Positions 1-64,000 of a DNA stretch of 64,000 nucleotides are shown here, piece by piece. The notes beneath the pieces are model-generated. The model had not been told where the DNA came from. It saw only the letters and a list, made by a program, of their open reading frames with translations, and made no database searches. This DNA is from Selaginella moellendorffii (taxonomy: Eukaryota > Plantae > Lycopodiophyta). Location of the stretch: NCBI RefSeq assembly GCF_000143415.4, contig NW_003314288.1, forward strand, positions 696,642 through 760,641, written 5' to 3'. Numbering within the stretch: the stretch's first letter is position 1; every line of letters starts with the position of its first letter. Made by a program: the position numbers and the translations under genes.

Positions 1-1200
1 CATGGTCTACACACTTCAGAAGTTTCAATACTACCTATTTAGTAACATTCTCAAAAAAATAATCCTCACCAGGAGAATTGCACAATGGTTCTTAGTACTT
101 CAAGAATACAACTTCAAGATCATCTACAAGCTTGGAAGAGAATATGAACACCTAAGCTACATTACAACCGATGGACAACCGAAACACAATATGGATGACC
201 TTCCTGACTCTAATATCCTTTGAATCCACACATCACCAACCTAGATGGACAACATCTACTACTACCTCATAACAGCAACAATACCATGTTGATATTCAAC
301 CTTCGACAAGTGCAAGCAATTTGTCTTGAGGATAAGACCATATTCAGTCGTGGGAAGAAAACTGTATAAACAAGGAAGACACAATATTTTACGAAACTAT
401 GCAAACCCAGAAGAAACACAAGATCTACTAAAAGAACCCTACTATGGACAAATAGGAGGACATTTTGTTGAAGAAATCACAACTCAAAAAATTTTACAAG
501 AAAGACTTTGGTGGCCAACACTTTGGCACAACTAAGCTAAGTTCTATAAAAAATGCAACATCTACCAATAAACCAAGTATGCACCAAAGAAATAAACTCA
601 AGAACTTCATCTAAAAACTCCACTCAAACCTTTTCAATGATGGGGATTCGACTTTGTTAGTCCACTTATGACAAGCTCTAAGCAAAACTAATACATTCTA
701 ATTGCAATAGACTATATGATTAAATAGGCTGAAACTCAATCAATAAAGACTGCTACAACAAAGAATATAACAAAGTTCATCTACAAAAACATCATCACAA
801 GATATGGCTTACTTTGAGAACTCGTCACTGATCAAGGAACACACTTCATCAATGAAACCATCAAGATTCTGACTCAAAAATTCACTATCTAGCACAAGGC
901 TTCAACACCGTACTACCCTCAGGGCAACGGTCAAGCAGAGTCTACAAACAAGGCACTCAAAAACATCCTCATGAAAATCGTGAAAATAAATCAGAAAGAC
1001 TAAGACGATCACATTTATAATGCTTTGTAGGCATATTGAACTGCATATAAAGTTTCAACAAATTCAACACCATTCAAACTCACTTATGGCCTTGAATCTT
1101 TGACACTACTTGAGTACATCATTCCATCATTACAAATGGCAATATAATACGAAATCAACTAAAAAGAATCAATCAAAAGAAGACTAACCATGCTAGGACA
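1..1200 (+). mobile_element. Degenerate Ty3/gypsy pol 3' part (RNase H end and integrase)
   Basis: Remnants RIAQWFLVLQEYNFKIIYK, GGHF...LWWPTL, WGFDFVSP, TDQGTHF, YYPQGNGQAESTNK, with many stops. Near-identical to 53353-54560. Confidence 0.85.
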
Positions 1201-1380
1201 ACTTATTGCTAGCTGAGATCCTTTGACTATCTCGTTTTGAAGCTTTGGAATGCTCAAGGAGTCTTTTCTAACTCAGCAAAGATGTTGCTTCATATGATGG
1301 CCAACGCTAACTATTATCAAACAGTTCTTTTGATAGAGTTATGCAATCTCATGTGCGAGGCACTACTTTGATGATGTCCT

Positions 1381-3900
1381 ATGACTAAGGAGGAACATGA
1401 GATGCATGTGAGGCAAATGTTGCCACTATTGAGGGAGAACAAGCTGTATTCTAAACTGTCAAAGCGTGAGTTCTTCTTGGAGGAGATCACATATCTCGGA
1501 CATGTGGTGCCACGAGATGGTGTGCGGGAATATCCTCAAAAGACTCAGATAATCGTTGACTAGCTTGTTCCCCTTACTATGCATGGGTTTCCTTGGCATG
1601 GTAGGAGTCTTTTGCCGGTTTGTGAAGGACTTCTCCTTGATTGCTGCTCCTTTGATGGATATTCTTCAAAACACCACCAAGCATGCTAAGTTGGTGTGGG
1701 GTGAAAGTGTCAAGAAGCGTTTGAGCAGTTAAAGCAGTCATGTATATTCTACAGATATTTGCTTGTGATAAGCCACTTGTGGTAGAAGGCCAAAGCTCAT
1801 GCTATGGAGTCTATGCGTTCAGAGGTTATGGCTCATGAGTCCTTTTCTCTTTCTGATCCTAGTGAGGCCATGGGTGTCAGTGTGGACCAAGGAGAGAATG
1901 TATCTACTCGTGTTCTAGCTGACACTACTGTCACTAAGCTTTCTGAAGGAGTGAAGAAGAATTGTATCAACTCATCTGAGCTGTACAGTTGTTTGTGCAA
2001 TGAGTTGTGAATAGCCAAGTGCTCAGTGTCCTCTTTGACTCTGGTGCTACGCATACTTTCATTAACAAGGCTAGTGATGAGGGTATAGGAGCTGTCTTGG
2101 TGCAAGACTGCTGTCCTATTGCCTACATAAGCCACAAGTTTGACGCAACTTAGTTGAACTGCCAACTCGGGTGGTAGTTGTTGCAGTCAAAGAGTGGAGG
2201 CATTATCTATATGGTTTGGATTTTTCATGTGGATAACTTTACCACTTGTCACTCTTTTCACTCGCCAGATGGAGCTTTGAGGCCGGCTAGCTCATTGACT
2301 GGAGTTTTTGCAGGAAATGGATGTGCAGACTCCAAATCACCAGAGGGGTTTAAGGTGACAAAAACCGATTTCCCCAGGGATTCCGGAGTAAAAATCAAAG
2401 GGTAATTTTGACCACAGATTACTCATGAATTCGGAAGATTGATGTTTAAAGCAAATTTGCTAGGTTTTCCAAGATCTACAACTTTTCTTTAAGACAATTT
2501 TCCTGTTTCTAAAAGGAGTAGTCAGTAAAGGTGGTTGTTTCTCCATTGTCTAGGATGGTGAACTCTATCTCATTTGGGAAGCTCTCCAGTGGTTTGCTGG
2601 ATGAAATTAAGGAGCTTGCTGACTTCGACTCCTTTGTAATGAAGGCACATGCAGTTGTTTTGAAGGGGGATGCCTCTTCCAATACAATTGTGCTTCCTTC
2701 GATGTATGAGATGGTTTCCTAGTCAAGAGGAATCGGGCTATGGTTCCTAGAGATGATGTTCTAATGCAGTAGATTCTGTAAGAGTGTCTGTTGCACCAAG
2801 TGCAGGACATCAAGGATGTGTGTTTTGGTAGAGACGCATTTATTTTGGCCTAGAATGAAGTCAGGTGTTGATAAGTATGTGCACAGTTGTTAGACCAGCC
2901 AGGCAGTCACAATGGATTGTCAGAAGCATGAAGGTCTCTACTATAGTTAACCTCAGTGGAAGTGGGATAGCATTTTCTATGAGTTTCATAGTAGGCGCTG
3001 TAAGGCAATGATGCTATCTGGGTTGTTGTGGATTGTGTGATGAAGTTGGCTCACTTCTTCCTTGTGAAGACGAATGCTAAGGCTTTTGACCTTGCTCAGC
3101 TGTATTTCTCTATGCTGCTTGAGGATGTTGTAAGTGATTGGGATCCCACGTTCACTTTGGTGTTTTTGCAAACGGTGTTCTAGAAGCTTGAGACAAAGTT
3201 GAGCATGAGCATCCACAGTTATATGGACAAACAAAACGAGTTAATTAGGTGCTGGAAGACATGCTGAGATCGTTTGTTGGTCATCTGAAGAGGCAAGGTA
3301 TTTGGGAGAAGTACCTGCCTTTGTTAGAGATTGCCCATAACTGTGCCTTCCATTTGGCTATTGAGATGGCTTTGTTTATGGCAATGTATGGCTTTCAACC
3401 TCAGTCCCCTGTTGGTATGAACTTGGCTTCTCTTAAGGTGCACCAGGCAAAGGAGTTGGCTGATGAGCATCATCAACACAAGCAGTTTCAGGTTGGAGAC
3501 AAGGTTTTCCTTTGGTTGTCTGAAGCTCAGTGAGCTCTTCAAGGTGGAGGTAGTTCTAAGTTGTCACCATAGTACTGTGGGCCTTGGATTATTCTCAAAC
3601 GAGTTGGAGACCTTGCCTATCAACTAGATTTGCCTAGTGCTGTGCATCCCGTCTTCTATGTAGGAAGTTGAAGGCGTGTTTGCATTCTGGTAATATCTTG
3701 GACCAGTCTGTGATCAAGATTCCAGAGATAGATGTTTGAAGGTTGGCCCTACTTGTGTGTTATAGCAACGGCTAGCGCGCGCACATCGTACAACTTGGAG
3801 AGAGTTACTTGTTCAGTGGAATGGTTAAAATTCATATGATGCTATGGGAAGCTGGGATGATGTTGCTTCCTAATTTTGAGTATGACTTGGATGACATTCT
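1381..3900 (+). mobile_element. Fragmented second Ty3/gypsy (RT end, integrase C-terminus, chromodomain-like tail) mixed with unrelated DNA
   Basis: KEEHEMHVRQMLPLLRENKLYSKLSK...ITYLGHVV (RT). LEDMLRSFV...WEKYLPLLEIAHN...FQVGDKVFL (integrase). YLVQW-like motif near 3807. Confidence 0.7.
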
Positions 3901-4029
3901 AGAGGAAGAGGAGAAGTAGTCGCTTGCTCCTATCCTTTCTTTCTTTTCTGACCCTGTTGATGGCTGGAGGTGTTGTGTCACGTGAGACAGTTAGTGGTTT
4001 TGTTAGCAGGATGCTTTGCTAGCTTCTCT

Positions 4030-5620
4030 CTCCTCAGCTACTGTTCATCATAGTTGGAGCAGAGGGGAAAATGTCACCATATTTCGTGATGAACGAGCTG
4101 ATTCTGGACCTAGGTCTCTGATCAAAGAGCCAAATACCAACTGCAAATTTGCATGGGAAGGTGTTCAAGCATCTCCACGGGGTTTTTATTGCATAGAATA
4201 CACAGAGTTTTGTGAACTGTGAGTCAATCACCAACAGGGATGCTGTCCTGCACAAGAAGCCAGCTTACCTTAGCTTCCACCAGTGTCTTCCACATGTTCA
4301 CAATGTACTTCCGATTCTTCAACTTCCGCATATGCTTGGTGTCAATTTTATCCATCAAAAGCTCTCTGCCATGCTTAGACCTGCACATAAAAAAAGACAC
4401 ACTGAACTCATTACCTTCCCAGGATAACTGAGGCGGATTCTATATAGGATCAGATATAGGTACTCCCCAAACTAGTGTATTGCAGAGCATTCTCCCAGTT
4501 GAACCTTAGGATCCAGTTCAGTGTATTTCCCTCTCTGATGTATCGTCCTGATCCTTTTACCGAAGGCCATCCTGGGAACTGGGACCTCCTCGGGAACTAC
4601 ACATGGAAACAGTGCACCACTGTTATGGGGATAAAAAACAATACCTTGAGGTGATGGGGTTGTTTCCATAACAAAGATGATTTGAGTCTCAGCACCATCA
4701 AGCATTATCCAATCACGAACCTATGATAACTTCAGTTTGTAAAGCAAGATGAAGGTGATCACAAGCAATGCTGCCTTAAGCTTTGATGTGGAGTTTTCAT
4801 CCTGGGTTGTAATGGGTTGTCATGAGGCCATCCGATGAGCAGGGTTTGCTCCAAGTGGACGTTAAACAAATACCTGACTTTACCTTTTTCATTGTATCAT
4901 CTGCTGAGGAAGAAAAACAAGATCCCAACAAGAACCTTGCTGTAAGTGATGGCTTTCTAGCTCTTTGTAGATCCAATAAGTCTTTGATCGAAGCTCCCAC
5001 ATTTCTATGCCACCTAGGCCAAAAACCTCTACCCAAGCCTGGAGCTGAATAATCACCTATATACTGTTGATTACTGTTCTTACGCGCTACGTTGAAGAAC
5101 AAGCGATCAGCTAATGCCTCTGTCAGATGGTCTGGTTCTTTCTGACTTAACCTGGGTAGGAGTGTGACTTCCATATCTTCAACATCTCTTTTGCTATTCC
5201 ATCCTAGACCTTCTTTGTGTTGAGAGGAGCAGTGCCAATTGATTCCTTGTTTCTAGTTACCACTCTGTTTAGGCAAGATCTTCTGCAGCTGAGCTCTGAA
5301 GAGGAGGTGCCAGCTCTGGTTTCGTGAATATAAACCTGACACAAGCACTTTGAATAGAAGAGCTTTGGATTGAATTCCTGGGTGTGGCACATTCCAAATA
5401 ACTGAATTCCACTCTACTTTTTCCCAGACTTTGCACCTGCTGGAGTTTCTAAAGTTTCTACATATGTTGTTGGTGATCAAGTGTTGGTGAGTTATCGGGT
5501 GTTGAGGATCCAAGGTTTTTGCTGCGTAGGTCCTTATCACATCGTCCAACAAGTTGGTCCACAAATCTATGTGGTGACACTCAATGCACAACATCAAGAG
5601 AAGATCCATGTGAAGCGGTT
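4030..5620 (-). mobile_element. Non-LTR (LINE-like) retrotransposon remnant
   Basis: Minus-strand remnants with a zf-RVT-like pattern (W...K.SWLL...C.LC....E.LEHL...C) near 4140-4310 and W-rich C-terminal pieces. Heavily decayed. Confidence 0.4.
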
Positions 5621-5648
5621 AGCTCGATATTGTGTGTGAACGGATTGA

Positions 5649-6259
5649 TGTAAGGATTCTACCATATATTCTATGGTAGATATAGATAAACTCAACAAGA
5701 TTGGAATACAAATTTTTTTTAATAATAATAAATTAACAATTTTTAATGTGTATTTATGGAGCCCACAAGAGTAGGAGTGAAATTATGAATCCCACATTAT
5801 TTATATGCTCATATGATCCTGAGGTTTAGGGATATGAGGGAGTAAGTTTTATGGCCCAGGTAAGTTAGAGGGAGGAAAAAAAAGAATTAATTAGAGTGAA
5901 AATACGAGTTATTGTGAAATTAGAGTATAAATGTGAGTTAAGAGTTAACACGAGCTAAGAGTAAAAACGTGATGTAGCAGTTTAAAAGAGGGAAGTAAGA
6001 ATGCTCGGATGGAGTTCCACCAGGTAGAAAAGACAAGTCATACCTCAAGCCTCGGATTGCTCTCACCCGGTTGCCTACTTTAACCAAGCAGCAGTCTTGG
6101 CGCACAGGGATGACATCAACCTCTTGCTCCACTGCTCCTACTTCTGAGCTGCTAGCAGCTTCTCCCCTCCTTAAAAAAAAAGGTCTGTTGTTCTCTTGGA
6201 GTTCAAGAAGCATCCTCTTCACTGTCTCCTCTGTTTTTGCTAGCTAGTTAGCTCTTACA
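5649..6259. mobile_element. Possible LTR (TGTAAG...CTTACA termini)
   Basis: 6-bp terminal inverted repeat typical of LTR ends, also present in the duplicate near 57467-58113. No target-site duplication seen. Confidence 0.35.
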
Positions 6260-6364
6260 AGAAGGAGCACAAGCCAAGTTCAGCTCCATGCTCAGCTCTA
6301 TCATCTCCTCTTTAAGACACCTCACCTCTTTGAAGCCATTCAGGAGAGCTAGCACGCTTCACGT

Positions 6365-7000
6365 CTAGACGTCCCCTCCTTTTTTTCTTTGTGCGATTGT
6401 CTCTTCAAACTCATCATACTTATTTAACTCACCAAAGCTTACCAAGCCGAGTGCAGGTTTTGAAACCCCATGAGTCACCTTGGCCTTTTTCCATCTTCCA
6501 GTTGAGCTCTCCAACAATCTTGACGTGCGGATGCGTGCAAACTGCTCCTTGAGCCAGGACCATTTCTCCAGGAGATAACTTATGCTACAACACTCTCCGC
6601 TCGACGATCTCAATGTGGAAAGATCCACAAAACTGTCCCACTCATCATAGTTGTAGAAGAAATCATCCTCATACTGCATCTGCAACCTTGCTCGAGCCCA
6701 AGCCTCCACCATCGCAAGCTTCTCCCTCATCTTGATCAGCTCACACTTGAGGCGGCAAAACAAGTCCAGGTCCTGAGGAACAACAATGGAATACACCTTT
6801 CCTGGGTACCTGTCTTGAAACCTGTGAAAGTACAGTGGACGATGTGGTGTTTCAGATCGCAGCAGAATGATAACTTGATGAAAGCAACAAAACCATCAAG
6901 CTCGCTCTTTGGGGATCAATTATCATCTCCTCCTTTGAAGCAATGAGCAGCAGGCCTTGATCGCATCCAGAAGTACTAGAGATAGTCTGCAAAAGCAAGT
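6365..7000 (-). CDS. Hypothetical multi-exon gene of unknown function (5' end uncertain)
   Basis: 143-aa open terminal exon, plausible splice acceptors at about 6822 and 6987, and a donor at about 6893. No recognised domain. Confidence 0.3.
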
Positions 7001-7806
7001 TTGACACCAGTTATTTTGGCAACACAGAAGAAAAAGAAGAAAAATAAACTCAAGTTTCAAAATTTATAGAGATCCATACAATCCAAATCAAGATCAATCC
7101 TCCACGAACTTAATGCCGCTTTCAGCACCTCCAAGCTCTGCCGAAAAACGTAGCCACGGTATGCCACAATCGTTCGCTTGAAAATCTGAAGATGTCAATC
7201 GAAGCATGCAAGCAAAAACACGAAGTAAAGAAGTGCAGGTGGACAACAAAGGAGATGAACTGAGCAAGGCCAAGAACACATATAAGGACTGAATGTAAGC
7301 ACATGAGGCCTCGTGCGGTTTTTTCCTCTGTGCGTGGCTTCATGTGCGAAGAGTTTGGTGTGGTAAGGTATGATGCAGAGCAGCCAGAAGCCCAGGGTGA
7401 GGTTTTACCACCGCCCGAGGACTCCTGTGCATGGGCCCTGGGCGAGAGTCATTTGCGAAAGTGTTCTGCATGAAACTGGTGCCCTGAGGCTTCTGGCCGC
7501 GTGGCCCCATGAAGAGCATTTTTTATTTAATTTGTGTAGAGTGTGGTTTATTTTTGCATATTGAGTGTATCGATATCTTTTAGATTGAGAACTGAAGACT
7601 ATATTGAACTGAAGATTCTTCAGCTCTTGAGCAACTGATTGCTGCTGGCTCACTTTCTATATATATCAAAGAGATTTTTTTTAAACAATAAACATCTAAG
7701 CTGCTGCAGATAAGCTGTGACATTGTAAAGTTTAAAAAGGAAAAGAATTAGAAAAAGAAAAAACAGAAAACACGAGCATTTTACTACTAATCGGGATTTC
7801 TAGGGC

Positions 7807-10800
7807 ATGCGTGCGGCGCTAGGGTTTGTGTGGTGTGTGTCATTTCTCAACAATCTCATGGAGTGGAAAACGTTTTTCAGGGATCCCACTTTCTGGTGGG
7901 ACAACAGGTTCAAGAAGAAAAACAAGTTCTTCTCAGAGTCCTACCCGGATTTCAAACATGTTTCTACCGGAGAGAGCCTGTGGATCGCCAACAGGAAAAC
8001 ACCGACCTGGGTCTCTGCAAAACTCGAGTCGCTCGCTGACCCAGCTGTAGGTAAGGCCACCACGGCTCGCTACAAATCTCCACATACCCCACCTGTAGCT
8101 GGTGATGAACCGGTGAGTTTAGGGAGGCTGATACACCGCGTGAGAGACTCAGCTGAGAGCAGATCCCTTTCTTTGGGAAAACAAGCCCATGAAGCTGTGC
8201 TCAAGAGTGATGAGCACAAAAGCAACATCTACTTGTTGACGGGATTGATCGATATGTACTGCAAGTGTGGCGAGCTTAAGGAGGCTCGCAAGATTTTCGA
8301 CTCCATGGGAACCCGGAGTGTTGCGTCCTACAACGCGATCATCCAGGGCTGCGGCTCGAACGGGCAAGCTGAACTTGCTCTGGAGTACTACTCTGCTCTG
8401 AGAGCTTGTACCACCATTCAACCCAACGATCGGACACATGTCGCGGTGATCAGCGCCTGCTCCAGACTTGCTACCGAATCCAGCGAGAAGAGGGAGAGAG
8501 CTCTACGCATCGGGATGGAGATCCGTTCAATGCTGAGCAAGGAGAAGAAACAGCTAGATCTGTTCGTGGCGACTTGCCTGGTAGACATGTACTGCAAGTG
8601 TGGCGAGCTTGAGGAGGCTTGCAAGATTTTCCACTCCATGGGAACTCGGAGTGTTGTGTCCTACACCGCGATCATCCAGGGCTGCAACACGAACGGGCGA
8701 GCTGAACTTGCTCTGGAGTACTACTGTGCCCTGAGAGCTTGTACCACCATTCAACCCAACAATCGGACTCATGTCGCGGTGATCAGCGCCTGCTCCACAC
8801 TTGCTACCGAATCCAGCGAGAAGAGGGAGAGAGCTCTACGCATCGGGATGGAGATCCATTCAATGCTGAGCAAGGAGAAGAAACAGCTAGATCTGTTCGT
8901 GGCGACTTGCCTGGTAGACATGTACTGCAAGTGTGGGGAGCTTGAGGAGGCTCGCAAGATTTTCGACTCCATGAGAACTCGGAGTGTTGTGTCCTACAAC
9001 GCGATCATCCAGGGCTGCGGCTCGAACGGGCAAGCTGAACTTGCTCTGGAGTACTACTCTGCCCTGAGAGCTTGTACCACCATTCAACCCAACGATCGGA
9101 CACATGTCGCGGTGATCAGCGCCTGCTCCAGACTTGCTACCGAATCCAGCGAGAAGAGGGAGAGAGCTCTACGCATCGGGATGGAGATCCATTCAATGCT
9201 GAGCAAGGAGAAGAAACAGCTAGATCTGTTCGTGGCGACTTGCCTGGTAGACATGTACTGCAAGTGTGGCGAGCTTGAGGAGGCTCGCAAGATTTTCCAC
9301 TCCATGGGAACTCGGAGTGTTGTGTCCTACAACGCGATCATCCAGGGCTGCGGCTCGAACGGGCAAGCTGAACTTGCTCTGGAGTACTACTCTGCCCTGA
9401 GAGCTGATAACACCATTCAACCCGACGATTGGACACATGTCACGGTGATCAGCGCCTGCTCCACACTTGCTACCGAATCCAGCGAGAAGAGGGAGAGAGC
9501 TCTACGCATTGGGATGGAGATCCATTCAATGCTGAGCAAGGAGAAGAAACAGCTAGATCTGTTCGTGGCGAATTGTCTGGTAGACATGTACTGCAAGTGT
9601 GGCGAGCTTGAGGAGGCTTGCAAGATTTTCCACTCCATGGGAACTCGGAGTGTTGTGTCCTACACCGCGATCATCCAGGGCTGCAACACGAACGGCCGAG
9701 CTGAACTTGCTCTGGAGTACTACTCTGCCCTGAGAGCTGATAACACCATTCAACCCGACGATCGGACTCATGTCGTGGCGATCAGCGCCTGCTCCACACT
9801 TGCTACTGAATCCAGTGAGAAGAGGGAGAGAGCTCTACGCATTGGGATGGAGATCCATTCAATGCTGAGCAAGGAGAAGAAACAGCTAGATCTGTTCGTG
9901 GCGAATTGCATGGTAGACATGTACTGCAAGTGTGGCGAGCTTGAGGAGGCTCGCAAGATTTTCCACTCCATGGGAACTCGTAGTGTTGTGTCCTACACCG
10001 CGATCATCCAGGGCTGCAACACGAACGGGCGAGCTGAACTTGCTCTGGAGTACTACTCTGCCCTGAGAGCTGATAACACCATTCAAGCTGATGCTTGCAC
10101 CTACACCTGCGTCCTTGTTGCTTGCGGGAGTGTGATGGCGATCAAGCTCGGGAGGGAGATTCACCAGCTGGCGAAGCATAAAGGGCTGCTGAAAAACAAT
10201 CCAGTTCTGGGCTCCAGCCTGGTGAGCTTCTACGGCAAATGCGGCGATGTTGATTCTGCTCAGGAAGCGTTTGACGAGTGCCGAGCTCGGGACGACACGG
10301 GTCTCTGGAACTCTCTCATACAGGCTTACACTCTCCAGGGCCGATCGATCGAGGCCTTGGAGCGTTTCTATTCCATGACTCAGGAGGAGGGCTGTAAAGC
10401 TGACGATGTGAGTTTTGTCTCGGTGTTGAACGCTTGCAGCCATGGTGGTCTGGTCGGGAAAGGAAGGCAGCTTCTGGATGAAATGCCCAAGCAGTATGGA
10501 GTCAAGCCACGTCTGGAGCATTATGTGTGCCTGATTGATATGCTCGGGCGAGCTAACCTCCTTGACGAAGCTGTGAGAGTTCTCAGAGCCATGCCTTTTG
10601 AACCGGATGCAGTGGTTTGGACGTCCCTGCTCGGAGCCTGCCGGAAGTGGAAGAATTACACGATCGGCAAACTCGCGTTTGAGCGTCTTGTGGAGATGGA
10701 TCCCAAGAGTGACACGCCCTACGCATTGATGGCCAATATATTTGGAAACCTGGGGATGCTCAGTGAAAGGGCTGCTGTTGTGGAGAGAAAGAGAGGTGAA

Positions 10801-11229
10801 GGCAGCTTCAGGGAGCCCGGGAGAAGCTGGTGGACGGATGTTAGCTCAGGAAAAGTGCATTCTTTTTCTGTCGGGGATAGGAGTCACTCACAGAGCGACG
10901 AGATTGCGGCCAAGCTCAAGCAATTGTTGCTGAGAATGAAAGAGGAGGGGTACGCGAGTGCTGTGATCAACGTTCTAAAAGACATACCCGAGGAAGAGAA
11001 AGAGGATCACCTGTGCGGCCACAGTGAGAAGCTTGCGCTGGGGTGTGCCCTGGTGAACTCGCACCAGAAGGAGACCATCAGAATTGTGAAAAATCTCCGA
11101 GTTTGTGATGATTGCCATGCGGCCACTGCTCTCATCTCTAAGCTGGAAAAAAGGCTAATCATCTGCAAAGATGCCAGTCGGGTTCATGTGTTCCAGGATG
11201 GCAGATGTTCCTGTGACAACTACTTTTGA
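7807..11229 (+). CDS. PLS-class PPR-E1-E2-DYW RNA-editing factor (DYW:WW type) with N-terminal OSB-type PDF motif
   Basis: Intact 1140-aa ORF. aa 20-73 match the PDF motif (WxxFF...WWDNR..K....YPDFKH..TGESLW.....PxWV). About 23 P/L/S motifs, then E1/E2, PGRSWWTD box, HSEKLA, CDDCH, ending SCDNYF. Confidence 0.95.
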   Translation: MRAALGFVWCVSFLNNLMEWKTFFRDPTFWWDNRFKKKNKFFSESYPDFKHVSTGESLWIANRKTPTWVSAKLESLADPAVGKATTARYKSPHTPPVAGDEPVSLGRLIHRVRDSAESRSLSLGKQAHEAVLKSDEHKSNIYLLTGLIDMYCKCGELKEARKIFDSMGTRSVASYNAIIQGCGSNGQAELALEYYSALRACTTIQPNDRTHVAVISACSRLATESSEKRERALRIGMEIRSMLSKEKKQLDLFVATCLVDMYCKCGELEEACKIFHSMGTRSVVSYTAIIQGCNTNGRAELALEYYCALRACTTIQPNNRTHVAVISACSTLATESSEKRERALRIGMEIHSMLSKEKKQLDLFVATCLVDMYCKCGELEEARKIFDSMRTRSVVSYNAIIQGCGSNGQAELALEYYSALRACTTIQPNDRTHVAVISACSRLATESSEKRERALRIGMEIHSMLSKEKKQLDLFVATCLVDMYCKCGELEEARKIFHSMGTRSVVSYNAIIQGCGSNGQAELALEYYSALRADNTIQPDDWTHVTVISACSTLATESSEKRERALRIGMEIHSMLSKEKKQLDLFVANCLVDMYCKCGELEEACKIFHSMGTRSVVSYTAIIQGCNTNGRAELALEYYSALRADNTIQPDDRTHVVAISACSTLATESSEKRERALRIGMEIHSMLSKEKKQLDLFVANCMVDMYCKCGELEEARKIFHSMGTRSVVSYTAIIQGCNTNGRAELALEYYSALRADNTIQADACTYTCVLVACGSVMAIKLGREIHQLAKHKGLLKNNPVLGSSLVSFYGKCGDVDSAQEAFDECRARDDTGLWNSLIQAYTLQGRSIEALERFYSMTQEEGCKADDVSFVSVLNACSHGGLVGKGRQLLDEMPKQYGVKPRLEHYVCLIDMLGRANLLDEAVRVLRAMPFEPDAVVWTSLLGACRKWKNYTIGKLAFERLVEMDPKSDTPYALMANIFGNLGMLSERAAVVERKRGEGSFREPGRSWWTDVSSGKVHSFSVGDRSHSQSDEIAAKLKQLLLRMKEEGYASAVINVLKDIPEEEKEDHLCGHSEKLALGCALVNSHQKETIRIVKNLRVCDDCHAATALISKLEKRLIICKDASRVHVFQDGRCSCDNYF
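8251..10086 (+). repeat. About 5.5 tandem copies of a 333-bp unit encoding one S-P-L PPR triplet (31+36+44 aa)
   Basis: DMYCKCGEL recurs at about 8251, 8584, 8917, 9250, 9583 and 9916. Units are near-identical at DNA level. Confidence 0.97.
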
Positions 11230-12019
11230 AAACATGTCAGTGCTCTTTCTTGCAGTTATCCCTGGTTTTAAACCCACCGTGAGTCGAGCAGAAACATGGG
11301 CCGCTGAGTGAGCATGCCTCGTCAAAGTACCGCCGTCAACCTGAACTTCACGGAGAAAAAAATAACATTTAAAAGTTAAAACTATGCAAAAGGAGGATGA
11401 CACGTTGTCTTAAATTTAAATTTCTTTTTGGTAGCAGAATCGGCTGGCAAGTCTTCATACTAGGGCTTATTATCTGAATCTGGGTGCTCTGTTTTGGGGC
11501 ACCTTTTGGCAGGTTTAGTCAGCATTCCTACCCAAACTTGAAGGGGTCATGCGAGACGGCAAGTTTGGCCACACGTATTCATCATGCCGCAAGCCGCCAT
11601 CACCTTGCTCCCAGAACATGAGGCTGCACTTGCTATCAGCAAAGACTTTGGGTTTGTGCTCCTAGAGCACGTTGAAGACGTGTGGAAGCTGGTGATGACA
11701 GCATTTGTTTCTTGCAACATACTCACGAGTTCCTTGGTGACATCTTCCTTCCAGATTTTTTGAGCTTGTCGTGAGTGGTGACCTGCTTGCTCTCTCCTGT
11801 GACGACTTCTTCCAGCCTCTGGTGCCCAACCTCAAGGCTCTCTTGTGGATGGAGCTAGCCCTACACAGTGTGTGTGTGTATCAACCAGCAGATGCACAAA
11901 TTGATGTCGATGCTGGTGCCAATGATGGTGCCGATGGAGTTGCGGAGGTTTGGACCATGGAAGATGTTGTTCACGAGCTGCAAGCCCTTAATAAAAATTA
12001 GCAAGAGATGTAAGACAAG

Positions 12020-14492
12020 ATGTATGGCATGATGGGTACCTTGTGTGAGTGTGTTAAGGCACTCGAGGCTAGTTTTGGTGGCACTCCAAGTAAACATTCC
12101 TTGGTGGATCAATTCAAGATTCCAACCTTTTTCGGTGATGGTGGTGTGGATAAGTGTCTAGCTTGGCCAGCGAATGTGAAAAAGTTTTTGGCTGCTAGAG
12201 GAACTCTAGATGCAGAGGCTTTAATGGCTATTCCAATAGTTTTGTGTGATGCAGGTCTTTGGTGGTGGAATTGGCTTGAGGAGTCTTATGCTGCGAATAA
12301 GAAACCATTAGTGTCTACGATGGATGAGTTTGAGGCTGTTTTCCATTTACTTTTTGCCCCTCACTATGATATGAAGAATACTCACACCGAAGTTTGACAT
12401 TTTCAACAAGGGAAAGACTATATTGAGAAGTTGACTCGCTTGAATAGCCATGTTCCAACAAAGGATTCAGATAAAAAAAAATTCTATTTCATTGATAGCC
12501 TTCATAGTGAGAGCATGTGGCAACACTTGTGTCATTCTTAGCCTACAAAGAGTTTGGAGGAGCTCTTTGATGTTGCTCGTGGACTTAACAATGACAAATA
12601 TAAGTCTCACAAGCATTCGAGGAGTCCTTTTGTTGAGAATCGTCATGATAATCATTGTGAATACAAGAATGTGAAAATATCATAAGTTGAAGTCTATAGT
12701 GGCTACTTTGGGTACACATGGGTCAAAGAAGCAAAAATTCTTTATGAAAAATTATAAACAAAGTTGTCATCATTGTGGCAAGCTGGGACATTACAAGGCT
12801 GATTGTCCATAGTGAAGAGCAAACAACATGGCAACAAGAATGACCAATCTTTTACTAACAGTAAGTCAAATATTAAAAAGTTGCAAACTTTACAGCACAA
12901 GGATGACGGGGACGACCATTCCAGTTGGAGGAAGAGGCTTTTGATTGTTGTTCGTCAACTTAACTGGTGGAACAAGGTCAAGGACACTTGTGCATCAGAT
13001 TTAATGCTGGAGGGCATGTTCTGTGGCAGTCCAATGTGGATTTTACTGGATAGTGGGAGCAATGACAACTTTGTTTCCATAAAGTTTGTTGAGGAGCATA
13101 GCTTGGTGACATGAGGAGTTCTTCCATACATGGTGGAAGGTGCAGCTACCTCTACTTAGCATTTCGATATTTGTGTAGAAAGGTGTAAGCTCATGAGTTC
13201 GAACTTCCCAGGAGGTCACGCAACCCAATACTATTCAAACCCAAGGATGCTTAATCCTAAATATCCCAAGACCTTTAATCAATTGGAAAACAGGGTGCAC
13301 TCTTGTTCATGGGCCCTTTCCCTTTATATTTAAACCCTTATAAATCGCCTCTCAAATCATTCTCTTTGGTTGCTTATAAAAGGTTAGAAGTGTTGGTTGG
13401 CAAAACTACACTTGTGGAGACTTTTTATCTCATGGATCTTCATCATGTGGATCTCATTCTTGGGATGCCATGGTTGGTGAAGGTGGATCCGGAGATAAAG
13501 TGGAGTATTAAGTGTGTCTTGTTGGAGTATGATGGTGTTAAAGATGTATGGTTTGGAGAGGGAGTTCAATCTCTAGTTGTTATGCTCTCCACTACATCTT
13601 TGAAGTGGGCTTATTGTAATGGAAAAGCACTTTTGAGTTACTTGCTATTTGTTCATGACTTAGGGGACTAAGCCATGTGTGGAGGAGAGGCAGCAATGTG
13701 GATTATACTCGAAGAGTTCTCTGATGTTTTACCCTCTAAACTTCCTCATGGATTGCCTCCATTACGAGGTGTGGAACATGGGATTATGTTGGAGCCAAGG
13801 ACACAGCCAATTTACCAATGTCAATTTTAGTTGAGTTATGCTAAAGAGCAAGAAGTTCAATAACAAGTCAAGGAGTTACTTGAGTTTGGATTTATTCAAC
13901 TAAGTAAATCTCCGTTTGGTGCTCTAGTCTTGCTTGTGAAGAAGAAGGACAGTTCAATGAGGATGTGTATTGACTACCGTGCCTTGAACAAGAAGACTGT
14001 GAAGGACAAGATGCTGATGCCGCATGTGGATAATATCTTAGACAAGTTTAGTGAAGCACGAGTGCTTATTAAAATTGATTTGAAGAGTGGATATCATCAG
14101 ACTGCAATGGATGATGCATCTATCTCCAAGATGGCATTCAACATAAGTTTTGAGCATTTTGAGTTTACGGTTATGCTGTTTGGTTTGATGAATGCACCAG
14201 CCATATTTACTCGGTTGATGACAGAGGTCTTTGGGCATTATTTTCATGAGTTTATGGAGATTTTCTTGGATGATATTCTTGTTTTCAGCAAAAATATGGA
14301 GGAGCATAAGATGCATTTGCACAAGGTCCTTTTGTTACTCCATGACAACGTTATGTAAAGAAGAGCAAATGTGAGTTTGCAAAGTCGGAGGTGGAATATC
14401 TAGGCTATATTATGACATCTAAGGGTGTCAAGATGGATCCAAGGAAAGTGGCTATAGTGGAGAATTGGCTTACACCGACTTCAGTGGTTGAG
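12020..14492 (+). mobile_element. Degenerate Ty3/gypsy element, 5' half (gag, zinc knuckle, protease, RT)
   Basis: CHHCGKLGHYKADC about 12765. ILLDSGSNDNF protease. RMCIDYRALNK...KIDLKSGYHQ...FGLMNAPAIF...FLDDILVFS RT. Interrupted at 14493. Confidence 0.9.
13184..13378 (-). mobile_element. Cassandra-like TRIM solo LTR containing a 5S rRNA-derived segment
   Basis: Termini TGTAAGC...GCTTATA and 5-bp TSD AAAGG (13179-13183 and 13379-13383). 13202-13255 is the reverse complement of the 5S rRNA A-box to C-box region. Confidence 0.85.
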
Positions 14493-15399
14493 TGTAGTGC
14501 ATGTGGTTTTGACCCTTTATCCTATGGTGATTTACCATAGGATAACACCATGAAGCAGAACCTAAACCCTTTTTATGCCATGTGTCACACGCCATATGTC
14601 CAAGAATAGTGGTGTGGAACCCGAGTTTCAAAGCCTTGGGCCATTGAACGAAGGTATGAAGCCAAACTCCTAAGCATGAAGCCAAGGAGTGTTGGGGGAA
14701 GGAGGGGTGCCTCCCCCAATATTTGCTCAAACACGAGAAATGCTTCACTATTCTCCACAAAATGCCCCCCCTTGCCCTTGTGGGGCAAGGGTTTTATACA
14801 AGGAAGATGGGGAATATTCTAAAGACCAGAATATTCCCTCTCTCTCTCTCTCACTCTCTCGGTGGCCACACCCTAACTTGTGACCACTGTGGATCGCGCT
14901 TGCTCCAGACGCGTGAGAACCTGCCAAAGAGTGTAGAGTGTACCTCTACTATTGATGCCAAGTGCTGGTAGCTGCGTGAAATAGTAGAAACTCTAGAAAA
15001 CAAAGTGGAAAAGAAAGAAAAGAGGTAGGTGTGAAGTTTAGAGACAGGGAAGAAAACCTAGTGGGAAACCCTGTAGTCAAACTGAACCTTGAAGTTGAAG
15101 AAAAAGTGCAAAAAAAGTGTGAAAAGAAGAGGAAAATTGGAGCATACCGGAAGTCATCAAGAAGTTGCATTTGCATATTACACTTTCTTGAGCTGAAATC
15201 CAGGTATGGGTTAAGTTCTTTGAGTACTCACTCTTTTTCCTCTAGGATTGGCCAAAATCAAGAAAGAAAGAGAGGTAGAAGAGGGGATGCATTGCCCAAG
15301 GGTGGTAAGTGTGGAAATGATGAAAGATGGAGTGATATGGTGGAGTGTCGAGATAGTGATGGCACTCTGAGAAGGTGGCCATCTTTGAAATAAGAGTAA

Positions 15400-18300
15400 T
15401 AAGGGTGAAAATGGAAGGAGACGTAGGCCTCAAGCACACATAACCGTTGACCCATAGAGTAAGCACTGACCTCTTGGAGTAGCCGGTAACCGGTAACTAG
15501 TAACCAGTAACTAGGGACCTGTAACCGGTAACCACCTGCTCTCACTCCTACCCTTGCGCCTGCTCCAACACCGATATGGTGGAGCACCAAGAAGGTGGGC
15601 ATCTCTTAAAGTGTTAGGCTAATGGTCTGATGTGTCAGACTGAAGAAGACAGTAGCTGAAAAGGATGTCATAGTCACTAGGTTGCAAGTAAAGGGAGGTG
15701 GCATGTGTCCACTGAGTGCTGGAGCAGAAGAAAGTGGCTTTGGCTTCTATGGCCTCGCCTAAAGATCCACCTAGGTGCCTTGAGTGAACAGGTTCACCTG
15801 GTTGGAAGAAAGTCACTCCAGAAAAGCTAGTGCGTCATCGGCAAATGGTCGTAAGGATATCTTAGAAATAGCATGTCCAAATGAGGTGGTGTCATTTGTT
15901 GCTGGTGCACGTATATGTGTCCGTGGTATGGTGTAAATGTGACCTCAAACGAAGATGTGAATGATGGTGAAAGAATGAAAGATGCAAGACAAGCATCTAG
16001 AGATAAGTGCAGGCAATGCTGCTGGAAGTGATTGGTGATGGAACTATGAGTGTAGATGATATAAAATGAGTGAGGGGAATGTGTGGGGTGTAGTAATGGT
16101 AAGGTAAGGGCCAAAGAACCTGGAACATAGACCGAGCCAAGCAAGGAACCTCCATACAAATGGCAATGCAGCATGAGCACGAAATCCAAGGCATGGGCCA
16201 TGGTCCAATGGAGAAACACCCCCTGAAAATAAGAAACAGAGCCATGAAAGTAAAGTGAAAGAAAGGAAGAAAAAGAAAAATAAGAGAAGAGGAACACTTC
16301 ACCGGATGAAGCATTTGAGGTGAGAGTGGTTGTGAGCGTGTGGGAGCTCATGTCCATCAGCATCAACTAGCACATATGCTCCACCTCCGATGTGTCACTG
16401 GACAAAGTAGGGGCTGGTCCAGCAAGGGGAGAACTTCAATGGTGGTGTAAACTCCTTGAATAGAACAAAACTGCCATCCTCGAATGGTTTAGTAGACTGC
16501 TGGTGATCAATGATGGACTTAATCTTCTACTTGCCCCAAAGGAGATGTTCAGTCATGGATCATCACTGTTCTTCCAATGCAAGAACCTCCAAGTCACGCG
16601 CATGAAACTTGTCCTCGTCGCTAAGCTGCATTGCTGTTGCATATCAAAGTGAAAGTGAGAGTGATGGCACTTGGATCTCCACTAGAAGCACAGCCTTTGT
16701 CCCATAGACAAGGGAGAATGGGGTCGCGGAGATGGATGTCTTGAAGGACGTTTGAAAGGCCCACAATGCCATAACCAAGTGCTCATGCTAATGCCTTGCT
16801 CCATCACATGCTTCCACCGCATGTGAAAAGTTGGTTAGAACTCTTGGATGGTCACAATCCAAGATAAAGTACAAGGACTATGAACTGGTCATTGTAAAAG
16901 AAAGGTCAGCACAGTAAAACAGACATGGAAATGGATACAGGCTCCAGCAAGAAAGTGACAAAATCGCTCCAAGGTATAAACAATAGCCACCGCTTCTTTT
17001 TCTGCATCCACGTACTTCTTTTCAGTCTCCTTGAACGAATGTGAAGCATAGTATGTTGCATATGGTGGCTTTCCAGGCTGTGAACATTGGCAAAGGCACA
17101 CTCCAAAAGCCTCTATACCCATCGTGATGGGAATTTTGAAAGGAAGTTGTTGTTCTGGTGGTACCAGGGACTCCACGGTAGGAAATTCTGAACTCAAAGA
17201 GCTATAACTTGCATGAAGCACGTCCAATTGGCTTGATTCCTTTTGCTGATTCTGTGTCTGGATGTCATCCTCTGTCTTCAAGAAACGGCATGACAAAATA
17301 CGGTCGGAGTCATCAGCTACTGTGATTTTAGTAAGAAGATGCTGGCTGTATGACACCTCAGATAGTTGCTGAGAAGGATTGAGTTCAGCTGTGTTCTGTG
17401 AAAGATGGGCCTGGTCTAGAGTGATTGTGTCATCAAGCTCCATAAGAGAGAGTTGGTCCCATGTGAGAAACAAATTGAGAAGCCCTTCCTCTATCAAGAA
17501 ACACTCCAAAAAGCTGGATATGGAAGCCTATACCCTATAAGCCCCACCATCAAATAAAGATGTCTCGAGCTATCTGACTTGCCTCCAACCATGTCAATCA
17601 CATTGCAGGGGAAAGCACCTGTCATATAGATGATCGACTCCACCGCCAACTCAAGAAAAACCTCTGTGAGCTCAAGAGGGAAGTGTGGTGCAGAGGCCAT
17701 CTTAGTCTGAGCCTACTAGGCTTGCTGAGAAAGAGCTCTACCATGGTTGTTGAGAAAGGTGGTGCTATGGGCTCCATCGCTAATTGCCATCTTGCCTTGC
17801 GTGCTGTCAATGGTGTAATGGGCTGTGACTTGCCATGAGTGGCCAAGGATGATAGAGTCCTTCAAAGAGGACGTTCCAAGACATTGGTAGTCAACCATGA
17901 GGAAATCTACCTCAGAAATAACATCTTGTATTGAGACCTTGACACCACACCAAATGCCCGCTAGAGGAACGGTGTGGTTGGCGAAGGTCTTGAGCACAAT
18001 GGAAGAGCTCTCAGTGATCTGTAGCTGTGTTGAAAGGGCAGTTTCGAGAGAGATAATATTGCTTCCAAAACCGGAGTCAACCAAAGCATCCATCCTACAA
18101 GAGGAAGTACCAATCTGCACCAAGACAAAGAATGGACCAGGATCTCCACCATATCTTGTCATGTCGACAATATGCACCTCTTGAGGAGTTCTCTTTGAGA
18201 GTGCTCTCTAGTGTTCCTGACCATGCAAACTCCTCTACGTGCTGGCTGAATCCTGGGATAAGACATAACATGTCTTGGAGCGAAAAGGTGACGGGAGTGT

Positions 18301-20110
18301 CAACCAGCTGTTGAAGAACTGGCTCTAGAACAGGAATAGTTGTTGGTGATATCTTAGGAAGAAGAGAGTAATGACTTGAAGGGGAGTTTACAAACCACCC
18401 TCTATGTCACTAGATCTGGTGCCAACAGAGATTCACTCTCAATTGACGCTGGGGGATCTATGGCAGGCTGAGCGGCTGCCTTCTTCTTCGCTTGGGCTCA
18501 AGTGGCTACGGTTTGCTGCTGTTGCCTATAGAGTTCCTAAGCTACCAAAATTGTGTTGACCAATGAGGCTGGTGCCTTGCCTTTGCTTGATGAAGGGGCT
18601 GCTTTAATTGCTTGTCACTCCAACTGCTCTTGATATGTCTCTGGACTTTGAGATGATGTGGAATTATCAGCAAAGGGATGTTGTTGGACACATTGAGAAG
18701 GTGGAGGCCAAAGCTCTGGATGAAGCTTGAAGTAGCACTGCATGTTGTGTGTGTTCGTTTCACAGTGAGTGCACCAACGGGACTTAAATTTGCATTCTCG
18801 AGTTGTAGCGGCCTCTTTCCTGGACTCCACCAGCTCCTGGAGCAATTTGTCATAGTGTGATTGTTGCTAAAGAATGATCTCCTTCAGCTGCCACATCTCA
18901 TTAGCAAAGTTCTCAAGGGCTGGAGGTGTATGCTCAATAGTGATGGGCTTTTGTATGGACGGGCGAATGGCTGTAGAAGGTGACTTTGACGGGGTGATGG
19001 CTTGGTCAAAATCAACTCTAGCAATCCCCAGGTCAACCAAAAGCTCTCTTTCTAGCTTCATGGCAAATGAAAATGCCTCACGGCAAGACCTGAATGTCTT
19101 CTTGAGAAGTTTCCACTGAAAGTTCCCACGCAGACCCGCTGTGAATGCCGTGATCCCTTGTTGCTCATCTTGGACCACTCTACGATCCCAACACTGCTTC
19201 TAGTATGCTCAAAACTGGGTGATGTAGTCAGGAACAGACTCATGAGCACCTTGCCGGAACGAAAAGAGGTCGACAAGTAGCCGATTTGTGGGGTTTTCTT
19301 CAATAAAACATTCTCTAAAAGAAGCAAGTAGTGTCTAGAAGTCTGTCCAGTCTTCTGGGAGAAGAGAATCTGCCTAAGTTGCTGCTTTGCCTTCGAGAGA
19401 CTGCAAGAAGTCACAGCACATACGATCATTGTTGACAATCATGTTTGTGGTGCAGTAGTAATCAAAGCGACTGATATGTGATGCTGGAGAGACTATTCTA
19501 ACACCTGAGAAGGTCAGGAGATCACTCCCCTTCTGCAAAACATGGAGCTGAGGTCGAGCTAAAGGTGGCTGCGCCATAGCTTGTAGATCTAAGTCACTGG
19601 AATCTGCTGAGGATGAAGAGGACTTGGCCCATGAGGGCGCTGTGTCGTACCTAAGCTACCTTTGGATGTGAGAAAGTTTACTCCATACCTTAGGGCCTTG
19701 AGGTATGGTAAAAGGGTGTTAATTTGTCGCACGTCTAGTTTGTACCGGCATCAAATATCTTGAACACTGTAAATGCCCGGCCAAGGAAACTGGGTTGACA
19801 GGAGCAGGAAGACTGTAGACTTGTGCTCAAGCTACTCAAAGTTGCCCAAAATGCCTGTGATGAAGAGAAACAAGGGTGAACTTGGAAGGAGATGTTGGCC
19901 TCAAGCACATAACCATTGACCCATAGGGTGACCACTGGAGTAGCCGTTGGAGTAGCCGGTAACCGGTAACTAGTAACCAGTAACCGGGGACCTATAACCT
20001 ATAATCGGTAACCCCCTACTCTCGCTCCTACTCCTGTGCCTGCTCCAACACCAACTCCTATCCCTGCACCTACTCCTACTGTCCTTATTCCTACACCAAC
20101 TCTTGTTCCC
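15400..20110 (-). mobile_element. Internally deleted gypsy-like element (gag, protease, RNase H, integrase remnant; no RT seen)
   Basis: Gag at 19577-18600. DALVDSGFGSNII protease about 18090. YASHSF.ETEKKY..AEKEAVAIVYTLERF RNase H about 17050. LWAFQTSFKT...TPFSLVYG integrase about 16700-16780. Direct repeats at about 15400-15575 and 19870-20055. Confidence 0.7.
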
Positions 20111-20786
20111 GCTCCTCCTATTCCTGTTCCTATGCCAACCTCTATTCCTTGAAGATTGCTTCGTTCCCAAGGAACTCTCAACAAAGTTTAGCCTGAAAGA
20201 GAAAAATGAGTCCTCTAGTTTCAATCCTTCCCCATTTTGACTGTTGGTGGGCTTGTTGGAAAGGGTTCAGCCCCGTCTACCTTCTATTGCAGGAATTTGG
20301 GAAGAAGCTGCCTCAATATTCCCTAAAATCCAAGAAGAGGTAGCCTAGAATGCCAATATTGTGGAAAAACATGTGCATGTCATTAATGTAGATTGATACT
20401 AAGTCGCCGTTGGTATTTTTAGAAAGCCTAGGACTAGGATTACCTCTAGAGACAAGCGGCATCCAAAACAAAGCCTGGAGAGGCACAAATTCACACTATA
20501 TGAGAAATGCGCTAACTTAAATGAGTTATGGTAACCTTTTTGTCTAATGTGGATGCCCTACCAACTCAGACATCTTCTAGCCGTCACCGACAAGGAAATG
20601 ACTAATGGAGTTAGCCACCCTTGCTGCTTTGGGTGTCACCCAACTTACAAAAGTGTGATACACCATTGCCCACAAGGACATAGAGAGAGAAGCTAGAGGC
20701 CCTAGCCATCCGGACCAACCAAACCAAACCCTTTGGTAAAGTTTAGATAGACTCCTGTAGCCAAGTAATTAGATTTGTTTACCCAG

Positions 20787-21813
20787 TGTAGCACATGGGG
20801 TTTTGTCCCTTTTTCCTAGGGGGATTTCCCATAGGATACCCTTTTGAAGGGGAATTTAAACCCTTTTTATGCCCCATGACCCATGCCCCATTTTTAAAGG
20901 ACAGTGGTGCGGAACCCGAGGTTTATGCCCTTGGGCCCCTGAAAAAAGGAAGGGTGCCAAACTCCAAAGCATGGACCCAAGGAGGGATGGAACCAACCCA
21001 TGGGGCAACTCCAGAGCATCCAGCCCAAGGAGGGAAGGGCCAAGAGCTCAGAGTGACTTAAAATATTTTTGAAATGAAATTTGGGTTTAGACCCAACCCA
21101 GTTCCAAAACAAGGACAGGCCCCCAAGGGGGAGATTTTCCCTCAGGTTATTGGGCCATGCCCGATTTACCCACTATCCCTATTATACATTTGGCACCCTT
21201 TAAAGCCCCCCCTTTCCCCCCCCCCCCCCCCCCCCCCCCCTTGAGGAACACACGCTTTGGGCTTTCATCCTAAGCCTTCTTTAGTATTAAGAGTTAGTCT
21301 CTGGGACAAGCTCAAAATTTATTAAATATGGAATGGTGCTAAATTGCGAATTTGGACACGGGATAAACACCATTGTATTCAAGTCAATCTTTACATTCCG
21401 TAGATATGCCAAATGAAAAAATCTAGACACTTTCCATAAATAACATTTGGGACCGAAATGAGATTAACACAAAGGGCATGATAGCAAGGGTGTTTCACGG
21501 TAAGCTATCATCCAGCGATATTGAGGAACTAGTCTCAGTACGTGAGGGTTCTTGTCAAGCCAGTGCAAGACAAAGCAAAAGAGAACTACCAAGCCGGGCC
21601 GAGTATGCTTAGCTAAATAGACACTTAAGAATTCCTTCTTTATGCTCATCCGGCCAAGTACAGATGCAAAGTCCAGTTTACCAACACTTGAACAAGAGGG
21701 GCTAATAAAGGGTCCAGCAATACCAACCTCTTGCCATCGTGGTAGTAAGGAACGAGTGTCCATAAGGATTGGCCGACAGGTAACTTTCGATACCTGAAGT
21801 CACATTTGCAACA
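20787..21813. mobile_element. Solo LTR related to the 14493 and 24096 LTRs
   Basis: TGTAG...GCAACA termini and extensive similarity to 24096-24552. Contains a 25-nt poly-C run at 21216-21240. Confidence 0.65.
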
Positions 21814-22159
21814 CACGGTCACGCCCTTTCAACGGAATAAGGAACATCAACAAAGAGGTAAGTGATCCCAACTATAGTTGTTTACCACAACTATATTAGC
21901 CAATTTGTTGAGTCAAACACTCATCTGGATCACTTCCTCAACTCAATGAGGAAAACCTTGCACTATTCCCAAGATCCCAAAGTCGTTTTATTATTGGCCC
22001 TTTTCTATCCACCACTGTGTCTACAAGTTCACACATGAACTGTAATGGAGAGCCATGTTTTCCCGACTTGCTACTCCTCAAGGCCCACTCCTCGGACCTT
22101 CCGATGCCAACACCAATGGTGATATACTTGAGCACCAATAAAAGTTGAACTAAGGAACA

Positions 22160-23786
22160 GCTCCGATACCAAGTTGTAAGCGACTAATTTTTCCATTCTA
22201 CTTTAGTCACTTAACCACACCTCCGACCACTTGGAGGAGTCTCATTCACAACCTCCTTAAGTCCAATTCAGGACTTGGGACTTGCTAATCCCGAGAATGG
22301 CATCTATGCCACTCAACTCTTACACTTGGTCCGCGTGCTCCACGTGTCCAGTCCCAAGACCGACACCCAAAGCTACCACTAACATATTGGCCTGTTACGC
22401 TAAGGCCATGCCCATTCACCTTTACCGCACTAGTGGTCCAATACCACTTGCATCACAATCCCGTCTCTCCAAGACTGGGCCGTCCGTCCACGAGTGGTCA
22501 TCCCAAATCCACTCTTTAGCATCCTTAGGATGCCCACAGACATGAGGAATAACCTACCCCAACATCCCCTTGTCAGTTCTTGCCAAGTCCCTTTGAATCC
22601 ATGGCCGTAATCACCAACACTGCCACTAGATTAAGGCCCGCAGGCCCAGCCACTAAGTCCTATTGTCCTCTGGGACTTCCTTACCATGTGACCGTATCCG
22701 TAGTCACTACACTAGAGGACTGCTCCTCCTCCTTTCCCCCATTTGGGACTTCAGGACAACATTTTGGAACACTGTGGCCCTACACGAGCCCCGTGGGTAC
22801 TCTCCCACCTTCCGCCTTTAGGTGCTCTAGTCATGGACTTAGAGCGAGGTTCCGTTGAGCCACACCAGGTATCCAAGTAGGTAGTGCCACCCGCATTTGG
22901 ACTAGGAGCATCGGCTAGTCGATCTCCTGGGGGAACTAAAGCCGGCTCTTGAACACTTCACCAAGCTACCCCACTTGTCGGTCCGTATTCACTCTAGTCT
23001 TGGACTTCCTAGTGGTCAGTTCATCACCCAACACTGGGTCTGGCCTTCTTGGGCCAAATTGGTCTTTCTTGGCCAAACTGGCTCCACTGCAGTCCTCCCC
23101 CTTACTATACTTTTGGAGCTCACCAAACCCCCTAGGGTCTTGGAGACGAACGCTTTGGGCTTTCACCCTCTCATACTCGAACTTGGACTCGGACTCAAGC
23201 TCGGTCTCGGGCTTGGTCTTGGCCTCGGCCTCGGTCCCGGTCTCGGTCTCGGTCTCGACCTCGGACTCCATCTCAGGTCCTTCTTGGATTCCATCTCAGA
23301 TTCCATCTCGGACTCCGTCTCGGTCCATCTCGGACTCCATCTCGGACTCCATCTCGGGTCCATCTCGAACTCCATCTTGGGTCCATCTCGGACTCCATCT
23401 CGGTCCATCTCAGACTCCATCTTGGACTCCATGTCGGACTCCATCTCAAGTCCATCTCGGACTCCATTTCACACTCCATCTCGGTCCATCTCGGACTCCA
23501 TCTCGGACTCCACCTCGGACTCCAACTCGGGTCCATCTTGGACTCCATCTCAGACACTTCCACATGTCATGTGTTGGTCCTTTTGGGTCCCTTTTTGGAG
23601 CCTCGCTTATTGCTCGCTTCATGCTCGTTCCTTGAGCATTCTGTTGAGAGTTTCACTCCCGCTCTCGACCTTTCAAGTTGGAGCCTTTTAGTCCAAACGT
23701 GTTACGCTCGTTTGGCTTTTGCTTCGGCCACTACCACGTGGCACCCTTTCGGCTCCACTTTGGGGCTTAGGGATTTGTGTCTCACA
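22160..23786 (-). mobile_element. LTR (22175-23786) with tRNA-iMet primer-binding site
   Basis: GCTCCGATACCA at 22160-22171 is the reverse complement of TGGTATCGGAGC, 3 nt from the TGTAAG LTR edge. Other edge CTCACA at 23786. Confidence 0.65.
23180..23555. repeat. Minisatellite of 6/10/12-bp units (GGACTCCATCTC, GGTCCATCTC) within an LTR
   Basis: Directly visible tandem units that produce repetitive ORFs in several frames. Confidence 0.9.
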
Positions 23787-24552
23787 ATCACCTGAAGGAA
23801 ATAACATTCTAATCTATCAAAACTAACTCAAGCAATAATCAACAAAACAGAAGGAATGTGGTAAGACCAACAAACATTTAGTCATGCTAACCATCACACT
23901 AGCTAATTTAAATAGATCCCAGTCAACAATACAAAAGAACTCAAGTTGCTTAAGCAAGTGTCAGCAACATTTTACTAATGTCTCAAACCCAAGAGACCAA
24001 TCCAAAGTAAACCACAAAGAACATGTGGTATTGCATAAAGCCATAAACTATCAAAGAGAACAACTAACCATCATATCGTATCCTCTGAGACCAAATGTAG
24101 TGTACGTGGTTTTTACCCTTTATCCTATGGTGATTTACCATAGGATAACCACGAAGCGGAACCTAAACCCTCTATAAGCCTTCACAGCTTGGGCTTTCAA
24201 CCCAAGCCTCCCTTAGTATCAAGAGTTAATCTCTAGAACAAACTTGAAACTCACTAAATATGGAATATCTTTAGATTGTGAATTTGGACATAGGATGAAC
24301 ACTATTGTGTTCATAACAATATCTACATTCCGTAGATATGCCAAATGAGCAAATCTAGACACTTTCTATAAATAGCATTTGGGACTGAAATGAGATTATT
24401 ACAAACTGCATAATAGCGATGAACACTTGAATAAAAGGGATTAATAAAGGGTCCAATAATATCAACCTCCTACCATTGTGGCAGTAAGGAAAAAATGTTC
24501 GAAAGAACTAGCCGATAGGTAACTTTCGATACCCGAAATCACATTCGCAACA

Positions 24553-27100
24553 CTAAGTTACGTAGTTTTAGTTACTACCGACATTTTCAACATAAGTTTG
24601 CAAAGATGGCTATTCCTTTGACATAATTGTTGCACAAGGACGTGCCATTCGAGTGAAAGAAGCCACATGAGGATAGTTTTGTGGCATTGAAACAGTTGTT
24701 GAGCACGGCTCCAGTGCTTCGCATTGCTGATCCATCAAAACTTTATAAGGTGACATGTGATGCAAGTGGTTATGCACTGGGAGGAGTTCTCATGCAAAAG
24801 GGATAGCCTATTGCATATGAGAGTCGAACTTTGAATCCCACGGAGCAACGCTATTCCATATATAAGCAAGAGTTACTCTTCATTGTTCATGCTTTGCGGA
24901 CGTGGCAGCACTATCTTTAAGGTGTAGTGATCATGGTGTTGATAGATCACAAAACCCTTATATATTTTTTCACACTTAAGGAATTGAATACTAGGTAAGC
25001 TCGTTGGATGGTCAAACTCATGGAGTTTGGGAAGTTTCCTATTGAGCATCATTGAATATGGTGGCAGATGCTTTATCTCGTGTTTGCCATGTAATGACAT
25101 TACAAACATGGTTTTGTCATCATTTGAGTAAGGTGGTTAGCAAGTTTGGGTAGTTGGTTGAGCGTGCTTAGTCTCAAGATGTTAAAGTGGTCTCGTTGCA
25201 AGCCCAAATAGAAGCACCTTTCTCATTGGTGGATGGGATTTTTTACTACAATGGCCATGTGTATTTGCCATGGGTGGATACATTAATTACTCAGGTTTTA
25301 TTCCACTATCATGATCGTCCAAAGGCCGATTATTTTGGGGGGAAGAAGACACATGAGTTGATTAAGCATAATTTCAATTGGAGGAATATGAAGGCTGATA
25401 TCCTCAAGTACTGTAAGTCATGTGAGCTCTGTCAGTGGGTAAAGATGCCATGAGAGAAGCTAGGGGGACTTTTGCAACCTTTACCTATTCCTCAGAGCCA
25501 TTGGTGTAGTATCTCTATGGACTTCATCATTTGTTTGCCATGAACACAGAGGCAAAAGGAGCAAGTATGGGTCATAGTGGATTGCTTGACGAAGTATGTG
25601 CGGTTGTTGGCTCTTCAAAAGAGTGTTACTGCCTTAGACTTGGTTGCGGTCTACTTGGAGAAGGTTTTTTCTGATTTTGGTTTGCCGGAGGACATCGTCA
25701 GCAATCGAGATTCAAAGTTCACTAGTGGATTTTGGAAGAGTTTTGCAAAAGCTATACAAGTGACTCTGAAACTCTCGAGTGGAGATCATCCTCAAACGGA
25801 TGAGTAAACTGAGCGTGTGAATCAAGTGGTGGAGGATATATTACGCTGTAGCATTGGTCAAAAGCAGGGATAGTGGGATCTATATCTTCCATTAGTGCAA
25901 TTTGCCTACAATAATAGCTAACACAGTGGAACCAAACTTGCCATGTTTGGAAGGCATCCTTGAATAGCAGTGGAGTTGAAATTGCATTTGAGTAAAGATA
26001 TTTAAGAAAAGCTTGATTCAGAGGCAACTAATCTAGCCACGGAATTTAATGAAATTCTGGTGGTGTGCAAATAGAATTTACAAGTAGCTCAGGATAGAGT
26101 GGAGAAGTTTGCTAATAAGCATCACCAATTCCAGGAATATAAGGTGGGTGATCTTGTCTTTGTGTGAGTGATCTTTGTTTCAAGTGAGTAGCAGAACACT
26201 TTAGTGCCTTTGTGGAATAGGAAGAGTGATAAACTTTTTCATTGGTATGCTAGTCCATATGAAGTGCTGGAGCACATCAGTAAAGTGGCTTATTGAGTGC
26301 GGCTATCAGCTGGGGTGAAAATTCATTTGGTATTTTATGTTAGCCATTTGAAAGATCTATTATCTCGGAGTGACGAGCCCAATGCCTCTTTAATGTATAC
26401 AATTTACGACTGTGGAAGATGGATCAGGAGCTTGAGCAAAGTTCCTTAAAAAGGGTGATCACTAGTATAACTTATCTTTGGGACAAGGACTTTGTTGGGG
26501 GGAAGAATTATTAAGTGCCAATGGTCAATTTTGGTCAAAGGGGGCTCAAGGGTTTATGAAGGCATGTTAGGGTAAAGAACATAACCTACCCTAAGGCTCA
26601 TAGTGAAGGGGCGATGCAGAAGAGCTTTTGAGGTAGTTTAAGGGTGGTTGGGTGGTAAGGAAACTCAAGAGGAGGTATAGTTTAGTCTAGGAAGACTAGA
26701 TTGTTGACTTTTCGTTCTGTGTCATAACACAATTGTTGTTCATGATGTGAGGAATGTCATGGATGGGGACATAACACTAGAACTTGTGCCATGCTAAAAA
26801 ATATATCTATGCTCTTTTGACATTTATGGATAATAGGAGTTCTATTTCTTGTGCTTCTTCTCTATCACCAACAAATAACAAAAGTCCTCCTATTCTCTCT
26901 CCTCCACTCTCTTCATAATATGCAATATAGAATTAATGGAGGATGAGTAGTTTATGTTTGTTTTTGCTGGAGTCATTGATCTTGGTGGACTTTAGCTTAG
27001 CAATTTCCTCTATTTAGTGTTTAATTGTTTGAAGTTTCATTATAGCAAGTCTCTTGTACTTGACCTTCATGACTTGTGTTTACTAATCATAAGTCATCAG
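24553..27100 (+). mobile_element. 3' half of the 12020 gypsy element (RNase H, integrase, PPT, probable 3' LTR)
   Basis: VTCDASGYALGGVL RNase H about 24750. YHD.PKADYFG.KKT...C.SCELCQ and FGLPEDIVSNRDSKFTS.FW...HPQTD integrase. Purine tract GGGGGGAAGAA at about 26497. Confidence 0.8.
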
Positions 27101-27109
27101 TATAGATAT

Positions 27110-28570
27110 TATCTATGGAAACGCTGGTTGTCTACGTGCGGTGTGGGCATTTGGAGGAATCGAGAAGGATCTTGCACTCCTCCTGCTCCACATCAGTGCA
27201 ATGCTAGGCGTGGCAATCCAGATTCTCAAGACCATGCTGGTGAGAGTGAGCTGTGGAAGTCTCTCATGAGCTCTTGTTGAAAGTGGGAAGCAGTGGTGTG
27301 GAAAGCTTGCATTTGAGGCGCGGGTGGAGATGGGCTCATTGCAGTAAGGTGATTTCCCATTCCCTTCCTTTTGTATCCTATCTCCCTCGTGGCCTCCCGA
27401 CATGCTTCATATGTTCTCCTGTCTGTGTTCCATATGTTATCCTCTCCGCTTGCGAAGCATTGCACAGCATGTTGCTGGAGCTGGGTCTCAGCCCATTCGT
27501 TGATGGCTAGCATTTACGAAGGCTTCATTGGATGTTGATACAGAGAATTAAGTTTAAAGACAATTGGCCCACTTTTATGATGGGCTTAATCTATGTTGAC
27601 TGGATTGTTCTTTGCAAAGCATGTATGCAAGGCGATTTTACAAGGAAATATATCAAATCTTCCTCAAAGTCAATGCCATAATCTGTCAAGAACCAAATCC
27701 TTGGAGAGCTTTAGGAATTAATATATGCATAATGAAGGATAGTTAAGTAATTTGATGATGAGAAGTTTGACATATGTTATCAAATATATTATCTAGCATA
27801 GCAATCAGGGATGCTCAACATCCCAAACAATTCTCCCAATTGAAAATAAGAAATATCACAAGTGCCATTTCCTACTCATCCATTCCCTTTGAAAACTTTC
27901 TTTCTATTCTGAAGGGTGGAGTTTTATATATAATGTTGTTTTATAGGGCAATATTGCTTCTTCAATGGCAACTAGCACTTGTTCAATGTTTCGTGACCAA
28001 TCTATTCCCTTCTCTTCCAATATCATGGAATATAAGTATATGAAATGTTTCAAAACTAACATATTGGAGTACAATCTTAATCATTCTTAAACTCTTAGGA
28101 ATACTAGACTCAACCAGAGATATAATTCAGTTCCCTTTAATCTTCCAGTCTAGCATCATTCCAAATCCAGGATTGGTATTCAGATTAGAATATTGCTAGC
28201 CTTTTGAGACAAGTATAATAGTTGTTTTGAATCATTAGGATCATCCTTTAGTGATTTTAATCTACATTGAGTTATAATTTAAATAGATTGCTACTTTGTC
28301 CTCGCTAGATGGAGAAAAAGTGTTATATAAGCTCATATGTTTTATGCATCAAGTATTCTTACAAATCAAATATTTATTTTAATAGCTTATTTTCTGCAGG
28401 CTATTTGCAAAAGAACACCCACAAGGTGTATGACCTGTTTAGTATTTGCACACATATCAATTTTGTTAAATTTATATTCTTTATTTTTCCACAATACCTA
28501 TCTTTTATGGCTTCAGTTAAGTTATAGTCCTTTGAGTATTTCTTCAATTTAGGCACTATATTTTTGGTTT
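27110..28570 (+). repeat. Deleted duplicate of the 36576 PPR locus and its 3' flank
   Basis: 27120-27172 matches about 36613-36666. About 27177-27199 and 27500-28570 match about 38210-39415. The PPR body is missing. Confidence 0.85.
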
Positions 28571-29087
28571 GCTTAAGCAAACCAACATAGAATATACCTG
28601 GGTATTCTTGAATATTCTATAATTTAATTGTTGATATTTATTTAGAATAATTTTGTGTTTATAAATTAAAAACATTTTAATAATGGTCGTCCCATTGACT
28701 ACATATAGTTGACCGACGGTTTCCGCAAAAAGATGTTCTAATTTATTTTCAAAGCTTTTAAATCTGAGAACTACTAATTCAATGTTTGGACATGTGTTTG
28801 CAGGTGTGATTTTGTGGCGAGGAAGTAGAAGCAACAGGAGGTCCTCCAGACAAGCTAACTTCTCAAGTTTAACCCGCTGCCACCTCCATGCAAGGGTACT
28901 TTCCATGAGCTCAAAGGGTAGAGGGCTGGCTTTTGATTTTTTTTGGTTGTTCTCTAGCCTCCAATCTGTTAGGAGTGATGCAAAGAGACTGTTATTGATC
29001 AGGCTAGGGATTTCCAACCCAAAGCTATGTTTCTCATACCTGAAAAGTGTATCCATGAAATATACATATCCTCTTGTAGTTTCTCTT

Positions 29088-32000
29088 CTAAATAGAAGAC
29101 AAGTGCCTGAGGTTGTACATATCGAAGTACAAACCAAAGAAGCAGATCAATGGATCTCCCCGCAAGGCATCAATCAGCAGTTGAATGAGGCAAGCAGCGC
29201 ATACTTGATCCTCTTCCAGTCGATCCACTTTCCTGTAACCAATGGTGCTACTGTTGCTCACCAGGTACCAGCCCAGCTCGCTGTCCCATGCCTCGACGAG
29301 ATATTCCATGACCCTTTGTCCCATGTTTACTGGCTCTCGGATCTCCAGTGTGTTGAACTTTGAGACCTTGCCAAGATCAAGCTCGATCCAGCCGGTCGAC
29401 TCCCCTTGCATTGGAGCCCAGAAAGTTTCCATACGCTCATCAAGGATTTGCTTTGGCCCAAACGAAGAGCTGCGAACGCTGCTTGCTGTCACGGACAAGG
29501 GATTTGCTGCTAAGTTGACGCTGAAGATGGAATCTATGGCAGAGCTAAACCGCTCCAGTGTCTGGAAGTCGGATTCGTCGATCAGTCCCAACACGTTTGG
29601 AGGGACGTTGAGCAGGAGGAAGCAGTTTCTGGCGGATGATTTGTAGAAAACGTCGAGCAGCTGCTCCAGGGATTTTGGAGCCTCATTCCTGTGCCAAACC
29701 CAACTGGGCCTGATGGAGATATCGCACTCCGGAGGGAGCCAGTTGGTTCCAGCACTCTCTCACGACATCAAGTACCTGTTGATGTTGCGAATTGGATCAA
29801 GTTTCACAAGAACGAAAGTCTCATGGAAGGATGGATTTTACGTACTGGCCATCGCTCCTGCCGATCGTAATGGAAGATCTGTCGCCATTGCCCAGCATGG
29901 TTGTCTGGCCTCGCCATACTCATTCCCAACCATGGTTGGTCCTGACTGCGTTCGGCCGAAATCCCAACTGCCGCCGAATGCGGTCGGACAAGTCCGTTCG
30001 GTGATTCCATTTGGCAAAAACAATTCTTTTAGGATTTTAAATTAATTTTAAAAAATTAATTCTGAGCGATGCGTGTGTACCGAGCTCTACAGGGCGACAC
30101 TCTCCGGCCTCTGCTTTTGATTGAGCATTGAGCAGCTCGCTGAGGCCTCGCAAATCAAATCGCCCAGCCCGAGTAGCTCGCTAAGGCCTCACAAATCAAA
30201 TCGCCCAGCAAAGCTTGAAATTTTTTCCCTAAAATGGAAATTGCAGTGATTTCAGAGATTTGATTCTAGTGATTCATAGCGATTCTGGCACAATTGAGCG
30301 ATGGCGCCTGATTGGGCATGGTCCCATGTTACCAAGCTCACTCCTTATGCTTCTGGCAAAGGTGTTGTAAATGTAATTATTGTGGTAAAATGTATGGCGG
30401 TCCGCCGAAATAAATCAAGGTGCATTTTGCTAAAGTTTCTGGGAAAGATATTGAAGCATGTAGTGCTTCAAATGTTCCTCTTCATATTTAGAACCAAGCT
30501 CACCGAATGTTTGTGGAGCAAATCGCAAATGCCCCTTTGTCTTTACCTTCTACAGCAAATCTACAGAATAGGCATTTTGATGGGGCATTTGCTTCTAGAG
30601 CTGGTACACAAAGTGCTAGTCAATCTCAGCCTATGAGTGCTTCTATAGGCCATGAAGGATCATCTCTTGGTCGAAAGCAAATGCGAGATAGCAATATTAG
30701 GGAAATGCTTGATGATGCAAGAAACATGAACTTAGATGATGTGATATCAAAGTTCATTTTCTTGAATGCTATACCATTTAATGTTGTGAAAAGCCCATAT
30801 ATTCATGCGATGATCACAGCCACTTGTAGTGCTGGACCTAGTGCTGCATCGAGGATTCTTGGTTATAAGAAGCTTTGTACTACTCAGCTCACTCGTTACT
30901 ATACTCTAATCAAGGAGAAGTTAGCTCCCTTTCGTGATGGATGGGCTCGATTTGGATGTACAATAGTGACTGATGGATGGTTTGATATAAAGAGCAGATC
31001 ATTCATAAATTTCATGGTTACCTCTATCCATAGCTTAGTATTTTGGTAGGGTGTTGACACCAAAGGAGAAGAAAAGACTGGTCTTTGGCTTTGGGAGCAA
31101 CTTAGACCCATCATTTTGGATGTTGGTGTTGAAAATGTTGTTTAAGTCATCACTGATAATGCTTCGAATTGTGTATCGATGGGGGAACATATGAGAGAAG
31201 AATTCCCCTTTATTTTACACAATCGATGCATGTGCCTGTTTTGGACTTGTTATTGGAGGATATTGGGAAGTTTGATTGGGTGTCTAAGATCGTAAATGAC
31301 TATGAGAAAATCGTAAAGTTCATAACTGAGAAGCTGATGTTACTTGTTTTATTTCGAAAGTTCTACTCTAGAGAACTCATGAAGCTTGTGAAGACTCGAT
31401 TCGCTTACATCTTTCTTATGGTCAGCCAGCTCCAGCATGAAGATGTTTTCCTGTGCCTTCGACGATTCATAGTGAGTTAGAATTTGAATCGTCAAAGTGG
31501 TATAACACAAAGGATGCCAAAAATGTTCATACAACAATTTTCAATGATGAATTTTGGAAGAATGCTTCTACTTTATTGGTTATGGTAGCTCCTATTTTGA
31601 AGGTGCTACGTCTTGCTGATCGTGAGGGCGCAACAATAGGATTAATTTATTAAACAATGTATCATATGATTGAAAGATTGGAGCTTGCAGCTCAAGATGG
31701 CAAGCTTCATATGGATAAAATTGATGCAATTAAGTGTGTCTTGGTTGAAGACTAACATAGACGGAGAGCTCAATGGTTTATGGTGCATAGCTCTATGCAC
31801 AATGCTGCATATGCTTTGAATCTTTCATACTTTGAGCAAGACTTAGATGTTGAGGTAAGAAGTGATTGGATGGATTATTTATCACTCTATTGCTGTGGGG
31901 ACACTCAGCTGGAAGAGAAGTTGGATGAACAATTCAATATGTTTCGATGAAGAATTGGAAGAACTATCAATCAGGATTTGCCGAAGAGCAAAGCAAAAAG

Positions 32001-33507
32001 GAAATTTCTAGTGTCTTGGTGGGAATTCTATGAATATGAGATGCTTGAGCTCAGGAAGTTAGTACTTCGTGTGTTGAGCCAAGGAGTGTGCTCTTCTCCA
32101 TATGAGCAAAATTGGAGTAGTTGGAACTTGATCCAAACCAAATGACGCAATTGCTTGCTTCTAGAGAACTTGAAGAAGTTGGTTTATGTACACAGTAACA
32201 CCAGAGTGGTGGATCATATTGAAAGTGAAGGAATGAAGTTGCTAGAGATCGATCTTGACACAATTGCAATCAAACCATAGTGGATGAGGATTGTAGAGAT
32301 GCAAGCTAGGCTTGAATCTCTTGGTATAGAAGATTTAGCTGAAAAAAATTTTCCAAATGAAGATGTGATTGTTGAGGAAGATGCTGGAGATATCAAGGAA
32401 CTTGCTAAAGATGTTGAAGAAAATAAGTAATAGTTAATTTGGTTTAGTCTAATGCTTTGGTTTAGTTTGGTTTGGTTTGGTTTAATGCTTTGGTTTTCCT
32501 ACTTTTATTAATGTGGTTTTACTAAAAATGTTTTTTTTTTTCAAAAAAATTTTGTGAACCGTTCGGCCGTTCGGCATTTTCACAGCCGGTCAATAACCAC
32601 GGTCGAGCAGTCGGCATTTGGAACGGTCGGGACCAACTATGTTCCCAACCCATCGGATGTTAGGGCCAGTCGGAAAAGATGTTTGCACCAGGGATGAATC
32701 GTGTCAAACCAGAGCTCAAAATCGTAGCTCATGTTCACTGCACTGGGTGATTTCGCACCATCCAGCCACACCTCGGAGATCGGCCCATATCTGCACGCAA
32801 AACAAAATGCCGCGTCAAGGCATCTGCTGCTAGAGATGAAAACTACAAAAGCCCACAAGCTCGCGAGCTCCTAATGCTAAAACCGTTTAATGGGCTGGAG
32901 GAAATGCAAACATATCACACAGTGATCATGCCACCAAGAAAAATGCGTGAAGAAGAAGCAAATAATGTCTCACTCACCCAGTAAGAAGCTCTCGGTAGAA
33001 CTCGTTGTAGAGAAGAGTGTCGCCATAGCAGCTCTCGTGCAAATCCCATGGCGAGAGGTAAAAGCCCACGTACGCTCCCTGGCGGCGGCCACGAACTCGG
33101 CCACCACATCCCCCTTCCCTCCTCGCGCTAGCCACGGAGAAATTGGTGTAGGCCGAGGGCCACAGGCAGAACCCGTCGTGGTGCTTGACCGTGAGGATCA
33201 CGAGCTGCGCGCCCGCGGATTGGGCCGCGTCCATCCACTGCGACGCATTCAATCGCTCCGGGTTGAAGATGGAGGGCGATTCGTGGCCGGATCCACGCTC
33301 CGAGTCCGTGAATGTGTTGACGCCGAAGTGGAAGAACATCAAGAGGCGGCGCGAGTGGAACTGCTGGCGCCATGAGGGACTTGGGCGGAGAGGGAGCGAT
33401 GGGGGCGAATTTAGGAAGAACACTAGTATCTCGAGGAGCAAGAAATAGAGATGGAAATTCATTGCTATAGATAATGGAGGAGAGAGCCGTGCAATCTTCG
33501 AATCCAT
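29088..33507 (-). pseudogene. GH29 alpha-L-fucosidase (FUC1-like) disrupted by hAT insertion and frameshifts
   Basis: MFFHFGVNTFTDSE, ILTVKHHDGFCLWPS, YLSPWD, EVWLDGA, RWVGNE.GEA, PECDISIRP.WVWH, LLNVPPN, C-terminal F5/8-like region. Confidence 0.92.
29931..32641 (+). mobile_element. hAT DNA transposon with degenerate BED-finger / DUF659 / dimerisation-domain transposase
   Basis: TIRs CATGGTTGGTCCTGAC / GTCGGGACCAACTATG and perfect 8-bp TSD TTCCCAAC. CNYCGK BED finger, GCTIVTDGW, SWWEFY...LRVLSQGVCSS.YEQNWS. Multiple stops. Confidence 0.93.
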
Positions 33508-33538
33508 AGAGAATCCTAAGCTCTTCTCCTCCAAAATC

Positions 33539-33890
33539 ATGATCCAGGCCTACGCACAGGCGAAAGATCTAAATCGAGCGCGCAGAACGTTCGATCGGAT
33601 GCTCCGGCGAGATGCCTCGACGTGGAACTCGATCGTCACGGCATATGCCGACAACGGGTATCTTGATAAAGCGCGAGAGATTTTCGAATTGGCTCCAGAG
33701 AAGAACGAGCTCTCTTGAAATGTGATGATCACGCTTTGCATCCGCACTGGAAAGATAGCTTCTGCCAAGGATTTGTTTGATCGGATGCCCGTGAAGACGA
33801 TCGTTGCGCAGACTGCCTTCGTCACAGCATTTGCCAGGGAAGGGCATTTGGAAGTAGCCGAGGCTTTGTTTGAGAGCATAAAGAGTCATG
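33539..33890 (+). pseudogene. Fragment of an S/SS-type PPR gene with an in-frame stop
   Basis: MIQAYAQAKDLNRARRTFDRM...STWNSIVTAYADNG...S*NVMITLCIRTG...FDRMP, with TGA at a conserved Trp position (about 33717). Confidence 0.75.
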
Positions 33891-33996
33891 GGCTTTTGGC
33901 TCTCGCTGTCTACAGAAAACTCCAACCGAACAGCAAATGCAGGTTGGGCAGTCTTTTTCTCTTGAGTTGATACAAACAAAGACTTTCTGGCGACAG

Positions 33997-36344
33997 GCAA
34001 CTGCATTTGAGGTGAAAAGGCTACTGATTCCCGGAAAGCAGAAAGAGGCTTTACGGGCTGCCCAAGACGGGCAACTTTGGGGATGTGCTCTTCTTATGGC
34101 CCGGCAGCTGGGAGAGAAGGTACCTAGTCTTGTAGAGACCGTTAGTGATGGTCTTGTGGTTTTTAATAGTTCTACACACTATAGTGGAGATGGCTCAACG
34201 TCAGTTTCAACCCTCCGGACTCTAACTCTTCTTTATGCTGGTCAACATGCTGGAGTGTTCGTAGGGAACACTAATTCGTCGAACGTAACAGCGCTTCAAC
34301 CTCAACCGGTTCCAGCGTCCGCTGTAGATGGTGCAACACAGGTGAAATACTTTTATCAAGCTGCTCTCTTGCTTAAGGAGTGCATGTTGACTTGCAGGAC
34401 GCAGTAGAAGGAATGCTCGAAGAATGGCAGGAAAACCTGGCTATAATGGCAGTTAACCGAACTAATGGGGACGAGAGAGTGGTTATGCATCTTGGTGATT
34501 GTCGCTGGAGACATCGAGATGAGGTATATACACGGTCACACGTTGATGTTTCTCATAGTTTTAACTTGCAGATATGTGGAGCCCATATTTGCTATCGTGT
34601 TCCAAATGCTAGTTTTGAGCCTTTCTCTACTTCTGCCAGACTTTGTCTTATAGCTGCCGACCATTGTTTCCACGCACGTACGCTAGTCCAGAAGCTATCC
34701 AGGTAAGCCGTGTTTGTCCTCAATAACAATTGTTAACCTTTTCTTCATCAGCGAATGGAAGTGTACGAATTTGCAAGAATGACCAGCAATTCCCAGTTTA
34801 TTTTACTTCCTTTTCAGCCATACAAGCTTATTTATGCGTCGATGCTTGCTGAAGCTGGAAAGATAAACGAAGCTTTAAGGTTGGTAGTGTGTATCCTTAA
34901 GGTTTCTCTTTGAAAACAGTGGGCCATGCAGCTGATGTGTGCAAAGAAGCGGCTGTAGCCTTGGAAGAGCGTCTTCGTATCCACTCTCAGGTTTGTAAGC
35001 AGGCACTCGGCTTTTATACTCACTTTCCTGTTATCCAGGGAGGCTCGACGTCAATTGTGCAACGGTTTTTTGGCAATATTGGTCTACACAAGATGATAGG
35101 CCCTTCGCCCCCGAAAGCTTCCGATAATGCTGATATTAATAACCGTCCCGCAACAGCTTCTAGCAAAAGCAGTGTATCACTTGCCTCGTCAGCATCAATG
35201 GAACCCATAAGTGATAACACGAGAAGATCCAAGAAGCATTTCTGAGACTGAGTTTAGGCCTGCACAGGTAACTCGACTTGCTCTTGTGTACCTTCGATTA
35301 AGACTTGTATTCTTTCATCAGATCGTTAGTCCAGCGAAAGGAATGCCAAACAGAGGCGTCTTTACTTCTTTCGTGCAAAGAGCGATGGGCTTCATAAAAA
35401 CACCATCGAAGGAGGTTTGTAGAAGCTTTGGAAAGAGCGCTAGCTGATTGATGGTCGGGTATGTGATGCAGGCAAAGCTTGGCGACAGCAACAAGTTTAG
35501 ATACGACGAGACACTGAAGCGCTGGGTTGAAGAAGGAGCCGAGGCACAAGCGCCAGACCTTCCGTTGGCTCCTCCTCCCACGGCAAACAAGCTCGTCTCG
35601 CGCGTGGAGGAGAACGGCGCTCCTATTTCCATGTCTCCAGAGAGACCACAGCCAACTCCAGAAAGGCCGCAACCGGTTGTGAGTGGAATCCCACCAATGC
35701 CTCCGAGCAGTAACCAGTATGCAGCTCGCACACGTCAAAACGTTAGATCAAGGTACCGTTTTGGTCATTCCCAGCACTCCAATCTCACGAGGTTTTTGCA
35801 GATATGTCGATACATTCAACAAAGGTAGCGTAACACCATCCAAGACATCATCGGACTCTCCTCCACTGTTTGGCGTGGTGCCAAAGGCAAGCGCAAAGCC
35901 TTTGGCTCCAGCGAGATTTTTCGTGCCTGCGGCCGCTGCTGCCGCTGCTCCAGATATCATCAACAGCAACCATTCGGTGGATCCTTCCTCGGCACCAGAC
36001 TTTGTCTCGACACGGCGTTCTCAAACGGGAATGGAGCATTCGCTCAGCCGGTTGTACAGGATATGAGAAACGATCCGGGGCCAACGCCTGATCATCTCTC
36101 GAGCAGCTCTTCGCCAGCAATGTTCTATTCGAATCACTATCCAGCAGCACCGTCGACCGTCTCGTTGCCGCCACCTCCAGCTCTGGAAGTCACTCCGCCA
36201 GTGATGGTCGAGCAGCAGCAGCAAAACCAACACCAGGAAAGTTCGATTCATCGGCACCACCATCAACAGTCCGGCACAGTGGGATTCGAAGCTGCCAGTT
36301 CCTCCGGAGTGTTTGGAGACGACTTGCAAGAGGTGGAATTGTAA
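33997..36344 (+). pseudogene. SEC16: 5'-truncated SEC16 (COPII scaffold) homologue, multi-exon
   Basis: EALRAAQDGQLWGCALLMA, WQENLAIMAVNRT, HLGDC, LPFQPYKLIYASMLAEAG, AKLGDSNKFRYDETLKRWVEEG, RSRYVDTFN, C-terminal DDLQEVEL*. N-terminal half absent, frameshifts present. Confidence 0.85.
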
Positions 36345-36575
36345 ATCACACTCCACAAGTAAGTAGTGTTGCTGGGTGGATTTTGGTAGAGCAGTGTAGC
36401 GAGGTAGTAGTCGTGGAAGGAGGAATTTTTTTTGGCTGGGGTGATTCTTTGGAGCCACGAGCGAAGCGAGAAAGCTCCTTAAAGTTGCTAGAGAAAGGAA
36501 ACTCTTTACTGTGTAACAAATAAAAGCAAAGGCCTTGTGATGAATATACCTCGAATAATCTCCCGGATTTAAAAT

Positions 36576-37991
36576 ATGGCGCGCGTAGCTCCCAAGGCGT
36601 CTTGGTGGGATAAAACGCTGGTTATCTACGCGCGGTGTGGGCATTTGGAGGAATCGAGAAGGATCTTTGATGCATTGCCGGCCAAGAACATCGCGTCGTG
36701 GACGGCGCTCGCGACCGCGTATGCCGAGAGTGGGCATCCGGGGGAGGCCAAGGCAGCGTTCGATCGAATGGCGGTGTGGGACGTAGTTTCCTCCACTGCG
36801 ATGGTCAAGGCGCTGGGCGATTGCGGGCGGATTGGATCGAGCAAGGCGGTGTTTGATACGATGCCCGAAAGGAACTGCAAGACGTGGGCGACGCTGCTGC
36901 GGGGATTTGCTCGGGGCGGAGAGATTGGGCGAGCGAGAGAGGTGCTGGATCGGATGCCCGAGACGAATGTGGTAGCGTGGACGATCCTCGTGCAGGGTTT
37001 CGCGCAGCGCGGGCGAGTGGGCGATGCGAAGGCCGCGTTTGATTCCATGCCCGAGAAGAACAGCATCACTCGCGCGGTGATACTCGTCATGTTTGCGGAG
37101 AATGGATTCATGGAGGAGGCGGAGGATGTCTTCCAGGAGATTGTCCACCGAAACGCGATCCTCTGGGGGGCGATGCACTGCTGCTATGCCCAAAATGGGG
37201 ATTTAATTCAAGCCAAGAGTTTTTTTGATAGGATGCCTCATCACAGCGTACTTTCGTGGACGATTATGATCAAGTCATACGCGAAAAACGGTGATGCTGA
37301 TCAAGGAAAACAAATGTTTGAGGAAATGCCACACAGAGATCTTGTTTCATGGAACGCGATAATCGCTGTTTATGCCCAGAGAGGTCGTTTCAAAGAGGCG
37401 ATCCGGGCGTTTTCTTTGGTTTGCTGCTGGGATTCCTATTCATGGAACACAATTCTAGTGGTATATGCTCTAGATGCAAATATTCGTGATGCTAAGAAAT
37501 CGTTCGATGAGATGCCAACTTGGAACTTGGTCTCCTGGAACACGATTCTTGCAGCATATGCCCAGACCGGGCATGCGTATTCTGCGATCCAGCTCTTTTG
37601 GGCGATGTTTCTTCACGGCTTTGACCCCGACAAGGCAGCGTTTGCCATCGTTTTGTCGGCGTGTAGCCATCTGGGGCTCGTCAAGGAAGCAGTAAGCTAC
37701 TTCACGGCAATGAGCTTTGACAATGGATTGGATCCTTCGCAAGACCACTACACCTGCATTGTTGATGCTCTCGGACGACTAGGGCGATTGAAAGAGGCCG
37801 AGGATGTCCTGGAGAATATGCCTTTGCCAGCAGATGGAGTTGCATGGGCAACGTTTCTTACCGCGTGCAAAAACCACGGGGAGATGAATCGAGGGATGCA
37901 TGCTGCGGAATTTACGTGCCAGTCCAGCCTTGTGAGTGATGCATTGCCTTATGTGATGCTGGAAAAAATCTTCAGAGCAGTTCAGACTTGA
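36576..37991 (+). CDS. PLS/SS-rich PPR protein with E domain (no DYW)
   Basis: 471-aa ORF with tandem 31-aa S motifs (FDRMP...VSW), P2-L2-S2 (VLSACSHLGL, HYTCIVDALGRLG), E1 and truncated E2. Confidence 0.9.
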   Translation: MARVAPKASWWDKTLVIYARCGHLEESRRIFDALPAKNIASWTALATAYAESGHPGEAKAAFDRMAVWDVVSSTAMVKALGDCGRIGSSKAVFDTMPERNCKTWATLLRGFARGGEIGRAREVLDRMPETNVVAWTILVQGFAQRGRVGDAKAAFDSMPEKNSITRAVILVMFAENGFMEEAEDVFQEIVHRNAILWGAMHCCYAQNGDLIQAKSFFDRMPHHSVLSWTIMIKSYAKNGDADQGKQMFEEMPHRDLVSWNAIIAVYAQRGRFKEAIRAFSLVCCWDSYSWNTILVVYALDANIRDAKKSFDEMPTWNLVSWNTILAAYAQTGHAYSAIQLFWAMFLHGFDPDKAAFAIVLSACSHLGLVKEAVSYFTAMSFDNGLDPSQDHYTCIVDALGRLGRLKEAEDVLENMPLPADGVAWATFLTACKNHGEMNRGMHAAEFTCQSSLVSDALPYVMLEKIFRAVQT

Positions 37992-39429
37992 TTCTTCACT
38001 GTTTTGATGTGTTGACCCAAACATCGATCGTTGATATCCAGCAATTCCTCGACCCGCCCCATCCCCCATGGATGGAGAGCGGGACGCACAGAGATTGGGC
38101 ATAGGAGAGTCTTCAGAAATCTATCTGGAGTGTTAAGTGCAGTGGGTTTTCTATAGCCAGCAACGCAAGATCCAATGCTGCTGTTGTGAATTTGAGCAGC
38201 AGCACTGCGCTCCTCCTGCTCCACATCAGTGCCACCTCTCTGAGTTCCATATGTTATCATCTCCTCTGGGCCTCAGCCCATTCTTGATATTTACGAAGGC
38301 TCCATTGGATGTTGATACAGAGAATTAAATTTAAAGACAATTGGCCCACTTTTATGATGGGCTTAATCTATGTTGAATGGATTGCTCTTTGCAAAGCATG
38401 TATGCAAGGCGATTTTACAAGGAAATTTATCAAATCTTCTGCAAAGTCAATGCCATACCTGTCAAGAACCAAATCCTTGGAGAGCTTTAGGAATTAGTAT
38501 AGGGATATATAGGGATGCATAATGAAGGATAGTTAAGTAATTTGATGATGAGAAGTTTGACATGGCACAAGCAGAGTGTGCCTCTCAAGGCATCCAAATC
38601 TATGTTCTAGCTCCCATTTGGAAATAAGAAATATTACAAGTGCCATTTCCTACTCATCCATTCCCTTCGAAAACTTTCTTTCTATTCTGCAGGGTGGAGT
38701 TTTACATATAATGTTGTTGTCACAAATAATTATAAAGCAAGTATAAGGGAATATTGCTTCTTCAATGGCAACTAGCACTTTGTAAAATGTTTTGTGACCA
38801 ACTATTCCCTTCTCTTCCAATATCATGGAATATAAGTATATGAAAATTTTCAAAACTATCATGTTGGAGTACAATCTTAATCATTCTTAAACTCTTAGGA
38901 ATACTAGACTCAACTCTTCAGTTCCCTTTAATCTTTCAGTCTAGCATCATTCCAAATCCAGGATTGGTATTCAGATTTAGAATATTGCACTAGCCTTTTG
39001 AGACAAGTTGTTTTGAATCCTTAGGATCATCCTCTAGTGATTTCAATCTACATTGAGTTATAATTTAAATAGATTGCTACTTTGTCCTCTATGACATGCT
39101 AGATGGAGAAAAAGTGTTATATAAGATCATATTTTTTATGCACTCCCCAAGTATTCTTTACAATTCAAATATTTATTTTGATAGATTTTTTTTCTGCAGG
39201 CTATTTGCAAAAGAACACCAAACATCTGATTGCATAAATAGACGATGATGGTCACATTAGCTTATGGTTTCCAGACATGCAAATGATTCTTTCACAAGGT
39301 GTATGACCTATTTGCACACATATCATATTTTTATATTCTTTATTTTTCCACAATACCTATTTTTTATAGCTTCAGTTTTGAGTATTTCTTCAATGTAGGC
39401 ACTATATTTTTGGTTTTTTTAATAAACAC

Positions 39430-42262
39430 TACACATATGACTATCATAGTCAAATTGTGATGGCCACATCAGCAATTTGAAGTAACATTGCCTTAGTACA
39501 TGTCACCGTCACTATCATTTTTTTAACAGTGGCATTGTGACAGTGAAATCAATTTGAATGTTTTTCAAAACTAGCCCAGCTGGTTGACCACTATGAAACT
39601 TGCAATAGCAAGTTAAAATGCTAATGTGGTAGTTATTTCCTCCTGCCACTATTGCTGACATGTCAATTCATGGTTTTATGGTCTTGAGCAAAATGGGAGA
39701 GTAGCAGTTGAACGATTTGGAGATTGTGTTCTCCACTCAATGTCATCAAGAGTTTCTGTATGATGGTTCTCAATTCAGTAGGGGGAATTTTACTGCTCCC
39801 ACTCCACCGAAGCCTCTGAAACCAATTAAAAATTGAGGGCATTGGTCTTTAAATGAATTATTGGCTCTAAATGAAGCAAAGAAGCATAATTTCTTCTTAC
39901 AGTAGCAAGGTAGCATTCAGGAGAGGCACAAAACTACAAGCATTCATTGACAGTAAGTTTTGGATTTTTTAGACTTCCAGTCATTCACTAAGTTTTCAGC
40001 TATTGTTTGACACATGGTGTCAACCATTTGCTTGGCAATGCCAATCTCGTTAGGAGTATATCTACAAAGAGTTCAACAAAATCAAGTCATATGAATATCA
40101 TGTTCCTACTGGTAAAAGCAATATTGAAACATGACAATAGAGCAACATTGTGAAGCTGATTTACCACCAAAGTTCAATGATCAACTCTATGCAATGATGG
40201 ATAAGTGGCTTTAGGACTGTCAAACTGTAAATTCACAAAGACAAACTTAGGAATTAATGTCTTCACTACCTACATCCCAACAATCACTATTACCGACACC
40301 AAGAGCTTCAAAACAACAATCACTATTACCTCCATATGGAGAATCAGAGCTTAAAGGTATGTTTTGTAGTTTTTGTTTATAATCACTTTTGGCAATCATA
40401 GAAAACAACAATAATCCTGAAAAGCATAGTTCAGGCCGGCTAAGGAAGAAGTCCCACACGCAACTTGCAGAACAACTTGTGGGAGCATTATGTGAAAACA
40501 ATGTAAACCTCATTGATACAATGGAAAATAGCTAGAAGGAAATTTGTTGTCATAATCTGAAAAAGGAAGAATTCATGGAGTGTCCTCTGTTTGTGGATAG
40601 CCAAATGGTGAAAAGTGTGGATCAAATAGCTCAAGCCTTGTTTGCAATTGCTAATTCTTTGGTAAGTTAATTCATTTTCTTATTCATGAACTTCATTTTT
40701 GTAGTTTACAATGTCACTGATTACTAGCATTCCCATCTTGCATTGCCACTACCAATATCCTTGGATCGATTTCATCAATTTAGATAGAGCATTCTTGTTG
40801 GAAGGACATGAGTGTTCACGTAAAACTGTTTGTATCAGTTGTCTGGCAATAGAAACACAAATGGATCAGAGTTAGATTGAAAGGAAAGAAAGAACTTTGC
40901 AAGAGTAAGTACCAAGAATGCCACACTGCGAAATGACAATCTTTGTGTATGGTTGATTGAATCCCCTCTCAATGACCACTACTCAGGTATTGCCTATAAG
41001 CTTGGCATTGCTGTGAGGATTCAAGATGAGATTTTTCCCAAGGAACGAAGAGAAGAAAATACATATCGAAAGTAAAGATTGCTTGTGTTATCTTTGACCA
41101 CCCTAGTACTTGCAATCTTTTGGACAACATCCAGGCTTTCTATCACCTGCCCTACCACCGAATTCATTGGGAATTTTGAAGAATTCGTTGGGAAACCAAG
41201 TAGGATCCCAACTTCTAGTGATAGAACAGCTTCAATGGCCACAAGCTGCATTCCCTTGCGTCAACAGCCTCAAGCTGCATTTCCAAGCATCTTCTACAGT
41301 GCCATTCCAAATCATTTTCTTCCCTCTTCCTCTTGCTACCAAACGACTCAACACACAAAACCCCCTTTAATCATTTTAAAACCTTCCTTATGAGAAGAAT
41401 GGAAAACAAATATGAATGTTAGAATCAGACCAACATTGGCAGCAGCTGTGACTTTAAACTCATCATAGCCCCCCTCTCTCTGCTCTCAGCCAAGTTCCCT
41501 GCTGCACCTGCATTCAAGCCCTATACTGAAATCTCCAAATTAAAACCCTGAAAAATAAAACAAAACTTGAGTTTGTGAGCACACTAAAATAAATAAATTT
41601 GTGAGATTCACGTGGATTTGTTTAAGTCTACTACATAAGTAATGAGAATGTCTCTAACCTCCATAGCAGCACCATGAGGCTCCGGTCGCCAGCCTTGTGG
41701 TTGATTAGTCACTAGCTCAGCCTCAATGTCCATTTCCCCTATGTCACCTATACTAATAATGAAGTTATGCAGAATGTAAGCTATTTTTATGGCAGATGTT
41801 AGCTGAGTGATGATCTTAACTTTAACTAGCTTCTTAAACATCCTTTAATGACCTTTAAGCAATCCAAAACTTCTCTCACATACCATCCTCAAAGACGACA
41901 AGTAAAAGTTGAATGCTTCCCTCAATTTAGTTCCATTTGCATTTGGAAATGGTCCAACCATGGAAGCTTGTAATATCCTGAGTCTCCAATGATATACTCC
42001 CGAAAGTGGTATTGGCCTCTTGAGACTGTTGGTCCGTTAAGAATTTCACCTGATTGAGCTCTTTTGTAGAATGAACTCTTCCTCAAAATAGTTATGTCAT
42101 TGCCACTCCCAGGATCTCCAACTCAAATATCCAAGAACTTTGCTTCATTATCAATGATTGCTTGCATGACAATTGAGTTATTTTTGTCCTTGTTGTAATA
42201 ATCACTTGCAAAAGTGTTTCCAGGAAGTTCAATTTCAAAATATATGCAGTCAATTGCACCAT
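39430..42262. mobile_element. Degenerate PIF/Harbinger element: Myb/SANT-trihelix ORF (+, about 39830-40670) and DDE transposase (-, about 41640-42262)
   Basis: Minus strand: GAIDC.YFEI.LP...DYYNK...SIVMQAIID...FLDI.VG.PGSGND, YIIGDSGY.KLPW, ILHNF. Plus strand: QCQSR*EYIYKEFNKIKSYE...LPPKF...LYAMMDKWL. Boundaries are approximate. Confidence 0.75.
40905..41210 (-). pseudogene. C-terminal fragment of a chloroplast cyclophilin (CYP26-2-like), two exons
   Basis: VVGQVIESLDVVQKIASTRVVKDNTSNLYF, then an intron, then AKLIGN..VVVIERGFNQPYTKIVISQCG. Confidence 0.65.
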
Positions 42263-42265
42263 AGC

Positions 42266-42585
42266 ACTTTCCATGAGCTCAAAGGGTAGAGGGCTAGCTT
42301 TTGATTTTTTTTGGTTGTTCTCTAGGACCAATTTGTTAGGAGTGATGCAAAGAGATTGTTATTGATCAGGCTAGGGATTTCCAACCCAAAGCTATGTTTC
42401 TCATACTTGAAAAGTGTATCCATGAAATATATATATCCTCTTGTGGTTTCTCTTGTAAACAGAAGACGAGTGCCTAAGGTTGTACATATCGAAGTACAAA
42501 CCAAAGAAGCAGATCAATGGATCTCCCCATGACGCATCAATCAGCAGTCGAATGAGGTGAGTAGCACATACTTGATCCTCTTCTA
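42266..42585 (-). pseudogene. Duplicate 3' end of the alpha-L-fucosidase gene
   Basis: Near-identical to about 28898-29220. Confidence 0.88.
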
Positions 42586-42599
42586 GTTGATTTGCTTTG

Positions 42600-45500
42600 A
42601 AAAACAATTTTTGTCTAGATTTAAAACAAAGTCTTCCATAAATTAGCTATTATATGTTTGAAAAACTACTTAACATCATTTCATAAGTAAATTGATTTAC
42701 AATAGGCTATCATACACTAGACAATTTGACTTTTGTGTTGATTCCATTAGGCAATTTCATGAAATGGTCTCCACGCCTTGTTCAAATTAGTCTCTAGTGT
42801 TGATTTAGTTTGCCTAAATTTGCCAAGAGCAATAAACCATTTTTTCTAATTTCACAATTGTAGAGGTTAAGGATTGACAACCCTCTATATTCCTAATAGA
42901 AGTTGAATGGGGGAATTGGGGTAGACAAGATAAAAATGTTTATCAACAATCCATCACACCTATCAAAAAATACATTTTACTTATAGACCCAAACAAAAGT
43001 TGGTTGATCCCCATTCTGTATATCTAAGCAAAAGTATAAGAAAGAAAAAACTAAACTATCTTGTGTGCCTAACTAGGCCAGCGAATGATAAATTTAACAA
43101 AATTGCTTAAATAGTTCAACGAATTATCAAATGAAATACTTAATAATATTCTGCTCAAGGTATACAAAAGTTTGACCTCTTGTATTTTTATTATTGTTAA
43201 AGAAAGTGTGATAATACTTTATAGGTATACAGAATAAATAAAACTTATATCTGTAGAGTTACCTATAAAAAAAGAAAATAGGACTAAGATTCTTCCTAGA
43301 TAGAGAGATAATTTGCTTATCTGAACTAAATGCAAATCCTGAGTATTATAACTTGTAAAGGATTTATAAAACTTTGCCTACTAAACAATTGCTAAATTTT
43401 ATGCAATCTTTAAGCAAAAAGGCTATTGTGGGAACTTTAATGGTTCACAATAAAGCTTGGATACCCATAAGCAGAAATACACTTGGTGATAATTGGGTTA
43501 ATAAACGTTGGATCAATTCCAAATTTGAATTGGTAGGCAACAAAATTTTATGGAGTAAAAATCTTTTAAGGACCACATTTGAGCAAGATCTGAAAAATAA
43601 TATTTATTGCTCAAGAAAGTTTTGGGACTTTTGTATAAAAATTGTTCTAGGCATTTAGCCTTTAGAGGAAAGCAATCCTTATTTTGAAATTGGTTGAAAA
43701 GTTAGATACTTGCTCCTAAGAGTGGCTGATAGGCCAATTTATAAGAGGGATACATTGCATACCAAAACCCCATACCACTCACTCCACAAACGAAGCATAA
43801 TAATTAGGCTTGCCATAGTAGCAACACCAACAAACTTCAAAATATATAGGCATAGACTAAAAATTGAACTTATAAAGGTTTAAATGGCATAATCCTTATG
43901 TATAAAATTTTCACTATCTATACCAAACAAAGTAATAGATATACAATATTTCTTTCACAATCTAATGAGCAAAAGACAGTCTAAATAAAAGTATTCACAA
44001 AATCTAGAATGAAATTATAAAGCACTTGCTTGTGATATTTATGATTTTAACCTCCCTTCAGAAAAAACTAAATCATTGTTTAATCAAGCTAGAGAAAAAC
44101 TTGAAAGAGTGCGAGCTAAAAGTATATTAGGTACACCTCAATGAAGAGGAGATAAAAAATCTAAATACGACTTTGATGGTAATCTAGAATATATGAATTT
44201 ATACACTAATCCTCTTTGGTAGCATCAGCACATACAAAATACCTCTACTTTAATTGAGAATAGTGGAACACAAAACAACTAGAATAATTCCCCATAAGTA
44301 AAAGAAGCATAAAATTTACAACCCTTACCATTTGACGGTGATTTAGGTTTCCCTACAAACCAAACACTTGTTTTGCCTATACTATTTACAAAATAGAGCA
44401 TTTTCTGTCAAATTGCAATGAGAACAATTGGGAATTGCAGGAACAGTAATAAGCACTATCATTACATATCCATCCTTTCCTAAAATTAAAGGAGAGGACC
44501 CACAACTACATATAAAGCAATACGTAGAAGCAATTAAACTTAACTAAGCAGATAGGCAAGAAAAGAATTTTTTCCTCTATACGCTTAAAAACAAAGTCAA
44601 AAACTGGTACTATGACAATGATGTCAAAAATCGTGGCACATTTGATGAGTAGACAAAGTTTTTCCTAAAAGCTTTCTTCATGAAACAAACCCAAGCAAAA
44701 ACTATGATGAGTTGCAAAAACTTCATAAAAAAAAATCTAAGACAATGGAGAAATATACAACTTGATTTAACAAGTGTTATAAGTATTAGTGTTATAGACA
44801 AAATGCATCTATGCCTATATATATAGAGCCTCAAGAAAATTTATCATGAACATGCGATAAAGAGAGTTCATGCAAATTTCGATGATTTAAAAAAAGCCAT
44901 GATTGCCTACTAATATCTCATAAAATAATATAACATGGTAGATATAGTGAAGTTAGACAAAAAGACAACTTCTATAGACAAAAAAACTAGTCGTTTAAGG
45001 AGCCTCAAATTGCAAACCAATATCAAACAAGGGATTTAGTGTACTACGTGCAAAAATAAAGGCCATAGCAAAGAAGAATGCGAAGTTTAGCTGATCAAGT
45101 GCTAATTTTGTGAATAATAAAGATGTCAGCTAAGGAGTGTAAAACCTTGTTTAAACAACCAGGAGGCCAACAGGCAGCCCGAGTTAATAAAATAACATAT
45201 AGGCAAAGTTATCCATTTAACAATAAAAGTTAATAAAGGAGGAACAATTACAATGATAATCGAAGTGCCAAACATGAATACTCATATGCTAAAAGGCTAA
45301 ATGACCTTCGGGATTATCCACCTAGCTATGAGGAAAATAGGCCTAAAGACTATAATCGGCTTAAAGAATATGATTAACTCAAAAGGTATAATAAGCTTAA
45401 AGAATATGAAAAGCCAAAAAATTATGATCAAGCTAAGACTCCTACTCGCTATCCTATGCTATACAATCAAGTTGAATTATCAAACAAGAATGATAGACCT

Positions 45501-46620
45501 TATAAAGATGGACTTCCCGGGAGGTCACCCAGCCTAGCACTATTCAAACCCAAGGACGCTTAACCCCAAATATCCCAAGACCCTTAACCGATTGGAAAAG
45601 GGGGTGCACTCTTATTCATGGGCCCTTTCCCTCTATATTTGAACCCCATGGACCGTCTTTCGAGTCGTTCCCTTTGGTTGCTTACACCTTTTTTCATTAG
45701 GCTTTAATCATGACATAGATGTTAAGTAGTAAAAATCATCCTCAACTCTTAATGGCACCAAAAGAAAAATATCAATACAGAAATCACTCAACAATTCCAA
45801 GATTTGCAACTACAAGTCGATTTAGAGAATGATGATTCTAACACAAAGAGTCTCACACCTTTACAAGCTGACACAAATTTATCATTAACGCAAAAGGAAA
45901 ATCCTATACTAAAGCTAAATGGCAAGGATGAAAAGAAGGCAGTGAAAGGCACTTTGAATGTCAGAATTACACTCATTCTAAGCCAACTTTTCATTATAGC
46001 ACCTTACTTTAGAGTTATATTGCTCAAAAAGCTCTCGCCTAAGAAGGAAAAAACTTTAATCTCATCTATGGCTATTGTAATTGAGCTAAGAGATTATAAT
46101 GATGAAGTTTTTACAATTGATATAAAGATTGGTAAAAACTATTATATGGAACTCTTATTGATGGTGGGTCAAGCATAAATATTATAGAAAAGAGTATTTG
46201 CAAAGAATTAGGCTTAGGCCCAATTCAACCAGCCCCATTTAATATACAAATGGCTCATAACTAAAGTGTTAAACCCATTGGAATTATTAAAAATGTCTTA
46301 ACCAATGTGGTTGGACTAAAATACAAACTCAATTATGTCATGCTTAAAATAACACGACAAGATTATGCCTACAAAACTCTACTATGCAAACTTTGGCTAA
46401 AAATTACTTGCACAAACCCCCTAAAATTCAGCCAATTTTAGAAGTTGATCTTTATTCAATACTCAAAGGAATACCTAGACAAGAAACCCTTAAACCAGAA
46501 ATTAGTTTGGATATAAAAGATTTTTTCTTAAAGGAGGATTTGCCTATAAAATTGATCAACAAAGAAACCATGTTTCACATGTTTCTTGTGATCAACCACT
46601 TGAGCAAATCAATTTAGTAG
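42600..46620 (+). mobile_element. AT-rich, highly decayed gypsy gag/protease remnant
   Basis: PSFPKIKGEDP..HI gag start about 44470. CTTCKNKGHSKEEC knuckle about 45040. LIDGGSSINII protease about 46155. Confidence 0.6.
45501..45686 (-). mobile_element. Second Cassandra-like LTR with 5S rRNA-derived segment
   Basis: GACTTCCCGGGAGGTCACCCAGCCTAGCACTA...CCCAAGGACGCTTAAC at 45511-45564 is the reverse complement of the 5S internal control region. Ends GCTTACA. Homologous to 13184-13378. Left end and TSD unclear. Confidence 0.82.
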
Positions 46621-46629
46621 ATTAACAGC

Positions 46630-48274
46630 ACTTCAACCTCAACCAGTTCTAGCATTTGTTGTAGATGGTGCAACACAGGTGAAATACTTTTATCAAGCTA
46701 CTCTCTTGCTTAAGGAGTGCATGCTTACTTGCAGGACGCAGTAGAAGGAATGCTTGAAGAATGGCAGGAAAACCTGGCTATAGTGGCAGCTAACCGAACT
46801 AATAGGGATGAGAGAGTGATTATGCATCTTGGTGATTGTCTCTAGAGACATTGAGATGAGGTATATACATGGTCACATGTTGGTCTTTCTCATAGTTTTA
46901 ACTTGCAGATATGTGGAGCACATATTTGCTATCTTCTTGCAAATGCTAGTTTTGAGCCTGTCTCCCCTTCTGCCAGACTTTGTCTTATAGGTGCCGACCA
47001 TTGTAAGTATCCACGCACATACACTAGTCCAGAAGCTATCCAGGTAAGCCATGTTTGTGTTAACCTTTTCTTCATCAGTGAATGGAAGTGTACAAATTTG
47101 CAAGAGTGACCAGCAATTCCCAGATTATTTTACTTCCTTTTCAGCCATACAAGCTTATTTATACGTCGATGCTTGCTGAAGCTGGAAAGATAAACGAAGC
47201 TTTAAGGTTGGTAGTGATTTTTAACTGTATGCTTCGTTAACACAAGGTTTCTCTTCAAAGGTATTGCCAAGCGGTGTTGAAAACATTGAAAACAGCAGGC
47301 CATGCAGCTGATGTGTGCAAAGAAGTGGCTGTAGCCTTGGAAGAGCGTCTTCATATCCACTCTCAGGTTTGTAAGCGGACACTCAGCTTTTATACTCACT
47401 TTCCTGTTATCCAGAGAGGCTCGACGTCAATTGTGCAACGGTTTTTTGGCAATATTGGTCTACACAAGATGATAGGGTTCTTCCCCGAAAGCTTCTGATA
47501 ATGCTGATATTAATAACCGTCCCGCAACAGCTTCTAGCAGAAGCAGTGTATCACTTGCCTCGTCGGCATCAATGGAACCCATAAGTGATAATACAAGAAG
47601 ATCCAACATGCCAGCGAGAAGCATTTCTGAGCCTGACTTTAGGCCTGCACAGGTAACTCGACTTGCTCTTGTGTACCTTCGATTAAGACTTGTATTCTTT
47701 CATCAGATCATTACTCCAGTGAAAGGAATGCCAAACAGAGGCGTCTTTACTTCTTTCGTGCAAAGAGCGATGGGCTTCATAAAAACACCTTCGAAGGAGG
47801 TTTGTAGAAGCTTTGGAAAGAGCGCTAGCTGATTGATGGTTGGTACATGATGCAGGCAAAGCTTGGCGACAGCAACAAGTTTAGATACAATGAGACACTG
47901 AAGCGCTGAGTTGAAGAAGGAGCCGAGGCACAAGCGCCAGACCTTCCATTGGCTCCTCCTCCCATGGCAAACAAGCTCGTCTCGCGTGTGGAGGAGAACG
48001 GCACTCCTATTTCCATGTCTCCAGAGAGACCACAGCCAACTCCAGAAAGGCCGCAACCGGTTGTGAGTGGAATCCCACCAATGCCTCCGAGCAGTAACCA
48101 GTATGCAGCTCGCACACGTCAAAACATTAGATCAAGGTACCGTTTTGGTCATTCCCAGCACTCCAATCTCACGAGGTTTTTGCAGATATGTCAATACATT
48201 CAACAAAGGTAGCGTAACACCATCCAAGACATCATCGGACTCTCCTCCACTGTTTGGCGTGGTGCCAAAGGCAA
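46630..48274 (+). pseudogene. SEC16: Second, shorter SEC16 fragment
   Basis: Colinear with about 34290-35895 and carries additional stops. Confidence 0.85.
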
Positions 48275-48275
48275 G

Positions 48276-51200
48276 TATTTCGATAAATACTAAAAATTCT
48301 AGTTATCTCACATTATTTAATAATCCTGCCTAAATTCAAACAACTTATACAAGCTATTAGTATCATAACACTACCCTTGCATTTCAAATTCTTTGTCAAG
48401 CTTGCATTTCAAATTTTCCCCCTCTTAGCCTTATGGTTTTTTCTTAGGTTTTATTATTTGGGTTCTCTAGGGTTCGCCACTACTGGTTCATGGATCACAT
48501 CTTAGGAGACATTTTTCCTTCCTCTCTAGCACATCCTAAGCATATATCTCTCCCACACTGTTTTGGCTTGTTTATGGCCATGGTAAGTTTTTCTTTCCTC
48601 AAAACATATATTTTCCATTCTTATAAAGAATATACATTCATATTTCAGTATTGCTTGGCGTGAGACTATATGATAGTGTAGTGTATTTACAAGAGAGACA
48701 TCCCATACTTGTCTATAGGCATGAGAGTGCATGCCTAAAAATCTCAAAACAAAAGAACAAAGATTTACAAGAGATAGTCATCCAAAACTGGTCTTAGGTG
48801 TACAAGTGCATGCCAAGAAATCTCAAACTTCTTTGGAGAAACTCAAATTTGAGTTTGGCTAGGCATGAGCCCACACACTAGCTTAAAAAAACAAGAGACC
48901 ATGAGAGAGAGAGTGTGTTAGAAATCCTTACATTTTTAAGAATGAGTGTGAGACCATGCTTGTTCAAAGTAACTCTTGTTTCTCTGGTCATTTTACAAAC
49001 TTGCATTTACCAATCTGTTTCTCTCTTTATTTGACTTTGGTTTATTGTGAGCTCATATTCTTTCATCAATACATTAAATTGGGTCTTTAGCGTGCAAGTG
49101 CATATTAGAAATTCTTTGACTTTGTGTGTACTTATTTTATGCATTTTTAATTATTTTTGCTACATATTTTCATGTTTTGTTTTCTCATATTCATAAAAGG
49201 AGCTTTGTTTTTTCTATGTTGTACTCGGCTCGGTAAAGTTGATTAGTCTTCAACAAAGTTGTTGCTCGCCAACTTTGGGATCGAACAATAGAGCATACTA
49301 TAGCTACTCTTTTTACGAGTCCTTGTTGTGTTAAATTATTGTAAAGTAATTGTGGCCTACCTCTAATTGTGTTGTATAAAGTCATGCACGTCCTCACTAT
49401 GAGCATCTGCATTCTCCAGTTGATGGTGATATTCAAAAATTCTGAGCTGAGTAATGGTTATATTCTAAGTGTTGTTATCCTCAAGGTTGTTATTGATACA
49501 TGTTTCTAAATTTTTGATTCTTGTATTTTTTATCTTGAATTGCTATCCATGCTTCGACTAATTGTTATTTTCATTCCCCATCGTCCCCAAGGGACCTCCA
49601 CTTGTTAAATCCTTAGTATTTGATTTTTGTTTGCTTGGTTGCTTCTTAATAGCTCATCTGATAAATGTATATTTTCATTTTCAATAATGTGAAGAAGAAA
49701 TGCAAGTGCTTATTAGTATGGTAGATGGTATACTATTACCAAAAAGAGTTTGGGATAATTTCCATCAAACTAGACTACCTATTCCAACTTATTTGAAACA
49801 GTTGATTCTACTTCTATATAGAAAACCCACTAACATCCAACTCATCTATAAGGTGGGAGTAATTCAAGTTAAACACCTTAATAATGCAAAGCAAAACACA
49901 TCTAACTCTAAAAGAAGCACAGTGACAAATGCAAGTAGTATCTAAAGATTTTATTCTTCCTTTTGCAATTGATTCTCCATTATCCCAAATAATCCCTATT
50001 ACATCTCCTTTAACAACTTGAGAAAAACAAAGAAAATTACAAATATCAAAACACAAATAAAAGGAAAAAAGTACAAAATAAAGCAAATAGGAAATTCAAC
50101 ACAAATACCAATACATAAGATCGTGTTAGTCTACACCACATAATTTTACAACTACATAACATTTCCTCAAGAAGAACACAACAAACTAAATACAACAACA
50201 AAAAAACCAGGAAAGCAAATTCAAGAAAATAATAACTCAAGAAAACTCTAGCACATCATCGACTATAGAAACACAACCCTGATCCACTCAAGAAACAAGA
50301 GCGAGATTAGATGCAACAAATATGAGAAGAGAAGAAACAACTCGAGCAAAAATTAGAAGTAGACAAGCAATAGAAGACTCAAGCTTTTGAAATCCTTGAG
50401 ACTATATTCAAGACTTTCCACAAAACGACCTAAGCCACACAAGTTGGCAAATCAAGCAACATCAATACAACCAATGCCGAGGAAGATATAATCAACTAAA
50501 ATTTAGACTTAGATCAAGATTTACCACCACTCGAAACTCCTAATTACAAAGATTACAACATTAACAACTTTCAGTCTTATCCAACTTCTCCAAAAACTGA
50601 ACCATCACCAACAATAGAAAGATGGCACTCATCAACCCAACAACACCCTATGGCATCATGATTACATATCCAATTTTCACTAGTAACAAAACTGAAGATG
50701 CAGAAAGACATTTAAACCAATTCAACCAAATTATATAAGTTAATCAACAAGAAGACAACAAAGAACTTCTATTCCCTTTCACACTTAAAAGAAAAGCATT
50801 AGAATGGTATTATAATCTTGATGAAAAACTTAAGTTTTAGGAAAAAGTTAAGAGATTCAAAGAGAAGTACCAACCTGGTGGCACAACAGCTGAATACTTT
50901 GTACATCTCAAGAGCATCTAATAAGGCAGTAAAGAAGATATCGAAGACTATATCTAAAGATTCAAATATCATGCAAAGGGCTACAAAGATTTACTCACTG
51001 AACAAGGTAAGTATATTTGGTATGTACAGGGATTGAAGAAGATATACTAGCAAATGGTTGCTCTTGCAATACAAAAGAAGATCTAGATGCTAAGACCTCT
51101 ATTGACAATATTTCCAAGAAAATCAAGAACCTCGAGAAACAACTCCAAAAAATTTTAAGAGTAGAAACAACAAGAACAAATTACTCTTCTGATGATAGGG

Positions 51201-54200
51201 AAGAATACAAACTCAAAGTCATGAAAAAAGACAAGAATCAAGAACTTACCAAAGTACTCAAGAAAGTTACAATCAAGAACGAATTTAAACAAGGAATATG
51301 GTGTATGAAATGCAAGAAAAAAGGACACATCCTAATAAAGTGTAAAGTACTGATTCCTAAGTGTCAGATTTGTAAAAAGGAAGGATATATAGCAAAGATC
51401 TGTCGATACAAAAGAGCAACTAAAGTCACATGAGTCAAGAACATACCTTGAACTCTTATACCAACTAGAAGACATTACAATCAACCCAAACAAGAACCAC
51501 AACAATTGTAGCTAAACTACCACAATCAAGGTACATATAATCCTAACCCTAGATATCATCAATAATACAACAATGGCAACCAAGACAATTAGTATCAGCA
51601 ATCATACTAACAAGTTTATCAGCAGCCTTATCAAGACAATTAACAATGGAGACCACCACCCCGGCAAAACAACTATCAACAACAGTACCACAATAATCGA
51701 CAATGGCGACCACCTCTGCAACAACTAAACTATCAATAGCAAAATAAACAATATGATCCACCACCCAGAGTATTTCCTCGCAACAACCATCAATAGCAAC
51801 CTCAAACTCAAAAAATCCGACCCCAATACCAACAACATCAAAATCAAGGAAATTAACCTCCTCAGCAAAATCACCAACATTGAAGAGCTCCTCCAACAAC
51901 AAGAAATGTCAACATCGATTAAATCGAAGATGAACACTTTGAAGATGAACCTGAGGTAAGAGCTCTAATTCAAAGTCAGAAAAAACACTAGACTCCTGAA
52001 GATGACCTTGAGGAAAAGTCAAAGAACAAAAACTCCAAGACAAAGTGCAAGAAATATCATGGCATGAATGGCAATAAAGCAAGGAGCTAGTCAACACAAT
52101 TCAGCAAACCCTTCAACAACAACAACCTGAAGTTAAAGATGATCAAGAAATTGTGACTAAAACTCTGTCAAGAAAAGAGGAACAACCAAAGCTTATCACC
52201 AACATTCTTCAACAAGGTATCATATTCACCCTTCTAAAACTTTTACAAGTAGTTTCATACTTGAGAAAACAACTTCTCAAGATATGTCAAGCTTCTCCAC
52301 CAAAAAACTTCAGCTTAAGTTAAGAAAAAAACCAATAACTCATCCCATAAGGCAAACATCCAACCTAGCGACTATGATGAAGATGTACCATACATCCCAA
52401 TCTTCCCAATTCAAAATCCAAAATGGCTATCACCACTAGTCATTGTCCCCAAGAAGAACAACAAGCTTAGGATTTATGTCAACTATAAGAAGCTCAATAA
52501 TACAACTCAAAAGGACACCTTTTCAATTCCATTCTCTAATGAAATTCTTGATGCAGTTGTAGAATATGAGATGTACTCCTTTCTCAATGGCTTTAGTAGA
52601 CACAATCAAGTACATATTGCACCTGAAGATCAACATAAGACGGCTTTCATCAATCCATGGGGAGCATACGCTTACCTTTGTATGCTTTTTAGTCTCTCCA
52701 ATGCACCATTCATGTTTCAATGGATCATCACTGATATTTTTCAAGAATACCTCACTAAATTTATGTGAGTATTTATGGATGACTTCAGTGTCTTCAGCAA
52801 CAAAGAAGATCATCTCCAATTCTTAGAAAAATGCTTTATCAAATGCTATGAACACAATATCACATTGAACCCTGATAAGTGCATTTTCTTCGTCAAATCA
52901 GGAATTCTACCTAGACATGTAGTTTTCAAAGAAGGAATCCTCATTGACAAGGACAAGACCCTCACAATCACCAACATACAACATCCATTCAACATTTCAA
53001 GCCTTCAATCATTCCTTGGCAAGATGGGATACCATCGAAGATTCATCAAAAACTACGCCAAAATTGCAAAACCCATCACTGAACTCCTCAAGAAGAATCA
53101 AGCTTACAACTAGACTCAAGATTGTCAAAACGCCTTTATCAACCTCAAGAATTCCCTCACCCAAGCTCCAATATTTGCTCAACCAAACTGGAACAAAGAC
53201 TTCAACATCCAAATCAATGCCTCCAACTACACCCTCAGTGTGATCATTTTGCAACAACAAAAAGATCATAAAAACCGACCAATCTACTATGCAAGTTGAA
53301 GACTCAACTCAGCCAAAATGAACTATACTACAATTGAGAAAGAAGCTCTAGCAATGGTCTACACACTTCAGAAGTTTCAACACTACCTACTCGGTAACTT
53401 CCTTTAACTTTTCAACAAAACGATCCTCACCGGCAAAATTGCACGATAGTTCTTACTACTTCAAAAATACAACTTCGAGATCATCTACAAGCCTGGAAGA
53501 GAACATGAACACTTAAGCTGCATTACAGCCAATAAATAATCAAAACACAATATGGACAACTTTCCTGACTCCAATATCCTTTGAATCCATACATCACCAA
53601 CCTAGATGGACAACATCTACTACTACCTCACAATAGCAACAATCCAAGTTGATATTCAACCTCCGACAAGTGCAAGCAATTTGTCTTGAGGATAAGACCA
53701 TATTCAGTTGTGGGAAGAAAACTGTACAAACAAAGAAGACATAACATTTTACGAAGATGTGCAAACCTAGAAGAAACACAAAATCTACTTAAAGAAACCT
53801 ACTGTGGACAAGAGTAGAAGGACATTTTGCTGAAGAAATCACAACTTGAAAAATTTTACAAGCAAGACTTTAGTGGCCACCACTTTGGCACAACTAAGCT
53901 AAGTTCTATAAAAAATATAACATCTACCAATGAACCAAGTATGCACCAAAGAAATAAACTCAAGAACTTCATCTAGAAACTCCATTCGAACCTTTTCAAT
54001 GATGGGGACTTGACTTTGTTGGTCCACTTATGACAAGCTCCAAGCAAAACTAGTACATTCTAATTGCAATAGACTATATGACAAAATGGGCTAAAACTCA
54101 ACCAATAAAGACTGCTACAACAAAGAACATAACAAAGTTCATCTACAAAAACCTCATCACAAGATATGGCTTACCTTGAGAACTTGTCACTGATCAAAGA

Positions 54201-54560
54201 ACACACTTCATCAATGAAACTATCAAGATTCTAACTCAAGAATTCACTATTCAGCACAAGGATTCAACATCATACTACCCTCAAGGCAATGGTCAAGTAG
54301 AGTCTACAAACAAAACACTCAAAAACATCCTCATGAAAATCATGAAAATAAATTAGAAAGACTGGGACGATTACATCTACAATGCCCTGTAGGCATATCA
54401 AACCGGCCATATAACGTTTCAATGAATTTGACATCATTCAAGCTCGACCGACGGCCTTGAAGCTTTAACATCACTCGAGTACATTGTTCCATCACTACGA
54501 ATGGCAATACAATATGAAATCAACCAAGAAGAATTGATCAAATGAAGACTAGCCATGCTA
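48276..54560 (+). mobile_element. Degenerate Ty3/gypsy element (gag with two zinc knuckles, RT, RNase H, integrase)
   Basis: CMKCKKKGH...C and CQICKKEGY...C knuckles. W.SPLVIVPKKN.KLRIYVNY.KLN, YSFLNGFS...QV.I...DQHKTAF, FMDDFSVF, RNase H and integrase as in 1-1200. 5' boundary uncertain. Confidence 0.85.
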
Positions 54561-57500
54561 AAACAACTTATTGCTAGCTGAGATCCTTTGACTATCTCGT
54601 TTTGAAGCTTTGGAATGCTCAAGGAGTCTTTTCTAACTTAGCAAAGATGTTGCTTCATATGATGGCCGAGGCTAACTATTATCAAACAGTTCTTTTGATA
54701 GAGTTATGCAATCTCATACGCGAGGCACTACTTTGATGATGTCCTACGACTAAGGTGGAACATGAGATGCATGTGAGGCAAATGTTGCTGCTATTGAGGG
54801 AGAACAAGCTGTATTCTAAACTGGCAAAGTGAGTTCTTCTTGGAGGAGATCACCTATCTCAGACATGTGGTGCCACGAGATGGTGTGCAGGAAGATCCTC
54901 AAAAGACTCAGATAGTCATTGACTAGCTTGTTCCCCCTACTGTGCATGGGTTTCCTTGGTATGGTGGGAGTCTTTTGCCGGTTTGTGAAGGACTTCTCCT
55001 TGATTGCTGCTCCTTTGATGGATATTCTTCGAAACACCACCAAGCATGCTAAGTTGGTGTGGGGTGAAAGTGTCAAGAAGGGTTTGAGTGGTTAAAGTAA
55101 TCATGTATATTCTACAGATATTTGCTTGTGATAAGCCACTTGTGGTAGAAGGCTAAGGCTCACGCTATGGAGTCTATGTGTTCAGAGGGCATGGCTCATG
55201 AGTCCTTTTCTCTTTCTGATCCTAGTGAGCCCATGGGTGTCAATGTGGACCAAGGAGAGAATGTATCTACTCATGTTCTAGCTGACACTGCTGTCACTAA
55301 GCTTTCTGAAGGAGTGAAGAAGAATTGTATCAACTCATCTGAGCTGTACGGTTGTTTGTGCAATGAGTTGTGCATAGACAAGTGCTCAGTGTCCTCTTTG
55401 ACTCTGGTGCTACACATACTTTCATTAACAAGGCTAGTGATGAGGTTATAAGAGCTGTCTTAGTGCAAGACTGCTGTCCTATTGCCTACATAAGCCACAA
55501 GTTTGACGCAACTTAGCTAAACTGCCAACTCAGGATAGGAAGTTGTGTGTTGTAGTTGTTGCGGTCAAAGAGTGGAGGCATTACTTTACCACATGTCACT
55601 CTTTTCACTCGCCAGATGGAGCTTCGAGGCCGGCTAGCTCATTGACTAGAGTTTTTGCAGGAAATGGATGTGCAGATTCCAAACCACCAGAGGAGTTTAG
55701 CTCTGGGGTTTAAGGTGATGAAATAAAAGTCAAAGGGGAATTTTGACTGGATGTGTAAAGAAAAGTTGCTAGGTTTTCCAAGATCTACAACTTTTCTTTA
55801 AGACAATTTTCCTGTTAGACAGTAAAGGTGGTTGTTTCTCCATTGTCTAGGATGGTGAACTCTATCTCGTTTGGGAAGCTCTCTAGTGGTTTGCTGGATG
55901 AAATTAAGGAGCTTGCTGACTTCAACTCCTTTGTAGTGAAGGCAACGTGTAGTTGTTTTGAAGAGGGATGCCTCTTCCAATGCAATTGTGCTTCCTTCAA
56001 TGTACGAGATGGTTTCCTAGTCAAGAGGAATCTGGCTATGGTTCCTAGAGCTGATGTTCTTTTACAGTGGCTTCTGTAAGAGTGTTTGTTGCACCAAGTG
56101 CAGGACATCAAGGACGTGTGTTCTGGTAGAGACACATTTGGTAGAGACACACCTACCATAGTTAACCTCAGCAGAAGTGGGATAGCATTTTCTATGAGTT
56201 TCATAGTAAGCACTTCAAGGCAATGATGTTATCTGGGTTGTTGTGGATTGTGTGATGATGTTGGCTCACTTCTTCCTTGTGAAGACGAATACTAAGGCTT
56301 TTGAACTTGCTCAGCTGTTTGTCTTTATGGGCTGCCTAAAGATGTTGTAAGTGATAGGGATCCCACATTCACTTTGGAGTTTTGGCAGATGGTTGTTAGA
56401 TTTAATTCGACTTTTGTATATAACCGTTCTAGAAGCTTGAGACAAAGCTAAGCATGAGCATCCACAGTCAGATGGACAAACAAAACGAGTTAATTAGGTG
56501 CTAGAAGACATGCTGAGATCGTTTGTTGGTCATCTGAAGAGGCAAGGTATTTGGGAGAAGTACCTGGCTTTGTTAGAGTTTGCCCATAACTGTGCCTTCC
56601 ATTCGGCTATTGAGATGGCTCCGTTTATGGCAATGTATGGCTTTCAACCTCAGTCCCTTGTTGGTATGAACTTGGCTTCTCTTAAGGTGCACCAGGCAAA
56701 GGAGTTGGCTGATGAGCATCAGTCCACTGCTGAGGAAGAAAAACAAGATCCCAACAAGAACTTTGCTGTAAGTGATGGCTTGCTAGCTCTTTGTAGATCC
56801 AATAAGTCTTTGATCGAAGCTCCCACATTTCTATGCCACCTAGGCCAAAGACCTCTACCCAAGCCTGGAGCTGAACAGTCACCTATATACTGTTGATTAC
56901 TGTTCTTATGTGCTACGTTGAAGAACAAGCGATCAGCTAATGCCTCTGTCAGATGGTCTGGTTCTTTCTGACTTAACCTGGGTAGGAGTGTGACTTTAAT
57001 ATCTTTAACATGCTATTCCATCCTGGACCTTCTTTGTGTTGAGAGGAGCAGTGCCAATCGATTCCTTGTTTCTAGTTACCACCCTGTCTAGGTAAGATCT
57101 TCTGCAGCTGAGCTCTGAAGAGGAGGTGCCAGCTCTGGTTTTGTGGATATAAACCTGACACAAGCACTTTGAAGAGAAGATCTTTGGATTGAATTCCTGG
57201 GTGTGGCACATTCCGAATAACTGAATTCCACTCTACTTTTGCCCGGACTTTGCACCAGCTGGAGTTTCTAAAGTTTCTACATATGTCGTTGGTGATCAAG
57301 TGTTGGTAAGTTATCGGGTGTTGTGGATCCAAGGTTTTTGCTGCATAGGTCCTTATCACATCGTCCAACAAGTTGGTCCACAAATCTATGTGGGGCACTC
57401 AATGCACAACATTAAGAGAAGATCCATGTGAAGCGGTTAGCTCAATATCGTTTGTGAATGGATTGATGTAAGGATTCTACCATAAATTCTATGGTAGATA

Positions 57501-58200
57501 TAGATAAACTCAACAAGATTGGAATACACTAACTTTTTAATAATAATAAATTAACAATTTTTAATGTGTATTTATGGAGCCCACAAGAGTAGGAGTGAGG
57601 TGTTATCATATTATGAATCCCAGAAGATCAAGAGTGAGAGGTGTTAATCACATTATTTATATGCTCCATATGATCCTGAGGTTTAGGGATATGAGGGGGG
57701 CCCAGGTAAGTTAGAGGAAGGATAAAAAAGAATTAATTAGAGTGAAAATTCGAGTTATTGTGAAATTAGAGTATAAATGTGAGTTAAGAGTTAACATGAG
57801 CTAAGAGTAAAAACGTGATGTAGCAGCTTAAAAGAGGGAAGTAGGAATGCTCAGATGGAGTTCCGCCAGGTAGAAAAGACAAGTCATACCTCAAGCCTCA
57901 GATTGCTCCCAACCCCCTGCCTCCACCCGGTTGCGTACTTTAACCAAGCCCCAAACCACCCAGCAGTCTTGGCGCACAGGGATGACATCAGCCCTAACCT
58001 CTTGCTCCACTGCTTCTCCCCCCCTTAAGAAAAAAGGTCTGTTGTTCTCTTGGAGTTCAAGAGGCATCCTCTTCACCGTCTCCTCTGTTTTTGCTAGCTA
58101 GTTAGCTCTTACAAGAGAGCACAAGCCAAGTTCATCTCCATGCTCAGCTCTATCATCTCCTCTTTAAGACACCTCACCTCTTTGAAGCCATTCAGAAGAG
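53353..58200 (+). repeat. Segmental duplication copy 2 of 1-6348
   Basis: Colinear high identity. Ends abruptly where the Mutator-like element begins. Confidence 0.95.
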
Positions 58201-61200
58201 CGGGCGCGGACCATATTTGAGCTCACGAGTTGAGCTCAATTTTCAATTGTAATTTAGTACAAACATTATAAATTTTAAAATTTTAAGGTTATGGCAAACC
58301 TAATAATTTAATAACTCTCTATATATTATATAGATAAAAATGTTCTAAAGAACACTTTTTGTTCTAATAATTTAAATATTTACTACATGCAATGATAGGG
58401 ATATTTGTTAGAACATAAAATAAAATGTTTGCAAAAAGAGTATTCTTGTCACTTCTTTAAATTTGTACTCTATGCTTTCTGGCTAGTAAATGTCAGGTTT
58501 GTCAGAATTAAAAAATTATTAAATTTGAAATAAGATTCTATGTAAAGCCATATAACCGTTTGAAAGGAAAAAAAAAGAACCATTGATGTAAGCTTCTTGC
58601 ATATAAAAGAAAGACTTGGTTCTTTGTAAAATACATTCTTGAGGGGTTTGTCATAGCATACTGTCTAGAATTTATTGATCTTCATTCACACTCTCATTCG
58701 CAAAAAGGGAAATACACACAAATGTTTATGGGTTCTAGTGTTGGTAATTTTAACTTTCATAATCTTTCTTCCCAGGGTTCAAGGGCTAGGAGATGTAATA
58801 ACTATCCCATTACACAGCATAACCAAATCACACAAGAGAATGAAAGAGAGGATAGTGAGGATAGTCATCATGAGTTGGAGATAAATGCAATGACAGAGGG
58901 TGCAACAAATTGAGTGAAAAAGAATGCCCTTTTACTTGTTTTAGAAAAGTGCAATTCTGCCACTTTCAAGAAGTGCCCCATATGTTTTTTAGTGTCTGGT
59001 GGAAACAATGGCAATGATCAGTATGATGGTATATATGCTCTTGCGACACACTGCAATATCACGCACCCGAAAAACTACCATGAATTTTTTTTTGAGATGG
59101 TAAAGACAGAAATGGAGACACACGAGCACTATGGGCAGTATTGCGAAAAGAATACTCAGAAGCATATAAAATGAAAAGTGAAATGAAAAAGCACATTTTT
59201 ATTAATTATATAAAGTATAATAAGTTTTATTGATAGAGAATAAACATCGATAGTGTTGGAGAAATCTAATTAGCTCCAAAAGTTTTCTGCAACTAAGCAA
59301 TAGTAAGGCTTGCTTGGTGTATATGAATATCCACTTTAGGAGCCTGGTCCAAGATGTTGATGAAGATGTAGTACATATGCTTGCAAGGAGCATATGCCTT
59401 CCCATATTCCTCATGCTTCGTAAAGTCTGGACATGTGTAAGAAGGAAAGTCGTGAATGACAATTGTGTACTCTCTGCCTTCTGTTTTGACTATGTACTCC
59501 TTTGCAAGCGCAGTGATGTACTTCATAGAGAGAATCTCACACTCAAGTGTTTGAGCCAAGGTTATTTGACCTTGCTTCTGCTTGGAGATGGTACCAATAA
59601 ATTTAATTGCCTTACCTTTTCGTGCTGGGCTTCTGTGCATCTCTATAGGAATAGTCCTACTCCTGTCACTCATGTCTCCAACTCTCCTCTCAAGATTAAA
59701 ACCAAATTTCTCAAGGTTTTCAATCTCATCCGAGGTGAGCGTGACCCCATTAGCAACAGGCCATTCTTTAGGTACTGCATCAGGTTTAGTCACTATAGTG
59801 TCTTCAATCCGCTTCGTATGGTTGGCGTCGGTGTTGCAACAATATAGCCAACACCATCTTGAAAATCCTACTTGCTTTCGTTCCCCATAGAAACATGGGG
59901 TTGGAATAGAAGCAGATTTTCACCACGAATCTAGGCCCAACACTTGCCCCTCGGAAGCATCCCCACACACCTTACATTCGATTTTGCTGGCACGCGTCGG
60001 ATTGCCCATTGCTTCGGCTCCACGCTATGGTAAGCAATTTCAACCTGTTGCGATGCACTCTCTTCATCAGCCACTTGAGGTGGCTCAGTCTGAGAGCAGT
60101 GTCTTGGAGCAGAATGGTACTCGACATCAGGCTTGTGAGAGCTTTTTGCTCCAAGGTCCATACCAACATCTTCCCCAGCAAAGGAAAAACGATGCTTTGA
60201 GTAGACAGTCTTCATATCACCAATAGAAGCTCGGGGAGTGTACTCTATAGATGTGCTATGGACCACTTCCTCAACTGCAGTTGCCATTGTTTGAGCGGGT
60301 GGAGTTAATTTTCTCTTCATCCTATCATGTAACATCTCAATAGAAGGCCCTATTCCCATGTATCTTCCTTCCTTGAATGCTAGTGCTTTCGAAGATTGCT
60401 CTATAGCACGTATTAAATTTGATAGACAGGCTTCATATAGACTCATCTTCCCTTTCTCTGCCTCAGAGGAACGCCAACTCTAATGCTTACTTTCAGAGAG
60501 ATTCACAGTTAGGGTGTATGCGAGGTGCTCAAGTGGTTGATCCTAATGGAAAAGGCAATATTAAGAGGTAATAAAAGGAGAAGAAAAAATATAAACCAAC
60601 CTGAAAAGAGTGATGTCCCCACTGGAACATCCTAACTTCCCACCATCCTAACCATGACTCAAGTTGTGGTAGGCAACTTACGTCTGTATGGCCATCTTCA
60701 TGCCACCACATTCGAATCTCGTTTGCTTTTGCCTCATGCTCTTCTTTAGAAGGTGCAACCTGCCATTGTTTGCACAACTCCTTAAATATTGATTGAAACT
60801 CTGGCTTGATTAGGTGGCAATGCTGGTTTAAGCTTTGAGCCCAATGGAACTCACAAGTCCTCTCACGACCTTCCAATAGTTGACCATTCCCAAAAATTGC
60901 TCGGATACCATTCCAGTTTGCACTAGCCCCATCTGCCATGAAATCACGAAAGTTTGCAGGCTTACCAGTCCGCTTTAGGACAATATCAGAGAGGGACTTC
61001 CAAAATATTTCCTATGTTGTCTGGTTTTGTACTTTAAACTCTACTATCGCAATTGTTAAGTTACAATATAGCCTATGAAAACATAAATATTATAACAATT
61101 TCAATATAATGAGAATAAAAATTACCTTGGATCATACACATGAGTTCCCATGGTTGTCTAACCAAATACACGCTCCATATGGTCAAAATGTACCCATGCA

Positions 61201-64000
61201 TTTGCAAGGTCACTGGACCCAAACATGTCCATTTGGGAGACAAGATCTATGCCAGAGGTAGTGCCCATGGTAGATATTTTGAAGACAAAGGGGCGCTCTT
61301 GCTCATTCATAACTTGGTCTGGAAACAAACTTCCATGGATGAACACATATGGATAGGTCTGTTTTAATTCAAGGATGGAGTCAATTTTTGATTGCAACTT
61401 CCCCTCTTGAGATTCACACATCCAAGATTTTATCCTAAACAATATAATGTAAGAAAAAATTATTATTATAACGTATGAAAAATAACGGATGTACCTCCTT
61501 AGGCTAGCAGCAGGTTGTACTCCTCGTAGTAAGTCCCGCAAGCTAGCCTCGTTTAGTTAAGTCTTTTGGCAACCTGGATTGAGTAAGGTATTTGCGATAA
61601 AATCCTTGAGGACGGTTTTCTGAACATGCTTCGGAGTTGCAAATGAGTTTCTCATAGTCTCTTCCTATACAACATCTTTGAAATGGTTGCACAATGTTTA
61701 TAGTTCATTGTGGCGGGCATTTAGATTGTGTGGATGAAGCATGCAATCGAGACCGCTCTAGAAACTCTATATTTTTCGAAGGGTCTGCAGTCAATCCTCC
61801 AGCCTGTGACACCATTGCTGTTGGATTCAAATATCGATTCTACAAAAATGCTCCTATGTCGTGCTATCTGCAAGGCCAAGATGTACTACTTTCTTCCACG
61901 GGATGGAGTGGCTGGAAGAGTTGCAGTGCATGTTGGCACACATATGCATCCAATGCAGGAAGGGATACAAAGGCTGAAGAGTTGTCGGTAGCTTCCAAGT
62001 CTACGTGCACTTGTTTTTGTATAGGCTTGTGAGTGAGCTTCCATCCTTCTACAACGGCAACTATTTCTTCGAGCTACCACCTCTTGTCAGTAGCACAGGT
62101 TCTAAACGAAAAGGGATGGAAACCAAGCAGGATGTCCACAATTGGTGCAAAATCAAGACCACACACTTCCAACATTTTGAAGGTTGATTAAGAAGCATGA
62201 AAACTAAAAAGCATTGTTAACGGCTTTGAATATTGTTGAAGTTGGAGCTGAAGATGGAGCTGGAGCTGGTGAATTTAGCGCTGACACTAGCATGACATCT
62301 CCACTTGAACTAGAAGAGGACAAGAGGATAACGACTGACTCTTGCTTCACATTCACTTTGGCTGGAGTGCATTTTGGCATTTTGACTGGAGATCCAAACA
62401 CTCGAATCTCCTTCGACTTGGAATTTTGTAAATCCCATTGTTGTCCACCCTCGCCCACACCAGAAAGAAGAAACTCCGAGTATGCAACTATACCGGTGTC
62501 ATTGCAGATCACAGCCTCTAAAGAAATAGAGCCAAGATGAAGATCAAAACGGCGACATAAAAAACTTTCAGAAACAATACTCTAAGAGAATGAAAGAGGT
62601 GGGTGATCTCGAAAATGAAGAAGAAACCTCTCCATCCTTCTCAATAGGTTTTGGAGTTCTCTCTCTTTATGCTACTTGTAAAAATCTATAGTGAAACATA
62701 ATTGAAATTTAAATAGAGTAATAAGAAGACAACGTACAAAATGAATTTAAATTCTATAGAAAATTTAACATGTGTAAGTGTGACAGTATTAATATCACTG
62801 TCATCTATTATTATGTCTAATGCATGTATACACATAGATCCAAGGAAAGATTTTTAGCACGTGAAGTTTGATAGTTAATAATGATACCAGTAATGACATT
62901 CTGCTATAACATGTTAAACCAAGAGATCCAATCTAACTATTAGCACGTGTGATATGTCAAGTTGTCAAATTTTAAAAGGTAGATGATAATAAATCTTGTC
63001 AAATCTTATTCTTCAATAACAGATTTGATTTGTATTACAACTCAAGTTTTATCCATAATTGTGAACACTGCTCAATGACATTTAAAGCACATGCCTATTG
63101 TTTAGGATCTAATACAACACAAAATAAATTTCTGGATGAGGATTCATCCATTCATAGATGGATATAGTACAACATATTTTAACGTGCCTTATTTATACTC
63201 TTTAAAGTTCTTGTAACAATTCCAAAATATGTACAAAATATTGATGAGAATGCATCCTTTCTAGATAATTTGTAAAATATAATATAATATCTCTAATAAC
63301 AAAAACGTTGATAGGTGCTAGTTATACCATCATTAAAATATACAAAATAAAGAAGCATAATTTACATATAATAATAATGATAAGATAAAATAAGATCAAA
63401 GATATTATGATGGTTGAGATTTAGGTTATTCGGAATGAACGGCCAGGATTAGAGATTGGTTAGGGTTAGGGCAGCCGTCAGGATTAGGGTTAGGGTAGCT
63501 GCCAAGATTAGGTTACTGTTCGCACCGTGAGTGGAGCGCGGGAGAGATCAAGAGATTGAGTGCGAAGGAGATCGAGGGATTGAACGCGAAGGAGATCAAG
63601 GGATTGAGCACGCAAGAGATCGAGAGATTGAGTGCATGAGCGGGAGAGATTGAGTGCACGAGTGGGAGAGTTTGAGCGTGCAAGCCGGAGAGATTTAGTG
63701 CGCGAGCAGGAGAGATTGAGCGCACAAGAAATCTAGCACAATCAAGAAATCGGGGGAGGAAAGATGCCACCAAGGGTGAGTTTCGATTTGATTGCTTCCA
63801 CTTCCATTTTTTGATTCCATTGCTTCCATTCCATTGCTTCCCTTTTTTTTTCTTGATTGCTTCTTTGTTGCCCGAGGTTGCCGGCCCGAGCTCAACCTCG
63901 GGCAGTTTTGCTCGCCAAGGGGCCGAGGTTATTCAAATAACCTCGGCCCCTCGGGTGGCCAAACTGCCCGAGGTCGAGCTCGGGCCGGCCACCTCGAGCA
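58201..64000 (-). mobile_element. Mutator-like (MULE) DNA transposon with multi-exon SWIM-finger transposase pseudogene (about 59293-62512)
   Basis: WVHFDH, FMADGASANW...TCEFHW (DDE core with CxxH), SWIM-like YTCPDF...PCKHMYYIF, N-terminal WRKY/GCM-like Cys/His pieces. GAGCTC-rich ends at about 58217-58240 and 63870-64000. Right end may lie outside the window. Confidence 0.7.
63530..63730. repeat. Subterminal tandem repeats of about 20-22 bp (GAGAGATTGAGTGC-type)
   Basis: About 9 degenerate units directly visible, preceded by TTAGGG-like motifs at about 63459-63495. Confidence 0.75.

What the first reader, a model, noticed from the sequence alone, without database searches (positions are those of the whole stretch)
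7807..11229. PDF-PPR-DYW fusion: an organellar ssDNA-binding module joined to a programmable cytidine deaminase
Seen: aa 20-73 (7864-8025) read WKTFFRDPTFWWDNRFKKKNKFFSESYPDFKHVSTGESLWIANRKTPTWVSAKL, in one uninterrupted ORF with a PLS array, E1/E2 and a DYW domain whose zinc and catalytic residues (HSE, CDDC) are intact. Established: this pattern is the PDF motif of plant OSB (organellar single-stranded DNA-binding) proteins, where it mediates ssDNA binding. PPR-DYW proteins normally carry only a transit peptide ahead of the repeats. Inference: the motif could tether the editor to nucleoids or transcription bubbles for co-transcriptional editing, add non-specific nucleic-acid affinity, or, more speculatively, direct deamination to ssDNA. 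I do not know of a described PDF-PPR-DYW architecture but cannot check the literature.
Basis: partly seen in the sequence, partly recalled or inferred. Interest (0 to 1): 0.88.

Follow-up and report, generated by a model that had tools for sequence, protein, structure and literature searches.

The report
OSB-type PDF motif on PPR-DYW editor
A spikemoss gene for an organelle RNA-editing enzyme (PPR-DYW) really does begin with the small "PDF" nucleic-acid-binding motif otherwise known only from plant organellar ssDNA-binding (OSB) proteins, and the same unreported combination turns out to be common in mosses, liverworts, lycophytes and ferns.

Summary
Window 7807-11229 (+) is one open 1140-aa frame with four parts:
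- a PDF motif at aa 19-76
- a disordered Pro-rich linker
- a PLS-type PPR array that includes a 333-bp x5.5 tandem duplication
- E1/E2 motifs and an intact DYW deaminase (HSE, CDDCH)

The N-terminal motif is a genuine OSB-type PDF motif. A phmmer search gives E 1e-16 to 1e-23 against proteins named OSB1/2/3. A PDF HMM scores it 76 bits. Its AlphaFold model (pLDDT 92) matches only the PDF regions of Arabidopsis OSB1-4 (TM 0.71-0.77).

The gene is not unique. Near-identical paralogues exist in Selaginella moellendorffii. All 82 further PPR proteins that two homology searches retrieved carry an N-terminal PDF, and 46 of them also match the DYW domain. They come from Sphagnum, the liverwort Calypogeia, Diphasiastrum, Adiantum and Ceratopteris.

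Full-text searches found no paper describing this architecture. PDF is not in Pfam, so domain surveys miss it.

Contigs from probable RNA libraries cover the PDF-coding region contiguously with the first PPR. Their 5' end departs from the window at 7833, so the true start codon is unsettled.

The function is inferred: an accessory single-strand nucleic-acid-binding module on the 5' side of the PPR footprint. A nucleoid-tether role is possible. ssDNA deamination is unsupported. Five other first-stage notes report the same fusion elsewhere in this genome.

The parts
7807..11229 (+). Complete ORF (1140 codons plus stop) of the PDF-PPR-E-DYW protein
   Evidence: Paralogous loci L001 and L002 keep the same frame open, at 1029 aa and 1009 aa.
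7858..7860 (+). Second in-frame ATG (M18, MEWK...). It is the likely start if the main RNA lacks 7807-7832.
   Evidence: Contigs from probable RNA libraries match only from 7833 onward. The paralogue model P0152 and locus L002 start here.
7861..8034 (+). PDF motif (aa 19-76). The P-D-F signature is at 7945-7953. There is a 4-residue insertion in the loop before it.
   Evidence: HMM 76 bits, E 6e-26. All near-invariant PDF positions are present. The AF2 model has pLDDT 92 and matches only Arabidopsis OSB1-4 PDF regions.
8035..8118 (+). Pro/Ala/Thr-rich linker (about aa 77-104), predicted disordered
   Evidence: AF2 model of aa 1-300: pLDDT below 50 for aa 80-98, and PPR helices start at aa 105.
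8119..10653 (+). PLS-class PPR array
   Evidence: Pfam PPR, PPR_1, PPR_2 and PPR_3 hits. Helical repeats start at aa 105 in the AF2 model.
8254..10086 (+). Tandem array of a 333-bp unit (5.5 copies, 95% identical) inside the PPR array. Each unit is one 111-aa S+P+L triplet.
   Evidence: TRF. Copy number differs between loci. RefSeq models excise it as an intron.
10654..10938 (+). E1/E2 (Pfam E_motif aa 950-1008, Eplus aa 1017-1044), including the PG box (PGRSWW, 10816-10833)
10948..11226 (+). DYW cytidine deaminase domain: HSE at 11020-11028, CDDCH at 11104-11118, C-terminal CSCDNYF at 11206-11226
   Evidence: Pfam E 1.3e-30. Aligns to 9KFX and 7O4E. Coordinates.
7833..8253 (+). Stretch covered by one abundant 482-483-nt contig in three probable RNA runs. 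It includes the whole PDF-coding region and the first PPR.
   Evidence: read laying: depth 574-1117, against about 0-3 upstream of 7833. The contig carries a 32-nt 5' piece that is absent from the window, L001 and L002.

Best explanation
The locus encodes a PLS-class PPR-E-DYW organelle C-to-U RNA-editing factor. It belongs to a recently duplicated, multi-copy family in Selaginella. Its N-terminus carries one OSB-type PDF motif as an independently folded module of about 58 aa, joined to the PPR array by a disordered linker of about 25 aa.

Shown:
- the motif is homologous in sequence and predicted fold to the PDF motifs of OSB1-4
- the deaminase and PPR parts are intact
- the PDF-coding region lies on the same contig as the first PPR in probable RNA libraries
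- the PDF-PPR(-DYW) layout recurs in mosses, a liverwort, lycophytes and ferns
- the residues invariant in OSB PDFs are also invariant in the PPR-associated PDFs

Inferred mechanism: PPR arrays bind RNA in parallel, N-terminus to the 5' side, and DYW acts just 3' of the footprint. The PDF module therefore sits at the 5' edge of the bound RNA. There it most likely supplies sequence-independent affinity for single-stranded nucleic acid, through aromatic and basic residues as in OSB1. That would help capture the substrate or keep it unfolded. In lineages that lack MORF helpers, it may stabilise the editing complex.

My confidence in the identity and architecture is about 0.95. My confidence in the mechanistic role is about 0.45.
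For: - Motif identity: phmmer hits to named OSBs (P0029 OSB2-like 2.7e-23, P0052 OSB1 7.7e-18, P0065 OSB3 1.8e-16). PDF HMM 76 bits. Foldseek hits only A. thaliana OSB1-4 PDF regions, at probability 1.00 and TM 0.71-0.77.
- Editor intact.
- Separate module plus flexible linker.
- Recurrence: Selaginella paralogues P0004 and P0151-154, and a second lineage P0093/P0155. All 82 further PPR proteins retrieved have an N-terminal PDF, and 46 of them match DYW.
- Conservation: W4, P11, W14, D16, R18, K21, P31-D32-F33, L42-W43, P49 and W51 are each present in at least 98% of 41 non-redundant PPR-associated PDFs and at least 85% of 357 others.
- Not a gene-model fusion: it is a single ORF here and in L001 and L002. 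In Calypogeia the second half of the PDF shares an exon with PPR-DYW.
- Expression.
- PDF is needed for ssDNA binding by OSB1, and OSB1/2 prefer ssDNA over dsDNA or RNA, as summarised in reviews (PMC6963530, PMC4166229).
Against: - No binding or editing assay exists for any PDF-PPR protein.
- Recombinant OSB1/2 preferred ssDNA to RNA (PMC4166229), which argues against a simple RNA-binding role.
- Only 17 residues, or none if M18 is the start, precede the motif here, so organelle targeting of this copy is unproven. Homologues have transit-peptide-like presequences, with the PDF starting at a median of aa 42.
- The RNA contigs diverge from the window upstream of 7833. They may come from a near-identical paralogue or allele (2 differences in 421 nt) rather than from this copy.
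- A single transcript spanning PDF to DYW was not demonstrated, because the contigs break at the tandem repeat.
- RefSeq models splice out the repeat array.
Confidence: 0.6

Rival explanations
1. Nucleoid or ssDNA tether. The PDF motif binds single-stranded DNA in organelle nucleoids or transcription bubbles, as it does in OSB proteins. This concentrates the editing factor where nascent RNA emerges, giving co-transcriptional editing.
For: OSB1/2 bind ssDNA in preference to RNA, and the PDF motif is reported sufficient for that (reviews). PPR-associated PDFs keep every OSB-invariant residue. The flexible linker would let the module reach a different strand from the PPR-bound RNA.
Against: There are no localisation or binding data. 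In most homologues only about 10-25 residues separate the PDF from the first PPR repeat, which suggests it acts on the same strand as the PPR array. Nothing is known about co-transcriptional editing in these lineages.
Confidence: 0.2
2. Protein-protein or assembly module. The PDF motif mediates oligomerisation or docking to another factor rather than nucleic-acid binding. It would act as a built-in helper, analogous to MORF/RIP partners in seed plants.
For: AtOSB2 is reported to be a tetramer (PMC6963530). The conserved positions are mostly buried-type aromatics (W, F, L, P), compatible with a structural or interaction scaffold. The PDF-PPR proteins I found are all from lineages outside seed plants. 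From general knowledge, MORFs are a seed-plant feature.
Against: The only functional data on PDF concern ssDNA binding. The absence of PDF-PPR from seed plants was not tested exhaustively: only the best 150 of 486 phmmer hits were listed, and the other searches depend on shared words.
Confidence: 0.12
3. The motif is not part of the working protein in this copy. Translation starts later, the N-terminus is cleaved off on import, or this copy is a decaying member of a young multigene family.
For: The 5' end is unsettled: RNA contigs do not cover ATG 7807. The paralogue P0151 has the first half of its PDF out of frame. Differences between the window and L001/L002 within the PDF are too few (1 synonymous, 0 non-synonymous) to show selection.
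Against: The next Met after M18 is aa 150, inside the PPR array. The motif is in frame and intact in the window, L001, L002 and four of the five RefSeq paralogue models. It is conserved at 57% identity with the distinct Selaginella gene P0093, and it is conserved across land-plant phyla.
Confidence: 0.05
4. The PDF motif redirects the DYW deaminase to single-stranded DNA, making it a programmable ssDNA C-to-U deaminase.
For: Only the ssDNA preference of OSB PDFs.
Against: The E1/E2-DYW module is a standard RNA-editing type, 50% or more similar to solved RNA editors. The PDF is at the end of a protein of over 1000 aa opposite to the active site. The architecture is common in plants whose organelles show RNA editing, not DNA editing.
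Confidence: 0.03

Closest known systems
[quoted passage not shown] 2006, as reviewed in PMC6963530 and PMC4166229)
   Same: The 50-60-aa PDF motif is shared. It has the same invariant W/P/W/D/R/K/PDF/LW/P/W positions, the same predicted small alpha/beta fold (TM 0.71-0.77), and 35-44% identity to the Arabidopsis PDF regions.
   Different: There is no SSB-like OB fold. The motif is single and N-terminal, followed by PPR-E-DYW, rather than C-terminal to an OB fold. The protein is therefore not an OSB family member. The 2026 OSB survey (PMC13393729) required both OB and PDF, so it excluded such proteins.
PLS-class PPR-E-DYW RNA-editing factors (e.g. Physcomitrium PPR56/PPR65, Arabidopsis OTP86; solved 9KFX, 7O4E)
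   Same: PLS repeats, E1/E2, the PG box, and a DYW deaminase with HxE and CxDCH. The C-terminal region aligns end to end at E 6e-49.
   Different: It carries an extra folded nucleic-acid-binding-type module ahead of the repeats. The terminal tripeptide is NYF instead of DYW. The array contains 5.5 nearly identical 111-aa triplets.
Catalogued PPR domain fusions (RRM-PPR, MORF-PPR, RanBP2-Znf-PPR; kingdom-wide survey PMC13386178)
   Same: The concept is the same: a second RNA or nucleic-acid-related module fused to a PPR editing factor.
   Different: PDF is not among the fusions listed there. PDF has no Pfam model, so Pfam-based surveys cannot see it.
PDF-PPR(-DYW) proteins in public proteomes, annotated only as hypothetical or PPR proteins (e.g. 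Sphagnum fallax BDL97_19G044000, Calypogeia fissa P0227, Diphasiastrum complanatum O6H91_07G017300, S. moellendorffii XP_024536012.1)
   Same: Same architecture. The PDF is followed within about 10-25 aa by the first PPR, and many end in a canonical DYW.
   Different: Those proteins have a transit-peptide-like presequence of about 40-110 aa. The window protein has at most 17 aa, a longer disordered linker and a 4-aa loop insertion in the PDF.

Membership tests
OSB-type PDF motif | Motif of about 50 aa with the conserved Pro-Asp-Phe signature and flanking conserved W, D, R, K, LW and P.W positions | tested here: met
   Alignment of 95 instances: the window has all 12 invariant or near-invariant positions. 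HMM 76 bits, E 6e-26.
OSB-type PDF motif | Significant similarity to the PDF regions of proteins named OSB1-4 | tested here: met
   phmmer E 2.7e-23 (OSB2-like), 7.7e-18 (OSB1) and 1.8e-16 (OSB3). Foldseek matches the PDF regions of Q9SX99, Q8GXH3, Q8GWJ4 and Q9FYJ2 at probability 1.00.
OSB-type PDF motif | Binds single-stranded DNA | not testable with these tools
   Needs EMSA or fluorescence anisotropy with the recombinant motif.
OSB protein family | Central SSB-like OB-fold domain with the PDF motif(s) C-terminal to it | tested here: not met
   Pfam finds no SSB or OB hit. The PDF is N-terminal and is followed by PPR repeats.
PLS-class PPR-DYW editing factor | Array of P, L and S type PPR motifs | tested here: met
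   Pfam PPR families with 14-16 stretches. The 111-aa unit parses as S(31)+P(36)+L(44); this is my reading of the sequence.
PLS-class PPR-DYW editing factor | E1/E2 motifs followed by a DYW deaminase with PG box, HxE and CxxCH zinc/catalytic residues | tested here: met
   E_motif, Eplus and DYW_deaminase. Aligned to 9KFX and 7O4E, with HSEKLA and CDDCH conserved.
PLS-class PPR-DYW editing factor | N-terminal organelle transit peptide | tested here: inconclusive
   Only 17 aa precede the PDF, with no acidic residue and one Arg. Homologues have transit-peptide-like presequences, with the PDF starting at a median of aa 42. No targeting predictor was available.
PLS-class PPR-DYW editing factor | Site-specific C-to-U editing activity on organelle RNA | not testable with these tools
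   Needs a heterologous editing assay or a knock-out.

The most novel reading that the evidence does not exclude
The PDF motif is an ancient, so far unrecognised accessory domain of land-plant RNA-editing factors. On this reading it was fused to PLS PPR proteins at or before the divergence of bryophytes and vascular plants, kept in mosses, liverworts, lycophytes and ferns, and lost or replaced in seed plants, where separate MORF helpers took over. It would give the editor a built-in single-strand clamp, or a link between editing and the ssDNA of active nucleoids.
Probability: 0.3. Interest if true: 0.8.

Novelty: new variant of a known kind. Interest (0 to 1): 0.6.

Why it matters
PPR-DYW proteins are the specificity and catalytic units of plant organelle RNA editing, and they serve as templates for designer RNA editors. 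Their N-termini are usually dismissed as transit peptides and are removed in heterologous assays.

A conserved, folded motif of the OSB ssDNA-binding type sits in front of many editing factors of early-diverging land plants. It is invisible to Pfam-based surveys. This has three consequences:
- It points to an overlooked functional component of the editing machinery in lineages without MORF proteins.
- It widens the known biology of the PDF motif beyond OSB proteins.
- It offers a small natural module that could be tested for improving substrate capture in engineered PPR editors.

It also shows that the RefSeq models for this Selaginella family, which cut out the repeat array, probably misrepresent the protein.

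Tried and rejected
- Pfam on aa 1-114: no family.
- The search for homologous proteins on the window protein, region 15-100: 14 candidates, none significant. The word index was too coarse.
- Foldseek against PDB and VIA-align wide search with the PDF model: no match better than E 4 or Z 2.3, so no solved structure tells us the fold's mechanism.
- ESM Atlas look-alikes for aa 15-80: only phage clusters at scores below 0.7, which is chance level.
- The original OSB1 paper (PMC1785405) is not held, so statements on PDF binding come from reviews.
- The 32-nt 5' piece of the RNA contigs is absent from the window, L001 and L002. There is no AG acceptor at 7831-7832, so a simple splice at this locus is rejected. 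Its origin (paralogue, allele or distant exon) stays open.
- Loci for P0205 and P0267 were not on record.
- dN/dS on the PDF between the window and L001/L002: only one synonymous difference, so no power.
- PDF-motif tree: the PPR-associated PDFs group together only weakly (SH-aLRT 84, 62 columns), so one versus several fusion events cannot be decided.
- The idea that the N-terminal motif is a mis-joined neighbouring gene is rejected: it is a single ORF in three loci.
Full report
**1. The observation**

Window 7807-11229 (+) is a single open frame of 1140 codons.

Pfam assigns about 16 PPR motifs, an E motif (aa 950-1008), an E+ motif (aa 1017-1044) and a DYW deaminase (aa 1048-1139, E 1.3e-30). 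It finds nothing for the first 114 residues.

HSE lies at aa 1072-1074 and CDDCH at aa 1100-1104, and the protein ends CSCDNYF. The last 191 residues align end to end with the solved synthetic PPR-DYW 9KFX (E 6e-49) and the OTP86 DYW domain 7O4E (E 5e-29). The editing part is intact.

A 333-bp unit repeated 5.5 times at 95% identity occupies 8254-10086. Each unit is one 111-aa S+P+L triplet.

**2. Is the N-terminal motif a PDF motif?**

Yes. An exhaustive phmmer search of aa 15-100 against 1.84 billion cluster representatives gave 486 proteins at E<=1e-3 and 122 at E<=1e-10. Most are 250-500 aa long and match in 1-4 tandem stretches near their C-termini.

Those that carry names are OSB proteins:
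- 'protein OSB2, chloroplastic-like' (Asparagus, 2.7e-23)
- 'protein OSB1, mitochondrial-like' (Populus, 7.7e-18)
- 'Protein OSB3' (Anthurium, 1.8e-16)

An alignment of 95 instances gives the consensus W..LF..P..W.D.R..K..P..PDFKHK..G..LWL....P.WV..KL. The window has every invariant or near-invariant position. An HMM built from that alignment scores aa 19-76 at 76 bits (E 6e-26). It finds no other copy in the six-frame translation of the window.

An AlphaFold2 model of aa 17-80 is confident (pLDDT 92). In Swiss-Prot AlphaFold models it matches only the PDF regions of Arabidopsis OSB1, OSB2, OSB3 and OSB4 (probability 1.00, TM 0.71-0.77, 35-44% identity).

No solved structure shares the fold. 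The window's motif has a 4-residue insertion in the loop before P-D-F. A 2026 OSB survey reports insertions in this region in Group III OSBs (PMC13393729).

**3. Organism, paralogues and gene model**

The nearest database protein is Selaginella moellendorffii XP_024536012.1 (P0004, 497 aa). Four sister models lie on three scaffolds.

P0004 equals the window protein minus aa 150-754 (the repeat array) and minus a further 39 aa. The underlying loci nevertheless hold uninterrupted ORFs. L001 (GL377592.1) has 1029 aa, one repeat fewer. L002 (GL377722.1) has 1009 aa counted from the Met that corresponds to M18.

The window is about 95-96% identical to L001 at the DNA level, so it is a paralogue or another haplotype or assembly. 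The excised segments have GT..AG ends.

An array of PPR-coding units that stays open in three loci with different copy numbers is far more likely coding than intronic. I could not test this with reads.

**4. RNA evidence**

Three runs labelled 'RNA?' from different studies each hold one 482-483-nt contig. It covers 7833-8253 and runs about 30 nt further, at word depth 574-1117. Upstream of 7833 there is essentially no cover. A DNA-like run covers the whole stretch at depth 4-10.

The PDF-coding region (7861-8034) is therefore present in RNA libraries, on the same contig as the first PPR.

The contig has two differences from the window. It also carries 32 nt at its 5' end that are absent from the window, L001 and L002. 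There is no AG at 7831-7832.

So the RNA may come from a near-identical paralogue or allele with a different upstream region. ATG 7807 may not be in the main transcript. In that case M18 (7858) or a nearby ATG is the start.

The 3' part (10100-11400) is held at 0.71-0.76 of sampled words in many RNA runs, including two runs that also hold the 5' part. A single PDF-to-DYW molecule was not demonstrated.

**5. The architecture is recurrent**

Among the best 150 phmmer hits, five representatives were PPR proteins:
- Selaginella P0004
- Selaginella P0093 (910 aa, PDF at aa 6-62, ends in an E motif)
- Adiantum P0094
- Diphasiastrum P0133
- a transcript-derived P0020 with three PDFs

Two word-indexed searches seeded with P0020 and with Sphagnum P0202 returned 82 further PPR proteins. 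All 82 carry a PDF hit (E 1e-12 to 1e-24) at the N-terminus. Forty-six also match the DYW domain, and most of those end in a canonical ...CSC.DYW.

The retrieved proteins come from:
- Sphagnum: at least 13 loci in S. fallax and 10 in S. magellanicum
- the leafy liverwort Calypogeia fissa
- Diphasiastrum complanatum (5 loci)
- Adiantum
- Ceratopteris

In these proteins the PDF starts at a median of aa 42. The presequence before it is poor in acidic residues and rich in Ser, Thr, Arg and Lys, which is transit-peptide-like. The first PPR follows the PDF within about 10-25 residues.

In Calypogeia an intron splits the PDF, and its second half lies in the same exon as PPR-DYW. The linkage is therefore not an annotation artefact.

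The positions invariant in OSB PDFs are at least as invariant in the PPR-associated PDFs.

A tree of 131 PDF instances places the window's PDF next to that of Selaginella P0093 (SH-aLRT 90). It groups the PPR-associated PDFs only weakly (SH-aLRT 84). One origin is possible but not shown.

Five other first-stage notes report the same fusion elsewhere in this genome. That fits the multi-copy family but is not independent evidence.

**6. Literature**

Full-text searches combining 'PDF motif' or 'PDF domain', OSB, pentatricopeptide, DYW, lycophyte, Selaginella, or the motif's own words found no description of a PDF-PPR protein.

The 2026 kingdom-wide survey of editing-factor fusions lists only MORF, RRM and RanBP2-Znf partners (PMC13386178). 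The 2026 OSB survey kept only proteins with both OB and PDF (PMC13393729).

The library lacks many subscription papers, so this is absence of evidence only.

**7. Anatomy and likely mechanism**

An AlphaFold2 model of aa 1-300 shows three parts:
- a folded PDF (pLDDT 77-89)
- a disordered linker (aa 80-98, pLDDT below 50)
- PPR helices from aa 105 (pLDDT above 90)

It is established knowledge that PPR arrays bind RNA with their N-terminus toward the 5' end, and that DYW deaminates the C four nucleotides 3' of the last repeat's nucleotide. The PDF therefore sits at the 5' edge of the footprint.

Reviews state that the PDF motif is required and sufficient for ssDNA binding by OSB1, and that OSB1/2 prefer ssDNA to dsDNA or RNA.

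My best reading (about 0.45) is an accessory, sequence-independent single-strand binding module that helps to capture the substrate or keep it unfolded.

The rivals are:
- a nucleoid or ssDNA tether for co-transcriptional editing (about 0.2)
- a protein-interaction or assembly module (about 0.12)
- no role in this copy (about 0.05)
- redirecting deamination to ssDNA (about 0.03)

**8. Verdict**

The protein is not an OSB, because it has no OB fold. It is a PPR-DYW editor with an added PDF module.

The architecture is widespread in non-seed land plants yet apparently undescribed. I therefore rate it a new variant of a known kind, of moderate to good interest.

Noticed in passing
window 8254-10086: A 333-bp unit is repeated 5.5 times at 95% identity inside the PPR array. 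Each unit encodes one 111-aa S+P+L triplet. Copy number differs between the window (1140-aa ORF), L001 (1029 aa) and L002 (1009 aa from M18). Position-5 and last-residue code positions vary between copies (N/T; D/N).
   Followed up: partly
L001 6001-9090 (S. moellendorffii GL377592.1) and window 8256-10070, 10222-10338: RefSeq models XP_024536012.1 and its sisters (about 497 aa) remove the whole repeat array, and a further 117 nt, as GT..AG introns. Yet the frame is open through both segments in three loci. The models probably under-represent the protein. This was not checked with reads.
   Followed up: partly
window 7833 (5' boundary of RNA contigs): Abundant contigs from probable RNA runs (depth 574-1117) join 7833 to 32 nt (GTCGAAGGCCAAGTAGCCAATTATATATAT..) found nowhere in the window, L001 or L002. 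There is no AG acceptor at the junction. The depth is unusually high for a PPR gene. The origin of the 32 nt is unexplained.
   Followed up: partly
P0033 (1526 aa, source unknown): A protein with three PDF motifs (aa 191-392) ahead of a kinesin motor domain. It is either another PDF fusion or a merged gene model.
   Followed up: no
P0001 (Kingdonia uniflora KAF6142360.1, 1160 aa): An OSB-like protein with 11-13 PDF motifs and only weak SSB hits. This far exceeds the maximum of five PDFs reported in the 2026 OSB survey.
   Followed up: no
L003 1455-1544 / 1713-4883 (Calypogeia fissa): An intron lies inside the PDF motif of a liverwort PDF-PPR-DYW gene, between ...WWDHRLEKG and SLRYPDFKHK... Comparing this position with OSB gene introns could test exon shuffling as the origin of the fusion.
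   Followed up: no
P0133 aa 47-121, P0267 aa about 75-100 (Diphasiastrum complanatum): Degenerate half-PDF remnants lie upstream of the intact PDF. This suggests that ancestral multi-PDF N-termini are decaying.
   Followed up: no
window about 37150-39220 (-) and 27170-28460 (-): Other stretches of the window match PPR-containing DNA downstream of the L001 gene at 86-95% identity. The PPR family appears to be locally duplicated.
   Followed up: no

Follow-up and report, generated by a model that had tools for sequence, protein, structure and literature searches.

Editing factors of the PPR family number in the thousands in lycophytes, and how new site specificities arise among them is still to be explained. 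The closest described proteins to the one reported here are the PLS-class PPR-E-DYW editing factors, such as PPR56 of Physcomitrium (PMC10482289) and DOT4 (PMC6424221), which are composed of P, L and S motifs followed by E1 and E2 motifs and a DYW domain with HxE and CxxCH. We analysed a 64,000-nucleotide stretch of the Selaginella moellendorffii genome (hereafter the window), a species in which one survey counted 3,861 PPR genes (PMC13386178). The window contains a gene that shares the domain order of these editing factors, is without introns like most PPR genes, and has a modelled fold matching the synthetic PPR-DYW/RNA complex 9kfx. Unlike in the known editors, whose triplets are highly diverged, the interior triplets of this gene are about 95% identical, its repeating unit is 111 aa rather than about 101-103 aa, and an N-terminal PDF-like motif is present.

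Several other systems share part of this organisation. DOT4 of Poaceae has gained six extra N-terminal PLS repeats (PMC6424221), and there, as here, the tract was lengthened distally by whole triplets and the added motifs have canonical code residues. That extension is old, fixed and diverged, whereas in the present family unit number varies between near-identical paralogues and the units appear to be still exchanging. Clusters of RFL P-class PPR genes, such as radish Rfo (PMC2848758) and barley RFL (PMC7380019), are likewise fast-evolving, new combinations of motifs arising in them by recombination within and between genes. RFL motifs, however, do not form tandem series of near-identical copies, exchange happens mostly from one paralogous gene to another, and the proteins are P-class without a deaminase; the L, S and E motifs and the DYW domain of the window gene place it outside this group. 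In the same organism, monotypic S-motif arrays likewise give DYW proteins a PPR tract that is repetitive and unusual (PMC8809517), but those are runs of 31-aa S motifs, and here the S-P-L triplet is repeated.

Outside the PPR family, the zinc-finger arrays of PRDM9 and the WD40 repeats of fungal HNWD genes (PMC1805685) also gain and lose units in register and contain mosaic units; their end units are fixed while the interiors vary, and ligand-contact positions are among the variable ones. Their folds and ligands are different, and in the present case unit-number variation is known among paralogues only. A first reading made from the sequence alone (the sequence-only reading) had called the array TALE-like. 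The description is apt as an analogy, in that near-identical modules carry two code residues and recombine in order and number, but it fails as a statement of homology. The TAL repeat family was absent among the 24 Pfam matches of the window protein, fold and origin are unrelated, and the array would bind RNA instead of DNA, with each 111-aa unit reading three bases. TAL repeats are 33-35 aa long and vary at residues 12 and 13, whereas the present units have 19 common dimorphic positions, four of them code positions. Full-text literature searches returned no account of PLS triplet arrays with near-identical, shuffled units, although an earlier account is possible.

A PPR-DYW gene with a 333-bp in-frame array

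The array is located wholly inside an intronless ORF of 1140 codons plus a stop codon (Table 1). The encoded protein matched the Pfam families PPR_2 (4.5e-87), PPR (1.6e-81), PPR_1 (8.2e-53), E_motif (4.1e-8, aa 950-1008), Eplus_motif (8.8e-6, aa 1017-1044) and DYW_deaminase (1.3e-30, aa 1048-1139, covering profile positions 1-92/93). Both zinc-binding signatures, HxE (HSE, aa 1072-1074) and CxxCH (CDDCH, aa 1100-1104), were present, and the terminal tripeptide was NYF, not DYW. With P, L and S motifs in alternation, E1 and E2 after the last S motif and a DYW deaminase, the protein belongs to the PLS-class PPR-DYW group, and these features suggest that it is an organellar C-to-U editing factor. 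The PDF-like motif starts after 17 residues; it returned no Pfam match, and its resemblance is presumably to the PDF motif of OSB proteins. The AF2 model of aa 100-482 (pLDDT 83) has six helices per unit, arranged in pairs, and its best PDB match was chain A of 9kfx, a synthetic PPR-DYW protein with RNA (E=1e-17). The designer PLS protein 5iww_D ranked next.

Table 1 Features of the PPR-DYW gene in the window (positions of the window)
Feature	Position	Strand	Basis or remark
PDF-like head, PLS-type PPR array, E1/E2 and DYW deaminase	7807..11229	+	ORF list, Pfam
N-terminal OSB-type 'PDF'-like motif; outside the repeat finding	7858..8013	+	Read from ORF: WWDNR 7894-7908, PDFKH 7945-7959
Unique L-type PPR motif, aa 103-140, upstream of array	8113..8226	+	ORF reading; AF2 helices H6-19, H22-33
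First nine residues of first S motif (IYLLTGLID); position-5 codon ACG (T) at 8239	8227..8253	+	
Unit 1, AX: P motif N/N (predicted pyrimidine); following S5 = T	8254..8586	+	
Unit 2, BX: P motif T/N (predicted A); following S5 = T	8587..8919	+	
Unit 3, AX: P motif N/N; following S5 = T	8920..9252	+	
Unit 4, AY, mosaic: P motif N/D (predicted U); following S5 = N	9253..9585	+	
Unit 5, BY: P motif T/D (predicted G); following S5 = N	9586..9918	+	
Partial unit 6, BY, S and P motif only	9919..10092	+	Repeat ends 10086; P-last codon GAT (D) 10090-10092
Invariant 40-bp stretch, unit columns 114-153, coding AELALEYYSALRA; between A/B and X/Y blocks	8367..8406	+	No informative site inside
Unique C-terminal PPR motifs L, S, P2, L2, S2; conserved among paralogues	10093..10653	+	ORF reading
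E1 and E2 (E+) motifs; PG box PGRSWW at 10816-10833	10654..10938	+	Pfam
DYW deaminase; HSE 11020-11028, CDDCH 11104-11118; terminal DNYF	10948..11226	+	Pfam

Tandem Repeats Finder reported one array at 8254-10086 with a period of 333, 5.5 copies, 95% matches, 0% indels and a score of 3267, and repeat similarity started at about 8251. A 33-base unit anchor occurred six times at exact 333-bp steps (8254, 8587, 8920, 9253, 9586 and 9919), compared with none expected from shuffled sequences. The units are in frame with the ORF, and each encodes one triplet of S (31 aa), P (36 aa) and L (44 aa, with a 20-residue second helix) motifs, so that near-identical units follow one another head to tail as in a minisatellite.

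The sequence-only reading had divided each P motif into a 5' half of haplotype A or B and a 3' half of haplotype X or Y, and had proposed that these halves were reassorted. Its description of the units was accurate as to codons, haplotypes and unit order. The position-5 codons of the P motifs were exactly as listed (AAC, ACC, AAC, AAC, ACC and ACC at 8332, 8665, 8998, 9331, 9664 and 9997), and the last P codons (8425+333k) read N, N, N, D, D, D. The haplotypes, A with N..GSNGQ, B with T..NTNGR, X with ACTTIQPN and Y with ADNTIQ[P/A]D, could be read from the ORF in the order AX, BX, AX, AY, BY, BY, as assembled. The described switch at position 5 of the S motifs was also present, with T, T, T, T, N, N at 8239, 8572, 8905, 9238, 9571 and 9904. 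The two AX units, 1 and 3, differ by 7 bases, and the invariant stretch between the two halves recurs every 333 bp, at 8700, 9033, 9366, 9699 and 10032. Under the published PPR code, NN is assigned to pyrimidine, TN to A, ND to U, TD to G and NS to C (PMC6424221). New base specificities are accordingly predictions of that code for the P motifs of the window units. To our knowledge, no firm code has been established for L motifs or for S motifs with the T/S pair.

A young multi-copy family with variable arrays

The gene is not alone. A search with the C-terminal 380 aa alone recovered the family, of which at least 14 sister copies are present in the independent v1 Sanger assembly GCA_000143415.2; their arrays comprise 0.5 to 8.5 units in differing orders. 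Arrays with 1 to 9 unit starts were found at the loci L001-L007, L009, L011 and L012, the last unit always being partial and the first unit of every family member carrying D at S25. Including that of the window, eight copies have intact frames, with 4, 5, 5, 5, 6, 7, 7 and 9 unit starts, and at least five copies are broken or 5'-truncated. The comparison of unit number and order across paralogues that the sequence-only reading had proposed thus revealed differences in both. Its view of a young, recombining editor held as to recombination, but in place of a single young gene there is a young family of at least 15 copies.

Of 47 full units in the family, 45 were exactly 333 bp long and one was frameshifted. 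Recent in-register duplications, a further minisatellite-like property, accompany the unit-number variation among paralogues: in L007-, units 6-8 repeat units 3-5 without a difference, a 999-bp block being perfectly duplicated, and units 3 and 4 of L009 are identical, a perfect 333-bp duplication. In the closest gene pair, L001 and L003, the C-terminal parts are 99.6% identical and the arrays are different. The predicted distal code string differs in every intact copy.

A word search with the whole protein returned only relatives of 36-43%, and it missed the family because the public models were shorter than the length range of the search. With four units as the query, the word search returned no close protein consisting of an array alone. 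Of the public v1 gene models of the family, those retrieved were cut short or spliced across the arrays. No allele of the window locus was found among the v1 loci retrieved (L001-L012), whose upstream flanks reach at most about 96% identity to that of the window locus.

Exchange of modules between units

To examine the proposed reassortment, we performed a four-gamete test on the window array, as the sequence-only reading had suggested. The sites were not compatible with a single tree: 42 of 105 pairs formed by 15 informative sites were incompatible (Rm=3), with recombination intervals at unit columns 113-154, 172-183 and 183-258. In the pooled units (n=45), 427 of 1326 site pairs failed the test (Rm=18) and a PHI-like permutation test gave p=0.01. 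When only intact genes were retained and identical units were removed, 343 of 703 pairs remained incompatible. The units are therefore mosaic, as in minisatellites, by the four-gamete test on the window alone and on the pooled set.

The A/B block consists of five linked changes and the X/Y block of four. Across the family, the counts of P5 by P-last were TD 18, TN 14, ND 12 and NN 11, and these two P-motif code residues were in linkage equilibrium (r2=0.0005, 56 units). Linkage was high within the blocks (r2 0.68-1.0) and nearly absent between them (0.00-0.02) across the invariant 40-bp stretch, in agreement with the earlier proposal of a crossover in the AELALEYY stretch. Consistent with this, the 5' and 3' halves of window units find their best relatives in different units and loci. 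The 5' half of unit 2 is identical to that of unit 4 of L002, and in unit 4 the 5' half is identical to unit 3 of L007+ and the 3' half is closest to unit 2 of L007-. All four A/B by X/Y combinations, from which exchange between units had been proposed, were seen in the window and in the independent v1 assembly. These results support exchange between units as the only reasonable reading of the four combinations. Because the family has at least 15 copies, the exchange may take place between paralogues as well as within arrays.

We therefore consider it probable that this is a real minisatellite-like coding array in a PLS-class PPR-DYW gene of a young multi-copy family, in which exchange reshuffles the modules. 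Under the proposed mechanism, misaligned exchange in register, by unequal crossing-over or replication slippage, would gain or lose whole units, 333 bp or a multiple (999 bp, for example) at a time, each unit encoding one S-P-L triplet, which is predicted to read three bases of RNA. Within units, gene conversion over short tracts or crossing-over, mainly in the invariant AELALEYYSALRA-coding stretch, would reassort two older dimorphic blocks, one holding P-motif position 5 (N/T) and the other the last P position (N/D). Each family member would thereby acquire its own string of NN, TN, ND and TD P motifs and of TS and NS S motifs in the distal part of its RNA-binding tract, and the proximal motifs, E motifs and deaminase remain conserved. 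Such reshuffling may alter which RNA is bound or edited. In the window family, the P-motif code residues assort freely into all four predicted base preferences, and duplicated, lost and recombined reading modules would offer a concrete, testable mechanism for the birth of editing specificities. The arrays could show how new editing enzymes arise. In nature, they parallel the synthetic PPR editors that are being engineered from consensus repeats, and sister genes that differ mainly in module order provide ready material for testing the contribution of distal PLS motifs to target choice.

Selection on the array and its code positions

Exchange might also be real and yet lack functional meaning, if the array were near-neutral distal padding or the family were decaying and the reshuffling of code residues were a by-product of repeat instability. 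We regard this as possible, although rather unlikely. Purifying selection acts on the C-terminal part (piN/piS 0.30), whose 1140 nt are 97.2-99.6% identical among the eight intact copies, and this selection counts against such a reading. The array is near neutral, with a piN/piS of 0.85, as expected of padding; the broken copies fit a decaying family, and distal PPR motifs usually matter less for target choice than proximal ones. The frame of the array has nevertheless been kept open: there were no stop codons in 14,985 nt, a single full unit was frameshifted, and none of 121 variant alleles in the array was nonsense (p about 0.01-0.02).

The code positions themselves gave a similarly divided result. 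In the window array, variation extends beyond the code residues: 21 of 111 residue positions are variable, including three of six code positions (p=0.08), and the 19 commonly dimorphic positions of the family include four of six (p=0.008, with linked sites), so that the enrichment is modest. The piN/piS of the P motif was 1.34. Nonsynonymous to synonymous counts were 21:3 for common variants versus 58:39 (p=0.015), a signal that fell to p=0.075 once the set was restricted to intact genes and freed of identical units. Among 239 PPR proteins retrieved from other taxa, at least 12 contained near-identical PLS triplets, and in unrelated arrays of this kind four to five of the six code positions were among 11-21 variable columns (p=1e-4 to 3e-3), a recurrence that drift alone would hardly produce. 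Taken together, the data are at most suggestive of selection on the code positions.

A broader proposal is that in-register exchange in near-identical PLS triplet arrays is a general, selected source of new RNA-editing specificities; at present this seems doubtful. If it were true, a lineage with thousands of editing sites would keep families of editors sharing a fixed proximal reader and deaminase, and the distal tract would be continually re-dealt from a small deck of modules for the four bases (NN, TN, ND and TD). The same process would then operate in Diphasiastrum, Sphagnum, Balamuthia and others, where young triplets differ mainly at code positions.

Assembly, reads and transcription

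The mosaic could in principle be an assembly artefact, produced by collapsing or wrongly joining the reads of several near-identical units, alleles or paralogues, and at least 15 paralogues 95-99% alike are difficult for assemblers. The unit order in the window comes from the assembly alone, the v1 assembly has a gap inside the L004 array, and at most about 60% of the window copy's sampled words were present in any run. De Bruijn contigs from 24 runs (Logan, 31-base word) break inside every unit, for example at column 143 just before the X/Y sites; because they break at every branch, the blocks cannot be linked nor the units ordered from these contigs. An artefact could, however, change the order or count of units and not the four-gamete result. 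With 93 bp between them, the A/B and X/Y blocks are phased by any read type, all four combinations recur at more than 10 loci of the independent Sanger assembly, and the spacing is exactly 333 bp within an intact 1140-codon frame. An artefact is therefore very improbable. Repeated parallel substitutions without recombination, driven by selection on code residues, are hardly credible: P5, P-last and S5 are each one base change apart and similar toggles occur in unrelated arrays, but the linked changes of the two blocks are mostly at non-code residues (P12, P13, P16, P30 and P31), a synonymous site at column 183 tracks the A/B pattern too, and identical half-units are common to different loci.

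The same runs also bear on expression. Contigs from transcriptome-sized runs covered the gene; this is evidence at the level of the family, as paralogues 95-99% alike also align here. Differences of about 1% in the flanks were considered as another allele, which was rejected, since contigs from paralogues 97-99% alike also align at this locus. One run had a poly(A) end at 11254 and a loose contig end at 7793, which we take to match the strand-switch primer used for Nanopore cDNA. An antisense ORF at 9886-10521 (211 aa) was taken as a chance ORF opposite a GC-rich coding region.

Domain architecture and fold of the array

The domain family of the window protein is already known: Pfam matches to its 1140-codon frame (Table) include PPR_2 (4.5e-87), PPR (1.6e-81), E_motif, Eplus_motif and a full-length DYW deaminase (1.3e-30), the HSE and CDDCH motifs are both present, and the C-terminal end is DNYF. 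The only array reported by Tandem Repeats Finder lies within it, at 8254-10086 (period 333, 5.5 copies, 95% matches, 0 indels), and a 33-base anchor occurs six times at steps of exactly 333 bp, where shuffled sequences are expected to give none. Read directly, the 111 residues of the unit divide into an S motif of 31 aa, a P motif of 36 aa and an L motif of 44 aa. In a single-sequence AlphaFold model, residues 100-482 (pLDDT 83) formed six helices per unit, with an unusually long second L helix of 20 residues. The top solved-structure match of the array model was 9kfx_A, a synthetic PPR-DYW protein with RNA bound (E=1e-17); designer PPR proteins came next, among them the PLS-type 5iww_D.

The L motif (unit codons 59-102; for example window 8428-8559) is 44 aa long, compared with the usual 35-36 aa, and its charged ESSEKRERALRIG segment is placed by the model in the 20-residue second helix. 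Near the protein start, after 17 residues, is a WWDNR...PDFKH..GE.LW motif (window 7858-8013), which we take to resemble the PDF motif of plant OSB single-stranded-DNA-binding proteins. This head is kept in most family members and lost in the sister locus L001.

Table. Open reading frame of the window gene and numbers of 333-bp unit starts in the sister loci
Feature	Position	Strand or copy	Unit starts	Remark	Source
Single uninterrupted ORF, 1140 codons	7807-11229	+			ORF listing
L001			7		v1 assembly
L002			7		v1 assembly
L003			5		v1 assembly
L004			5	with gap	v1 assembly
L005			4		v1 assembly
L006			2		v1 assembly
L007		+	6		v1 assembly
L007		-	9		v1 assembly
L009			5		v1 assembly
L011			3	frameshifted	v1 assembly
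L012			1 and 4		v1 assembly

Exchange between units

The sequence-only reading had described the P motifs as reassorted half-modules, with 5' haplotype A or B (N or T at position 5, P5) and 3' haplotype X or Y (N or D at the last position, P-last). Each stated codon and haplotype was correct, and the order AX BX AX AY BY BY was exact in the assembled window sequence: across the six units P5 is N,T,N,N,T,T, P-last is N,N,N,D,D,D and position 5 of the S motif (S5) is T,T,T,T,N,N, switching in the last two. A and B differ by five linked base changes (P5, P12, P13, P16) and X and Y by four (P30, P31, P36), all nine of which are nonsynonymous. In the window array alone, 42 of 105 pairs among 15 informative sites failed the four-gamete check, and at least three exchange intervals were found (unit columns 113-154, 172-183 and 183-258). 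At column 183, on the 3' side of the X/Y patch, a synonymous site nonetheless tracks the A/B pattern, so that X/Y in this array looks like a conversion patch of less than 70 bp.

Recombination between units, as that reading had proposed, was supported when 45 full units were pooled across the family: 427 of 1326 pairs among 52 informative sites were incompatible (Rm=18), and adjacent sites were more compatible than under permutation (p=0.01). Restricting the set to intact genes and dropping identical units still left 343 of 703 pairs incompatible. Over 56 units, the four combinations of P5 and P-last were TD (18), TN (14), ND (12) and NN (11), with r2=0.0005. Linkage was held in blocks (r2 0.68-0.84 for P5-P12-P13-P16 and 0.91-1.0 for P30-P31-P36), and r2 between these blocks was 0.00-0.02 across an invariant 40-bp stretch coding AELALEYYSALRA, which is the crossover zone that had been suggested. 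Unit order has no bearing on the four-gamete result, because the A/B and X/Y blocks are 93 bp apart within one unit. The nearest relatives of the window units are in other loci rather than in their own array, and often differ for the 5' and 3' halves. Mean differences are similar within (15.9) and between arrays (17.6), which indicates that the module types are common to the family and not homogenised per gene. Unit exchange is thus supported as the evolutionary mechanism behind the reassorted half-modules.

In the pooled units, the P-last block was moderately linked to S5, about 150 bp off (r2=0.36), and unlinked to the P5 block, just 40 bp off; a block at L32-S3, between P-last and S5, was independent of both, and the decay of linkage with distance was not steady.

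A multi-copy family with variable arrays

The whole window protein as query gave relatives at 36-43% only, because the public models fell outside the length window of that search. A query of the C-terminal 380 residues alone matched twelve proteins of S. moellendorffii (78-99% identical), every model being short or oddly spliced, and their loci (L001-L012) were taken from the independent v1 assembly, GCA_000143415.2. The window gene belongs to a multi-copy S. moellendorffii family, which whole-protein searches probably miss on account of the short or spliced public models. The retrieved models (P0121-P0131 and P0154) are cut short or have predicted introns by which parts of the array are passed over; for example, the 1246-codon open frame of L001 carries a 617-aa model.

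Comparison across paralogues, as had been proposed, showed that unit number and order both vary (1 to 9 unit starts; Table), and no two copies are alike in unit order, for example AX AY BX BY BY BY BY in L001, AX AY BX BX AY BY BY in L002 and AY AY BY BY AY in L003. Full-length frames are open in the window, L001, L002, L003, L004, L005, L007- and L009; L008 and L010 are truncated at the 5' end and have no array. The window allele was not found among the v1 loci fetched. Array ends are fixed and interiors variable, since every array begins with an A-type unit that carries D at S25 and almost always closes with a B-type partial unit, the pattern that in-register unequal exchange produces. Perfect duplications of three units (999 bp) and of one unit were found inside L007- and L009, respectively. 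The L007 locus (GL377592.1:909825-933974) holds two family members head to head, the + copy with a frameshift ahead of the DYW domain and the - copy intact.

Selection and predicted RNA reading

piN/piS was 0.30 in the C-terminal 380 codons of the eight intact copies (piS 0.039) and 0.85 in the units (piS 0.059), with values of 1.34, 0.69 and 0.64 for P, S and L motifs. The higher piS of the units indicates that unit types are no younger than the gene copies. L001 and L003, the closest gene pair, are 99.6% identical in the C-terminal part, and their arrays are nonetheless different. No stop codon was found in 14,985 nt of array, and none of 121 variant alleles was nonsense (p ~0.01-0.02 under neutrality). 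Of the six code positions, four (S5, P5, P-last and the last L position) were among 19 common dimorphic residues (p=0.008), although these sites are linked. Nonsynonymous to synonymous ratios were 21:3 in common and 58:39 in rarer variants (p=0.015), a contrast that weakens to p=0.075 in the set restricted to intact genes and cleared of identical units. Given this linkage and weakening, selection on code residues within the family is suggestive only.

Under the PPR code (T/S+N, A; T/S+D, G; N+N/S, pyrimidine; N+D, U; rules as cited in PMC6424221), the predicted distal string of the window gene is a-Y-n a-A-n a-Y-n a-U-n C-G-n C-G-n (uncertain T/S pairs in lower case; n, L motif). The predicted string differs in each intact sister gene, and a functional consequence of unit reshuffling is plausible.

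Near-identical triplets in other taxa

Recombination-driven evolution is already known in Rf-like PPR genes (PMC2848758), as is lengthening of the PLS tract by whole triplets in DOT4 (PMC6424221), and the present family resembles the former in its mode of evolution and the latter in its growth by whole triplets. A full-text literature search found no description of near-identical, exchanging PLS triplet arrays, a prior description being possible outside its coverage. In a set biased by the repetitive query, 239 PPR proteins in all, at least 12 from other sources had neighbouring triplets of 101 aa with 90% identity or more, including those of Diphasiastrum complanatum (P0037), Balamuthia mandrillaris (P0044) and ENA assemblies; Sphagnum magellanicum (P0039) was slightly below the threshold (89%). 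In four arrays (P0017, P0021, P0037 and P0045), differences were concentrated disproportionately at positions 5 and last, with 4-5 of six code positions among just 11-21 variable columns (p=1.4e-4 to 3e-3). The pattern of near-identical triplets that differ mainly at code positions thus recurs, which adds weight to the functional reading and makes the locus less unique.

Seven unrelated PPR-DYW proteins (P0017, P0021, P0056 and P0045 from ENA, P0044, P0037 and P0039) have 4-7 adjacent PLS triplets of 100 or 101 aa, 89-100% identical over the best 70-residue stretch.

Transcripts and flanking regions

About 60% of the words of the window were present in assembled contigs from twenty runs of one organism. 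These contigs span the unique parts of the gene and break within every unit, and they show transcription of the family, not of the window copy, because the paralogues are 95-99% alike. One run had a loose contig end at 7793, presumably matching the Nanopore cDNA strand-switch primer, and a poly(A) end at 11254; these ends fit an intronless transcript of ~3.5 kb. Contigs of the transcriptome-sized runs X2 and X10 match from 7833 on but differ in sequence ahead of that point (...CCAATTATATATAT); one of them extends ~1.5 kb further. The junction has no AG acceptor and may stem from a paralogue or allele whose upstream region differs, or from an alternative 5' exon.

The ~6 kb upstream of the gene (window 2-6349) recurs in direct orientation at 53354-58201, 51 kb downstream, at roughly 87-96% identity, with no PPR gene behind the downstream copy. 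This upstream segment (window about 2700-7583), whose minus-strand ORFs have no Pfam match recorded in the v1 annotation, is co-duplicated with the gene in most v1 loci at 91-95% identity.
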